This document shows, piece after piece, positions 1-32,000 of a stretch of DNA of 32,000 nucleotides. Source of the DNA: Candidatus Saccharimonadota bacterium. GTDB lineage: Bacteria > Patescibacteriota > Gracilibacteria > BD1-5 > UBA2023. The stretch spans positions 120,001 to 152,000 of the forward strand of contig OY970170.1 in the NCBI GenBank assembly GCA_963706795.1, written 5' to 3'. A program made the position numbers and the translations under genes. A model generated the notes under the pieces. That model had not been told where the DNA came from and did not search any database. It worked only from the letters and a program-made list of their open reading frames with translations. Every line of letters begins with the position of its first letter. Within the stretch, counting starts at the first letter, position 1.

Positions 1-32
1 AAAAATAGAGCGATAATTCGCTCTATTTTTTG
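1..32 (-). terminator. Hairpin terminator at the 3' end of the leuS-GNAT operon
   Basis: Inverted repeat TAGAGCG (6-12) / CGCTCTA (19-25) flanked by an A-run and a T-run. It overlaps the TAG stop (23-25) of the GNAT CDS. Confidence 0.45.
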
Positions 33-593
33 TCGTTCTGTATTACTGGTACCTGGAATGTAATATCCATTTCATCCACTCATCACCATGGGCGTATTTC
101 TCGGGTGATTTCAACTCCACCAAAACTCTCGGCGAGTGCACGACTTCAGATATTTTTTTCGAGACATCGGTGCATCACACTCTGATACTGTGGATAGGTC
201 TCGTGCATCCATTTGAGGATCGCAGCATATGCCTCAGATCCATATCCCCTACCCTGAAACTCAGGCGCGAGCCAGAGCCCAATCTCCGGTCCATCGGTAT
301 CATGAAAATGAAGCCCAATCGTCCCAAGAAACTCGTTAACCGAAGTAGTATAAATAAATCGACTCAGTGCCTTCTTGTAGAATTCTTTTTGGATTTGCCC
401 TTCTAAGAAGATTTTCTCGGCCTGAATATCTGCTGGAATGTTATAATTTACAAATCGATCAACATTCGCCCTCACAAATTTACCGTACACCTCAGCAACA
501 TTCTCCGTATGAAACGGCACCAAACGAAGACGCTCAGTCGTGATAATTGTCTTCCAGGTGGTATCTGGATGAAATGTAATGTGAGGCGGAATA

Positions 594-601
<8 letters not shown>
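23..601 (-). CDS. GNAT family N-acetyltransferase (RimJ/RimL-like), 192 aa under table 25
   Basis: Track ORF 146..601 carries the acetyl-CoA motif QGRGYGSEA. It ends on TGA (146-148). Read as Gly, the frame continues (…EKNI-G-SRALAESFGGVEI…) through two more TGA codons to TAG at 23-25. The ATG (599-601) overlaps the leuS TAA by 8 nt (ATGCGTAA). Confidence 0.8.
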
Positions 602-3587
<2,986 letters not shown>

Positions 3588-3640
3588 ATTTGAAGGATGA
3601 GATTGTGGCGTATTTTAGAGAAAAGAAGCGCTTTGTCACG

Positions 3641-3674
3641 AAAAATCCCGCCTCTTGCGAGACGGGATTTGTTT
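3641..3674 (-). terminator. Rho-independent terminator downstream of the pilin-like gene
   Basis: Hairpin ATCCCGCCTC-TTGC-GAGACGGGAT (3645-3669), followed on the minus strand by a T-run. Confidence 0.6.
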
Positions 3675-3682
3675 GGGTTGAA

Positions 3683-4036
3683 TTACGCCTGAATGAGACG
3701 GAGAACAAACGAAACAATCGAGCTCGCGAGGAAGATCACGAGTAGACCCATAGCACCGTGCATGAGGATAGTCTTTCCCTTCTTTACCTTTTCTTCGTCA
3801 CCTCCTGAAGTGAGGATGAGGAAACCTCCGTAGAGAGCGTATGCTACAGCGATGAGGTAGAGGAGATTCGTAACAAAAGAGATGATGCTCTGAACACCAG
3901 TTTCGAGATTGTCAGAACGTCCTTTAAGACGCTCATCTACTTTTTCAACACCGGCATTGATACCCGCAGCGTATGTAGACTGAACGATTGTTGCAGCAGC
4001 CACTGAGCTGTAGGCGAGAGATTTCAGAGAGTTCAT
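3683..4036 (-). CDS. Small secreted two-TM protein, TrbC/VirB2-like (T4SS-type) pilin candidate
   Basis: 117 aa. It has a signal-peptide-like N-terminus (…VQSTYA/AG) and two hydrophobic helices (LLYLIAVAYALYGGFLIL and AMGLLVIFLASSIVSFVL) separated by a basic loop. It stops on TAA. The family call rests on architecture only. Confidence 0.5.
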   Translation of the reverse strand: MNSLKSLAYSSVAAATIVQSTYAAGINAGVEKVDERLKGRSDNLETGVQSIISFVTNLLYLIAVAYALYGGFLILTSGGDEEKVKKGKTILMHGAMGLLVIFLASSIVSFVLRLIQA

Positions 4037-4090
4037 AGGGTGAACTTAGGGTTAATGTGGCGCATTATAGTCAGCCCAAAAAGGAAAGTC

Positions 4091-4122
4091 AAAAAAAACA
4101 TCCTAAGTTTCTTAGGATGTTT
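4091..4122 (-). terminator. Rho-independent terminator of the rpsF-ssb-rpsR operon
   Basis: Hairpin AACATCCTAAG-TTTC-CTTAGGATGTT (4097-4122), with a T8 run on the minus strand (A-run 4091-4098). Confidence 0.7.
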
Positions 4123-4263
4123 GAGGAAAATCGCGTTTTTATAGCAGATCATCGGGTAAAAATTACCCAAAGAATGCCAGAATTTTTAGTTTATACGAGG
4201 CAGTGAGGTGCGCCGAATAGCGGAAGCTATTCAAGTATCTCACTAACGAAGTAGAAACAAAAA

Positions 4264-4488
4264 TTATGCAGCGTTCTTTTGCTTGAGATCGAGAACGTAT
4301 GGAAGAAGTGCCATGTAGCGAGCTCGCTTTACAGCCTGAGCAATCTTCTTTTGGTTCTTGAGAGTAGTTCCAGAGTAGTATCGTGGAGTAATCTTGTTGA
4401 ACTTAGTAATGAACTTCTTGAGAAGCTCTGTATCCTTGTAGTCGATGTGTTTGATTCCTTCAGCATCGATCGGGCACTGTTTTGACAT
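4264..4488 (-). CDS. rpsR: 30S ribosomal protein S18
   Basis: 74 aa. The sequence …[50 protein letters not shown] is typical of S18. It stops on TAA. Confidence 0.95.
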
Positions 4489-4499
4489 ATCGAATGATA

Positions 4500-4901
4500 T
4501 TAAAAGTTATCTGAGAGATCCGAAAAATCATCCGCAACTGATATTCATTCAGCTGCCATCTCGGCTTCTTCACGCTTTGAGAGGAAGATGAGCTCAGATG
4601 TGACGACTTCCGTTTTAAAAAATTTTGTACCGTCATCTCGGTCGAGTGAGCGAGATTTGAGGTGACCCTCAACGTATACGAGTTTTCATTTAGTGAGAAA
4701 CTGCTCAGCGCGATCAGCGATCACGCCCCAGGCTACACAGCTTGTAAACTCTGATTCAGAGTGAATTTCGCCGGCAGCGTTCTTAAAGGTATGGTTGGTT
4801 GCAACGGTGAAGAGGACAACCTTCTTGCCACCTTGTGTCGTCTTTACGAAAGGATCTTTCGTAACGTTTCCGATGAGGATTACCTTATTAATAGTTCTCA
4901 T
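4500..4901 (-). CDS. ssb: Single-stranded DNA-binding protein, 133 aa under table 25
   Basis: Track ORF 4686..4901 ([17 protein letters not shown]…) ends on TGA. Read-through gives …[33 protein letters not shown]… and an acidic tail [11 protein letters not shown]. It stops on TAA at 4500-4502. It sits between rpsF and rpsR, the conserved gene order. Confidence 0.9.
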
Positions 4902-4910
4902 GGCAGGAAA

Positions 4911-5198
4911 TTAGTCTTCGAGACGAACGAACATATGTCTCCAGAGAGCCTTCTTGAGGTTGAAAGACTTCGCGAGCTCAATGAGCCCCTGTCCTTCACT
5001 CTCGAGAATGTAGAGAACGTAGAAACCCTCAGCCGAAGCTCGGATCTTGTACGCGAGTGTCTTCACGCCCATAATATCTTCGTTTGTGACTTTAGCACCG
5101 TGTGATGCAAGCTCAGACTTGAGTTCATCAAGGAGCGCAATGCGATCAGCGTCCGAGAGAGTCGGATCAATGATCATCATAAGTTCGTACTTTCGCAT
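4911..5198 (-). CDS. rpsF: 30S ribosomal protein S6
   Basis: MRKYELMMIIDPTLSD… is a typical S6 N-terminus. I chose the internal ATG at 5196-5198 rather than the track start at 5264. It stops on TAA. Confidence 0.9.
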   Translation of the reverse strand: MRKYELMMIIDPTLSDADRIALLDELKSELASHGAKVTNEDIMGVKTLAYKIRASAEGFYVLYILESEGQGLIELAKSFNLKKALWRHMFVRLED

Positions 5199-5340
5199 AA
5201 CCCATGGATAACATCTTCCCCTCGTTATGGAGGAAGAGAGAAATAAAAAGAGAACTTTTGGCAAGTTCGGCCGAATTATAGAGTCAGAAGATCTAAAAGC
5301 AAATGGAAATTGCTGGATTCAGCTCGATTTTAGATCATAG

Positions 5341-5369
5341 AAAAAAGGCACGCATAATGCGTGCCTTTT
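5341..5369 (-). terminator. Rho-independent terminator of the 5411..6112 gene
   Basis: Hairpin AAGGCACGCA-TAA-TGCGTGCCTT (5345-5367), with a T-run on the minus strand. Confidence 0.7.
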
Positions 5370-5410
5370 AAGGTTTTTTGGATGAAAAACAAATGTAATA
5401 CATTATTTTT

Positions 5411-6112
5411 CTATCCTTCGCGAACAAAACCCTTCGCGACATTGAACTGAGGATCGTCGTTATTGCCTGGACGATACGATACTTGGATGAAGTTATCCGA
5501 CGACAGTATAATACATGGTCTGTCAGAACGATCCATAAAGATGCCTTTGATGGGATTACAGATATCCCCTGCAGCATCTATTTGGATGCTTACATTTTGG
5601 AATTGCTCATAATTCAAAAAGATCATGAGCAGGGTTTCGTAGACGCCCCAGCGGAATTCGCCTGGTTGTTTTAAACCTTTTAGCTCACGAGCCGGGTAGG
5701 GGCTGAGTTTTGCTTCGATAAAATTCATATCGAATGGTTTACCTTGCAAGAACTTCCTGATTATCTCGGCCTTGTCGTCACTTTCAAAAAATGAACCTAC
5801 CATCGTATGATCGAGCTCATTGGATATATCAGTCCATTTTTTAGAGCGCTTCATAGTGTCAATAAGGACATTGACCGCCATGTGATACGTTGAAGCGAGC
5901 ATTCTCCATGGAAAATACAGGTAAAAGCCGTCGACATATTCAGGCGATGAATGCTTCGCATAGTTAATACCGTGCAGTAACTCGGTATTAAATGTGATCA
6001 GCCTTGCTTCGCGATACTCGTTTGGAAAAAATTCACGAACTCTTTCCATTTGAACCTCCAAAGGGGCTGGCATGTAGTTTTTGTTACTAATATCCGGAAT
6101 TTCTAAGGACAT
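5411..6112 (-). CDS. Hypothetical protein, 233 aa
   Basis: Uninterrupted ORF. A Shine-Dalgarno sequence AGGAGAAGAAAAT precedes the ATG, the stop is TAG, and a terminator follows. I recognise no motif. Confidence 0.65.
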   Translation of the reverse strand: MSLEIPDISNKNYMPAPLEVQMERVREFFPNEYREARLITFNTELLHGINYAKHSSPEYVDGFYLYFPWRMLASTYHMAVNVLIDTMKRSKKWTDISNELDHTMVGSFFESDDKAEIIRKFLQGKPFDMNFIEAKLSPYPARELKGLKQPGEFRWGVYETLLMIFLNYEQFQNVSIQIDAAGDICNPIKGIFMDRSDRPCIILSSDNFIQVSYRPGNNDDPQFNVAKGFVREG

Positions 6113-6261
6113 TTTCTTCTCCTATTGGTTTGTGTAAAAGATCGGTCCGAGCTCATGCTTTCGGATTTCGCAAAGTACAGCCTAATGACCACGTGGTATT
6201 TGTCTAGTTTGTTCTCTCGGAAATCTTTGCGATGTTTTTGATACTGTGATAGCATTATCAC

Positions 6262-7533
6262 ATGGGTTTTGCAGACAGCTTTAAAAAATCGTCCTCGGCC
6301 AGCACAAACACCGACAGTCTCATGCAGACTGCCGGAGGTATTAGTGCCGCCGAAACTGAAATGGACGCAGTAAGCATGATTTTTGCAGATGCCATCCGTC
6401 TCGGAGGATCGGATATTCATATCGAACCGAACGAATCCGACATTTGCGTACGTATCCGAGTAGATGGACACTTCGTTGAGAGCACGCGACTTCCACTCGA
6501 GCAAAAGAGCTCTATTGTGGCACGTATCAAGATTTTGGCGAGCCTCAAGATCGATGAGCAGCGCCTCCCTCAAGATGGAAAGGCTTCATTTCGAGATGTT
6601 ACGACTGGCAAGGATGTAGACCTTCGCGTCAGCATCATGCCTAATATTTATGGCGAAAAAGTCGTAGTTCGAATCCTCAAAAAAGAGTCTTCCCTGCTCG
6701 ATCTCCGATCAGTTGGAATTCTCCCGATGAATATGGTTCGCATCCGTAAATATCTCGAGGGAAGTCACGGGCTCATTCTTGTCGTTGGACCCACTGGATC
6801 TGGAAAGTCGACAACGCTCTACAGCATGCTCTCGACCTATGATCCCGAGGACAACAATATCTCAACACTCGAAGATCCAGTCGAATACCGCATCCCTGGG
6901 GTTAATCACACTCAGATCTATCCAAATATCGGATTTAATTTTGCAGATGGACTCAGGTCACTTTTGCGACAGGATCCGGACATTATCATGGTCGGAGAAA
7001 TCCGCGACGGAGAGACTGCTCATCTCGCGATCGAGGCTTCGATTACGGGTCATCTCGTGTTTTCGACGATTCACGCGAATTCAACTGTGAATACGCTTCA
7101 GCGTTTAACCAATCTTGGGATTGATCCGCTGCTTTTGGTTTCTTCGCTCAAACTCGTCATCTCACAGCGTCTTGCTCGCAAACTCTGTCCACATTGCCGC
7201 ATCGCCTACGATCCAGAGCCTTCTACCAAAGAAAAGATCGTCTCTCGCATCGGCAAATATATGACCGAAAAGGAGAATTTTAAACTCTACAAACCCAATC
7301 CCGAAGGCTGCGAAAAATGTAAGCACAAAGGATATAAGGGTCGAGTCGGACTCTTTGAAATCCTCGAAATGACCGAAGGCCTCGAAAAACTCATCCTTGC
7401 AAAGGCTTCAAAAACACAACTCGAAGTCCAAGCGATCGGCGATGGCATGGTACATATCAAAGATGACGCCCTCATCAAGGTCGTACTTGGTGAAGTAAGT
7501 CTTGAGGAAATTTTGCAGGTCCTCTGAGGATAA
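6262..7533 (+). CDS. Type II/IV secretion (type IV pilus assembly) ATPase of the PilB/GspE family, short form
   Basis: GSDIHIEP, Walker A GPTGSGKSTT, an Asp box, Walker B IIMVGEIRD and a tetracysteine cluster (CPHC…CEKC). An in-frame TAG lies just upstream of the ATG. The track stop TGA (7525-7527) reads as Gly, so the protein ends …LQVLGG with TAA at 7531-7533. Confidence 0.88.
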
Positions 7534-7535
7534 TA

Positions 7536-7564
7536 AAAGACATCCAATTTGGATGTCTTTTTTA
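7536..7564 (+). terminator. Rho-independent terminator after the pilB-like gene
   Basis: Hairpin AAAGACATCCA-ATTT-GGATGTCTTT followed by a T-run. Confidence 0.7.
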
Positions 7565-7607
7565 TAGCGTAATTCCGAAATGCACGAGCGTACAGTGCGT
7601 CCGAAAA

Positions 7608-7901
7608 TTACATTTTTGTGAAGCCCTGGCAGATGTGGCCGACAGGATCGGGGGTAGAAAAACGGCGGTCCGTGGAAATATTCACCCCTGAAATCCGTTG
7701 AAGCACATCAGACAGAGCCAGGCGCATTTGACCCTGGAAGCGTTTTTTGTCATTGAACAGCCGTTCTATTTCCGACGGCGTCAAGCGCAGATCACGAATG
7801 ACTGCTGTAATATACGCAAGCGTAAGGGCATCGGTGACCATTTCAGCAATCTGAGTGATTGCTTCTTCGGAAGCATCTGCCGAAGGATTGAGTAACGACA
7901 T
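7608..7901 (-). CDS. Hypothetical protein, 97 aa
   Basis: ORF with a strong Shine-Dalgarno sequence (AAAGGAGAAAAAC before the ATG). It stops on TAA. Confidence 0.55.
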   Translation of the reverse strand: MSLLNPSADASEEAITQIAEMVTDALTLAYITAVIRDLRLTPSEIERLFNDKKRFQGQMRLALSDVLQRISGVNISTDRRFSTPDPVGHICQGFTKM

Positions 7902-8025
7902 GTTTTTCTCCTTTTTGAACAGGTATTCCGGAAGGGATTTCTAGAATATGCGAAATGTACTATAGCCATTCAATTAACTACGTCAAATACAGAATTGCAG
8001 CAAAACGGAGGCTCAAAGCTCGAAA

Positions 8026-8388
8026 TTGTCAACACAACAATCATCTCAAAATTTGAGTCTCTTCCTCAATTCTGCTAAGATAGCTTCACACATGATCAAT
8101 ACCGAAATCGAACGCCGACTTGCACAAAGCCCGCTTCATGCAGAAGACTGCGAAGAAGTGCGCCGCATATTCGAATGCCTCAAGCCTGAACGGCAAATTG
8201 AGATCCTCGCCGAATGGCCACAACTCGAGGCTCGCATGATGGCACGAAGAGAAAGAATGGAAGCAGAGCGGCTCGTACTCATCCTCGATCCACTCGAAAA
8301 AATCGGACAAATCTACGAAGAACACCTGAGATTCCTCTATACAAAAGAAGCACACACCGAACTGAACAATCTTCAAACAAATATCTAA
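8026..8388 (+). CDS. Hypothetical protein, about 120 aa, start uncertain
   Basis: The frame is open from 7978. The track start is TTG at 8026 and the first ATG is at 8092. It stops on TAA. I recognise no motif. Confidence 0.45.
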   Translation: MSTQQSSQNLSLFLNSAKIASHMINTEIERRLAQSPLHAEDCEEVRRIFECLKPERQIEILAEWPQLEARMMARRERMEAERLVLILDPLEKIGQIYEEHLRFLYTKEAHTELNNLQTNI

Positions 8389-8398
8389 ATAATCGCAT

Positions 8399-8854
8399 AT
8401 GTTTAGCCCTGAAAAAAAGGATTTCAAACTTGAATGAAAGACAGCCGAGCAGGTATTTCTCGAAAAGCTCCACGCCTTCTCATTCAATGGTTTATCTCAG
8501 TTCGACAATCTTTCACCTGAGCGGGTTAAAATTCTTGGGCAAGCTCCACATAATCAGGTACTCCTCAGTTGCAAGGCAAATCTTGAAAAATATGGAGCTT
8601 CAAGCGCAGAGATTATTGCAATCTTGAGTCCACGCGCTCGCGATCTTGGATATCGATATCTCGAAATCGTAGATCAAACTGCGCTTCTCAATGGTGCCGC
8701 TCAAAATCTCGCGCAGCTTAAGCTCGACCGAGAAGTTGGTCCATATCTTGCTGACTGAGCGGAAGCACAGCTCGCAGAACTCAAGGCAGTATATCGCAAT
8801 GATCTCATTAATAGCGTAACTGGCGGAGCTGAAAATCTCGTTATCTCCGTATAG
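8399..8854 (+). CDS. Hypothetical protein, 151 aa, visible only under table 25
   Basis: ATG at 8399. It contains two in-frame TGA codons (…KLE-G-KTAEQ… and …YLAD-G-AEAQ…) and no TAA or TAG until 8852-8854. A terminator follows. It is absent from the standard-code track. Confidence 0.6.
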
Positions 8855-8865
8855 ATTTCAACCCA

Positions 8866-8901
8866 CAAAAAAATTCCCTTCGACAAACGAGGGGAATTTT
8901 T
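8866..8901. terminator. Bidirectional terminator between convergent genes
   Basis: Stem AATTCCC (8872-8878) / GGGAATT (8892-8898), flanked by an A-run and a T-run. Confidence 0.6.
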
Positions 8902-8921
8902 AAAAGCCGAAAGGCGACTTT

Positions 8922-9098
8922 CTAATGCTTAGTTTCCTTAAGCTTGAAGATCACGTGCTTGCGAAGTTTCTTGTCGTACTTGCGGAGCTCGAGCTTTTCA
9001 CCTGCGGCGAAATTCTTCTTTTGAACGTTGGTGATGTATCCCATGATCCCTGATTCTGTAGAGATGCAAGACATGTATGTGCGCTTTCCCTTTGCCAT
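8922..9098 (-). CDS. rpmG: 50S ribosomal protein L33
   Basis: MAKGKRTYMSCISTESGIMGYITNVQKKNFAAGEKLELRKYDKKLRKHVIFKLKETKH matches the L33 pattern (…Y.T.KN…LEL+KY…HV.FKE.K). The start is the internal ATG at 9096-9098. It stops on TAG. Confidence 0.88.
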   Translation of the reverse strand: MAKGKRTYMSCISTESGIMGYITNVQKKNFAAGEKLELRKYDKKLRKHVIFKLKETKH

Positions 9099-9197
9099 AT
9101 GCTTATATAAAATGAATGCGGAGAGTGTATCGAAAAGCCCAGCTTTGACAAATAGTTTTTTGAGAAAATATGATCCATCTCTGCGTTCATCCAACAA

Positions 9198-9232
9198 AAT
9201 AAAAAAGAGCCCTGTGAATTCACAGGGCTCTT
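9198..9232 (-). terminator. Rho-independent terminator of the 9248..9679 gene
   Basis: Hairpin AAGAGCCCTGTG-AATT-CACAGGGCTCTT (9205-9232), with a T-run on the minus strand. Confidence 0.7.
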
Positions 9233-9247
9233 GCTCTTTATCTGAGC

Positions 9248-9679
9248 CTACGCAAGAATGCAGGCAGGATAGTCTTTGAGTATCTGTTTCTCGAAGACTT
9301 TTTGCATCTTAGTAGGTAAGATAAAGAGTTCAAAGTATTCAGCTCGATACAGCGCCCGCACAATGTTACGCATATCTGTATCACCTGTAATGCACAGGTA
9401 GTGCATTTGACCGTCATCAGGTAAATCAACCCAGTACACAACATCTTCTAGCTGGTTGAGATCAAAGGGTGATACCCTGAAGAGAATGGCAGATTGTATA
9501 TCAGCTTTTGGCACTACATTAAGAATGTCAGAAAAGCTTTCATAAGTTTTACTTCCATATTCTTCATTACGTGCTTCGCCTCTCAATAACATTTTTTGTT
9601 GTAATTCGAATGTCCAGAGCAGATAGTAGACTGCCTGAGTAGTTGTATTACTGGGTTCAATTGGTTTTGATAGCTCCAT
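9248..9679 (-). CDS. Hypothetical protein, 143 aa
   Basis: ORF with the Shine-Dalgarno sequence GGGAGGGATATT before the ATG. It stops on TAG and a terminator follows. Confidence 0.6.
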   Translation of the reverse strand: MELSKPIEPSNTTTQAVYYLLWTFELQQKMLLRGEARNEEYGSKTYESFSDILNVVPKADIQSAILFRVSPFDLNQLEDVVYWVDLPDDGQMHYLCITGDTDMRNIVRALYRAEYFELFILPTKMQKVFEKQILKDYPACILA

Positions 9680-9893
9680 AATATCCCTCCCTACTCACGC
9701 ATGAGTAAATTTTTTTGAGAATACCTTAAGTAGAAATATATCCAAACAAGGCAACGTATGTGATTTATATATTTAAAATTTAATCTGTCAACTATCAGTC
9801 TTTTCGTCAAGTAATCGAGTCTCTTGCTCGGTATTTCATCCGAATCTCTACAGATAAACTAGCCTTTCGCCGAATTTTCTCTATACTCACCCC

Positions 9894-11261
9894 ATGTTTA
9901 TTGATGAAGTAGTAGTCACCTTCAAGGCTGGAAAAGGCTGAGATGGTGCCGTCTCATGGAGACGTGAAAAATATATCCCAAACGGTGGACCTTACGGAGG
10001 TGACGGTGGAAAGGGATCAAATGTGATTCTCAGAGCAACGAGCAATGAGAATACACTTATTGATTTCCGCCACAAAAAAGTCGTCAAAGGAACCGATGGT
10101 GGTCGCGGTGCAACCAAAGAAATGCACGGTGCAAGCGGTGAAACGCTCATCGTACTTTTGCCAGTCGGAACACTCGTGACCGATGCAAAAACCGGAGCAC
10201 ATATTTGCGACCTCGATGAGCACGACGCTGAGTTCTTGCTCTGCGAAGGTGGAAAGGGTGGATTTGGAAATGCCCATTTTACCTCGAGTACGCGTCAGGC
10301 CCCTGCCTTTGCCGAAATGGGTGACGAAGGCGAATCTCGCATGGTCAAACTCGAGCTCAAGCTCGTCGCTGATGTCGGAATTATCGGGCTTCCTAATGCT
10401 GGTAAATCCACTCTGATCTCAGCTATTACAAGCGTGCGACCAAAGATTGCGGACTATCCATTTACGACCTTGATCCCAAATCTCGGTGTAATGGAGCACA
10501 AAGGCCGTGGAATCACGATCGAAGACGTTCCTGGACTCATCCCAGGTGCAAGTGAAGGAAAGGGTCTCGGAATCCAATTCCTCAAGCATATCGAGCGTAC
10601 TTCCCTCCTCTGTCATCTCCTTGATATTTCAAAAGAAGAAGACGAAGTCGTCGAAAACTACAAAGCGATCCGCAAAGAGCTCGAAGCTTTCTCCGAAGGT
10701 CTCGGTAAAAAAGATGAAATCATCATCCTCTCCAAACTCGATCTCATAACGCCAGACGAACAGGCAGCCAAGATCAAGTCACTTACCAAGAAATTCCCCA
10801 AGAAAAAAGTTCTCGCCATGTCGGCAGGAGCATTCATCGGAGTTGATGCATTCAAGGATCTCCTCATCGAGCTCGTTCCAGAGGCTTCCAAGTTCAACAA
10901 GAATGAAGACGCGGTTCCAGAAGCAGAAGTCCGCATCTACGACCTCAAGGCACGTCGAGACGAACGAGCTATCAAGATCAACCGCATCGACGAGAACACC
11001 TTTGAGGTGAGTGGAGATCGCATCGAAGAAATCGCCCGCATGACCAACATGCAAAACAAAGAAGCCGTAGCCCGAATGTATGACGTCCTCGAGCGCGAAC
11101 GAGTACTGAACAAAGTCGATGCTATGCTCAACAAAGATGCGCGAGATTCGAGTACGTATTTTGTCGGAAGCGAAGATGGACCAAAAAGCCCGCGCATCAC
11201 GGTAGCTGGTCGAGTCTTCCCACTCGAAAACATCATGTTCATGCGACGCAAACGATCGTAA
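9894..11261 (+). CDS. obg: GTPase Obg/CgtA, 455 aa under table 25
   Basis: MFIDEVVVTFKAGKG-G(TGA 9939-9941)-DGAVSWRREKYIPNGGPYGGDGGKGSNVIL is the Obg glycine-rich fold. G motifs are GLPNAGKST, DVPGLI and SKLD. There is a C-terminal OCT-like domain. It stops on TAA. Confidence 0.95.
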
Positions 11262-11265
11262 TCAC

Positions 11266-11300
11266 AAAAAAAGATGGAGTTATTCGCTCCATCTTTTTTA
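11266..11300 (+). terminator. Rho-independent terminator after obg
   Basis: Hairpin AAGATGGAG-TTATTCG-CTCCATCTT (11271-11295) followed by a T-run. Confidence 0.7.
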
Positions 11301-12086
11301 TTCGTCCAAAAACATCTGGCCTCACAAAAACGAATCATCAGATTGCTCGAGGATACTCACGAGCAAGGATTTATCCTTTTTAAAGAGTGTCGTTATATCC
11401 TTGAGTACGACCTGCACAAATGACTTACTCTCAGGTGGGATGTGGCCAAAATTGATCTTCCCGCTTCCATCGAGCGTAAAAAATATTCTGCGAGCCTTGA
11501 GAGCTTCTCGGACTTCTCTAAAATCTGCCGCCGACTGAATACCGGCAATCATCTGCAGAATCGAGCTTTCTTCATTGCCCCAGAGATCTGCTTGCTTCTC
11601 TTTTGTGAACCAGTCTGGATGGCGTGTGTTACATTCTGAGACCGCATTTTGGATCATCTGTTGAAGGAGCTTGCACACACCATTTTCGTTCGGCTGGATA
11701 GCAAACGAAGCAGTTGGATCGATAACGATCATATCCGAGGTTGGCTCTGTAGACCCAGGATATATGATCACAATTCCATACGCGCTGCGAATACGCTCAA
11801 AAAGCTCATATGCAGTCTCTCGAGTATCACGCGACTTGATGCTTTTTATGAGAGAAGTCCACGTTGTTTTTGATTCGACGGGAGCTACACGGTTGAAACC
11901 CTTGGCTATAAATTTCTGATTCAGGATTTCGTGTGTTTTTTCTTGATTACGTCCTGCTTCCTCAAAGGCAAGCGACAAAAGCTCACTGCGACCACAGATA
12001 CAGCTTGGACATTTTTCACGATGAGTACGAAAAGATTCCTCCGAAAGGAGAGATTTCTGAGGATCTCTCACGGTTTGCAGATTCAT
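11298..12086 (-). CDS. Hypothetical protein, 262 aa, coupled to the upstream HATPase-like kinase
   Basis: Track ORF 11322..12086 ends on TGA. Read-through adds GGQMFLDE, ending on TAA at 11298-11300. The ATG lies 4 nt after the stop of the upstream gene. It contains CPSCICG. I recognise no family. Confidence 0.6.
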
Positions 12087-12090
12087 TTCT

Positions 12091-12636
12091 TTAGCTCACA
12101 GAATTAAGCTCAAATTCCTTGCGAACACCTACGACAAGGCCACCGGTTTGATTATCTCTAAAATAGAGCTCGTCTACGAGATTGGTAATCAACTGGAAAA
12201 GTCCGCGTCCACGCTTCCCAAGATACGAATCAAATCCCTGCATTTCTTTCATTTTGCGGAGTTCTTCCATCTCTTCGCTGGTCTTGGCCTCAGCTCAGCG
12301 TCCAGTGTCACTTACCTCGATACATACCGCGAGCTTGCCACTTTTTTTAGTGAAGTAGACATAAACCTCGTTTTTGTCGAGCGGCATCGATCCGTATTCG
12401 ATCGAATTATTGACGAGCTCGTCTGAGATGAGCGCAAAACGATTCTTCCATGGCACGTTGATAGCATTCTTTTCAAATAAGAAAAGAACACCATCACGGA
12501 TCATCTTTGACTGCGTATAGTCCGAAAGAAACGTGATCACGAGCTTGAATTCAGAAAAATCCGTAATATTGGATTCAAAATAGTCAGTGAGGTCGGAATC
12601 TTCGAAATGGGATATATCGATGCGAAGCATCTGCAA
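12091..12636 (-). CDS. HATPase_c-type ATP-binding protein (RsbW/SpoIIAB-like anti-sigma factor or serine kinase), about 181 aa
   Basis: N-box ELVNNSIEYG. G1 box VSDTGR-G, whose Gly is TGA at 12295-12297. G2-like GKRGRGLFQL. The track ORF 12295..12636 extends to TAA at 12091-12093. The start is TTG at 12636 or ATG at 12630. Confidence 0.7.
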
Positions 12637-12756
12637 GAGGACAGAATTATTGCAGCCATATTAATATAGCTTGATCCGAAAGTCAAAAAAGGCTTAATAC
12701 TCATACGTATGAGTCGAATACAGCAATTTTGATCGTAGAAATCAGCTAAAAAGCCA

Positions 12757-12782
12757 CAAAAAAACACCCCATAACTGGAGTG
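12757..12782 (-). terminator. Rho-independent terminator of hup
   Basis: On the minus strand: CACUCC-AGUUAU-GGGGUG followed by U7. Confidence 0.55.
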
Positions 12783-12803
12783 CTCTCTTGCCGTAAGAAA
12801 AGA

Positions 12804-13076
12804 CTAACGAACTGCTTCCTTGAGGGTCTTACCAGCGCGGAATACTGGAGACTTCATCGCAGGGATAGTAATCTTTGCGCGAGTCTTTGGGTTAACACCA
12901 TTGCGCTTTGCGCGGTGAGAAACCTTGAATGCACCAAAACCGGTAACATTAACTTCTTCACCCTTCTTGAGCTGAGAAGTGATAACAGCGATCATTGTGT
13001 TGAGCGCCTTTGTTGCAGCATCCTGGCTAAGTCCTGCCTTGGCAGCAACTTCCTTGATAAAATCCTGCTTTTTCAT
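12804..13076 (-). CDS. hup: DNA-binding protein HU
   Basis: MKKQDFIKEVAAKAGLSQ…GFGAFKVSHRAKRNGVNPKT…IPAMKSPVFRAGKTLKEAV is a canonical HU sequence. It stops on TAG. Confidence 0.93.
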   Translation of the reverse strand: MKKQDFIKEVAAKAGLSQDAATKALNTMIAVITSQLKKGEEVNVTGFGAFKVSHRAKRNGVNPKTRAKITIPAMKSPVFRAGKTLKEAVR

Positions 13077-13230
13077 AATGGTTACAGTTAGTTAGTAAAT
13101 AACCAAGTGGTATTATACATGAGTGGAAGCGATTGCAAGTAATTTTGGTGCTTTTTATCGCATCCCATAGCGGTTTGGCACTTTTTTAATGTTTTTTCGG
13201 TCAATTCCTAAACCCGAGAGATGGCTTGTA

Positions 13231-14736
13231 TTAGAGCGAAATACGCATGTACAGCGGTTCGCCCTTCTCTACAACATTAAATTCAGTTTTTTGACCAAAA
13301 GCCTGCTCCATTCCACCAGATTCGAGCAATTTTATGTCTGATTGAGCTCATACTCGACTGAGTAATTCTTGCATTTTGTCCCCAAAAAACGGAGAAAGTC
13401 CGATCGCAATAACCCGAAGTGCTTCCCCGACTTGGAAAAGAACATGTTCAAGATCCTTCATCTGAGACTCATCTTTCATCTCCCATGGCTTGGTCGTGTC
13501 GACGTATTTGTTGATCACATCACCAAAATCAAATGCCGCAGCAAGCGCGTCTCGCAAATCATATTTTTGCATAGAGAGCGTATATCGCTCTACGAAGGCT
13601 TCTTTAGCAACAGCAATCTCAGGCTCAAGATTCCCAGAAACTTTTCCGTCAATTTTGAGGGAGAGCACGATAAATCGATTAAGGAGATTTCCAATATTGT
13701 TCGCGAGCTTTGAATTAAAGGTCAAAATCGCTTCTTTTTCGGAATAATCCCCGTCCCCACCGATCGGGAAAGCCAAGAAGAGATAGAGCAGCAAGAAATC
13801 TCGACCGTATTTTTCGGTAACACTCAGTGGTGCAATCACATTTCCGAGGGATTTGGACATTTTTTGTCCTTCGACCGTAAAAAATCCGTGCGTGAGGATA
13901 TTTTTTGGAAGCTCCATTCCTGCAGCCATAAGCATTGCTGGCCAATAGATTGCATGAAATCGCACAATGTCCTTCCCGATGATATGCAGACTCGCCGGCC
14001 AAAATTCCTGTTCGTTCTCTCCGCAAATCGATACGTAATTAAAGAGCGCATCGTACCAAACATAGGTCACCTGCGTCGGATCAAAAGGAAGTGGAATCCC
14101 GAACTTATTCGTCTCACGTGAGATCGAGAAGTCCTCAAGACCCGATTTTACAAACTCGATAACTTCTCTAAATCGATACTCCGGCATTACAAAATCTGGC
14201 TGCGTCTCGTAGAGCTTGATGAGTGCATCCTGGTATTTTGAGAGTCGGAAGAAATAATTTTTTTCCTTTAGTAATTCAAGATCGCGATTTGGATGGAGCG
14301 GACAACGATTGTCAGGAGTGAGATCAGAGGCTTTCTTAAATCCTTCGCAGCCAATACAGTAGTAGCCTTCGTAGGTTCCCTCATAGATATCACCACGATC
14401 ATAAGTTTTTTGAAGTACCTCCTGCACGAGTTTTGCATGCGCTGGAGAAGTTGTTCGCACAAAGTCAGTATACGAAATCCCGAGCGCATCCCAGATAGCG
14501 CGGTGTTTGAGTGACATTTCGTCGAGGTATTCCATAACGGGTTTCCCGAGCTCGTTTGCTTTTTCGACAATTTTCTGCGAATTTTCGTCCACACCCGTAC
14601 TAAATTTGACTACGTCGCCCTGCATACGATGATACCGTGCAATCGTATCAGCAATAAGCGAAGTATAGGCATGCCCCACATGCGGAACATCGTTTGGATA
14701 GTAGATCGGCGTCGTGAGAAAAAAAGGTGTTTTCAT
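13231..14736 (-). CDS. metG: Methionyl-tRNA synthetase, 501 aa under table 25
   Basis: MKTPFFLTTPIYYPNDVPHVGHAYT (HIGH motif), a CxxC…C zinc knuckle and KMSKSLGN. The track end is TGA at 13348-13350. Read-through gives …LSRV-G-AQSD…GEPLYMRISL and ends on TAA at 13231-13233. The start is ATG at 14734-14736. Confidence 0.95.
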
Positions 14737-14961
14737 AGTGCTGGTAATAAAAAAGTCCACTTTACAGCGGACCCACAAAAAAGACCGCCAGAATTACGGG
14801 CGCATCATCATCACAGTCGGTCGAGAAAATTTCATGCAAGAAGCATAGCAAGAATGCCCGAAAGTGCAAGCGGAGTTGTTTATCAGAGATATACAACGAA
14901 TATATGGACAAAATGCTTCAAATCTTTATACATGGATACACCCAAACAAAAGGAGTACGAC

Positions 14962-15153
14962 ATGTCACAAATACCACAAAGCAAAACTGTACCAGACGAT
15001 CTCGTCCTTCATGCGCCGCGTCTCACTGGAGATAGAAATCTCGCACATGGTTGCGAAATCTGTGACGGCGACGATACCTGTACCTGTCCACATAAACAAT
15101 TCCGTGCAATTTGCGTTGGATGTGGCGGCAAATGGCCAGAATGCGCAAAATAA
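14962..15153 (+). CDS. Small Cys-rich protein, 63 aa
   Basis: The Shine-Dalgarno sequence AAAGGAG lies 7 nt before ATG 14962. The sequence is …HGCEICDGDDTCTCPHKQFRAICVGCGGKWPECAK, with 8 Cys in the last 33 aa. It stops on TAA and a hairpin follows. Confidence 0.5.
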   Translation: MSQIPQSKTVPDDLVLHAPRLTGDRNLAHGCEICDGDDTCTCPHKQFRAICVGCGGKWPECAK

Positions 15154-15186
15154 TGATCACTGCATTCCTTGGCTGTCACATATTTT

Positions 15187-15215
15187 AAAGGCTACGATTC
15201 TGTGGCCTTTTTATT
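15187..15215 (+). terminator. Terminator-like hairpin
   Basis: AAAGGCTAC-GATTC-TGTGGCCTTT (one G-U pair) followed by Ts. Confidence 0.5.
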
Positions 15216-15308
15216 TCGCCCGAAAGTCATAAAAAAGTTTTGACTCGAAGACGCTTTTTTATAACATACGCCCGCTTGCTGAGAGAAATCTCCGCAAACA
15301 TCCCATTT

Positions 15309-15383
15309 TCCTCGGTAGCTCAGTGGTAGAGCAGTTGGCTGTTAACCAATTGGTCGTCGGTTCGAATCCGCCCCGGGGAGCCA
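15309..15383 (+). tRNA. tRNA-Asn (anticodon GTT) with encoded CCA
   Basis: Cloverleaf read by eye. Acceptor stem TCCTCGG/CCGGGGA, D-arm GCTC-AGTGGTA-GAGC, anticodon stem-loop GTTGG-CTGTTAA-CCAAT, T-arm with GGTTCGAATCC, and a 3' GCCA end. Confidence 0.9.
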
Positions 15384-15397
15384 TAGATAATCAAAAC

Positions 15398-15432
15398 AAT
15401 AATCCCGTGTTCTTCAAAGTTCACGGGATTAT
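15398..15432 (+). terminator. Hairpin after the tRNA
   Basis: 12-bp stem AATAATCCCGTG / CACGGGATTATT. The T-run that follows is weak. Confidence 0.45.
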
Positions 15433-15474
15433 TGCATTTCATCTAAACGATCCTAACATGAAGCAAACTCAACC

Positions 15475-16395
15475 ATGCACTCCAATCTCACAAAAATCTT
15501 CGAAACTCTCTGACTCCCTTCAGTGAGTTCCATCAGGGAAATAGAAATAGGCTTCACCAACAAGGTCTACTCCGTAAATGAGCAGTATATCGTAAAACTC
15601 TGCACGAAAGCCGAAAACGAAGCTTCTTTCGAAAAGGAGACATTTCTCTATCGGTTGTTTTCCGAAAAGCTTCCCGTCCCGAAGATCATTCATTTCGACA
15701 ACTCCAAGACGCTCATCGACTACGATTACTACGTCTGTAACAAGATCGAAGGCGGCAACCTGTATTCGGTTTGGCACACGCTGAGCGAGGAGGAGAGGAA
15801 AGCTGTGATCGGAGAACTCTGCGGTTACTTGAAAATCATCAATTCGCACGAAGCGGACGAATTCATTGCGGCATACGGAAAACCAGAGGGCACATGGCAG
15901 GAGCGGATCATGAACGAAATCTCAGGGCTTCTCGAGGAAGTCGAAAAGAGAGCTATTTTGGATGCTGAGACACTTGGTGTCATTAGGAAATATATCGATG
16001 AAAATCAGGACGCGCTTCGCGAGGAAAAGTTTGGCATCGTTTACTGGGACGTGCACTTTGACAACATTCTCGTAAAGGATGGGAAGATAACGGGAATTCT
16101 GGATTTCGAAGGGTCTGAACTCATGTCGATCGACTACGTTTTGGATTTGGCCAACAGGATGCAGAATTATCCAGCCATATATGCCTCAAGAGATGAAGAT
16201 GAGGAAAACATACGAGTCGAGGATTACGCGAATATTATGCAGTATTACTCGGAGTTCTATCCTGAGCTGTTTGATTTCGATGACATCAAAAAACGGATCG
16301 CACTGTACGCAATCCGTTACGATCTGCGGCTTTTGCTGAAGTTTCCAAATTCGGAGGATCTGAAGGAGAGACTGCTTGGAAATCTGGCAGACTAA
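15475..16395 (+). CDS. Phosphotransferase (APH/choline-kinase family) protein, 306 aa
   Basis: GFTNKVYSV, a Brenner-like motif VYWDVHFDNILV and ITGILDFE. The N-terminus extends to ATG 15475 through TGA 15511-15513 (MHSNLTKIFETL-G-LPSVSSIREI…). It stops on TAA. Confidence 0.8.
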
Positions 16396-16548
16396 CCACA
16401 GTACGAGAACAACTGAGGTGTAAAATATCTATTACTATTTCAGCACAGGAATGTACACCAATCTAACCATGCTCTTAGGAAAATTCTTGAGGTTACGTTA
16501 GACCATTTTCATATACTTTCTTTACTTACACGAAGTATTCTATAGGAT

Positions 16549-16575
16549 AAAAATGTAAAGTTAACTTTACATTTT
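16549..16575. terminator. Bidirectional hairpin in an AT-rich spacer
   Basis: AAAAATGTAAAGT-TAA-CTTTACATTTTT. Confidence 0.45.
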
Positions 16576-16596
16576 TGTTCATTCATTTTAGTAAAT

Positions 16597-16989
16597 ATGA
16601 GGCAGGAGATTCAAAAAAGTACTCTATATATCCTAAAAATTCTTGTCTGAGCCTTGGTTCTTGGATGAACTACAGGGATCACGCTATTCCTCTCCGAAAT
16701 GCCATTGGATTCACGAATGAAACCACTCATAATTGTTTGTGCGACACTGGTTTTATTGGGATATATCCTCATTGGAATCCGTATATATCACCGCATGGAT
16801 GAGCTAGAACAGAGTTTTTATGCTAAGGCATGTATGAATGCTATAGGACTCATTTTCCCTCTTCTCTTTATAGCAGGCATACTCGAGGCCGAAAATATTA
16901 TACCGCATATAAATACTCTCTGGATATCCCTCTTTTTAGTATTGACCCTTTCTATTAACGTAATGCTCGTTGACCGAAAATACCGCTAA
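16597..16989 (+). CDS. Small multi-pass membrane protein, 130 aa under table 25
   Basis: Track ORF 16699..16989 extends in frame to ATG 16597 through TGA 16648 and TGA 16666. This adds a TM helix (STLYILKILV-G-ALVLG-G-TTGITLFL). There are 3-4 hydrophobic helices in total. It stops on TAA. Confidence 0.6.
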
Positions 16990-17019
16990 ACCATATTTAA
17001 ATAATAGCCCCGCTCTCTC

Positions 17020-18048
17020 ATGTCTACCATTCTTGTAACTGGAGCATCTGGATATCTTGCGTCTTGGATCGTAGAATGACTTCTTCGCTCCGGACATACC
17101 GTACATGGAACTGTTCGCGATCTCAATGATGTCTCCAAATATTCACACTTAGAAAGTCTCGCAAAAGAGCTTCCTGGAAAGCTCCAATTATTTGCAGCAG
17201 ATCTACTTAAAGAAGGAAGTTTTTTTGAAAGTATGCAAGGCTGTGAAGTGGTTATTCATACTGCATCCCCTTATTTTCTTACCAAGCCAAAAGATTTAGA
17301 AAATGAGCTGCTTCGTCCTGCAATTGATGGCACACGAAATGTTCTGAGTTCAGTAAATATGACACCAAGTGTTCGGCGAGTTGTTCTCACAAGTAGCATT
17401 GTTACTTTATACAATAATCTAGCTGACATCTATCCAAATTCCGTAGACGAATTTGGAGAAAACAAAAATACAAACCCATTATATAATTCTTATGCCTACT
17501 CAAAGACACTTGCCGAGGCAACCGCAGTCGAAATGCAGGAGAAGCAGCAAAATTGGGACTTAGTAACGATTCATCCAGGCGCAATTTTTGGTCCATCACT
17601 CTCAAAACGTATTGATGCCACGAGCATTGATATGATGTGTAATTTTATTAAATGATCTTTCAAAAGTGGCGTACCAAGGCTTACGCTTGGGGTCGTCGAT
17701 GTCCGTGATGTTGCAGAAGCTCATATACAATCAGCACTCAGACCAGCTGCAGAAGGGAGATATATAGTCGTTGCAAAAAGCCTAACACTTCTCGATATCG
17801 CAAAATCTATTGATCTTCATGGAAGCAATATTCCAGATAAACTTCCAAAGTCAGAAATCCCAAAACCAATAATATGGCTTATGGCTCCGCTTATCTGAAT
17901 GCAGCGAAAATATGTCGCTCGCAATGTAGGCTATCCGATCATTTTTAATGCAAAAAAAAGTGAGCAAGGACTTGGTCTCGTGTACAGGAACACAAAAACC
18001 ACTCTCAATGATCACGTTACACAACTCATCTCTGCCAATATCATATAG
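17020..18048 (+). CDS. NAD(P)-dependent SDR-family oxidoreductase (extended SDR, cinnamoyl-CoA or dihydroflavonol reductase-like), 342 aa
   Basis: MSTILVTGASGYLASWIVE (Rossmann TGxxGxxG), the catalytic YxxxK motif (YAYSK) and three in-frame TGA codons. Track fragment 17233..17655 is in the same frame. It stops on TAG at 18046-18048. Confidence 0.8.
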
Positions 18049-18054
18049 TACTCT

Positions 18055-18279
18055 ATGAAAAACTCCCTCAAGAATCTGAGACAGGTACGTTTGATCGGTC
18101 AGAGCGAACTCGCAGATATACTCGATGTAAGTCGTCAAACAATCCACTCAATCGAAACTGGTAAGTATGACCCCAGCCTCTTACTCGCCTTTAAGATCGC
18201 ACATTTCTTTTGAGTAGATATTAGAGATGTATTCGAACCAGAACTCGGCAATATTGATAAATGAGACTCGCAGAAATAG
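18055..18279 (+). CDS. XRE-family helix-turn-helix transcriptional regulator, 74 aa
   Basis: LRQVRLIGQSELADILDVSRQTIHSIETGKYDPSLLLAFKIAHFF-G-VDIRDVF is a Cro/C1-type HTH. It contains two in-frame TGA codons and stops on TAG at 18277-18279. It is not in the standard-code track. Confidence 0.75.
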
Positions 18280-18317
18280 GCTTCACAAAGAAGGTCTGTG
18301 CCATGCTGCTCATTCCC

Positions 18318-18884
18318 CTACTCCCCCTTCCTATAATACAATGTCACCAACCCTGATTTAAAAGCTTTCTCTTCAATTAACCTAAGCTTTATCGCGTCCT
18401 TCACTCCTTCAAACAAAAACTTCCCACTCCCGAGTACTACAGGACTCACCGAGAGATGATATTCATCGACCAACCCAAGTTTTATGAGTGCATTTGCGAC
18501 TGTAGGACTTCCAAAGATGGTGATATTCTTCCCTGGCTTCTGCTTTAGGCTCACAATTTCTTCCTCAATATTTTCGCTAATAATCCTCGTGTTATTCCAG
18601 TCAGGAACAGTCATGGATTTTGAAAACACTATTTTTTCTACCCCCTCGATCCAACGTGCATGCTCGAGCTCATGAGGTGAGGCATTTGGATTTGATGGCA
18701 CGGTTTGCCAGTATTTCATTAATTCATAAGTAACACGTCCATAGATAGTCGTGTCCGTGGCTTGTACAATGGACTCTGCCCACTTTTCTAATTCTTCGTC
18801 ATAAGCAATCCAGTCCAGCATGCCATTTGGTGCTGCAGCAATGCCGTCGAGCGAGAGGTGACAAAAGACGATAAGCTTTCTCAT
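18318..18884 (-). CDS. Dihydrofolate reductase-like protein (RibD C-terminal domain family)
   Basis: MRKLIVFCHLSLDGIAAAPNG…IYGRVTYELM…ITIFGSPTVANALIKLGLVDEYHLSVSPVVLGSGKFLF fits the family pattern. The start is the internal ATG at 18882-18884. It stops on TAG. Confidence 0.75.
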   Translation of the reverse strand: MRKLIVFCHLSLDGIAAAPNGMLDWIAYDEELEKWAESIVQATDTTIYGRVTYELMKYWQTVPSNPNASPHELEHARWIEGVEKIVFSKSMTVPDWNNTRIISENIEEEIVSLKQKPGKNITIFGSPTVANALIKLGLVDEYHLSVSPVVLGSGKFLFEGVKDAIKLRLIEEKAFKSGLVTLYYRKGE

Positions 18885-19014
18885 ATGGTTTTGAGTTAAT
18901 ACTGGATACGAAGAGTAATTTTTTAGAGATTGGGATGTATTTTTTGAAGAGAAATACACAGGCCCAACACCGTAGTAATACAACTGAAAAGAGGTTATTT
19001 CTGACCTCTTTTTC

Positions 19015-19275
19015 TTACGATGAAGCCCGAGTCTGACTCTTTCGCTTCTCAAGGACCGTCCTGACATACAGCCCCTGTACTTGGAGTCGTGCCCATTCAG
19101 TCTTTCGGAGAAATTTGAGACTCGAAGCCTTACTTGGATTGCTGGCGAAGCAGTTGATATTGATCATTTCGGCGAGCTCCTCAAATCCATACTCTTCGAC
19201 CAAATAATCCAAGATCATAACAAGGGTTACACCGTGCAAAACTGCATCATTTCTATTGTTCGTGGTTGTGTTCAT
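19015..19275 (-). CDS. VF530/DUF2132-like small DNA-binding protein
   Basis: LHGVTLVMILDYLVEEYGFEELAEMININCFASNPSKASSLKFLRKTEWARLQVQGLY fits the pattern of that family, from memory. Confidence 0.6.
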   Translation of the reverse strand: MNTTTNNRNDAVLHGVTLVMILDYLVEEYGFEELAEMININCFASNPSKASSLKFLRKTEWARLQVQGLYVRTVLEKRKSQTRASS

Positions 19276-19293
19276 GCTTGGTAAAAATATCTA

Positions 19294-19740
19294 CTAGTTA
19301 ATTCCTTCTACGCACTTTTTGAAGTTCTCAAGTATCATCTGCCATCCTGCAGTCTGCATTTCGTGAGGATTTTGGTCTTCAGCATCAAATACTTCGGTGA
19401 CTTTGATGCCTTCAGATGTCTCCTCAAGCGTCACGTCCACGACCCGTCCTGCGTCGGTAAATGTGGATTCTTTGAGTTCACCAAGTGTATAGCTCATGCT
19501 CTTTTGGGGCTCAACCGATATATATTGGGCGCTGAGATCAAAACCAAAGCTGCCATCACGAGCTTCCATTCGAGTTGTAAATGTTTCTCCGATTTTTGGA
19601 GAGTCTCATTTAGCCCACGGACAATGCCATGTTGCCTCATCAGCAAATGCCCAATGAACGATATGCACAGGATTCCAGAGTGCATCCCAAACCTGTTCGA
19701 GTGGAGCCTGGATGGTGGTGGAGACGGTAAGTTTTGTCAT
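19294..19740 (-). CDS. SRPBCC-superfamily protein (AHSA1/START-like), 148 aa under table 25
   Basis: MTKLTVSTTIQAPLEQVWDALWNPVHIVHW… continues through TGA 19606-19608 into track ORF 19294..19569. It stops on TAG. Confidence 0.7.
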
Positions 19741-19866
19741 ATTGAGGATGATGAGAATGTAGGACTGAGATGGGTTTTGTAGAATATATTACTAATATGA
19801 TTTTAAACTACTTCATTTATAGTTAAAGTTCTAAAAACAGATTATCTCCAGATACCCATAACATCT

Positions 19867-20604
19867 ATGAAAAATATCATTTCTGTAGTCTTAATAAGCG
19901 CCACTCTCCTTGGTATTGCCTTTCTTTTTTCCACGCCACTTAAGCACTATGTAGGGCGCAATGATACGATTAGTGTCACTGGTCTTGGTGAACAGGAATT
20001 TGATGCTGATGTTGTACATTGGAATGTCTATTTTTCACGCAAAGCAGCCACTCTTCAGGAGGGCTCTAGCGCACTCAAGTCAGATGAAGCCGCGATACGT
20101 AAATATATGACATCGCGCAATATTCGTGAAGATATGATTTCTGCGGGAACTATTTCTTTCTCTCAAGAATTCACAAATACTACGGATGCAAAAGGCCAGA
20201 CCACCAGTGTCTTTAATGGGTATACTTTCTCGCAGTCGCTTACAGTATCAGCCGAAAAATCTACAGATCTCGACCATGTAGAAGCGGTTTCAAAGTCTAT
20301 CACAGAGCTTCTCTGACAAGGAATCGGAATTTCTTCATCCACTCCAGAATACATCTATACAAAATTGGCAGATCTCAAGATTAATTTGATTGCCAAAGCT
20401 TCCAGCGACGCACATTCTCGAGCCGAGCAAATCGCCAAAAACAGCGGAATGGATCTCGATAGACTCAAAAGCGCTGTTATCGGTGTACTTCAGATTACAG
20501 CCAAAAATTCTTCGGAAGCATATAGCGATATCGGGGCTTACAACACAGATTCTCGCAAGAAAGTAGCAGCGATCACGATTAAAACTCAGTACGAAATGCG
20601 ATAG
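19867..20604 (+). CDS. SIMPL-domain (DUF541) periplasmic or secreted protein, 245 aa under table 25
   Basis: It has an N-terminal signal anchor. Track ORFs 19867..20316 and 20365..20604 share a frame and are joined via TGA 20314-20316. The …ADLKINLIAKASSDAHSRAEQIAKNSG… segment is typical of SIMPL. Confidence 0.7.
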
Positions 20605-20683
20605 GCAATTGAGTGCTTTACGGACGTATGCAAGAGAGTAATTCGCAAGTTACATTGACAATATTTAACTGATCTTTAAATTA

Positions 20684-20715
20684 AAATAGTCCTCCAAAAT
20701 TGGAGGACTATTTTC
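20684..20715 (+). terminator. Rho-independent terminator
   Basis: Hairpin AATAGTCCTCCA-AAAT-TGGAGGACTATT followed by Ts. Confidence 0.65.
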
Positions 20716-20737
20716 AAACCAAAACAAAGGAATTTAC

Positions 20738-21493
20738 ATGAAATCTCGCCTAATCGCGACAATATTTGCTGGCCTTGCTTTTGCTGGTTCGGCTCATGCA
20801 GAACGCGTGATCCTTAATCAGTCAAAACTCGCAGTAAGTAGTCCTTTCTGGCCATACTTACCACATTTTTGGGAATTTGATCCAACAGAAAATCCTCCAG
20901 TAAATGGTATTTCCAAGTATGCTTGTGGGCATGCTGCATTGAAAGTTGCTGCACAATATGTATCGGGGAAATCTATAACTATCCCCGAATTACACACATA
21001 CTTTTCCGCTAACTACCAAACTTATGCGCTAGATCAGCGATGTGGCCAAAATGATTGGCATAAGGGCTATTTCTGTGCAAATCTCTACGACATGGAGGCA
21101 GCAGCTAAGCGACAGCTTAATTTACCAAACAGTAAACTGCATCTGGAAAGTCCTCGTTATATTAATGGACTTCCTAATTATGCAGCCTTCCTACAAAAGG
21201 TGAAGGACGGTGTGCGGAATAATTTCCCTGTAATTACCAGCTCTGGCTGGCAGGGAAATATGTCCTGGGGACACATGTTTGTAATTGTGGGCTTCAACAC
21301 CGATAATACAAGTCGGCCTGAAGACGCATGGCTTTTTATACGCGATGTAAAGGATCAAACCGCCACTTCAAAAGAAATGGATGACTGGGTCACAGTAAAG
21401 GAATTTGTTGACGCCATGAAAGGTACTCAATTAGGCAGAACATACGATTGGCAACCAGAAAATGGTTTTCAATTCTTATTCGTTAAGCCATAA
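20738..21493 (+). CDS. Secreted papain-fold cysteine peptidase candidate (peptidase C39-like)
   Basis: Signal peptide MKSRLIATIFAGLAFAGSAHA/E. Candidate nucleophile in YACGHAALKVAAQY, and a candidate His in WGHMFVIVGFN followed by FIRD. It stops on TAA and a terminator follows. Confidence 0.55.
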   Translation: MKSRLIATIFAGLAFAGSAHAERVILNQSKLAVSSPFWPYLPHFWEFDPTENPPVNGISKYACGHAALKVAAQYVSGKSITIPELHTYFSANYQTYALDQRCGQNDWHKGYFCANLYDMEAAAKRQLNLPNSKLHLESPRYINGLPNYAAFLQKVKDGVRNNFPVITSSGWQGNMSWGHMFVIVGFNTDNTSRPEDAWLFIRDVKDQTATSKEMDDWVTVKEFVDAMKGTQLGRTYDWQPENGFQFLFVKP

Positions 21494-21523
21494 TTTGCTA
21501 GCGTAAGACATATCGCTATATTT

Positions 21524-21556
21524 GAAGTCTAGATTAAATCTAGACTTCTTTTTTTG
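21524..21556 (+). terminator. Rho-independent terminator
   Basis: Hairpin GAAGTCTAGATT-AA-ATCTAGACTTC followed by T8. Confidence 0.7.
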
Positions 21557-21570
21557 ATCACAAAATTCCC

Positions 21571-22203
21571 ATGAAACAAAACCAAATACTTACAATTATT
21601 GCGATTTCAGTCTTGATTACATGACTTCTCGTATTCTTATGGAATTCTCCCTTGCGTTCAATAGATCAAACACATATAAATTCATGAAATAATAACCATT
21701 CTGAATCTCCTAAAATCAACGAAACAATTCCATCACCGGATTCGAATGGTAAACTTACACTCGCTGTATCTGATACTGCTTTATTTTACGGCACGCTCAA
21801 ACAAGATAGAGAAAAGATGGAAAAGATATTCCAGACATATTCTGGCACACTAATGGAATTCACTGTGAGTTTTGAACCAATTGGAGCGAACGGTAAAATA
21901 GGTACTTACGATGAAGATTTCCTCAAGAGCTTATTAAATACACCTTCACAAGTAGTATATATTAAGAATACAAGAGGACTCACCATTAGCACTCACGAAC
22001 TAGAACTTTTTAATAAATTTACACAAAATAAAAAACGAATTTTTCTCGAGGGCAATGTCTCCCTTGCAAGTGAAGAATGGGCACAGTGTAAAGAAATAGT
22101 AAGCAAAAATGTGCATCTTCTCTCGCAGATGAGTACTGTCTTAGAGAATAGGAATGTTACTGAAATCTGTAGTGAAAAGCCGGTGCTGCTTTTTAAGAAA
22201 TAG
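21571..22203 (+). CDS. Membrane-anchored hypothetical protein, 210 aa under table 25
   Basis: ATG 21571. N-terminal TM helix ILTIIAISVLIT-G-LLVFLW. Two TGA codons precede track ORF 21817..22203 in the same frame. It stops on TAG. Confidence 0.6.
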
Positions 22204-22320
22204 AGTCTATAGTCCATTTATTCAAAGCTTAAACCTTCTTTGTAACTGGGCATATACAAAAAACAGCCTCACCACGCTAAAAAAACCCTTTAATACTCAA
22301 AATTACTATCTCATCAGTAT

Positions 22321-23172
22321 TTAATTACTCTCCTTCTTTAAAATCATAAAGAGCGAACACCATCCAAAAAGCGCCTCAAACAGAAAATAGCCGGATAAAA
22401 AGATGAGCGCTAAATTCCATGAAGTAGAAATCGCTATAAAAAGAATCAGCACTGAGAAAACTATGCGCATCCAGCAATCAAAGGTACTAATATTTCTCGC
22501 GCCTATTTTAAGGTTTTGTGGATAGATCTTCCTAAGAAGGATCTTGAGAAGCATGCCAAAAGCAAAAGCAAGCACGAACAAGATCACAATCGTTCACCAG
22601 CCAAGCGGCGAGAGAATAAAATTTATAGGTGATTCATTAAAGAAATCACGTTTGATTTTTGGTACCAATGAAAGTGCATTTATGGTTTCCCGAAGATCAA
22701 AATTCTCAATCTCTCCTACTGCCAGAGAATATTTACTCGTATTATCCTGACTCGTTACACGAATTTCATATGATCAAGAACCTGCTTTTGATCGGTATTC
22801 GGTTCATTGCCAATAGGCATCATAACCGAATGGCTCAAACATATACTTCCATTGAGCATTCGAGCCACCCAAAATAGCTAATGGATGTGTGTAATCTCTG
22901 TTCTTAAAAATGGTAGCTGTCACATCCTTGTTTTGTCCGAGAATATCTGGCACCAAGATATTAACATAGAGGTCAAAAGATTCCTGTGAATCAATAGTAT
23001 ATATCTGGGGCTCACCTGATAGCTTTGCGTAGTAGGCTTTGGATATCTCAGGGGCATCAACAATGGTATTTGACTGATCTGGAATTCTTGGCTGATGTGC
23101 AAGTGCCACAGGGACAAATAAACAACACGCAAGCACAATACACCGACGGAGGTTCTTAAGAGGATATTGCAT
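22321..23172 (-). CDS. Secreted domain fused to a C-terminal DUF2892/YgaP-like two-TM domain, 283 aa under table 25
   Basis: Track ORFs 22804..23172 and 22321..22587 share a frame. Three TGA codons (22804, 22774, 22594) and no TAA or TAG lie between them. The signal peptide ends …VPVALA/HQPR. The C-terminus (…FDCWMRIVFSVLILF…GYFLFEALFGWCSLF) resembles DUF2892. Confidence 0.6.
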
Positions 23173-23275
23173 AGTAAGATGTTTAGGATCTTCCGCATCC
23201 TCAACTTCCTCCGCGCGGTATATGAAGACATGAGAGTATACTCAGAATAAACCAAAGTCATATTAACAAACAGCC

Positions 23276-24250
23276 CTATACTCCCACCAACATTTCCATC
23301 ACTCACCTCTCTTTCTCCGCTATTTCCTTCAAAATTTCCGACGCCTGATAGATACATGCGATATCTTTCGTATTACTCACTTCCTCAAATAATCGAGCAA
23401 CTTCCATCCACAGAAGTGCGATTTGAGTAAATGCTTCATATCCAAGTCGGAGTTTCTCTCAGCCTATGAGCTCGTGAGATTCTTTTAGGAAATCTCGATA
23501 TAGATTCCTAAACAGCGCACCTCCCGTGCCTGCTCTTTCCATCAGCATGGCCGTGGTGCCAAAATCCTCTGCGACGTCCTGACTCTGTTTGAACCATTTT
23601 ATGATCTCTGTACTGGTTTTGAGGATTCCTTTGTAGCTGATATTCGTAATAGGTGGATTGAGATATTCTGCTGCATTGTCTCGGATTGCAGTGAGAATAG
23701 TGTCCTTTATATCGAATTCATAGCCAGTTTTCTTCAAAAAATAGTACATATTCTTTGAGGCCATGGGTCATGTTTCGGCACGAGCGAGGGCGAGACTGTG
23801 GAGTGATGTTTTTACCATTCAACCCTGTTGTTTTGTGTCTACCAAATATGCCGAATCTACATCGTAGCCATACATCGCAACATAATGTCCTGCGAAATGA
23901 ATCGGGTGAGAAAAATATTCCAAATGATAACAGTCCAGTTTGAGACCTACGATGTATCATTCATCTATTAGATTCTTCACATTTTCCCAGGCTTTTTTGG
24001 GTGATGAAGTCTCATGGGTAGATAGGTCCAATTTGAGACTCTGTGCGATATTCTGAGTGACGAGATCGGGCTTGATTCGTCCGCCAATGAATGGACGATC
24101 CATGCCTTTCATATTCCAAAATATATAACTCAGCCCCTTACCTAGTCCAAAAAGCATCGGTTCAGAAAGCGTGATCCCCAATGAGAGTAGGATCGTTCCT
24201 GTAGCAGTAGTCTCGCAGTGTTGTCACTCGAATGGCTGGATTTGGAGCAT
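23276..24250 (-). CDS. BtrH-N/DUF4872-like protein (papain-fold), 324 aa under table 25
   Basis: MLQIQPFEGQHCETTATGTILLSLGITLSEPMLFGLGKGLSYIF… and HFAGHYVAMYGYD fit the BtrH N-terminal pattern. Track ORFs 23957..24181 and 23459..23764 share a frame. It has 6 in-frame TGA codons and stops on TAG at 23276-23278. Confidence 0.65.
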
Positions 24251-24442
24251 AGATAGGGGTTGGATTATTTTGACTACATTCTGATAGAAAACAGGATAGC
24301 AAGAGTCTGAGTGAAAGCAATCTTGAGGTCAGAATCATAGTGCTTGATTGTGAGTATTTGGATGATCGGGCGTAGGATTGAGTTTGCATACGATCAACTG
24401 AGCATACACTCATGCTGTTTAGCTATAGTTCCCTGCTCTCAT

Positions 24443-24928
24443 ATGTGATTCTGAGATATAAACTTTCCGCTGGTGATCATGCTTTTATGCGTGTTCATCT
24501 TGTTTCCTATAGGGCTTATCTGAAGTTGGTTATTATGGCGTGAGTACAAACAGAAAAACGCGGTTCAAAAGATCGCGATCTGTATACTTTACTACGCCGT
24601 AAGCTTGGGAATTTCGTTTGTGATAGCATGGTGACTCTTATACATGAGTGAAAACTTTCCTATTCTTCGATATAGTTTTTCGACAATGAATGAATGGTAC
24701 ACGCTTGATCCAGTCAGCATTCTTGCTCTGTTGATCGGATTTACTAGTGGATACCGAATAACACGAAAGGTTGCCCGCCCCCTACCTGGCATAGTGTGAA
24801 CTATGATTGTTTTCGTATTTTTAAGTGCTGCACTTGTTCTGGCTTACGCAGCCATCCATACTGAATGCCAACAAGAATTAGAGATGTTAAAATATCCTTC
24901 TACGTTTTGCGGTCTTTTTAAGAGATAA
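24443..24928 (+). CDS. Four-TM membrane protein, about 161 aa, visible only under table 25
   Basis: The frame is open from 24341 to TAA 24926-24928 and contains several TGA codons. Hydrophobic helices: PLVIMLLCVFILFPIGLI, IAICILYYAVSLGISFVIAW, VSILALLIGFTSGY and MIVFVFLSAALVLAYAAI. Start candidates are 24362, 24443 and 24479. Confidence 0.55.
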
Positions 24929-24935
24929 ATACTCC

Positions 24936-24982
24936 AAAAAAAATCACCTGATCGTAATAGATCAGGTGATTTTATTTATTTT
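24936..24982. terminator. Bidirectional terminator between convergent genes
   Basis: 13-bp stem AAATCACCTGATC / GATCAGGTGATTT (24941-24972), flanked by an A-run and a T-run. Confidence 0.7.
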
Positions 24983-26438
24983 AAAATGTTCCTTTGAGTC
25001 CGACATTGTAGACTGGTCCGCTTGATTTTCAATCTATGCGATCCTGGCGAACTCCTGCAAATACATCAATACTAGGACCCTTCCACACTCCGAGTTTTTT
25101 GGTTACTTCGAGCCCCACTCGACTTGAGTCGCTTGGTCCAAGTGGACTCTTGCCAGTTGAGCGGATAATCTCAGTGTAGGCACTTGCGGACATGTTCATG
25201 TTTCGAAGTGTAGCCTGTGCTTTGGAAGTATTTGCGAGTGCAGATACTTCTCGACTTACTGCGAGATCAAATGCACTTCCCTTCTCATTATCCTTGTGGG
25301 TGATGCCACCATATACCGTGTTTGATCCATAGGTATTTGGTGTATCCGTGGCTCCACTTTGGAGATTTGGGACGATATTTCTTGTGTGGATAACTCCGGC
25401 ATGGACTGCAGTCTTGGGATCGAGTACATACTTTGCTTGTACATTTCAGGAGACTGCCACTTCTCCAACCTGTCCTTTCCTCAGACCATGAATACTGAGA
25501 TCGAGATGATCTGCTAGTTGTACTTTTGCCTTAGTAGTCAATCCTGTCTCGATAGAGAAAGTATCGTTCACTGGCCATATCTTTGAGACTCCTGCCTGAG
25601 CTGCCGCTGCGTAGTAATCCCGACTCACATCTTTCTCTGAACCAATGCGCGTTTTTGAGACATTTATTTCACCAAAACCACGCAGGAGTTCATTACCTGA
25701 TTCGTATCCGAGGGTTGTATGAATCGTCTGAAGTTTGAGTCCTGCGATCTCATTTTCCTTGTATCCGATGCCTGCATATGTACCACCGATGTGCTTGTTA
25801 AGTGCAATTCGTTTCCCACGATTGGTGAGTTCAAATTCTACACCTTCTGGCATGTTTGATGGTTTTTTGAGCCAAGATTCTACATCGCGCATCGTGAACA
25901 TTTGTGCATTTACCTCGCGGTTGAGCGGAGTCTGGATTGCACCGATGATATCCCCTTTGTCGTTAGCGAGATAGTTGGTGAAGACATAGTTCTTGTTTTT
26001 TACTGCGTAGGTATCGAGGGCTTCTTCGATATTTCTCCCTGTATAAAGTACTCAATAGTCGGAGAATACAGTCTTATCTGCTACCTTCATAACAGTAATC
26101 GCATGTCCTAAATCCTGACCACCCACCGTTACAACTCCTGCGTCAATTCCCCATGCATTTGCCACTTGGGCAACCGTCGCATGGATACCAGTACAGACAC
26201 TCAGTGGAAGAGATTGTTCGCTGTAAGTGGCTTGTGCAAGATTGGAGAACTGTTTACCGAGTGTGGGAACTGGGAGAGGCTTCCCTGTTTGTGCTGTTTC
26301 TTGGTTGTAAGTAAACTTCAGGAGTTCACTTCCTAAAATATCAAGGAAAATGATCTTCTCTTCTTTTGAAAGTGTAGATCAGATGCGTACGAGATTGTCG
26401 CGGACGTATTTCTCATTTGATGTGACAGAAACCTGCAT
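24981..26438 (-). CDS. Transglutaminase-like Cys-His-Asp domain fused to a beta-strand-rich C-terminal region ending …VYNVGLKGTF, about 485 aa
   Basis: One frame is open from 26516 to TAA 24981-24983, with 4 in-frame TGA codons downstream of the chosen start (a fifth lies between the two start candidates), and it contains track ORF 25446..25901. Candidate triad: SVCTGIHATVAQVANAWGID, GHAITVMKV and FSDYG. The last ~330 aa have alternating hydrophobic residues and a terminal Phe. The start is ATG 26436-26438 or 26481-26483. Confidence 0.55.
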
Positions 26439-27459
26439 CAGAGGGAAGCGATGTAATAGCAAGGAGATTTTCTCCGTATGCATTCTGTGCTTTAATTGTA
26501 TGACTGCGCACTTTTTCTATATCGTACTTTTCATGGAAAATATCTCAAAAAGCGACCATATTTCATCTTAATTGATCCTCAATAGATCATTTAAGAAAGG
26601 TGAAACGATTTCTGAGCGCTTCCTCACTTTGTCCAACACTCCTATTAAGAGCAGATTCGGCTATAGCCTTTAAGCTATAGAGTCCATCTCTGCCAGACAA
26701 CTTAGTCTTTGCATCATTTTGCTTCTTGCTTATATCTGCAAGCTCAGCACTGTGGTCATTAATATATTTTCTTTCTGCATTGAGTGCCTTTATGAGCTCC
26801 TGGATCTTTGGATCATTGCTCTTTACAAAATACTGATCAGAGTCAGCATTAAATCCAATAAGATCTCCATTAGCGGCGGCAATATAGTCTGTCGATAAAT
26901 CATGTCCTGTTTTTGCCTTGTAAGAATCTATAATCGCCGAATATCCGTCTTGAAGAATCTTTCATTGTTTGTTCGTGACTTCAATAATAGCCTCAAGTGG
27001 CACAATGTCATTTGTTATTTTTTTAAGCGCTTCGATACTTGCAGTTTTATCCACAAGAGCAGCACTAAGTCTGCGCTCACCTCATGCAAAGTCTGGAGCA
27101 AAAGCACTCGCATATTCAGTGCCTCCAAGAGTTGGTAGATTACTTTTGGATTGATAACCAAATTTCATACTCACCGGAAAGGCGGGATCTTTGCTTGCCG
27201 CCTTAATAATATCTGCCCGAGCCTTCAGACTTTCTTGGGTCATATCAAGACGAGCTGCAGACGTATCAGCAAGGCTATCGAGTGAAACTTTCGTATCTTT
27301 CTCGCCCTTCTTTTCTGGAGCAGGCGGCAGATCTAAAGGATCAGGAATATCAAATCCACTATATGGATCAGTATCGTATGATGGAAGTTCGAGGGTCATA
27401 AACAAAGAATGTGAACTAATGTGTACTGATTTTCTGCAGAACTGCGACGTGTCACTCAT
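26254..27459 (-). CDS. Hypothetical protein, about 400 aa; its 3' end overlaps the next gene in the +1 frame
   Basis: Track ORF 27082..27522 continues through 6 TGA codons with no TAA or TAG until 26254-26256. Start candidates are ATG 27457-27459 (MSDTSQF…) and ATG 27397-27399 (MTLELPSYD…). The last ~55 codons look non-protein-like. Confidence 0.5.
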
Positions 27460-27610
27460 GTTCTTTTTGAAGAGAGCGAATAATGCGCATCTGAGTCTTT
27501 GGCTGCATCTTGGGGAATGCATCGCTCAAAAGTGCCTTCTCTTTATCATCAAAAGCGCAGGAACGAGCCATATAGAGCTCCATGAGTCGGTGGATCTGTG
27601 AATATTGCAT
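27359..27610 (-). CDS. Small hypothetical protein, about 83 aa
   Basis: MQYSQIHRLMELYMARSCAFDDKEKALLSDAFPKMQPKTQMRIIRSLQKEHE, then TGA (27452-27454). Under table 25 the frame runs on to TAG 27359-27361. A promoter-like element lies upstream. Confidence 0.4.
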
Positions 27611-27629
27611 ATGTCTGGTTATATCACAA

Positions 27630-27658
27630 ATACTAGCACACTTGGAAAATTCATGCAA
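27630..27658 (-). promoter_or_regulatory. Sigma-70-like promoter for the minus-strand operon
   Basis: On the minus strand: TTGCAT (27658-27653), a 17-nt spacer, then TAGTAT (27635-27630). It lies about 20 nt upstream of ATG 27610. Confidence 0.35.
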
Positions 27659-27816
27659 AAAACGACTCAAGCCAGCTGGATAAATTCGTAAAAGTGCAAA
27701 ATAATACGATTTACAGTGCACTAAACAAAAGATAACATCTTCTATTTGAGGTGTTCTCAGTTTGCACTCGTACAGAGAAAAGCTACAATCAAAACACTAT
27801 TCTCTTATAGCGCCAT

Positions 27817-28107
27817 ATGAAGAGATTTGCCACTCTATTGCTCATAGCAATATCATTTTTTTGAAGCGCGTCCTTTGTCCAAGCAAAGACTTATTATACG
27901 GGCCCTAAAGGTGGATGTTACTCGTATTCTTCCTCAGGTAAGAAGGTTTATGTCTCGCACCAATACTGCTCTCGCAATGACGAAGGATCGAATGCAGTCT
28001 ACAATAGCAACACAAACAAGACCTATTACACAGGTCCAAAAAACGGATGCTTCTACTACGGAGCAAGCTTAAAGAAAATATATGTCTCACATACGTACTG
28101 TAACTAG
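27817..28107 (+). CDS. Secreted miniprotein with two Cys-containing repeats, 96 aa under table 25
   Basis: Signal peptide MKRFATLLLIAISFF-G(TGA)-SASFVQA/K. It is followed by two copies of YYTGPK(G/N)GC(Y/F)xY…KK(V/I)YVSHxYC. It stops on TAG at 28105-28107. It is not in the standard-code track. Confidence 0.6.
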
Positions 28108-28113
28108 ATTTTT

Positions 28114-28452
28114 ATGAATGATTTACTCGAAGCAAATAGAGCTGACGAACAAATAAAAGCACTTCGTCAGCCAGCACCGATCATCGCCACAGACATCGTA
28201 CACGATGCATTTAAAAGAGTATTCGGAAGCGATATGCACTTCCCTGCTGGACAGCTTACTCAGGAAGTTGCCGACTTGCAGGATCGTGTGCACATGAGCG
28301 TGCTCGCACATCTTGATTTTAGACTCGAAACTGCGGAACCTCTGGTTGATGTGATCACTGGTATTGCCTTCAATGGAGAGATTACACAAACAAATGACGG
28401 CAGGAAAATTGCCTTTCAGGTGGAAGTACCAAATGAGGCGTTAGGATTATAG
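28114..28452 (+). CDS. Hypothetical protein, 112 aa
   Basis: The ORF starts 7 nt after the previous stop. It stops on TAG and a terminator follows. I recognise no motif. Confidence 0.55.
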   Translation: MNDLLEANRADEQIKALRQPAPIIATDIVHDAFKRVFGSDMHFPAGQLTQEVADLQDRVHMSVLAHLDFRLETAEPLVDVITGIAFNGEITQTNDGRKIAFQVEVPNEALGL

Positions 28453-28485
28453 AAAAATGACTCAGAATTTCCTGAGTCATTTTTT
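28453..28485. terminator. Bidirectional terminator between convergent genes
   Basis: AAAAATGACTCAG-AATTTC-CTGAGTCATTTTT. Confidence 0.7.
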
Positions 28486-28494
28486 ATAGTGATA

Positions 28495-31400
28495 CTAATT
28501 AAACCATCTTTTTGGTTTTGGATGAGCCTCAACTTGCTTCTGTAGAAGCTCGACTGCCTCAATGCCTTTCTCCATCTCGGCGACACTCTTGAGGCCAACG
28601 GGTGATTTTTTATCTACGATCTGTGCAAGTTTTGCGCGGACATCACGAACTACGGCAATTTCTTGTTTTCCTTCTGATCATTTATCCCCAAAGATGGCAT
28701 TCAGTTGAAATACATCATTATTCCATTTAGTATCCCACTTTGTTTCATTACCCGAAATGATTGCATCAAACTGCCTCTGGATTTTTGCAGGACTGAGATT
28801 GGCGAGTTTTTCCATAAAAATTGGATCGTTCTCGTGGGCATATTGGTACGAAAAATACGCAAGCGCGTCAATCATGGCATACGCTCATCGAAGCTCGTCG
28901 AATCTTGCGCGAATATCAGAACCTGACTCACTCAGACGAGTCTTTATATAAGCAGCTCAGCTTTTGCGAATGTCGAGGTATTGATTATTAACGTAAGCTA
29001 AGAGTTTTTGCTTTGCGATATCACCCTCAGGAGTGCTAAATGGCGCCATTTTTCTTCTGACAACATTGTCAGTAATAGCTGCTCTGCAAGGACCATAGTC
29101 TGCGCCATGACTCATGCCAATGCTCAACCCAAGGGAATCTTCAAAACAAGTATACGTAGTTACATACTCAAAGTTATCGCCATTACCGCCAGGATCTCGA
29201 TATCTTCATCCTCAGCCTGACCTTCATCTGACTATACGTGTTTTTTCAGTAATTCGAACCGAGAGGGTTCAATCGAATTTCAGGCTTGGTACTATAAATT
29301 GTGCTTTGGTATCAAAGGATTTATATACTAAATCTTTTTTAGCAAAGACCTTGATAATCCCTCGGTTTAAATCATCAGATGAACTGCTGACCACTTCTTC
29401 TTTTTTGCTGATAATCCAGTTTTTCAGCCCAGCATTTACAACATCTTCTTCTTTGTCGCTGGTGAGAAGAGGTTTTTGGAGACTGATCCCCACCATGGCA
29501 GCATCATGGGGCTGAGAAGCAGATAACAGAGATATTTCTTTTGTTTTCTGTTCTTCAAACTTACGAAGCTCTCGGTCGAGTTCTTCTAAAAATTTCTGAC
29601 GTTTTGTCTCATAGAGTTTGAGACTGAGATCAAAGAGAGAATTCTCGCGAATATCTGCGAGGCGAGCACTTTCGTCTTGGAGTGCTTGGAGTGTAGATTT
29701 GATATTGCGAATATTCACCTTATCAACCTCAGTAATACCGTGTGTACCGAGAAGTACGAGGTATTTATCCATAATCATTTTCATGATTTCTGGATTGACG
29801 AGCGACTCGCCTGAAGTCACGGGTGTCTCAAAATCGAGAATACCCCTCGAGGTGATATTTCGAACCATATTGATCGAGCCTTCCATTCCGCGATTTTGGA
29901 GTTCATTTGCAAAATCACGCAAGGCTGACTTCCTTGCTCTTCCTGTAAAATTATAGTTCGCCGCGTAGCTCGTTGCTAGATTGACGAGCCCTGATTTGCA
30001 AGAGACAAGATTACTCGTGTCATACCCATTTTTAGTCCAAGTTGTAGCCTGTGTATAGCAGCCTTGCAGTATACCGCCGTGAGTATTTCTAAAGAGGTCT
30101 TCTTGTATAATCATTTGATTATCCTGCAAATGACCGAGTGCGGCTGCGATTTGATCGAGACGATTCTTAATATCTGTTACATCACCCTGGATTTGGTCCA
30201 ATCTATCTAATACAATATCGAGTTTTTTATCTACACGATCAAAGCGCTCATGCATCTCTTTTTTAAGTTCGGAGATTTGTTTAGAGAGCTTTTCAAGCGC
30301 AGCCATTATTTGCTTATGCCTCTCTCCAGCAGGATCAGGTTTTTTAGCAAAGAGTCCTACGAGATTTACAGCCGCGCTCACCATGTTCCCTGTTGCAATT
30401 GAGCCAGCCATATCGCCTAATTTAAGCAGACTAATCGTCTCCATGACATTGACGAGATTGTCTGCGATGACCACTGCAGTTCAGATATCTCTTGCAGTCT
30501 CCGAATTCCCAAAAAGCTGTCCAAGACCCCGTGCTATATTCAAATAGTTACGAGTCTCTTGGTAAACTTCTTTAATCTGCTGCTTTTGAAGCATGAATGC
30601 CGCAGCAATAGCAGCTTCTTTTGCTTTAATGAGCACTTCTTGTTCAGCCTTTGCCTGTACATTTGTGAGCGTTTTGAGACCTTCGCGCATCACTTTTGCC
30701 TGAGCAACTAAATCAGCAAGCGTTTGAGCTTGGTTTTTGAGCGCATCTGTATTTTTACCAATCTTTTCCTGCATTTTCTTATTTACTTCATACAGACCAT
30801 CAGCCTTGTTGAGCAATAAGACAGTTGCTGGGTCCATGAAGCTCTTGTAATCAACCTTGGTGATATCTTTATCAATGAGCTGCTTTGTGAGAGCGCCAAG
30901 TAATTTTTGCTGATCTTTAGAAAGTCTCTCAGGATGATTGATGAGCTCTTGAATAAGTGGCTTTCCGATGTTTTCTGCAAATTTCTGGAACTTAAAATTT
31001 GCCTCCTGGCGAAGCATGTCTTCATCAATTTGAGCGTCTGTTTGCAGCTCTGCGAAAGATGATCAAACCGGAGAGAATGTTGTACTATTAGAGGCAAGCA
31101 CGATGGCCTCTTTTATAACCGACGTATATCCTATCATTTTACCAATAATCGACTCCGCGAGAGGAAATGCCTGATTCGCCAATATCGCCTTAGAGACCAT
31201 CTCTGCTGTATAACTCTGTGGGAGATGAGAGATCACTTTTGCAATATCTCTATCAGATATTTTTTGGCCATCACTTCTTGCCACCATCTTAATATTACTG
31301 TCAGTTTTGAGCAGTGCGAAAACAAACTGCTCCATCTTTCAGCTATCGAGCAGGGCTTTATTCACGTAGTCAGCAGTAAGCTGTTTTTCCATTATTTGAC

Positions 31401-31626
31401 GCTTCTCTATCTCGCTCGCATTCGCAATCGAAGGACTCGTCACCACTGGAGTTGCCAGTGTTGGCTGCGACTCCGCTGGCGATGCAAATGTGAGTGCTGC
31501 AGCAACTACCGCCCCCTGAATAGCGCTCGAAATAGATTTTCCTTCTCTATTTTTTGATGTGGGTACAAAAAAATCCCTCACCCCAAGGTTGTTCTGCATA
31601 ATTCCAAAGATGAAAAAATACTTCAC
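28495..31626 (-). CDS. Giant coiled-coil-rich protein of unknown function, about 1043 aa under table 25
   Basis: Track ORFs 31339..31626, 31063..31335, 30481..31017, 29269..30474 and 28678..28875 all share one frame. I translated every linker: they contain only TGA codons and no TAA or TAG. The stop is TAG at 28495-28497. The start is GTG 31626 or ATG 31599. The N-terminus has a hydrophobic stretch, AIQGAVVAAALTFASPA. Confidence 0.7.
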
Positions 31627-31830
31627 TCAAATCCAAAGGAGGATGGATTACATAGTTCAAAATATTCAAAAAGATGAGATATTCAAGCATGATGAAGCCA
31701 TCTTTAAAAAAATCCCCACAGATTGATTTTTATCCTCAAATTCATACGATGTAGGCGTTCCGAAATAGTGGCCCGCAAATATATCAGTCACCCCGACTGA
31801 TACGATCTACTACAAAAAAAGGAGGAATAC

Positions 31831-32000
31831 ATGGTGCAAATATTCGCGGCTTTTCTGTTGATTGTTGGGTATTCTCTCATGCTTCGAGGACTCATATTGG
31901 GCCAAGAAAAATCGATCAACGGATTTAGCTTTTTAATCTGGGGTTCCCTGAGTCTCTGCCTCGGCCTCCTTGCCTCTCACGAAGCAAGCGTCGATCCAGT
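31831..32000 (+). CDS. Membrane protein, 5' partial at the window edge
   Basis: The Shine-Dalgarno sequence AAAGGAGG lies 6 nt before ATG 31831. The sequence MVQIFAAFLLIVGYSLMLRGLILG…FLIWGSLSLCLGLLA is hydrophobic. The ORF runs off the window. Confidence 0.6.
   Translation, partial: MVQIFAAFLLIVGYSLMLRGLILGQEKSINGFSFLIWGSLSLCLGLLASHEASVDP

Follow-up and report, generated by a model that had tools for sequence, protein, structure and literature searches.

Code-25 CPR bacteria have been reported to possess elaborate surfaces for engaging their hosts (PMC8080830). Several described systems resemble parts of the locus studied here. Genomic islands linked to tRNA genes are variable regions with an integrase, an att repeat and a clear compositional jump. 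BtrH/DarH acyltransferases belong to biosynthetic clusters, and C39-type peptidase systems feature ABC-transporter fusions or a bacteriocin context. Type Va autotransporters join a passenger, preceded by a Sec signal peptide, to a C-terminal 12-strand barrel with a terminal Phe.

In this study, we analyzed a block of about 11 kb (20738-31626, both strands) within a window of 32,000 nucleotides, that is, the whole stretch of DNA analyzed. The block holds ten lineage-specific genes, numbered within a P1 to P11 scheme. The initial annotation had listed 11 coding sequences, two of which are one 805-aa gene, hereafter W805. We consider it rather probable that a TGA-recoded Gracilibacteria chromosome carries a lineage-specific variable region here, with the block as its right-hand part, and that the block is a patchwork, not one co-evolving system. 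Such a patchwork would comprise at least six units that are transcribed independently and differ in their histories. These units would share a destination and not a pathway, most products probably acting at the cell surface because six of the ten are exported or membrane-bound. It is at the surface that such host-dependent bacteria come into contact with their partners. The features are as follows:

15309-15383, plus strand: tRNA-Asn(GUU), found with ARAGORN and Rfam; probably the actual left boundary of the variable region
20683-20714, plus strand: terminator-like, 15-bp perfect hairpin after the SIMPL gene
20738-21493, plus strand: P1, 251 aa, Sec signal peptide (…GSAHA/ER) and papain-like C70/C39-like peptidase domain
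21524-21548, plus strand: 12-bp hairpin plus T-run after P1
21571-22203, plus strand: P2, 210 aa, orphan with an N-terminal TM anchor
22321-23172, minus strand: P3, 283 aa, signal peptide and C-terminal YgaP-like (DUF2892) TM tail
23276-24250, minus strand: P4, 324 aa, BtrH_N plus DUF4872, papain-fold BtrH/DarH-like acyltransferase type
24362-24928, plus strand: P5, 188 aa, orphan with 3-4 TM segments
24940-24973, no strand assigned: 14-bp hairpin flanked by A- and T-runs, between the convergent P5 and W805
24981-27399, minus strand: W805, 805 aa, a single gene where two ORFs had been annotated
27416-27610, minus strand: P8, 64 aa, a real, conserved gene 16 nt upstream of W805
27817-28107, plus strand: P9, 96 aa, signal peptide and two PBCV_basic_adap repeats with 2 Cys each
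28114-28452, plus strand: P10, 112 aa, orphan with no export signal, starting 6 nt past P9
28453-28485, no strand assigned: 13-bp hairpin with A- and T-runs, between the convergent P10 and P11
28495-31599, minus strand: P11, 1034 aa, probable signal peptide (…ALTFA/SPAES), long coiled coils and a Gly-rich loop

Genetic code, gene content and transcription units

TGA is a sense codon in the window, where long ORFs appear only under TGA read-through. Code 25 is in use: TGA is read as Gly across the window, since TGA codons occupy conserved Gly residues in Obg (GxGGxG motif), LeuRS (DAGMV) and P4. With MetRS, the top matches (48-63% identity) come from MAGs of Gracilibacteria or Patescibacteria, many of which contain in-frame TGA codons themselves, and the organism is accordingly a TGA-recoded Gracilibacterium. 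UGA(Gly) codons had been described as frequent in the block, and indeed they reach 10.9 per 1000 codons vs 3.7 in the upstream housekeeping genes, about three times as many. They are frequent even in P4, a gene of foreign origin, in agreement with the proposal that the block is native or long resident. Given this usage above the core-gene level, any import into the block is ancient.

Searches against Pfam, NCBIfam, PHROGs and PADLOC gave no housekeeping, phage or defence assignment for any block gene, which confirms the lack of housekeeping signatures stated in the initial annotation. Most of its domain calls were also borne out, namely C70/C39-like for P1, YgaP/DUF2892 for P3, BtrH_N plus DUF4872 for P4 and PBCV_basic_adap for P9. 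No family match was found for P2, P5, P10 and P11. Inspection of N-termini and hydropathy identified signal peptides or TM segments in P1, P2, P3, P5, P9 and probably P11, and no export signal in P4, P8, P10 and W805. Hence, an accessory, lineage-specific stretch rich in exported and membrane proteins is supported, in line with the elaborate surfaces described for code-25 CPR bacteria (PMC8080830), but the description as made up only of secreted, membrane and orphan proteins is loose, as it fits six of the ten proteins by their signals and not the other four. These four also weaken the surface theme.

Five transcription units, each bounded by a strong hairpin, had been proposed. Strand and spacing point instead to 6-7 units, and a strong hairpin followed by a T-run occurs at only four places (20683-20714, 21524-21548, 24940-24973 and 28453-28485). 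None was found at the convergent P2/P3 junction or after P3. The hairpin at 24940-24973 looks like a bidirectional terminator.

A probable tRNA-Asn edge, P4 and the history of the region

The order Obg-HATPase-MetRS-tRNA-Asn is conserved in the nearest genomes, whose MetRS is 62-63% identical. The tRNA-Asn gene adjoins MetRS in the related loci L011 and L013 too, and nothing beyond it, including any block gene, is common to them and the window. Synteny with the closest genomes thus extends as far as tRNA-Asn (15.3 kb) and is lost 5 kb short of the block. Because synteny ends there, this tRNA gene is the likely left edge, and the accessory region seems to start at 15309-15383 and not after SIMPL.

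At least one gene of the region has a foreign history. P4 matches BtrH_N and DUF4872 full-length (E 1e-39 and 1e-45) with intact Cys/His/Asp motifs, and scores 166 bits on the NCBIfam DarH model, below the equivalog cut-off of 300. More than 100 Bacteroidota proteins share 67-71% identity with it. This identity of about 70% indicates a transfer across phyla, followed by recoding: four of the six P4 TGA codons fall on Gly residues that are invariant or nearly so among 120 homologues. In Bacteroidota, the gene is solitary with variable neighbors, sometimes adjoining an IS1595 transposase and resistance genes. Unlike BtrH/DarH enzymes, P4 has no biosynthetic cluster around it, either here or in Bacteroidota, and is a cross-phylum import with six TGA-Gly codons. 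P4 would be a cytoplasmic acyl-transfer or peptidase-fold enzyme of the BtrH/DarH type, captured long ago from Bacteroidota and recoded since.

These data bring to mind a mobile element or genomic island that integrated long ago and reaches from tRNA-Asn (15.4 kb) to beyond 32 kb, with the block as part of its cargo. As in tRNA-linked islands, the variable region abuts a tRNA, exactly where synteny breaks, and includes a horizontally acquired gene, whose Bacteroidota counterparts sometimes lie near mobile and resistance genes. Moreover, L011 carries two serine-recombinase-like genes beside the same tRNA, and GC content is somewhat lower at 20-24 kb (0.375-0.40 vs 0.44-0.48 upstream). However, such recombinases occur in the relative and not in the window, which holds no integrase, transposase or phage gene and no repeat of the tRNA 3' end. 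A clear compositional jump is also absent, the far boundary lies beyond the window, and TGA-Gly usage above that of core genes indicates long residence. We therefore regard an island as unlikely.

The functional link proposed among the block genes is not supported. On that reading, the ten genes would form one cell-envelope or host-interaction module, for instance with proteases processing the surface proteins encoded alongside. The enrichment in signal-peptide and TM proteins would fit, as would the lineage-specific character of all genes with no housekeeping genes interspersed, and predatory and epibiotic CPR bacteria reportedly devote resources to surface proteins (PMC8080830). The close spacing of three Cys/His motifs, noted earlier, was confirmed and would also fit: P1 (C63/H179/D203), P4 (C12/H122/D138) and W805 (C402/H432/D447) each have Cys, His and Asp, all within 5.3 kb. 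BLASTP revealed no paralogy among these three proteins or elsewhere inside the block. Yet, the neighborhood was not conserved wherever it could be tested, and the proposed check for independent scattering of the genes went against a module in every applicable case (the tRNA-Asn flank in the nearest genomes, P4 in Bacteroidota, the P8/W805 pair beside gyrB, and P11, which has no detectable homologue). For P1, P2, P3, P5, P9 and P10, this comparison covered 26 Gracilibacteria loci of 4-22 kb, searched by tblastn. In addition, origins differ (Bacteroidota for P4, a family in other TGA-recoded genomes for W805, an orphan in P11), strands alternate with terminators between units, and P4, P8, P10 and W805 lack export signals. 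The relatives are distant, the nearest sharing 63% MetRS identity, so some synteny loss is expected and a module may be confined to the genus of the window organism. A single module nevertheless appears improbable to us, and a patchwork remains our preferred reading. The occurrence of three Cys-His-Asp folds in 5.3 kb is an observation that weighs against regarding the genes as unrelated.

W805 and its upstream partner

A frame-shifted operon of three ORFs had been annotated; it resolves into two genes, P8 and W805. One extra base at 26431 (AAA vs AA) splits W805 in the window. The gene is intact in an independently assembled and otherwise identical 12.9-kb contig, and three intact homologues support one gene, the homologues being single ORFs of 808-837 aa. 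The break lies in a short AAA/TTT run and is a single-base indel. It reflects an assembly error or a strain-level null allele, and not a programmed frameshift. That the region is decaying DNA, with W805 a pseudogene and the orphans non-functional ORFs, is very improbable: the frameshift and the lack of family matches for P2, P5, P10 and P11 (the last without a detectable homologue) could suggest it, but W805 is intact in the other assembly over 12.9 kb of identity and conserved full-length in other genomes at 30-36% identity, a frame as long as the 1034 aa of P11, with no TAA/TAG but 10 TGA codons, is very unlikely to arise at random, and the genes are densely packed, with terminators between them.

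No W805 relatives were found in GTDB species representatives, JGI metagenome contigs or IMG/VR, and the genomes behind those full-length members whose DNA could be recovered are TGA-recoded. P8 carries the motif L-E-x-Y-[LM]-x-[ER]-S-C-A-F…EK. Among full-length W805 orthologues, those with readable upstream DNA (L002 and L003-L005) are immediately preceded by a P8 homologue (tblastn, E 1e-8 to 1e-10). There the pair adjoins gyrB, and no other block gene lies beside it on those contigs of only 4.9-8.2 kb. P8 and W805 are the only block pair with conserved linkage.

The approximate layout of W805 comprises a helical N-terminal region (aa 1-385), a Cys402-His432-Asp447 domain (window 25841-26243) and a C-terminal OMP-like beta-barrel (window 24984-25840, ending in …GLKGTF). 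The barrel model is an AF2 model of P0001, a 36%-identical homologue and not the window protein itself, built from only 27 sequences, several of them with Trp where TGA should read Gly. Its pLDDT is mostly 85-96 across the barrel (aa 527-806). In Foldseek searches, its top-50 PDB matches were all outer-membrane barrels, the best being OmpG (TM 0.59-0.61, E 2e-6), with CdiB, BamA and autotransporter beta-domains also among the matches; a viral structure library gave the same picture. Strands show alternating hydrophobicity, and a C-terminal Phe is shared by several family members, W805 and P0001 among them. From this model, we are confident that the C-terminus of W805 is predicted to form an OMP-like barrel of 14-16 strands.

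The Cys-His-Asp triad does not vary among 12 active-type family members, and Cys and His are lost in about a third of the relatives. The transglutaminase-like call made earlier is in keeping with the motifs: as in Transglut_core (PF01841, clan CA), the order is Cys, His, Asp, with Cys opening a helix and His and Asp on the following strands. Spacing is about 30 residues from Cys to His and 15 from His to Asp, which we take to be similar to that in yeast Png1. Unlike Transglut_core proteins, W805 has no HMM match, one of 12 relatives touches PF01841 (E=0.047), and profile and fold searches of this domain gave no significant PDB match. Motif order and spacing are thus what suggests a transglutaminase-like identity.

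Like type Va autotransporters, W805 would place a passenger, here helical with an enzyme-like domain, before a C-terminal barrel ending in Phe. The family barrel is of the monomeric, transmembrane type, and the beta-domains of EstA, Hbp, AIDA-I and EspP are among its significant Foldseek matches. In contrast to these autotransporters, W805 shows no Sec signal peptide at its N-terminus and no Pfam autotransporter match, its family barrel has about 14-16 strands vs 12 and best resembles OmpG and CdiB, and a conserved 64-aa partner gene lies upstream. P8 and W805 may be read as a small helical partner and an autotransporter-like protein. The barrel would sit in a lipid outer layer, the cell's own or that of its host, and would carry or export the hydrolase domain with its Cys, His and Asp. 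Published work describes the bacterial lineage itself as lacking lipid A synthesis, PilQ and an outer membrane (PMC6851277; PMC12102498). An outer-membrane-type barrel fused to a cysteine-hydrolase-like domain, in a lineage thought to have no outer membrane, is the most interesting part of this locus.

The remaining proteins

P1 has no TGA codons. It scores 23.4 bits on Peptidase_C70 (AvrRpt2), above the gathering cut-off of 19, and just misses that of C39_2 (22.6 bits, cut-off 24). Like secreted peptidases of these types, it has a signal peptide and the CG-H…GH…D motifs, but it matches only weakly and over part of the profile (positions 71-135 of 141) and, unlike C39-type systems, it shows no ABC-transporter fusion or bacteriocin context. 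No homologue was found in JGI metagenome contigs. P1 would be a Sec-exported papain-like peptidase acting extracellularly.

P2, P3 and P5 are probably membrane proteins. P2 has the lowest GC content of the block (0.35), and the same gene is called on L001. P3 has an extracytoplasmic domain of about 160 aa, with no family assignment, between signal peptide and TM tail, the latter matching YgaP-like_TM (formerly DUF2892) with 32.2 bits vs a cut-off of 25.3. TGA makes up 42% of the Gly codons of P5. P9 (PBCV_basic_adap, 29 bits vs a cut-off of 20.4; repeats identical at 20 of 29 positions) may be a small secreted protein of the disulfide type that shares a transcript with P10, which has no TGA codons. 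Finally, P11, with 10 TGA codons and coiled coils at about aa 405-500 and 620-740, is probably a large secreted coiled-coil surface protein.

Genetic code and gene content of the block

The block at 20738-31626 had been put forward as a candidate cell-envelope or host-interaction module, an interpretation that is only partly supported by our results. We found an accessory, long-resident and surface-biased stretch that lies inside a larger variable region, and the available sequence evidence points to independent origins of its genes. Runs of lineage-specific surface and orphan genes are known from host-dependent CPR bacteria. Viewed as a module, the block is unremarkable, and nothing indicates cooperation among its genes; what deserves follow-up is the recoded, Bacteroidota-derived gene P4, and the P8/W805 pair.

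When read with table 11, the window breaks up into short ORFs, with genes chopped at TGA; taking TGA as sense restores long frames (e.g., 1007 and 1051 codons). TGA codons fall on the conserved Gly of the GxGGxG motif of Obg and of the "DAGMV" motif of LeuRS. Because TGA aligns with conserved Gly residues in these two proteins and also in P4, the code of the window was assigned as 25 (UGA = Gly), and the window proteins were re-translated with it. The best matches of MetRS, in a set of one genome per GTDB species, were MAGs of Gracilibacteria, "Peribacteria" and Patescibacteria at 48-63% identity, and in-frame TGA is also present in the MetRS of many of these MAGs. These comparisons indicate that the source is a TGA-recoded Gracilibacterium to which no species representative is closely related.

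The genes upstream of the block are ordinary (GNAT, LeuRS, a T2SSE/PilB ATPase, Obg, an HATPase_c_2 protein, MetRS, tRNA-Asn, APH, an epimerase, HTH_3, RibD_C, VF530, AHSA1 and SIMPL). The LeuRS gene (594-3587, minus strand) contains a NUDIX hydrolase domain at aa 400-506 (PF00293, 38.3 bits against a cut-off of 21.1), directly after an editing domain that is cut short (positions 1-141 of 185 in PF13603), and two of its three TGA codons lie inside this insert. Two tracts of about 1.8 kb each, 3615-5410 and 7534-9247, show no convincing ORF even with TGA as Gly; the peptides from their candidate frames, which hold 6-9 TGA codons, are implausible.

TGA makes up 16% of the Gly codons in the block versus 5% upstream, or 10.9 versus 3.7 per 1000 codons, and GC dips to 0.375-0.40 at 20-24 kb. 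The abundance of TGA-Gly codons, found also in the imported P4, agrees well with the earlier view of the block as accessory and long resident. Under code 25 the block holds ten genes, matching, where the two overlap, the independent gene calls of L001, a 12.9-kb Logan assembly contig of run ERR12037365.

Genes of the block (window coordinates, strand, description)
P1: 20738-21493, plus strand, C39-like peptidase with signal peptide
P2: 21571-22203, plus strand, protein with N-terminal anchor
P3: 22321-23172, minus strand, signal peptide and DUF2892-like membrane tail
P4: 23276-24250, minus strand, BtrH-like papain-fold protein
P5: 24362-24928, plus strand, membrane protein
W805: 24981-27399, minus strand, Cys-His-Asp domain and predicted C-terminal beta-barrel
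P8: 27416-27610, minus strand, 64-aa protein
P9: 27817-28107, plus strand, PBCV_basic_adap protein with signal peptide
P10: 28114-28452, plus strand, protein of no Pfam family
P11: 28495-31599, minus strand, coiled-coil protein with plausible signal peptide

The gene content of the initial annotation was largely correct, apart from three points that we correct: the number of genes and the "frameshift", the terminators, and which proteins carry export signals. A strong hairpin followed by a T-run occurs at only four sites (20683-20714, 21524-21548, 24940-24973 and 28453-28485), and none was found at the P2/P3 junction or after P3; contrary to what had been stated, the transcription units are not each bounded by a strong terminator. 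Possible operons are limited to P8-W805 and P9-P10, with gaps of 16 and 6 nt, and perhaps P4-P3, which lie 103 nt apart with no hairpin; the remaining units are on opposite strands or have a hairpin between them. By hydropathy, P1 and P9 carry signal peptides, P2 an N-terminal anchor, P3 a signal peptide and three C-terminal TM segments, P5 3-4 TM segments, and P11 a plausible signal peptide; no export signal or TM segment was detected in P4, P8, P10 or W805. The secreted and membrane theme attributed to the block stands for the first five of these proteins and plausibly for P11, and does not extend to the last four.

The C39-like peptidase assignment of P1 is borne out by a Peptidase_C70 match (PF12385, 23.4 bits, above the cut-off of 19), a C39_2 match just below its cut-off (PF13529, 22.6 bits against 24), the signal peptide and catalytic residues placed by motif only (C63 in YACGHAAL, H179 in SWGHMFV, then D203). 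No relatives of P1 were found in JGI metagenome contigs. The tail of P3 (aa 226-281) likewise matches YgaP-like_TM/DUF2892 as first described (32.2 bits, cut-off 25.3). P9 matches PBCV_basic_adap (29 bits, cut-off 20.4) and has a second repeat, 20/29 identical by self-alignment. P2, P5, P8, P10, W805 and P11 have no Pfam match beyond coiled-coil-region noise, and a search of 5.8 billion clustered proteins, limited to those sharing exact 5-residue words, returned no homologue of P11. P1, P4 and W805 each retain an intact Cys/His/Asp motif; paralogy among these three proteins was rejected on comparing them. After P11, a further membrane-protein gene (MVQIFAAFLLIVGYSLMLRG…; 31832-32000, plus strand) starts and runs off the window, so the non-housekeeping stretch may continue beyond 32 kb.

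A variable region with genes of different origin

The nearest genomes (L010, L011 and L013) are syntenic with the window across Obg, the HATPase protein and MetRS; in L011 and L013, tRNA-Asn lies next to MetRS. Beyond tRNA-Asn these distant relatives share nothing with the window, neither the APH-SIMPL segment nor P1-P4. On this comparison the variable region begins at tRNA-Asn, at 15.3 kb, and not at 20.7 kb. Loss of synteny next to a tRNA gene is a feature of tRNA-linked genomic islands. Unlike such islands, the window contains no integrase or recombinase, and a search within it for an att-type copy of the tRNA-Asn end as a flanking direct repeat found none; the far end of the region falls beyond the window. 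Two serine-recombinase-like ORFs lie directly beside the same tRNA-Asn in L011 (JBEICN010000035.1, 2960-6075), which suggests that this gene is an integration hot spot in the lineage. A 26-nt direct repeat (24/26 identical) is present at 15543-15568 and 18272-18297, one copy inside the 5' end of APH and the other between HTH_3 and RibD_C; it may be what remains of an APH gene that was duplicated or disrupted.

The BtrH_N (135 bits, cut-off 29.7) and DUF4872 (154 bits, cut-off 28) matches of P4 are both full length, confirming the BtrH-like papain fold proposed before, and P4 scores 166 bits against the NCBIfam equivalog for the DarH BtrH-related acyltransferase, under the cut-off of 300. P4 has 4654 homologues at E<=1e-10; the best 120 of them are 67-71% identical, and all the organism-named ones among these 120 are from Bacteroidota or Kapabacteria, such as Pedobacter, Chryseobacterium and Chryseolinea. 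In the genome of Pedobacter polaris and in homologue-bearing metagenome contigs, the gene stands alone among unrelated neighbors, sometimes adjoining IS1595, erm-type or linB-type genes, and no homologue of P3 or P5 was found near it. Four of the six in-frame TGA codons of P4 align with Gly in 118-120 of the 120 homologues. The roughly 70% identity to Bacteroidota proteins, the solitary occurrence there and the TGA codons at conserved Gly indicate that P4 is an old cross-phylum import that has acquired its TGA-Gly codons since. P4 is a clean natural case of a gene from a standard-code phylum that now carries six in-frame TGA codons, whose positions show what the codon means and that GGN drifted to UGA after transfer.

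P8-W805 and P11 are distributed differently. P8-W805 orthologues are convergent with gyrB in L002 and L003-L005, and no other block gene is present on these short contigs (4.9-8.2 kb). No common origin or shared distribution emerges among the genes compared with large protein databases, P4 being of Bacteroidota type, W805 having 29 representatives and P11 none; neither is adjacency kept in related genomes, which are distant and represented by short contigs. The proposed check of co-occurrence and synteny in related genomes went against a module: no block gene is shared beyond tRNA-Asn, and P4 and P8-W805 occur in other contexts. In all, three independent tests, made with distant relatives and short contigs, speak against the functional link that had been drawn between the block genes. 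A prophage or defense-island origin was rejected, as PHROGs and PADLOC gave only weak coiled-coil-region matches, P11 had no tblastn match in phage genomes, and an IMG/VR scan with W805 was negative.

The P8/W805 gene pair

The initial annotation described a three-ORF frame-shifted operon that we resolve into two genes, P8 and W805. L001 is identical to window positions 15325-28273 but for one base: the window reads AAA at 26429-26431 and L001 reads AA. With the extra base removed, the second and third ORFs become one frame of 805 aa. The homologue P0001 (808 aa, 36% identical) aligns across the junction, over 97% of the length, and two further full-length homologues have 837 and 812 aa. Because the gene is intact in L001, P0001 spans the junction and full-length homologues exist, we attribute the split to a one-base indel of this assembly or strain and reject a programmed frameshift, as the run is only 3 nt and the shift is absent in L001 and all homologues. 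The one-base assembly difference matters for the annotation of the source genome.

Sequence comparison also indicates that P8 is a real gene. A P8 homologue lies directly upstream of the 837-aa (L002) and 812-aa (L003-L005) orthologues (tblastn E 1e-8 to 1e-10); these homologues are 54% identical to each other, and the family shares the motif L-E-x-Y-[LM]-x-[ER]-SCAF…EK. No P8-like ORF precedes the shorter paralogue P0017. In L003/L005, a 626-aa gene with a paralogous core domain (1-1881) precedes both the 812-aa orthologue and its P8-like neighbor, so the W805 family occurs there in tandem.

With P0001 as query, exhaustive HMMER searching of 1.84 billion representatives returned only 29 W805-family proteins, 3 of them full length and the others sharing the central domain in different architectures. 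No relatives were found in GTDB species genomes, JGI metagenome contigs or IMG/VR, the family had no match in PDB sequences, PHROGs, PADLOC or NCBIfam, and Pfam gave no family for the 21 relatives searched. Every full-length member whose DNA could be recovered is from a TGA-recoded genome; a few distant members are not.

Predicted fold of W805 and the cell envelope

The central domain of W805 carries a Cys, His and Asp that are invariant in twelve "active-type" members, at spacings of about 30 and 15 residues, and the triad is followed by the motif Y-x-x-D-x-x-G-x-I-x-G-x-x-x-T-P; about a third of the family has lost the Cys and His. In the 12-member alignment, Trp was changed to Gly by hand at a few positions of three table-4-translated sequences, an edit whose TGA origin was checked for P0004 and P0017 and which leaves the Cys, His and Asp columns unaffected. 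The transglutaminase-like label given to this domain finds support in the order of the triad and in its placement in a model of the P0002 core domain (pLDDT 70), with Cys at a helix start and His and Asp on the following strands. The best PDB fold match of this model has an E of 0.09, with only short local papain-like matches (USPs, AvrPphB), a PDB profile search found nothing, and Transglut_core (PF01841) is marginal in one of twelve relatives (E=0.047) and unmatched by W805 at E<0.1. Since the fold matches are not significant and the profile searches are negative or marginal, we regard the label as plausible but unproven.

The full-length structure was likewise modeled from a homologue, P0001, rather than from W805 of the window. 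The AlphaFold2 model (27-sequence alignment, mean pLDDT 76.7) divides into three: the N-terminal 380 residues are helical and of low to medium confidence, positions 388-520 form an alpha+beta domain, and positions 527-806, where pLDDT is mostly 85-96, form about 14-16 long antiparallel strands. The top 50 Foldseek matches of the P0001 model in the PDB are all outer-membrane beta-barrels, led by OmpG (E 2e-6, target-normalized TM 0.59-0.61) and including CdiB, BamA, porins, TonB-dependent receptors and autotransporter beta-domains; a viral structure library likewise returned autotransporter and porin barrels. Several strands of P0001 and W805 show alternating hydrophobicity, and several family members end in Phe, including W805 (…GLKGTF) and P0001 (…TINKQF). 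The C-terminus first noted as beta-rich is thus upgraded to a predicted OMP-like barrel. The N-terminus of W805 (MTLELPS…PYSGFDIP) is conserved with P0001 and has no hydrophobic segment or signal peptide; given the conserved MTL(L)E…PYxGFDIP sequence, the start codon is correctly placed.

With a predicted C-terminal barrel that ends in an aromatic residue, W805 resembles classical autotransporters (T5aSS) in layout. Unlike these proteins, it has no N-terminal Sec signal peptide, about 14-16 predicted strands instead of 12, and no match to the Pfam Autotransporter family; membership in T5aSS fails on all three counts. A predicted monomeric OMP-type barrel without a signal peptide has no ready explanation in a lineage reported to lack lipid A synthesis, PilQ and an outer membrane (PMC6851277; PMC12102498). 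Two readings, equally unorthodox and even jointly improbable, may be considered. These Gracilibacteria might have an outer lipid layer of their own in which beta-barrel proteins reside. Alternatively, the barrel might be targeted to a Gram-negative partner's outer membrane; Vampirococcus, a code-25 relative in culture, is a predator of Halochromatium (PMC8080830). Under such host targeting, P8/W805 would represent an undescribed effector class of TGA-recoded CPR epibionts or predators that lack an outer membrane. W805 would be exported without a Sec signal, and its barrel, with a beta-signal-like C-terminal Phe, would insert into the outer membrane of the host or prey, possibly exploiting the host BAM machinery. 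The resulting channel or anchor would then deliver the Cys-His-Asp hydrolase domain. In combining an uncharacterized Cys-His-Asp domain with a confidently predicted OMP-type barrel and no signal peptide, this family of about 800-aa proteins provides a concrete handle both on the nature of the envelope and on how a Gram-negative host is breached.

P0027 (L093 3078-4784, GCA_004196275.1), a distant relative of the Cys-His-Asp domain, carries a normal signal peptide. Its neighbors are archaeal-type genes (a presenilin-like SPP, TrmB and an archaeal CCA-adding enzyme); therefore, the domain also occurs outside the CPR bacteria. The records of P0003, P0004, P0015 and P0017 are table-4 translations with 19-40 in-frame TGA codons, which indicates that they come from TGA-recoded genomes, and TGA is read in them as Trp where relatives show Gly. 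Mistranslation of this kind will degrade alignments and structure predictions in code-25 lineages.

Follow-up and report, generated by a model that had tools for sequence, protein, structure and literature searches.

A single-chain beta-barrel with a BAM-type last strand is regarded as an outer-membrane signature. The barrel of type Vd autotransporters (PlpD/FplA) has 16 strands, and the same strand count is found in TpsB/Omp85 barrels. Type V secretion proteins carry an enzyme N-terminal to an outer-membrane-type barrel with a terminal aromatic residue; the protein considered here, encoded within a 32-kb window (the whole stretch of DNA that was analysed), is built likewise. The structural matches of its barrel include CdiB, TamA and BamA, and the count of 16 strands is that of the type Vd and TpsB/Omp85 barrels. 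Unlike type V proteins, CPR members of the family have no Sec signal, POTRA domain, autotransporter Pfam domain or long pore-spanning linker (autotransporter, POTRA and Omp85 Pfam signatures: 0 of 35 members), and the producers are thought to lack both an outer membrane and BAM.

Classical BAM-dependent barrels (porins, OmpG, TodX/FadL, TonB-dependent transporters) share with the window family the fold matches, the alternation of residues along the strands, the asymmetry of turns and loops and the terminal Phe. The window family differs from them in lacking sequence similarity, in its TM-scores of 0.2–0.5, in occurring in CPR bacteria and a DPANN archaeon, and in the internal position of the barrel in giant homologues. 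Barrels in foreign membranes have been described for Neisseria PorB (mitochondria) and Bdellovibrio PopA (prey inner membrane) (PMC12228718); they are a conceptual precedent, that of a predator or pathogen barrel working in the membrane of its victim. PopA and PorB are made by diderms, whose own BAM assembles the barrel in the first place, and both proteins are devoid of an enzyme head and of homology to the window family.

On the enzyme side, the nearest described proteins are of the Transglut_core type: 4XZ7, the transglutaminase of S. suis and a Transglut_core member (PMC10318531) with Cys-302 as catalytic residue (PMC5612097), and the related LapG/C93 and TgpA. They display the same Cys...His...Asp order, with a Cys-helix followed by His and Asp on antiparallel strands, and the motif context G-x-C...G-I-x-A...V...G-H...D aligns with 4XZ7, at marginal similarity. 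In contrast to these enzymes, the window family has an extra conserved hairpin (TPL motif) after the core, its head is fused to a membrane-type barrel, and many paralogues are triad-less.

Reading frame, genetic code and integrity of the gene

The stretch 24981–26438 (minus strand) is a continuous ORF of 485 codons with four in-frame TGAs when TGA is read as sense; under table 11 it falls into fragments. Homologues were matched at E = 1e-103 and 3e-49, so the ORF is a real gene and not a chance product. The N-terminal halves of two homologues, P0001 and P0002 (both ca. 810 aa), were found to align to a second ORF of the window, 27399–26434 (minus strand), in a different frame, and the frameshift-corrected translation was aligned end to end with P0001 (808 aa) and P0002 (812 aa), the mapping being verified codon by codon. 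The gene as a whole occupies 24981–27399 on the minus strand (ca. 805 codons, closed by TAA; nine TGA codons in frame under code 25), and the 485-codon ORF makes up its C-terminal 60%. The earlier note had taken 24981–26438 for the entire gene; its reality under TGA as sense was borne out, whereas its boundaries had to be moved to 24981–27399 on alignment to the full-length homologues.

Alignments of Obg, LeuRS and the DYG motif of the present protein show TGA to be read as glycine (code 25) in the source genome, as the earlier note had presumed. The TGA of the Obg gene falls on an invariant Gly in 3/3 solved Obg structures, that of LeuRS on a Gly in 6q89, and residue 449 of the window protein (TGA, 26052–26054) on the Gly of the conserved DYG motif, where standard-code homologues also carry Gly; this last position is thus internal evidence for TGA as Gly. 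Long ORFs are obtained in the window only when TGA is a sense codon. No tRNA-Gly(UCA) was found in the 32 kb.

Since barrels of the outer-membrane type are typical of diderms, and a branch of the family carries the label Deltaproteobacteria, the gene could be a contaminant or a recent transfer from an ordinary Gram-negative bacterium. Against this stand the nine in-frame TGAs, which mark the gene as native to a recoded genome and one of which lies on a conserved Gly; the in-frame TGAs of the flanking genes; the closest relatives, which are likewise TGA-recoded (W-rich code-4 calls); and searches of 185,579 species-representative genomes, of plasmids and phages and of IMG/VR, none of which gave a relative. 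By its codon usage a foreign origin is effectively refuted, and its probability is put close to nil.

The frameshift was localised to 26420–26437 (minus strand; 1 nt) by three-frame translation and homologue alignment: the homologues match the upstream frame as far as ...AITSLPSDA, and the downstream one from VSVTSNEKY... onward. It would be accounted for most simply by one extra G at 26433. The ATG at 26436–26438, earlier taken as the start, sits at the junction. Exact-protein look-up and DNA pattern scans of two large collections gave no second copy of the site. Programmed frameshifting was considered and rejected, as the site of the shift has no stop codon and the previous frame can be read on for a further 59 codons.

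The window copy may be inactive through the frameshift, or the latter may be an assembly error. That the frameshift is real, and the window copy a pseudogene or a split gene, is judged somewhat unlikely; this question is independent of the other readings considered below. The genome would then make no more than an N-terminal fragment and, perhaps, a 485-aa protein of head and barrel reinitiated at ATG 26438. Such a reading agrees with the change of frame at 26420–26437 relative to two full-length homologues, with the ATG exactly at the junction and with the existence of shorter members without the N-terminal region (P0008, 399 aa; P0010, 412 aa). On the other hand, neither half has any other TAA or TAG stop in its 322 or 483 codons, and both are homologous to the full-length relatives throughout, as would be expected of an assembly error in one base or of a mutation that is very recent; short GG and TTT runs lie at the frameshift site. 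The frameshift in the window copy counts against a role of this protein as an effector, discussed in the last section.

Directly after the stop codon lies a 14-bp hairpin between an A-run and a T-run (24940–24973; terminator scan and sequence), bidirectional and terminator-like, that separates convergent genes. An operon with the upstream gene for a 1,034-aa protein was rejected because plus-strand ORFs lie between both genes. Kinship to the window protein of 5411–6112 was likewise rejected, as that protein shares with P0017 only its first 8 residues.

N-terminal region and putative thiol-enzyme head

It is considered highly probable that the full-length protein has a three-module architecture: a helical N-terminal region, a thiol-enzyme head and a 16-stranded barrel. 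All peptides quoted in the earlier note (SVCTGIHATVAQVANAWGIDAGVV, GHAITVMKV, TVFSDYG, YAGIGYKE, GLKLQTIHTTLGYE, FSIETGLTTKAKVQL, GEVAVSGNVQAKYVL, GLEVTKKLGVW and ...PVYNVGLKGTF) were located in the translation. No Pfam family matched the 805-aa protein, nor the 485-aa ORF with the cut-off relaxed to E ≤ 10; with the homologues included, Pfam and NCBIfam still returned no family model. The best match of the full-length profile to PDB sequences, TcdA at E 0.42, is noise.

The N-terminal region (26382–27399, minus strand; aa 1–339; starts MTLELP) is predicted to be mostly alpha-helical (low-confidence model from a 2-sequence alignment, pLDDT 33); it is common only to P0001, P0002, P0004 and fragments, and is without Pfam or PDB match. 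Judged by eye, a Sec signal peptide is missing from the window protein (start MTLELPSYDTDPYSGF) and from every CPR member; by the same inspection, such peptides are found only in P0037, P0039, P0040, P0041 and P0043. The lack of a Sec signal peptide in CPR members counts against an effector reading.

The head occupies 25866–26381 (minus strand; aa 340–511; AF2 elements H6–54, H63–76, E81–115 and 118–172 mapped onto the window protein) and consists, in this order, of a helical bundle, the Cys-helix, a 4-strand sheet and a conserved hairpin with the motif NYL-D-G-I-G-TPL. Cys402 (TGT, 26193–26195, minus strand), the putative nucleophile, begins a helix and is unchanged in all triad-bearing members (17/17); His432 (CAT, 26103–26105, minus strand; model strand E92–100), the putative general base, is also invariant (17/17); the putative third residue, Asp447 (GAC, 26058–26060, minus strand), is Asp or Asn in 16/17 and is followed by Tyr and the TGA-encoded Gly449. 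The spacings are 30 and 15 residues. Conservation among these 17 homologues, which the earlier note had made a point of its proposal, spans standard-code organisms too. The Cys/His/Asp core named there is thus present and conserved; it is situated in the middle of the protein and not in its N-terminal third, since the true gene, with ca. 805 aa, is longer than the 485-aa ORF.

The topology of the head was taken from a secondary-structure reading of the P0001 model (pLDDT 91): Cys63 opens helix 63–76, His93 is in strand 92–100, and Asp108 ends strand 103–108. The transglutaminase- or papain-like fold previously suggested agrees with this model, in which Cys starts a helix and His and Asp lie on the next strands. 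Pfam did not return the family itself: Transglut_core had 0 matches to the 485-aa ORF or the 805-aa protein and 0/10 among standard-code members, and a single one of 35 family members matched PF01841, weakly (E = 0.012). The only PDB profile match below E 0.1 was 4xz7, the S. suis transglutaminase (E 0.026 and 0.024; hhalign 82%); the alignment, weak as it is, puts Cys, His and Asp in register, with Cys402 on the Cys of the AMCVGF motif. By its triad and predicted topology the head is, with good support, very divergent and transglutaminase/papain-like, a putative thiol enzyme; the transglutaminase assignment lies below the family threshold.

C-terminal beta-barrel

The 16-stranded module was mapped to 24990–25844 (minus strand; aa 519–803, strands S1–S16; AF2 pLDDT mostly >90). 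The AF2 model is that of P0001 residues 348–808, built on a 35-sequence alignment, and not of the window protein itself; P0001 is 43% identical to the window protein over the modelled region, and its sequence contains TGA-as-Trp miscalls. Five models were concordant (pLDDT 89–91; model used: pLDDT 91.4, pTM 0.88), and DSSP gave 16 long antiparallel strands that reach the C-terminus. Short turns lie at the end of the barrel that bears the termini, longer loops at the other end; the linker between head and barrel (last head helix to strand 1) measures ca. 7 residues.

Foldseek against the PDB gave 114 matches at E ≤ 1e-3; the best 50 of the 114 are all outer-membrane barrels and none is soluble. 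The best PDB fold matches include BtuB, OprC, OmpC, BamA, LptD, TamA, CdiB, OmpG and TodX; the best BFVD fold matches (E ≤ 1e-3) are porins, autotransporter beta-domains and DUF481. The Foldseek probability to outer-membrane barrels is 1.00, yet the TM-scores are 0.2–0.5. With 16 strands in the P0001 model and outer-membrane barrels as its best fold matches, structure prediction agrees with the barrel-like C-terminus proposed in the earlier note. As a family average, the hydrophobic fraction is 0.56 on one face of the strands vs 0.21 on the other, the latter being rich in charged residues; taken singly, the window protein has a weaker hydrophobic face than this average. Closure of the barrel and an outward hydrophobic face are inferred from the fold matches and geometry.

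The last strand, VYNVGLKGTF (24984–25013, minus strand), is of the OMP type. It ends in Phe, and counting this Phe as 1, positions 5, 7 and 9 are hydrophobic, in accord with the terminal pattern that had been pointed out before. A terminal Phe is found in 15/25 full-length members; in these 15, the odd positions 1/3/5/7/9 are hydrophobic in 15/8/12/14/12 and the even positions 2/4/6/8 in 0/5/3/0. The C-terminal region is rich in Gly, Ser and Thr, again as noted before (G 11.5%, S 8.4%, T 8.0%; F+Y+W 6.3%). Membership in Omp85 by way of the loop-6 motif RG(Y/F) was rejected; the LRGF of the window protein is kept neither in P0001 nor in P0002.

The module might not be a membrane protein at all, and could instead be a secreted or wall-associated all-beta domain (adhesin or carbohydrate-binding barrel) that AlphaFold and Foldseek draw toward OMP barrels through its strand periodicity. 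A producer without an outer membrane would suit such a domain, as would the modest hydrophobic face of the window protein in several strands, its low aromatic content (F+Y+W 6.3%), the low TM-scores to real OMPs (0.2–0.5) and a barrel exterior deduced from fold matches and geometry. A packed hydrophobic core is, however, impossible inside 16 long strands; the family average has one strongly hydrophobic face (0.7–0.9 at many positions) and one charged face; the best 50 of 114 significant PDB matches are membrane barrels throughout; and the C-terminal strand pattern is OMP-like, with five models in agreement. A soluble domain is accordingly given a small probability, and the assignment of the C-terminal module as a 16-stranded beta-barrel of the outer-membrane-protein type, made on predicted structure, is well supported.

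Family distribution, envelope and proposed mode of action

The family was recovered by exhaustive HMMER search; a word-indexed search found few members even with a 26-sequence profile. Of its ca. 40 cluster representatives most belong to TGA-recoded CPR and Peregrinibacteria, and Woesearchaeota and one deltaproteobacterial MAG are outliers; one member is on an archaeal contig with Topo VI-A, and a close relative is labelled Woesearchaeota. Scans with the family alignment of 185,579 species-representative genomes, of metagenome contigs from JGI and of IMG/VR were negative; the genome of the window is absent from these as well. Searches of phages and plasmids by tblastn were also without relatives, and an origin from mobile elements was therefore rejected. 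That the family is undescribed and concentrated in TGA-recoded CPR bacteria and Peregrinibacteria is well supported. Many paralogues keep the barrel and are without the catalytic Cys and His; at one locus (L001) a triad-less paralogue stands in tandem with an intact one. In members of the deltaproteobacterial type (1,364–1,838 aa) the barrel is in mid-protein, a position that counts against its being a BAM substrate.

Cryo-TEM showed no outer membrane on CPR cells that were attached to Gram-negative hosts (bioRxiv 10.1101/2020.05.14.094862), and reviews and comparative genomics likewise describe CPR cells as devoid of one (PMC12102498; PMC8871954); the statement to this effect in the earlier note agrees with the imaging and the reviews (bioRxiv 10.1101/2020.05.14.094862; PMC12102498). 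Vampirococcus (Absconditabacteria) is a predator of Gram-negative Chromatiaceae (PMC8080830). The hosts of cultivated DPANN archaea are archaea without outer membranes (PMC11291902), which counts against a host outer membrane as the site of the Woesearchaeota members. No outer-membrane-related genes were found in the 32-kb window, the part of the genome covered; BamA or an outer membrane may all the same be present in this organism, which would count against the effector reading.

The barrel may nevertheless serve its own producer: Peregrini-, Gracili- and Absconditabacteria would then possess an unrecognised outer lipid layer or some other housing for barrels, and the protein could be a resident porin or an autotransporter-like display protein whose head faces the producer's own wall. 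The sequence hallmarks of a resident OMP are all present (16 strands, short turns on the terminal side, terminal Phe, alternation), the family is expanded and vertically spread inside one CPR clade, and an enzyme N-terminal to a C-terminal barrel resembles the layout of type V secretion. Opposed to this are the CPR cells without an outer membrane in cryo-TEM and comparative genomics (bioRxiv 10.1101/2020.05.14.094862; PMC12102498; PMC8871954), the missing Sec signal in CPR members, the lack of a Pfam autotransporter, POTRA or Bac_surface_Ag match, the window without outer-membrane-related genes, and the head–barrel linker, which with ca. 7 residues leaves no pore-spanning helix. A place in the producer's own envelope is held to be improbable.

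An envelope-targeting effector, whose barrel is housed in a membrane absent from the producer and probably in the host outer membrane, is the reading that we favour, at little short of an even chance; targeting of a host membrane as such is put forward more tentatively. The producers would live as epibionts or predators and have no outer membrane themselves, so that the host outer membrane is the most plausible place for the barrel. The protein would leave the producer by a route other than Sec and lodge in the outer membrane of a Gram-negative host at the contact site, either inserting from outside or by way of the host BAM machinery; insertion by host BAM, if it occurs, is proposed as the reason why the BAM-type last strand is conserved. 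The inserted barrel would serve as an anchor and possibly as a water-filled pore, and the thiol enzyme, held on the short-turn face, could act on amide bonds of envelope proteins or of peptidoglycan, by cleavage or by cross-linking. The triad-less paralogues might be non-catalytic partners or pores. Taken in its entirety, from export of an outer-membrane protein by a CPR epibiont, through host BAM or self-insertion, to a pore or anchor that positions the thiol enzyme in the company of triad-less partner pores, this scheme is thought unlikely to hold.

A well-supported barrel with a thiol-enzyme head thus constitutes an expanded, unannotated family in CPR bacteria that have been imaged without an outer membrane, and is found in a DPANN MAG as well. 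If the barrels belong to the producers' own envelope, an unrecognised layer that houses them would exist, with a bearing on the monoderm/diderm debate. If they are delivered to hosts, they would offer a testable molecular mechanism of attachment and feeding for episymbionts, to which a large share of bacterial diversity belongs; a host-inserted barrel would be an inter-bacterial effector of a new class, and would give molecular access to the way in which episymbionts of the CPR and DPANN groups breach their hosts and feed on them. Cys402, the terminal Phe and the pairs of intact and degenerate paralogues are defined targets for co-culture work.

Gene limits, frame and genetic code

Translated with table 11, the region 24981-26438 split into short ORFs; with TGA read as sense it was obtained as a single 485-codon ORF on the (-) strand (C-terminal end ...PVYNVGLKGTF), in which all peptides quoted in the earlier note were found. 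The ORF is real, since two homologues of about 810 aa each were retrieved from a 5.8-billion-protein database: P0001 (E = 1e-103, 43% identity) and P0002 (E = 3e-49). The gene limits proposed earlier, 24981-26438, proved too short: a second ORF, 27399-26434 (upstream, same strand, different frame), matches the N-terminal halves of both homologues. The frames were joined with one base (26433) skipped, and the resulting 805-aa protein, the codon mapping of which was checked residue by residue, was aligned end to end with P0001 and P0002. A 14-bp hairpin terminator lies directly 3' of the stop codon.

The homology switches frame between 26420 and 26437, and the upstream frame remains open for 59 codons past the shift site; the interruption therefore looks like a simple 1-nt indel, programmed frameshifting being disfavoured. 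The frameshift may come from the assembly or be a genuine mutation; no second assembly of the locus was found in any collection searched. That this copy has been inactivated by the frameshift is rather unlikely, whatever is decided on the other alternatives.

Long ORFs in the window (GC 43%) were obtained only with TGA as sense. By alignment TGA is assigned to Gly (code 25) in this genome: a TGA of Obg falls, in 3/3 solved Obg proteins, on the Gly that is invariant in the G-D-G-G-x-G motif, one of LeuRS falls on Gly in 6q89, and TGA449 of the window gene is the Gly of a conserved DYG motif (Gly in standard-code homologues). Code 25 is known from Gracilibacteria and Absconditabacteria. The window gene carries nine in-frame TGA codons, which mark it as native to this genome; acquisition from a foreign source, which these codons contradict, is extremely improbable. 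The remaining content of the window is typical of CPR (VirB2-type T4SS pilin, PilB-type ATPase, S18, LeuRS, MetRS, Obg), and no outer-membrane-related genes were found within the 32 kb. LeuRS, 594-3587 (-), contains a NUDIX insert (PF00293, 38 bits vs cutoff 21; residues 400-506, ~2070-2390) immediately after the editing domain, for which only profile positions 1-141 of 185 are matched; of the three in-frame TGAs of the LeuRS gene, two are within the insert.

Predicted structure of barrel and head

Residues 348-808 of P0001 were modelled with AlphaFold from an alignment of 35 family sequences (pLDDT 91.4, pTM 0.88; five models scoring 89-91); the structural evidence is thus predicted, and from a homologue 43% identical to the window protein over the modelled region. 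C-terminal to the head, 16 strands of 6-18 residues were found; turns at the end of the barrel where the chain termini lie are of 2-6 residues, loops on the opposite side of up to 14, 8 and 8. Foldseek against the PDB gave 114 matches at E <= 1e-3, the best 50 of which were all outer-membrane barrels, among them BtuB, OprC, OmpC, BamA, LptD, TamA, FapF, TodX, OmpG (TM 0.51) and CdiB (335 columns, rmsd 5.4 A). Against BFVD, the best matches (E <= 1e-3) were outer-membrane-type barrels: DUF481, autotransporter beta-domains and porins. Family averages show a clear alternation along the strands: hydrophobic residues make up 56% of one face (70-90% at many positions) and 21% of the other, which is rich in charged residues. 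The hydrophobic face most plausibly points outward, because 16 strands enclose too wide a space to be filled by a packed core. The window protein by itself shows weaker hydrophobic alternation and low aromatic content. A terminal Phe is present in 15/25 full-length members; in these 15, hydrophobic residues occupy positions 1/3/5/7/9, counted back from the C-terminus, in 15/8/12/14/12 cases and positions 2/4/6/8 in 0/5/3/0. The barrel-like C-terminus of the earlier note was thus borne out by structure prediction, and a non-membrane all-beta domain, set against these matches and the terminal-Phe strand, is quite improbable.

For the head, the hmmscan for Transglut_core proposed earlier gave no Pfam match (485-aa ORF and full window protein). 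With a core-region profile run against all PDB sequences, the sole match below E 0.1 was 4xz7 (E 0.026; tighter profile, E 0.024), its Cys, His and Asp aligned with those of the family; hhalign gave the identical register (probability 82%). 4XZ7 is the Streptococcus suis transglutaminase, a Transglut_core protein (PMC10318531), with catalytic Cys-302 (PMC5612097). In the P0001 model (pLDDT 91.4) Cys opens a helix and His and Asp lie on the two strands after it, hence the papain/transglutaminase arrangement. We conclude that the head is probably a very divergent transglutaminase/papain-like thiol enzyme, on evidence that is coherent and below family thresholds; the order of Cys, His and Asp read earlier from the sequence was borne out. 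The predicted folds of both modules are familiar, the head being transglutaminase-like and the barrel of the OMP type, and this architecture is very probable for the window protein.

Family members and paralogues

When 1.84 billion cluster representatives were searched exhaustively with HMMER, 39 relatives were obtained at E <= 1e-3, none with a Pfam or NCBIfam assignment; the barrel family is unannotated. All derive from metagenomes or MAGs; species-representative genomes, JGI contigs, phages, plasmids and IMG/VR were searched and gave none. Most members are Trp-rich, their TGA codons having been called Trp, and therefore also come from recoded lineages. Source labels include Peregrinibacteria (P0025), Woesearchaeota (P0043) and a 'Deltaproteobacteria bacterium' MAG (P0015, 1,562 aa); P0040 shares a 29-kb contig with Topo VI subunit A. 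The window holds one member.

The alignment splits the family into triad-bearing members and Cys-less paralogues. In the former, Cys and His are invariant (17/17) and the third residue is Asp/Asn in 16/17, so that the conservation expected earlier was confirmed. At least 11 recoded paralogues have lost Cys and carry 'ADG' in place of 'GH', keeping the downstream hairpin, TPL motif and barrel; from their sequences they look like pseudo-enzymes. In three contig loci (L001-L003) such a degenerate paralogue (C-terminus ...GFSGAF) stands immediately upstream of intact P0002: in L001 the triad-less gene (1-1881, at least 626 aa) and P0002 (2135-4573) are on the same strand and form a pseudo-enzyme/enzyme tandem, a convergent gyrB coming next; L002 and L003 are arranged alike.

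Neighbourhood, location and possible role

A start M-x(0-4)-[LIV]-P (MTLELP, MDSLP, MWDALP, MSLEIP) was found in 9/27 full-length members (~4% by chance), all of TGA-recoded lineages and none with a Sec signal: the window gene (27382-27399), P0009, P0011, P0014, P0017, P0022, P0027, P0031 and P0033. An otherwise unrelated 233-aa protein, 5411-6112 (-), begins MSLEIPDIS, eight residues being identical to the start of P0017. In these bacteria the motif could tag proteins for processing or for export by a route other than Sec. Two further products of the window are candidates for contact machinery or for non-Sec export: a VirB2/TrbC-type type IV secretion pilin, 3683-4036 (-) (PF18895, E 2e-10), and a PilB/GspE-type ATPase, 6262-7533 (+) (T2SSE, E 5e-117).

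Thiol-peptidase folds are unusually frequent around the window gene: two more papain-like proteins lie within 4 kb of it, 20738-21493 (+) (secreted; weak Peptidase_C70 (AvrRpt2-like) and C39_2 matches) and 23276-24250 (-) (BtrH_N + DUF4872, E 1e-39 and 1e-45). Just upstream of the window gene, on the opposite strand, 27817-28107 (+) encodes a 96-aa secreted protein with a signal peptide, two Cys-containing repeats (YYTGPKGGCY... / YYTGPKNGCF...) and a PBCV basic adaptor domain match (PF08789, 29 bits). The 1,034-aa protein at 28495-31599 (-) (ten in-frame TGAs, signal-peptide-like N-terminus, long coiled-coil stretches; sole Pfam match a weak DUF1664; no similarity to the barrel family) may be a giant surface protein of the kind typical for these bacteria.

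The barrel would suit a resident outer-membrane protein if these CPR had an unrecognised outer layer. Against this, no Sec signal was seen by eye in CPR members (only in P0037, P0039, P0040, P0041 and P0043); imaging of CPR cells attached to Gram-negative hosts showed an S-layer but no outer membrane (bioRxiv 10.1101/2020.05.14.094862), and the usual description of Patescibacteria is of cells without such a membrane (PMC12102498; PMC8871954). Such a layer is unlikely. Archaeal members and giant proteins with internal barrels are not obvious BAM substrates. In high-GC MAGs, P0015, P0019 and P0029 (1,364-1,838 aa, no signal peptides) carry the head and most of the barrel mid-protein, a position hard to reconcile with BAM insertion; P0015 (L007 8001-12689) adjoins a Calx-beta protein of >2,400 aa and a sulfotransferase. 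The module layout resembles type V secretion (N-terminal enzyme, C-terminal OMP-type barrel), but the autotransporter features tested (signal peptide in CPR members, POTRA/autotransporter domains, pore-spanning linker) were not found.

Targeting of the barrel to a host membrane is tentatively proposed as the likeliest mechanism. The protein would be an envelope-targeting effector; Vampirococcus, a relative, is an epibiotic predator of Gram-negative bacteria (PMC8080830), and PopA and PorB are precedents for barrels working in another cell's membrane (PMC12228718). As anchor or pore, the barrel would sit in the host outer membrane, the predicted thiol enzyme on the short-turn face would act on envelope proteins or peptidoglycan, and the degenerate paralogues would serve as non-catalytic partners. 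The surprising point is that the family is concentrated in lineages described as having no outer membrane.

Follow-up and report, generated by a model that had tools for sequence, protein, structure and literature searches.

The window, a stretch of 32,000 nucleotides from a Gracilibacteria genome assembly (GCA_963706795.1, contig OY970170.1), carries on its minus strand three open reading frames, here called A, B, and C, that stand head to tail in a genome reading UGA as glycine. ORF A (27416-27610) begins at ATG 27610 and is an orphan gene of 64 aa with a UGA glycine codon at codon 53 and a TAG stop at 27418-27416. It is followed by a non-coding spacer of 16 nt (27400-27415) and by ORF B, the native part of which (codons 1-323, 26431-27399) was delimited by tblastn and a family profile and corresponds to an N-terminal half. 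The matching C-terminal half, 482 codons and a TAA stop (24981-26429), lies in ORF C and was recognized by homology to the relatives P0003-P0006 and by the family profile; directly past its stop, on the same strand, is a terminator-like hairpin with a T run (24940-24973). As the original prediction had it, each of the three frames is offset by +1 from the preceding one.

Genetic code of the genome

Code 25, in which UGA encodes glycine, is described for Gracilibacteria and Absconditabacteria in work cited in PMC8629427 (Campbell 2013; Rinke 2013). The genome studied here uses this code. It contains tRNA-Gly(UCA) and the RF1 gene prfA, which matched over the cut-off, and RF2 is absent, the only match to prfB in the genome being the same prfA gene, below the cut-off. 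UGA accounts for 15.6% of the glycine codons and occurs 10.6 times per 1000 codons (3726 UGAs in 761 long ORFs), and each homologue of B and C that was counted holds 29-30 of them in frame. With these features, and with GGT standing in place of a UGA in one related strain (see below), the genome differs in no way from other code 25 organisms and is a standard example of them.

ORF A and its boundary with ORF B

The boundary between A and B (junction 1) had been described as a frame junction at a UGA codon, with ORF A running to 27359, 31 codons beyond that UGA, and overlapping ORF B by 101 nt. The motif ATGAGTGA named in support is present at 27459-27452, and so are ATGCGTAA at 601-594, to which it had been likened, and the sequence TGA GGA TAA at 7525-7533. 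The junction itself, however, came from overlooking a stop codon and misplacing the start of ORF B: the TAG at 27418-27416 closes ORF A 11 codons after its UGA (27452-27454), and with B starting at ATG 27399 the spacer takes the place of the supposed overlap.

Both ends are supported by contig X4 from a related strain. In the frame of ORF A, X4 has 10 synonymous and 7 non-synonymous codon changes, among them TGA to GGT, and the codons flanking this UGA changed synonymously (CAT to CAC, GAG to GAA, CAC to CAT, and GTC to GTT). The UGA is an ordinary glycine codon within ORF A, and with glycine encoded at the same place in X4 neither the fossil nor the active stop that had been considered is supported here. 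In the supposed 5′ extension of B (27459-27400), X4 has 13 codon changes, all of them non-synonymous; its ATG is replaced by ACG, a new TAG has appeared, and two single bases are inserted in the spacer, one after 27401 and one after 27410; therefore, B starts at ATG 27399. From this codon B opens MTL...YDGFDIP, as does its relative P0005 (B starts MTLELPSYDTDPYSGFDIP and P0005 starts MTLLEKSDFNGSPYDGFDIP). A longer version of ORF A from GTG 27721 is disfavored because contig X3, from another related strain, has indels at 27626, 27656, and 27740 that break the frame. Since A reads UGA as glycine and stops at TAG, and B starts 16 nt further on, junction 1 is the plain adjacency of two neighboring genes and not a frame junction.

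No homologue of ORF A was found except its own truncation of 52 aa under code 11, no A-like ORF lies beside the B/C genes of the relatives, and the genome contains no paralogues of A, B, or C.

ORFs B and C as parts of one gene

Homology shows B and C to be the N- and C-terminal halves of one protein of ~800 aa. At least six relatives (P0003, P0004, P0005, P0006, P0008, and the 5′-truncated L022) have a single ORF over both halves, the complete ones being 807, 799, 808, 812, and 837 aa long. With tblastn, residues 4-323 of P0005 fall in frame B and residues 351-781 in frame C, and homology of frame C to P0003-P0006 begins at 26447-26372. The family profile gave two colinear matches in the window, positions 5-206 matching B (E 2.5e-16) and positions 292-770 matching C (E 6e-220). 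Scans of metagenome contigs with P0002 and with alignment A2 returned no relative.

The ancestral gene has 805 codons and encodes a variable N-terminal half, a transglutaminase-like domain with a Cys-His-Asp triad, and a C-terminal β-barrel. The fused protein that the original prediction had entertained was correct as far as the common origin of B and C is concerned; ORF A is not part of it, its length is 805 rather than ~870 residues, and nothing at the boundary between B and C (junction 2) indicates ribosomal recoding.

Predicted structure of the encoded protein

A structural model of P0002 predicts two domains in the C-terminal half. Residues 9-190 (25869-26414, minus strand; pLDDT 93.9) are predicted to form a papain/transglutaminase-like core with a conserved triad, Cys82, His112, and Asp127, that is invariant in the 5 sequences compared. 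In VIA-align, the domain scored Z 10.1 to LapG (4fgo; 142 residues, 4.1 Å), 9.2 to TglA (9crn), and 9.1 to CPR-C4 (7pjo). Its likeness to LapG/BTLCP and other transglutaminase-like enzymes thus lies in the predicted fold (Z 9-10) and the invariant triad, whereas it differs from them in having no Pfam match and in being fused to an OmpG-like barrel at its C-terminal side and to a long N-terminal region. Pfam searches gave no match for B, C, or 12 homologues.

Residues 199-485 of P0002 (24984-25844, minus strand; pLDDT 87.8) are modeled as a closed antiparallel β-barrel of ~16 strands that ends in Phe, the last residue in 5/5 sequences. The barrel resembles OmpG (2f1c) with a Foldseek E-value of 1.2e-7 and a TMt of 0.59. 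Two further marks of an outer-membrane barrel, a Sec signal peptide and a BamA/Omp85 protein encoded in the genome, were not found: no hydrophobic signal sequence was seen by eye at the N-termini, and Omp85 (PF01103) had no match in the 97%-complete genome in a search whose control was positive in 7 diderm genomes. A literature search found no report on β-barrels in Gracilibacteria.

Position of the frame break

Removal of one base restores the frame. With one T taken out of the TTT run at 26429-26431 (minus strand), B and C become an open frame of 805 codons that has no internal stop, is colinear with the relatives, and shares 35% identity with P0005 across 789 aligned positions. An extra T in this run would break the gene in the assembly, so that past the break the old frame would run on through 58 meaningless codons and the true frame would continue as ORF C. 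This out-of-frame tail, which closes with a TAA (26254-26430, minus strand), overlaps the true frame, and the UGA of junction 2 (26413-26415, minus strand) would be its fifth codon. The original prediction correctly read ATC AAA TGA in the frame of ORF B, with the TGA at 26415-26413, 23 nt past the ATG at 26438, and it correctly placed the end of ORF B at 26254, 52 codons past this TGA, where the overlap with the ORF from that ATG amounts to 185 nt. Its claim that the frames change exactly at the UGA fails, as the break lies in the T run 14 nt upstream. An indel, one of the explanations it had offered, accounts for junction 2 in that one base restores the frame, again 14 nt upstream of the UGA, and does not touch junction 1.

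The extra base is probably the T, to judge from homology and from the break points of related-strain contigs. When the position of the shift was scanned, the summed score of four homologues was highest at the T run (392 vs 354-356 BLOSUM units at the UGA), and each of the four scored best with the shift at 26431; this preference is modest, and the junction sits in a poorly conserved linker. After removal of the T the junction reads SDAG|SVTSNEKY vs AGSVLTEADY in P0003. A shift at AAA|UGA likewise yields an open frame of 805 codons. Relative to the window, contig X3 is one base shorter over 26431-26499 (68 vs 69 letters) and contig X4 one base shorter over 26316-26429 (113 vs 114 letters); both alignments break off at 26430, which they reach from opposite sides. 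The lengths of these contigs suggest that the gene may be a single open frame in both strains. No direct repeat or duplication was found that would account for six extra linker codons. The four-letter word GGTT at the break is also found in frame at codon 81.

The tail of ORF B has the character of non-coding sequence. Over the overlap of B and C (26254-26483, 230 nt) the codon-usage score is −8.6 in the frame of B and +16.8 in that of C. The stretch in which both frames are open extends over 263 nt with three TGAs in the upstream frame, and the 58-codon tail holds 3 TGAs, which is typical of the +2 frame; in the genes of this genome that frame has 38 TGA and 29 TAA/TAG per 1000 codons. A UGA among the first five codons past a frame break has a probability of ~18%, and a stop-free tail of 58 codons likewise one of ~18%. 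Hence neither the UGA near the break nor the length of the tail is beyond chance. Only the extra T puts the ATG at 26438-26436 in frame with C, and translation of C could start again there.

Origin of the frame break

We consider junction 2 to be a 1-nt insertion in an ordinary frameshifted gene, and not a case of UGA recoding, with a probability of about 80%. Frameshift-disrupted genes are found in many bacterial genomes and MAGs and are recognized, as here, by overlapping ORFs that match consecutive parts of one protein, by repair with a single base, and by a junk tail. Two things set the present case apart from split genes elsewhere. The host uses code 25, in which UGAs do not end the junk tail, so that it is longer than the standard code would allow, and another member of the family (L024) is independently broken at a nearby place. 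A mutation in the organism itself would account for roughly two-thirds of the probability and an error of the assembly for about a fifth, with other readings sharing the remainder.

An assembly error, the foremost competitor of a mutation though improbable in itself, would mean that the true sequence at 26429-26431 is TT and that the gene of 805 codons is intact, the extra T being an artefact of sequencing or polishing. Such an artefact would agree with the fact that the gene is exactly one base away from its full-length frame, with no further lesion in either half, and that two related strains are one base shorter near this site. Moreover, the X1 contig of an identical strain ends at 26441, and the X1 and X2 contigs together leave 26355-26440 uncovered. 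Against it, a run of three T is not a typical error-prone homopolymer for indels, which weakens the case for an artefact without proving a mutation. Where X1 and X2 contigs do overlap the window, they match it with 0 to 2 differences, except for one X2 piece past the end of C that is more diverged. The assembly is also not riddled with indels: in a crude scan of ~1100 ORFs, frameshift-like junctions numbered about a dozen, which is an upper bound, as at least one of them is a shadow-ORF artefact.

Somewhat more doubtful is the possibility that the break is a working arrangement, either through a +1 shift at AAA-UGA in some of the ribosomes or through a purposeful split at a module boundary. 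The split is the more likely of the two; in its support, L024 carries a second single-base break ~20 codons off and distant homologues share the C module only. The break would then be real and tolerated or favored, with the N-terminal half, including its junk tail, and the transglutaminase-like/barrel half made as two proteins, the latter from ATG 26438. L024, from the Gracilibacteria MAG GFS_12111, is likewise split into overlapping ORFs (62-1255 and 988-2466), but here another single-base change has moved the frame by −1, at a point ~20 codons before the corresponding site; two random breaks that near each other in 805 codons are expected ~5% of the time. In the distant homologues the shared part begins at profile position 296-300, exactly at the start of C (292), and the N-terminal regions are different ones; an ATG is present at the break in both split genes. 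However, these are two cases only, both of them MAGs, and their junk tails, 58 and ~95 codons long, do not look like selected sequence. The genome shows no Shine-Dalgarno signal by which start sites might be judged, and six relatives retain one ORF.

Programmed +1 frameshifting is unlikely, and the specific proposal of a ribosome that pauses at AAA-UGA (26418-26413), slips past the U, and thereby produces all 805 residues is very improbable; in its favor, a shift at this site also leaves an open 805-codon frame. The offset of +1 and the UGA near the frame change are reminiscent of prfB (CUU-UGA) and antizyme (UCC-UGA). In contrast to these systems, the site here is not conserved, with six relatives being single-frame and two close strains one base shorter, and there is no Shine-Dalgarno-like or structural stimulator. 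No signal of the Shine-Dalgarno type is used in the genome (SD-like motifs precede 12.5% of the starts vs 17% in the background), and the predicted RNA fold of 26470-26340 is not beyond that of shuffled controls (z +0.82). The P-site codon may also be poorly slippery, as re-pairing of AAA to AAU is poor, and the best break, favored by all four homologues, precedes the UGA by 14 nt. As a sense codon UGA is furthermore common, the native parts of B and C containing nine in-frame examples at which no shift takes place, and the shift in L024 goes the opposite way. A literature search found no report on frameshifting at UGA in Gracilibacteria.

That UGA still terminates at this locus, as a fossil or in certain contexts, so that A and B would end at their UGAs with ordinary short overlaps, is scarcely credible, given that RF2 is absent, that the UGA of A is GGT in X4 with synonymous changes among those beyond it, that the UGA of B lies out of frame past the break in non-coding-like sequence, and that UGA is merely ~15-20% commoner in the last 50 codons of ORFs in a genome-wide position survey. 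In a genome-wide survey of frameshift-like ORF pairs on the same strand, ATGA junctions with long upstream tails (5/13 top pairs), including pairs upstream of recG, a DHH-family gene, and a pilin-like gene, were considered as fossil UGA stops and dropped; the strongest candidate proved to be a shadow ORF opposite a genuine gene on the other strand.

Implications

Frameshifts in a code 25 genome leave unusually long overlaps between ORFs because only TAA and TAG end the junk frame, and such overlaps with a UGA nearby may mimic recoding. For annotation of this locus, A is a protein of 64 aa rather than the code 11 truncation of 52 aa, B starts at 27399, and B and C would be entered as one disrupted gene. 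They belong to an unnamed family that joins a predicted transglutaminase-like domain to an OmpG-like barrel, in an organism without BamA and in a protein without a visible signal peptide. A functional split or a recoded junction, should either be true, would add a little to present knowledge of gene fission or frameshifting in organisms with a reassigned code.

ORFs B and C as One Interrupted Gene

ORFs B and C, the second and third of the three consecutive minus-strand ORFs, correspond to the two parts of a gene (24981–27399, minus strand) that is a single ORF in several relatives. Matches to ORF C are found in a few related genomes, all Candidatus Gracilibacteria MAGs, and each time they form the second half of one ORF of 799–812 aa. 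One further homologue, of 837 aa, came from 1.8 billion searched representatives, and another family member, L022, from scanned species genomes; L022 is 5′-truncated yet continuous. Pairwise similarity of ORF B to the first halves of the homologues is weak. With P0005, the closest full-length homologue, tblastn placed residues 4–323 in frame B and residues 351–781 in frame C, and a profile of the homologues matches the window twice and colinearly, at profile positions 5–206 (E = 2.5e-16) and 292–770 (E = 6e-220). The B/C junction (junction 2) is a single-base frame break within one gene.

The original prediction placed the frame change exactly at a UGA codon, and its figures for junction 2 are correct (UGA at 26415–26413, 52 further codons, an overlap of 185 nt). 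Frames B and C are both open across 263 nt, and every possible +1 switch point was scored against four homologues. All four score best when frame B is read up to and including base 26431, with a sum of 392 there versus 354–356 at or just before the UGA. This peak is the TTT run at 26431–26429 (GGT TTC), and dropping one T from it gives an open 805-codon frame with 35% identity to P0005 across 789 aligned positions; its restored junction reads ...SDAG|SVTSNEKY... versus ...QAGSVLTEADY... in the homologue P0003. Contigs of related strains from two public runs of different studies, X3 and X4, provide independent support for a break at this run. The X3 contig is aligned over 26285–26430 and then has 68 letters versus 69 in the window, and the X4 contig is aligned over 26430–26544 and then has 113 versus 114. 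Both alignments thus break off at 26430, one coming from either side, and both contigs lack one base. From these ends and lengths we infer that both strains have TT instead of TTT, which would yield such contigs. The frame break sits 14 nt upstream of the UGA, which is there by chance.

A programmed +1 shift at AAA-UGA would also leave an open 805-codon frame, but several results taken together leave this proposal unsupported and improbable. The frame of the ORF B tail, relative to real coding sequence, contains 38 TGA and 29 TAA/TAG per 1000 codons, so that neither a UGA within the first five out-of-frame codons nor a tail of 58 codons before a stop is remarkable. Codon-usage scores over the overlap are −8.6 in the frame of B and +16.8 in that of C, RNA folding at the site is no better than that of shuffled sequence (z = +0.82), and no Shine-Dalgarno enrichment was found in the genome. 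UGA is, moreover, common in the genome, and nine are read in frame within native B and C sequence.

Exactly one lesion is present in the B/C gene, and it may be a mutation, an assembly error or a gene fission. Contigs of the identical strain from two further runs, X1 and X2, agree with the window at every overlap, these overlaps excluding 26429–26431. A run of three T is not a classic sequencing-error context. A crude genome-wide scan gave no more than roughly twelve frameshift-like junctions, of which junction 2 ranks seventh; this list is inflated by shadow ORFs, one of which is the top case.

The Junction of ORFs A and B

The motif positions originally reported, at both junctions, all match the sequence. 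The figures for the A/B junction (junction 1) do not: the 31 codons by which ORF A was said to continue beyond its UGA are wrong, as TAG at 27418–27416 follows after 11 codons. Among contigs from the four public runs aligned to the region, one from X4 (∼86% identical) covers 27240–27621. In frame A its listed differences from the window amount to 10 synonymous codon changes and 7 non-synonymous ones, with synonymous changes on both sides of the UGA, which is GGT in X4. In frame B, from ATG 27459 to 27400, there are no synonymous and 13 non-synonymous changes; ATG 27459 of the supposed B extension becomes ACG, a new TAG appears, and two single-base insertions fall within 27400–27415. The coding pattern resumes downstream of ATG 27399 (4 synonymous, 3 non-synonymous changes), where the window reads MTLELPSYDTDPYSGFDIP and P0005 begins MTLLEKSDFNGSPYDGFDIP. 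The X3 contig carries indels at 27626, 27656, and 27740, which argue for ATG 27610, and against GTG 27721, as the start of ORF A.

On these grounds ORF A (27416–27610, minus strand) is a gene of 64 aa with UGA read as Gly and TAG as its stop. The A/B frame junction was rejected, since ORF B begins 16 nt after the stop of A without overlap; junction 1 is a miscount. A protein search detected no homologue of ORF A, and no counterpart was found beside the B/C-type genes of the relatives. In the protein collection ORF A matches nothing but its own 52-aa form truncated at the UGA, and this implies that the genome was gene-called somewhere upstream with UGA as a stop.

Upstream of ORF A is a 1043-aa coiled-coil gene (28495–31626, minus strand). 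It contains 10 in-frame UGAs, and its Pfam matches, of coiled-coil type, are all weak (DUF1664, below cut-off). Between the two lies a plus-strand ORF of 96 aa (27817–28107) with a signal-peptide-like start and two motif copies, KTYYTGPKGGCYSY...KKVYVSHQYC and then KTYYTGPKNGCFYY...KKIYVSHTYC. Because this ORF separates the 1043-aa gene from A, B, and C, the four genes are not one operon.

Genetic Code

The genome, a single contig of 1.27 Mb with 43.5% G+C, uses code 25. It contains tRNA-Gly(UCA) and a prfA scoring above the curated cut-off; no separate prfB was found, the only match being the prfA gene itself, below cut-off. The 761 long ORFs contain 3726 UGAs (10.6 per 1000 codons, 15.6% of Gly codons). 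Code 25 has already been described for the Gracilibacteria group, as stated in PMC8629427 with reference to Campbell 2013 and Rinke 2013.

Long shadow ORFs opposite real genes are common under this code in the genome, as with L015:252-1211 (plus strand) versus L015:276-839 (minus strand), and they can look like genes that continue across an ATGA junction into their neighbour, in this case recG. Greedy longest-ORF picking is therefore unreliable here.

Protein Family and a Second Break

Pfam gave no family match for B, C, or 12 homologues, and the family is sparse (present in 7 of the 401 sampled genomes of the class). Its members combine an N-terminal half that varies with a predicted LapG-like transglutaminase-fold Cys-His-Asp domain and a predicted OmpG-like β-barrel, and all end in Phe. 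The AlphaFold model of ORF C (pLDDT 87.8) has an α/β domain followed by a barrel of ∼16 strands, which Foldseek matches to OmpG and further outer-membrane barrels (E = 1.2e-7). Modeled alone, the α/β domain reaches pLDDT 93.9; it resembles LapG, TglA, the CPR-C4 protease and vasohibin (Z 8.7–10.1), and its Cys82, His112, and Asp127 are invariant. The predicted barrel is of the outer-membrane type, yet Omp85/BamA was not found in this Gracilibacteria genome, and the B/C protein has no signal peptide visible by inspection.

In L024 (JAYSSB010000170.1, Gracilibacteria MAG GFS_12111) a family member (L024:62-2466) likewise occupies two overlapping ORFs, 62–1255 and 988–2466. The shift is −1, and its apparent cause is the loss of a single A from TAT-AAT-AAC near nt 955. 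This site lies ∼20 codons upstream of the counterpart of the window's T run, and L022, a close relative, is continuous there. What more distant homologues share is only the module from profile position 296–300 on, which is where ORF C begins. Together with the L024 break, this hints that breaks at the module boundary are tolerated, in two cases that both come from MAGs. The frame break itself is an ordinary finding, and two minor leads come with it, the gene family and the second break nearby.

What the first reader, a model, noticed from the sequence alone, without database searches (positions are those of the whole stretch)
28495..31626. A roughly 1043-codon ORF of unknown function hidden as five or more fragments
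Five track ORFs plus three unlisted linkers form a single frame of 3132 nt. It has at least 11 in-frame UGA codons and no TAA or TAG. The N-terminus has a signal-like hydrophobic segment (AIQGAVVAAALTFASPAES). It is followed by long heptad-like, Lys, Glu and Gln rich stretches, for example HKQIMAALEKLSKQISELKKEMHERFDRVDKKLDIVLDRLDQIQGDVTDIKNRLDQIAAALGHLQ and ALKNQAQTLADLVAQAKVMREGLKTLTNVQAKAEQEVLIKAKEAA. These separate globular segments that I cannot assign to any family. It is monocistronic, with its own divergent promoter region (31627-31830) and a shared terminator. Giant secreted or surface proteins are plausible host-attachment or attack factors in episymbiotic CPR bacteria.
Basis: partly seen in the sequence, partly recalled or inferred. 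Interest (0 to 1): 0.7.

Follow-up and report, generated by a model that had tools for sequence, protein, structure and literature searches.

The report
Secreted coiled-coil protein, UGA-recoded gene
The apparent string of short ORFs is one intact 1,034-codon gene in a bacterium that reads UGA as glycine, and it encodes an exported, mostly helical protein from a widespread but never-described family of about 1,000-residue secreted proteins whose function is unknown.

Summary
On the minus strand, ATG 31599 to TAG 28495-28497 is one open frame of 1,034 codons with 10 in-frame TGA and no TAA or TAG. TGA sits at conserved Gly positions of Obg and LeuRS in the same window, so the genome uses code 25. 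Every TGA-bounded piece has coding-type codon usage in this one frame.

It is not an orphan. An exhaustive search with the 403-aa TGA-free core found 184 related cluster representatives. Most are about 1,000 aa, mostly with N-terminal signal-like segments. They come from Caldilineaceae, Actinomycetota, Armatimonadota, Bdellovibrionota and a Sinorhizobium conjugative plasmid. All share a near-invariant central module at the same relative position: TGN..GA....V.LF, then EMHxRFDR[IV]D opening a long heptad helix. Homology is solid for target residues about 270-690, marginal for the C-terminus and undetected for the N-terminus.

The family matches no Pfam, NCBIfam, PHROG, PADLOC or PDB entry above threshold. 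Its AlphaFold model (pLDDT 77) has no Foldseek match in PDB or BFVD.

The function is inferred only: an exported, oligomeric, possibly membrane-interacting surface factor. This is a real gene of moderate interest.

The parts
28495..31599 (-). Complete coding sequence: ATG 31599 to stop TAG 28495-28497. It has 1,034 codons read with code 25 (TGA = Gly).
   Evidence: Searches show the open frame with 10 TGA and no TAA or TAG. One search shows the ortholog P0003 aligning Met-to-Met at this ATG. One search shows coding-type codon usage in frame 0 in every segment.
31624..31629 (-). This is probably 5' leader, not coding sequence.
   Evidence: One search lists the start candidates. favours ATG 31599.
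31600..31830 (.). Divergent intergenic spacer between the target (minus strand) and a plus-strand gene. That gene starts at ATG 31831 and has a GGAGGA ribosome-binding site.
   Evidence: One search gives the sequence. One search finds no sigma-70-like match of at least 9/12 here, so a promoter is inferred from the gene arrangement only.
31483..31599 (-). Signal-peptide-like N-terminus (residues 1-39): a basic n-region (K15, R18, K21), an h-region AIQGAVVAAALTFA, then A|SP.
   Evidence: One search gives Kyte-Doolittle 1.42 for residues 22-40 and one search gives 1.84 for the 14-mer. One search shows P0003 conserving '..IQG.VVA....ASP..SQ'. SignalP was not available, so the cleavage site is inferred.
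30481..31482 (-). N-terminal region (residues 40-373). It is conserved with the CPR relative P0003 (45% identity). Homology to the wider family is detectable only from about residue 270.
   Evidence: Searches give the alignments. Searches find no independent profile signal for residues 1-346.
30343..30480 (-). Conserved amphipathic helices rich in small residues (residues 374-419), including the family's near-invariant T-G-N (403-405) and ..A....V.LF.
   Evidence: One search shows the motif in 110 of 155 proteins. Searches show G, N, A and F invariant or near-invariant. One search gives Kyte-Doolittle 1.3-1.4, below the transmembrane range.
30100..30324 (-). Long heptad coiled coil (residues 426-500).
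   Evidence: One search gives periodicity power 131.7 against 11.9 +/- 11.7, with 0 of 2,000 shuffles reaching it. One search shows AlphaFold modelling one continuous helix of 99 residues (fragment 53-151, target 426-524).
30229..30258 (-). Family signature EMHERFDRVD (residues 448-457). M, R, F and D are invariant in the family.
   Evidence: One search shows the invariant columns. One search shows RFDR[IV]D in 129 family sequences. One search gives the codons.
29500..30099 (-). Central helical domain (residues 501-700). It is homologous to the family's post-motif domain and to the CPR fragments P0002 and P0004.
   Evidence: Searches give hhalign P = 1.2e-5 (probability 81%) on its own. One search gives 42% and 34% identity to P0002 and P0004.
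29080..29304 (-). Segment with strand-like sequence patterns and a Gly-rich loop VRGRSGGGGRYRDPGGNG (residues 766-840). It lies at the same relative position as the beta-sheet in the family model.
   Evidence: One search shows P0013 strands at 777-830. One search shows the colinear alignment. The secondary structure of the target here is inferred, not modelled.
28498..29079 (-). C-terminal region (residues 841-1034). It contains the block DELRGAYAMIDAL (28861-28899), which aligns with the family's conserved 'ELxGAKxLL' block.
   Evidence: Searches give P of about 0.004 at the colinear position. This is marginal.
31339..31341 (-). In-frame TGA, residue 87 (Gly). The relative P0003 has Gly here in the conserved block DSGK..QF.
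31063..31065 (-). In-frame TGA, residue 179.
30481..30483 (-). In-frame TGA, residue 373.
29269..29271 (-). In-frame TGA, residue 777.
29206..29226 (-). Cluster of three in-frame TGA codons, residues 792, 796 and 798 (29224-29226, 29212-29214, 29206-29208), inside the Gly-rich loop.
28957..28959 (-). In-frame TGA, residue 881.
28885..28887 (-). In-frame TGA, residue 905. It aligns with the family's near-invariant Gly of 'ELxGAK'.
   Evidence: The alignment is marginal.
28678..28680 (-). In-frame TGA, residue 974.
28448..28488 (.). Bidirectional intrinsic-terminator hairpin (A-run, 14-bp stem core, T-run). It is shared with the convergent plus-strand gene 28114-28452.
   Evidence: One search gives -20 kcal/mol, z = -4.63, with 0 of 200 shuffles reaching it.

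Best explanation
Shown. This is one intact, monocistronic gene in a Patescibacteria (CPR) genome that decodes UGA as glycine. Its 1,034-aa product has a Sec-type signal-like N-terminus and is mostly alpha-helical. It is a divergent member of an uncurated family of about 1,000-aa secreted proteins scattered across bacterial phyla. The family's hallmark is a near-invariant central module. That module is an amphipathic helix rich in small residues (TGN..GA....V.LF), a short Pro-containing linker, and then EMHxRFDR[IV]D opening a heptad helix of about 75-100 residues.

Inferred. After export, the long heptad helix drives oligomerisation into an elongated stalk, possibly a parallel trimer. The conserved Gly/Asn-rich amphipathic helices sit at its N-terminal end and act as a membrane- or surface-interacting element. 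The flanking helical domains and the small beta-sheet provide the scaffold and binding surface. In this host-dependent CPR cell the protein would then be an extracellular contact or membrane-active factor. It is neither a cytoplasmic nor an SMC-like protein.
For: Gene and code:
- The frame has 10 TGA and no TAA or TAG.
- TGA falls at conserved Gly of Obg ('KGGDG') and LeuRS ('DIGMV'), and all genes checked end in TAA or TAG.
- Codon-usage log-likelihood is positive in frame 0 for every TGA-bounded segment.
- TGA-87 matches Gly in the ortholog P0003.
- TGA usage is 10 of 62 Gly codons here against 15 of 314 in housekeeping genes. This argues for long residence under code 25.

Family:
- Exhaustive phmmer with the TGA-free 403-aa core found 184 cluster representatives at E <= 1e-3. 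Most are about 1,000 aa with the match at residues about 350-480.
- The motif is present in 110 of 155 of them.
- hhalign of the target group against 48 full-length members gave probability 99.9%, E = 2e-33, with 802 colinear columns.
- The central domain alone gave P = 1.2e-5.
- The family HMM matches a Sinorhizobium plasmid protein over its full length at 253 bits.

Export:
- 100 of 119 full-length members have an N-terminal hydrophobic segment.
- Many carry C-terminal extracellular add-on domains: DUF11, PKD, cadherin-like, TSP3, BNR.

Coiled coil:
- One search shows the periodicity.
- AlphaFold models a 99-residue single helix.

Possible switching or oligomer-dependent region:
- The best-conserved segment is the least confident part of an otherwise good family model: pLDDT 40-57 for residues 397-494 against 77 overall, pTM 0.72.
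Against: - No experiment, transcript or peptide evidence exists.
- Homology outside target residues about 270-690 is marginal (C-terminus P about 0.004) or undetected (residues 1-346).
- HMMER with the narrower family HMM aligns only residues 31-492.
- The hydrophobic helix has a mean Kyte-Doolittle of only 1.3-1.4, below typical transmembrane values.
- The resemblance to class I fusion proteins is sub-threshold. HA2 scores E = 0.03 (16 bits) and CoV_S2 scores 12 bits against a cut-off of 40. Coiled-coil periodicity alone could explain it.
- RFDRVD fits the register but not the residues of the R-hxxhE trimer motif.
- Gene neighbourhoods of homologs share no conserved partner that would point to a pathway.
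- The signal peptide was judged by eye and hydropathy, not by SignalP.
Confidence: 0.55

Rival explanations
1. It is a passive structural or adhesive surface protein, such as a stalk, fibre or S-layer-associated spacer. In this reading the coiled coil only provides length and oligomerisation, and the conserved hydrophobic helices are simply a buried packing interface with no membrane activity.
For: The signal-like N-terminus and the extracellular add-on domains in relatives fit this. The hydrophobic helix is below transmembrane hydropathy. Large surface proteins are invoked for host attachment in Absconditabacteria (PMC8080830).
Against: Structural spacers rarely keep a near-invariant 60-residue sequence motif across phyla. 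The protein has no repeats, no anchor motif (no LPXTG, no lipobox) and no known adhesin domain.
Confidence: 0.25
2. It is a component derived from a mobile element: a phage tape-measure or tail-like protein, or an accessory protein of conjugation or type IV secretion, left in the chromosome.
For: One full-length family member sits directly after the T4SS coupling-protein gene on a conjugative Sinorhizobium medicae plasmid. There are sub-threshold hits to small PHROGs of unknown function. Tape-measure proteins appear among the non-significant BFVD matches.
Against: No relatives were found in 2.9 million IMG/VR contigs. None were found in 50,697 phage genomes. Only that single plasmid hit appeared among 72,556 plasmids. 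The neighbours in the window are housekeeping or unrelated genes: ferritin, L19 and a DEAD helicase upstream in L002, and LeuRS, MetRS and Obg in the window. The chromosomal homolog contexts examined hold no annotated phage or T4SS genes.
Confidence: 0.07
3. It is a cytoplasmic SMC-like or cytoskeletal coiled-coil protein.
For: The protein has a long coiled coil. There are weak hits to archaeal SMC-related ASRP (16.9 bits) and to LmuB (19 bits).
Against: The ASRP cut-off is 300 bits. There is no Walker A/B, SMC_N or hinge hit in Pfam. Only one segment of about 75-100 residues is heptad. The N-terminal signal-like segment and the extracellular add-on domains in relatives argue for export.
Confidence: 0.03
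4. It is not one gene. It would be a decayed pseudogene, or several small genes, in which TGA terminates translation.
For: Public table-11 gene calls split it into pieces of 401, 178, 90 and 86 aa and smaller.
Against: Essential genes in the same window need TGA = Gly. There is not one TAA or TAG in 1,050 codons. All pieces are colinear with a single family of about 1,000-aa proteins and with one ortholog across TGA-87, -179 and -373. Codon usage stays in frame 0 throughout.
Confidence: 0.02

Closest known systems
Uncurated 'TGN / EMHxRFDR[IV]D' family of about 1,000-aa secreted hypothetical proteins. Examples: Caldilineaceae MAG proteins U0350_20335 and R3C14_48560, Micromonospora echinospora GA0070618_3276, Armatimonadota MBN1460339.1, Bdellovibrionota HLB59323.1, and Sinorhizobium medicae plasmid WP_208153714.1.
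   Same: The length is similar. The N-terminus is signal-like. The central module sits at the same relative position with the invariant residues kept (T-G-N, A, F, E-M-H, R-F-D, D). The post-motif helical domain is homologous. The overall alignment is colinear.
   Different: Identity is only about 22-26% over the core. The linker is of the 'ERHK..M.AL' type instead of 'PSPEQMILEEI' (shared with P0010, P0018 and P0080). The target lacks the second DRFDQID unit. The N-terminal about 260 residues and residues about 700-860 show no detectable similarity. The gene is written in code 25. The family itself has no described function or structure.
Class I viral fusion subunits (influenza HA2 residues 45-112; coronavirus S2 HR1, PF01601)
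   Same: A Gly-rich hydrophobic segment is followed by a long heptad helix. The family profile's best PDB sequence hits are about 40 HA2 chains over exactly the B-loop and long-helix region ('FDqi..KLN.vie...ekFhQIe'). The best-conserved region is modelled with low confidence, as a metastable segment might be.
   Different: All scores are below significance: E = 0.03-0.8, and 12 bits against a 40-bit cut-off. There is no Foldseek match. The hydrophobic segment is internal, not at a cleavage-generated N-terminus. No second heptad repeat was identified for a six-helix bundle. This is an analogy and a lead, not homology.
DUF1664 (PF07889) and Baculo_PEP_C (PF04513)
   Same: These are the best Pfam hits to the hydrophobic-helix plus coiled-coil stretch (residues 429-493).
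   Different: Both are below the gathering cut-offs: 26.1 against 34.6 bits, and 14.5 against 38 bits. They are small proteins of about 120-140 aa from plants and baculoviruses. The similarity is confined to the heptad region.
SMC / archaeal SMC-related protein
   Same: Both contain a coiled coil.
   Different: The score is 16.9 bits against a 300-bit cut-off. There are no ATPase head or hinge domains. The target has an export signal.
Giant surface proteins of Absconditabacteria (Vampirococcus lugosii)
   Same: Both are code-25 CPR organisms. Both involve exported large proteins of unknown function proposed to mediate host contact (PMC8080830).
   Different: Those proteins are 1,392-4,163 aa and carry recognisable interaction domains. 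This one is 1,034 aa with none. No sequence comparison with them was made here.
Phage tape-measure proteins
   Same: The size is similar, the proteins are helical, and both have Gly/Ala-rich hydrophobic segments. Tape-measure proteins appear among the non-significant BFVD matches.
   Different: The matches have E > 0.1 and TM-score <= 0.13. There is no PHROG tape-measure hit, no phage context, and no relatives in viral collections.

Membership tests
Genetic code 25 (UGA = Gly) genome | In-frame TGA falls at positions that are conserved Gly in universal proteins, and genes terminate only with TAA or TAG. | tested here: met
   Obg has 'KAGKG[TGA]DGAVSWRREKY' and LeuRS has 'LFDI[TGA]MVPNEEP'. The 11 genes checked, target included, end in TAA or TAG. 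That these positions are conserved Gly is from my own knowledge of the E. coli and B. subtilis sequences. No tRNA-Gly(UCA) is present in this window.
Uncurated TGN / EMHxRFDR[IV]D secreted-protein family | Central signature: [TS]GN..GA....V.LF, followed 25-35 residues later by EMHxRFDR[IV]D. | tested here: met
   The target has ATGNMVSAAVNLVGLF ... KKEMHERFDRVD. The invariant family columns M, R, F and D and the near-invariant T, G, N, A and F are kept.
Uncurated TGN / EMHxRFDR[IV]D secreted-protein family | A protein of about 1,000 aa with the signature at residues about 350-480. | tested here: met
   The target is 1,034 aa with the signature at residues 403-457. 52 of the 155 proteins then held are 900-1,200 aa with the signature starting at residues 300-500.
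Uncurated TGN / EMHxRFDR[IV]D secreted-protein family | Homology of the helical domain after the coiled coil. | tested here: met
   hhalign of target residues 500-700 alone against the diverse family profile gave P = 1.2e-5, probability 81%, at a colinear position.
Uncurated TGN / EMHxRFDR[IV]D secreted-protein family | Homology of the N-terminal domain and of the C-terminal 'ELxGAKxLL' domain. | tested here: inconclusive
   The C-terminal block aligns at the colinear position with P of about 0.004. Residues 1-346 give no independent signal. The full-length alignment is colinear (802 columns), but the core drives its score.
Uncurated TGN / EMHxRFDR[IV]D secreted-protein family | An N-terminal export signal. 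| tested here: met
   The target h-region has Kyte-Doolittle 1.84 after K/R residues. 100 of 119 full-length members have a comparable segment. This is a heuristic check only; SignalP was not available.
SMC / SMC-like | N- and C-terminal ATPase head (Walker A/B), a hinge, and two long antiparallel coiled-coil arms. | tested here: not met
   There is no SMC_N or hinge hit in Pfam. The NCBIfam ASRP score is 16.9 bits against a 300-bit cut-off. Only one heptad segment is present.
DUF1664 (PF07889) | A score at or above the Pfam gathering threshold. | tested here: not met
   26.1 bits against 34.6.
Class I viral fusion protein (HA2 / CoV S2) | Significant sequence or fold similarity to HA2 or S2. 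| tested here: not met
   The best HA2 hit is E = 0.029 (16 bits). CoV_S2 scores 12.2 bits against 40. No Foldseek hit reaches E <= 1e-3 in PDB or BFVD.
Class I viral fusion protein (HA2 / CoV S2) | A trimeric, metastable prefusion state that refolds to insert a hydrophobic peptide into a target membrane. | not testable with these tools
   There are only indirect hints. The conserved core has low pLDDT in a good model. The register R(g)-F(a)-x-x-V(d)-D(e) resembles the R-hxxhE trimer motif but does not satisfy it (PMC3653964).
Phage tape-measure protein | A tape-measure profile hit and a location among tail genes. | tested here: not met
   No PHROG or Pfam tape-measure hit was found. No phage genes flank the target. 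No viral relatives were found.

The most novel reading that the evidence does not exclude
The TGN-helix plus EMHxRFDR[IV]D coiled coil is the working part of a new class of bacterial, secreted, spring-loaded trimeric membrane-insertion proteins. It would be a cellular analogue of class I viral fusion subunits, with a fold not represented in the PDB. In this UGA-recoded CPR epibiont it would breach or fuse with the host cell membrane.
Probability: 0.12. Interest if true: 0.85.

Novelty: new member of a known kind. Interest (0 to 1): 0.4.

Why it matters
Standard-code gene calling cuts this gene into six or more meaningless pieces, and public collections hold it that way. This shows concretely how code-25 genomes hide full-length proteins.

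Reassembling it links a CPR protein to a cross-phylum family. That family has an unusually invariant 60-residue core. It has no curated annotation and no structural relative in the PDB or BFVD. Some members occur in bacteria where experiments may be feasible (Micromonospora echinospora, and a Sinorhizobium medicae plasmid), so the family's function could be tested there and carried back to uncultured CPR organisms.

About half of the proteins in such genomes lack any annotation (PMC8080830). As a single hypothetical protein it is therefore not surprising. Its value is as an entry point to an undescribed family.

Tried and rejected
- **Word-index search, full code-25 protein.** It returned nothing, not even the gene's own fragments. 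I took this as a retrieval failure, not as absence. A later profile search with the CPR group returned only the gene's own fragments P0001 and P0235, plus one weak Paractinoplanes hit.
- **Code-25 translation refused.** Only the 403-aa TGA-free core could be used, so there is no model of the target's N- or C-terminal thirds.
- **GTDB genome scans (2).** Neither the source genome nor any relative was found.
- **JGI metagenome scans (2).** One used a central-domain profile and one used a degenerate DNA pattern for ELKKEMH[DE]RFDRVD. Both found nothing. One alignment was rejected as too gappy.
- **Foldseek.** The family model was searched against PDB and BFVD, and the target-core model against PDB. 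Nothing reached E <= 1e-3, and TM-scores were <= 0.2.
- **Family libraries.** Pfam, NCBIfam, PHROGs, PADLOC, and PDB by sequence gave only sub-threshold coiled-coil cross-hits.
- **Literature.** A search for the motif strings found 0 papers.
- **Conserved gene neighbourhood.** Two Caldilineaceae-type homologs sit downstream of a BTAD/NB-ARC/TPR regulator, but they are probably syntenic copies of each other. Micromonospora has a two-component pair next door. Sinorhizobium has a T4SS. Nothing is shared with the CPR locus.
- **HMMER alignment for the C-terminal TGAs.** hmmalign against the narrow family HMM placed all C-terminal TGAs in insert states, so it was uninformative there. I also mis-numbered the first TGA as residue 89. 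It is residue 87.
- **Trimerisation motif.** The register fits R-hxxhE, but Phe at position a and Asp at position e do not match the published definition.


Full report
**1. The observation**

The feature is on the minus strand. With TGA treated as sense, the open frame extends to 31647 (1,051 codons, 11 TGA). It is the longest such frame in the window.

Six table-11 ORFs of at least 40 aa lie in this frame. Public table-11 gene calls on the same DNA (Logan contig L002, 100% identical) do split it into products of 86, 90, 178, 401, 52 and 65 aa.

I place the start at ATG 31599, giving 1,034 aa. The only relative with an N-terminus (P0003) aligns Met-to-Met there and keeps the following signal-like segment.

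All eight TGA-bounded segments of at least 15 codons have a positive log-likelihood for the window's own codon usage in frame 0. Each scores lower in the other five frames, and all but one of those scores are negative. The composition is typical of the window: GC 42.5%, GC3 39%.

**2. The genetic code**

Genes for LeuRS, MetRS, Obg, a PilB-type ATPase and others in the window each carry in-frame TGA and end in TAA or TAG. In Obg the TGA falls in 'KAGKG[TGA]DG'. In LeuRS it falls in 'LFDI[TGA]MV'. From my own knowledge of the E. coli and B. subtilis proteins, both are conserved Gly positions.

A 90%-identity cluster mate of the window's ribosomal protein S6 is annotated 'Patescibacteria group bacterium'. 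The window's proteins map to a 1.27-Mb contig. UGA = Gly is established for Gracilibacteria and Absconditabacteria (PMC4032931; PMC8080830). I could not tell which of the two lineages this genome belongs to.

Inside the target, TGA-87 matches Gly in P0003's conserved 'DSGK..QF' block. TGA-905 aligns with the family's near-invariant Gly of 'ELxGAK', although that alignment is marginal.

TGA supplies 10 of the target's 62 Gly codons, against 15 of 314 in ten confident genes. The gene has therefore evolved under this code for a long time.

**3. Anatomy**

- **Residues 1-39.** A basic n-region, the h-region AIQGAVVAAALTFA, then A|SP.
- **Residues 40-373.** A helical-looking region, 45% identical to P0003.
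- **Residues 374-419.** Two amphipathic helices rich in G, A, S, T and N, including T403-G-N. Their mean hydropathy is 1.3-1.4, below transmembrane values.
- **Residues 426-500.** A textbook heptad repeat (power 131.7 against 11.9 +/- 11.7, with 0 of 2,000 shuffles reaching it). AlphaFold draws it as one 99-residue helix.
- **Residues 501-700.** A helical domain.
- **Residues about 700-765.** A Ser- and Lys-rich linker.
- **Residues 766-840.** A segment with strand-like sequence patterns and the Gly-rich loop that holds three TGAs.
- **Residues 841-1034.** A C-terminal region.

The gene is flanked upstream by a 231-bp divergent spacer. No sigma-70 consensus site was detected there. Downstream is a strong bidirectional hairpin shared with the convergent gene 28114-28452.

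**4. Relatives**

The exhaustive phmmer search with the 403-aa TGA-free core found 184 cluster representatives at E <= 1e-3.

Three are CPR-type relatives. P0003 covers the N-terminal half (E = 5e-115 locally). P0002 and P0004 are central-domain fragments with 42% and 34% identity.

Most of the rest are proteins of about 1,000 aa that match at residues about 350-480, the same relative position as in the target. They share a striking motif..TGNvlGAvMNvVSLFG..P.PEQmILeeIgkLRqQv.qLRtEMHdRFDRiD..Ln.IY...

hhalign of the target group against 48 diverse full-length members gives probability 99.9%, E = 2e-33, over 802 colinear columns. I then tested the parts separately. The central domain is independently significant (P = 1.2e-5). 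The C-terminal 'ELxGAKxLL' block is marginal (P about 0.004, at the right place). The first about 346 residues give nothing. I therefore call the target a divergent member. Shared ancestry is shown for residues about 270-690 and is probable, but not shown, for the rest.

**5. What the family is**

Members carry only the name 'hypothetical protein'. They come from Caldilineaceae, Micromonospora echinospora, Crossiella, Armatimonadota and Bdellovibrionota.

A tblastn search of plasmids found one further full-length member, WP_208153714.1 (253 bits against the family HMM). It lies immediately after the T4SS coupling-protein gene of a conjugative Sinorhizobium medicae plasmid.

Of 119 full-length members, 100 have an N-terminal hydrophobic segment. 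Many have C-terminal add-ons typical of extracellular proteins, such as DUF11, PKD, cadherin-like, TSP3 and BNR domains.

No Pfam, NCBIfam, PHROG or PADLOC model and no PDB sequence matches above threshold. The motif strings occur in no paper of the library.

An AlphaFold model of member P0013 with a 72-sequence alignment is good overall (pLDDT 77, pTM 0.72). It is mostly helical with a three-stranded sheet at residues 777-830. The most conserved stretch, residues 397-494, is the least confident part. Foldseek finds nothing at E <= 1e-3 in the PDB or BFVD. The model of the target core is weaker (pLDDT 65) and also has no match.

Gene neighbourhoods of four chromosomal homologs share no partner gene. 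No relatives were found in viral collections.

**6. Mechanism**

Several things are shown. The protein has an exported-type N-terminus. It has a long heptad helix. A conserved amphipathic helix rich in small residues lies just before that helix.

The rest is inferred. I propose that the heptad helix oligomerises after export. That would place several TGN helices together at one end of a stalk, where they engage a membrane or another surface.

Three weak leads point the same way:

- The family profile's best PDB sequence hits are about 40 influenza HA2 chains over the B-loop and long-helix region (E = 0.03-0.8). The target also has a sub-threshold CoV_S2 HR1 hit.
- The conserved core is modelled with low confidence in a monomer, as expected for a segment that depends on oligomerisation or switches conformation.
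- R452(g)-F(a)-D-R-V(d)-D457(e) has the register of the R-hxxhE trimerisation motif, though not its residues (PMC3653964).

None of these is a test. A purely structural or adhesive role is the main rival.

**7. Novelty and verdict**

The new result is that it belongs to an undescribed cross-phylum family. It is neither a CPR-specific orphan nor an SMC-like or phage protein.

Unannotated proteins make up about half of such genomes, so one more is not surprising in itself. The invariant core and the lack of any structural relative give the family moderate interest.

I rate it a new member of a known kind, namely exported large helical proteins of unknown function. My interest score is 0.4. I give about a 12% chance that the core is a genuinely new membrane-insertion device.

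Noticed in passing
window 594-3614 (-): The leucyl-tRNA synthetase carries a genuine NUDIX domain (PF00293, 38.3 bits against a cut-off of 21.1, residues 400-506). It is inserted right after a truncated editing domain (profile positions 1-141 of 185). Two of the gene's three TGA codons lie inside the insert. A Nudix hydrolase domain fused inside LeuRS is unusual, as far as I know.
   Followed up: partly
window 26431-26433, affecting 24981-27618 (-): The window reads GAAAC where an otherwise identical 12.9-kb Logan contig (L001) reads GAAC. With the Logan version, 24981-27398 is one intact 805-aa ORF under code 25, with no Pfam hit, ending '...YNVGLKGTF'. In the window it is frameshifted into two overlapping ORFs. 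This is either an assembly error or strain variation.
   Followed up: partly
window 20738-21493 (+) and 23276-24418 (-): Two papain- or C39-like peptidase-related genes lie near each other. One is a signal-peptide protein with sub-threshold Peptidase_C39_2 similarity and a Peptidase_C70 (AvrRpt2-type) match above cut-off. The other is a BtrH_N/DUF4872 protein. They sit among several other signal-peptide or membrane proteins of unknown function.
   Followed up: no
L010 (Sinorhizobium medicae plasmid NZ_CP149880.1) 7960-13009: The plasmid's family member (1,025 aa) is followed by two further signal-peptide hypothetical proteins (145 and 485 aa). All three lie directly downstream of virB9, virB11 and the T4SS coupling-protein gene. 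They may be a T4SS-linked secreted gene set. No equivalent trio was seen next to the other homologs.
   Followed up: partly
L005/L006/L007 2039-5143 and L008/L009 (2246-5353 / 428-3535): In Chloroflexi-type contigs the family member lies within about 1 kb downstream of a BTAD/NB-ARC/TPR (SARP/STAND-type) regulator of about 1,035 aa. A third homolog (L004) has an HTH-AAA-TPR_MalT protein nearby. These may be syntenic copies rather than independent associations.
   Followed up: no
L001 versus L002 (same sample, ERR12037365): The public gene calls treat two contigs of the same organism differently. On L001, genes containing TGA are called full-length (for example the 342-aa SDR with 3 TGA). On L002 the target is cut at every TGA. 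Per-contig choice of genetic code therefore fragments some genes of one genome and not others.
   Followed up: no
window 15309-15383 (+): The only tRNA in the window is tRNA-Asn(GTT). No tRNA-Gly(UCA) is present here, so the code assignment rests on the protein alignments.
   Followed up: yes
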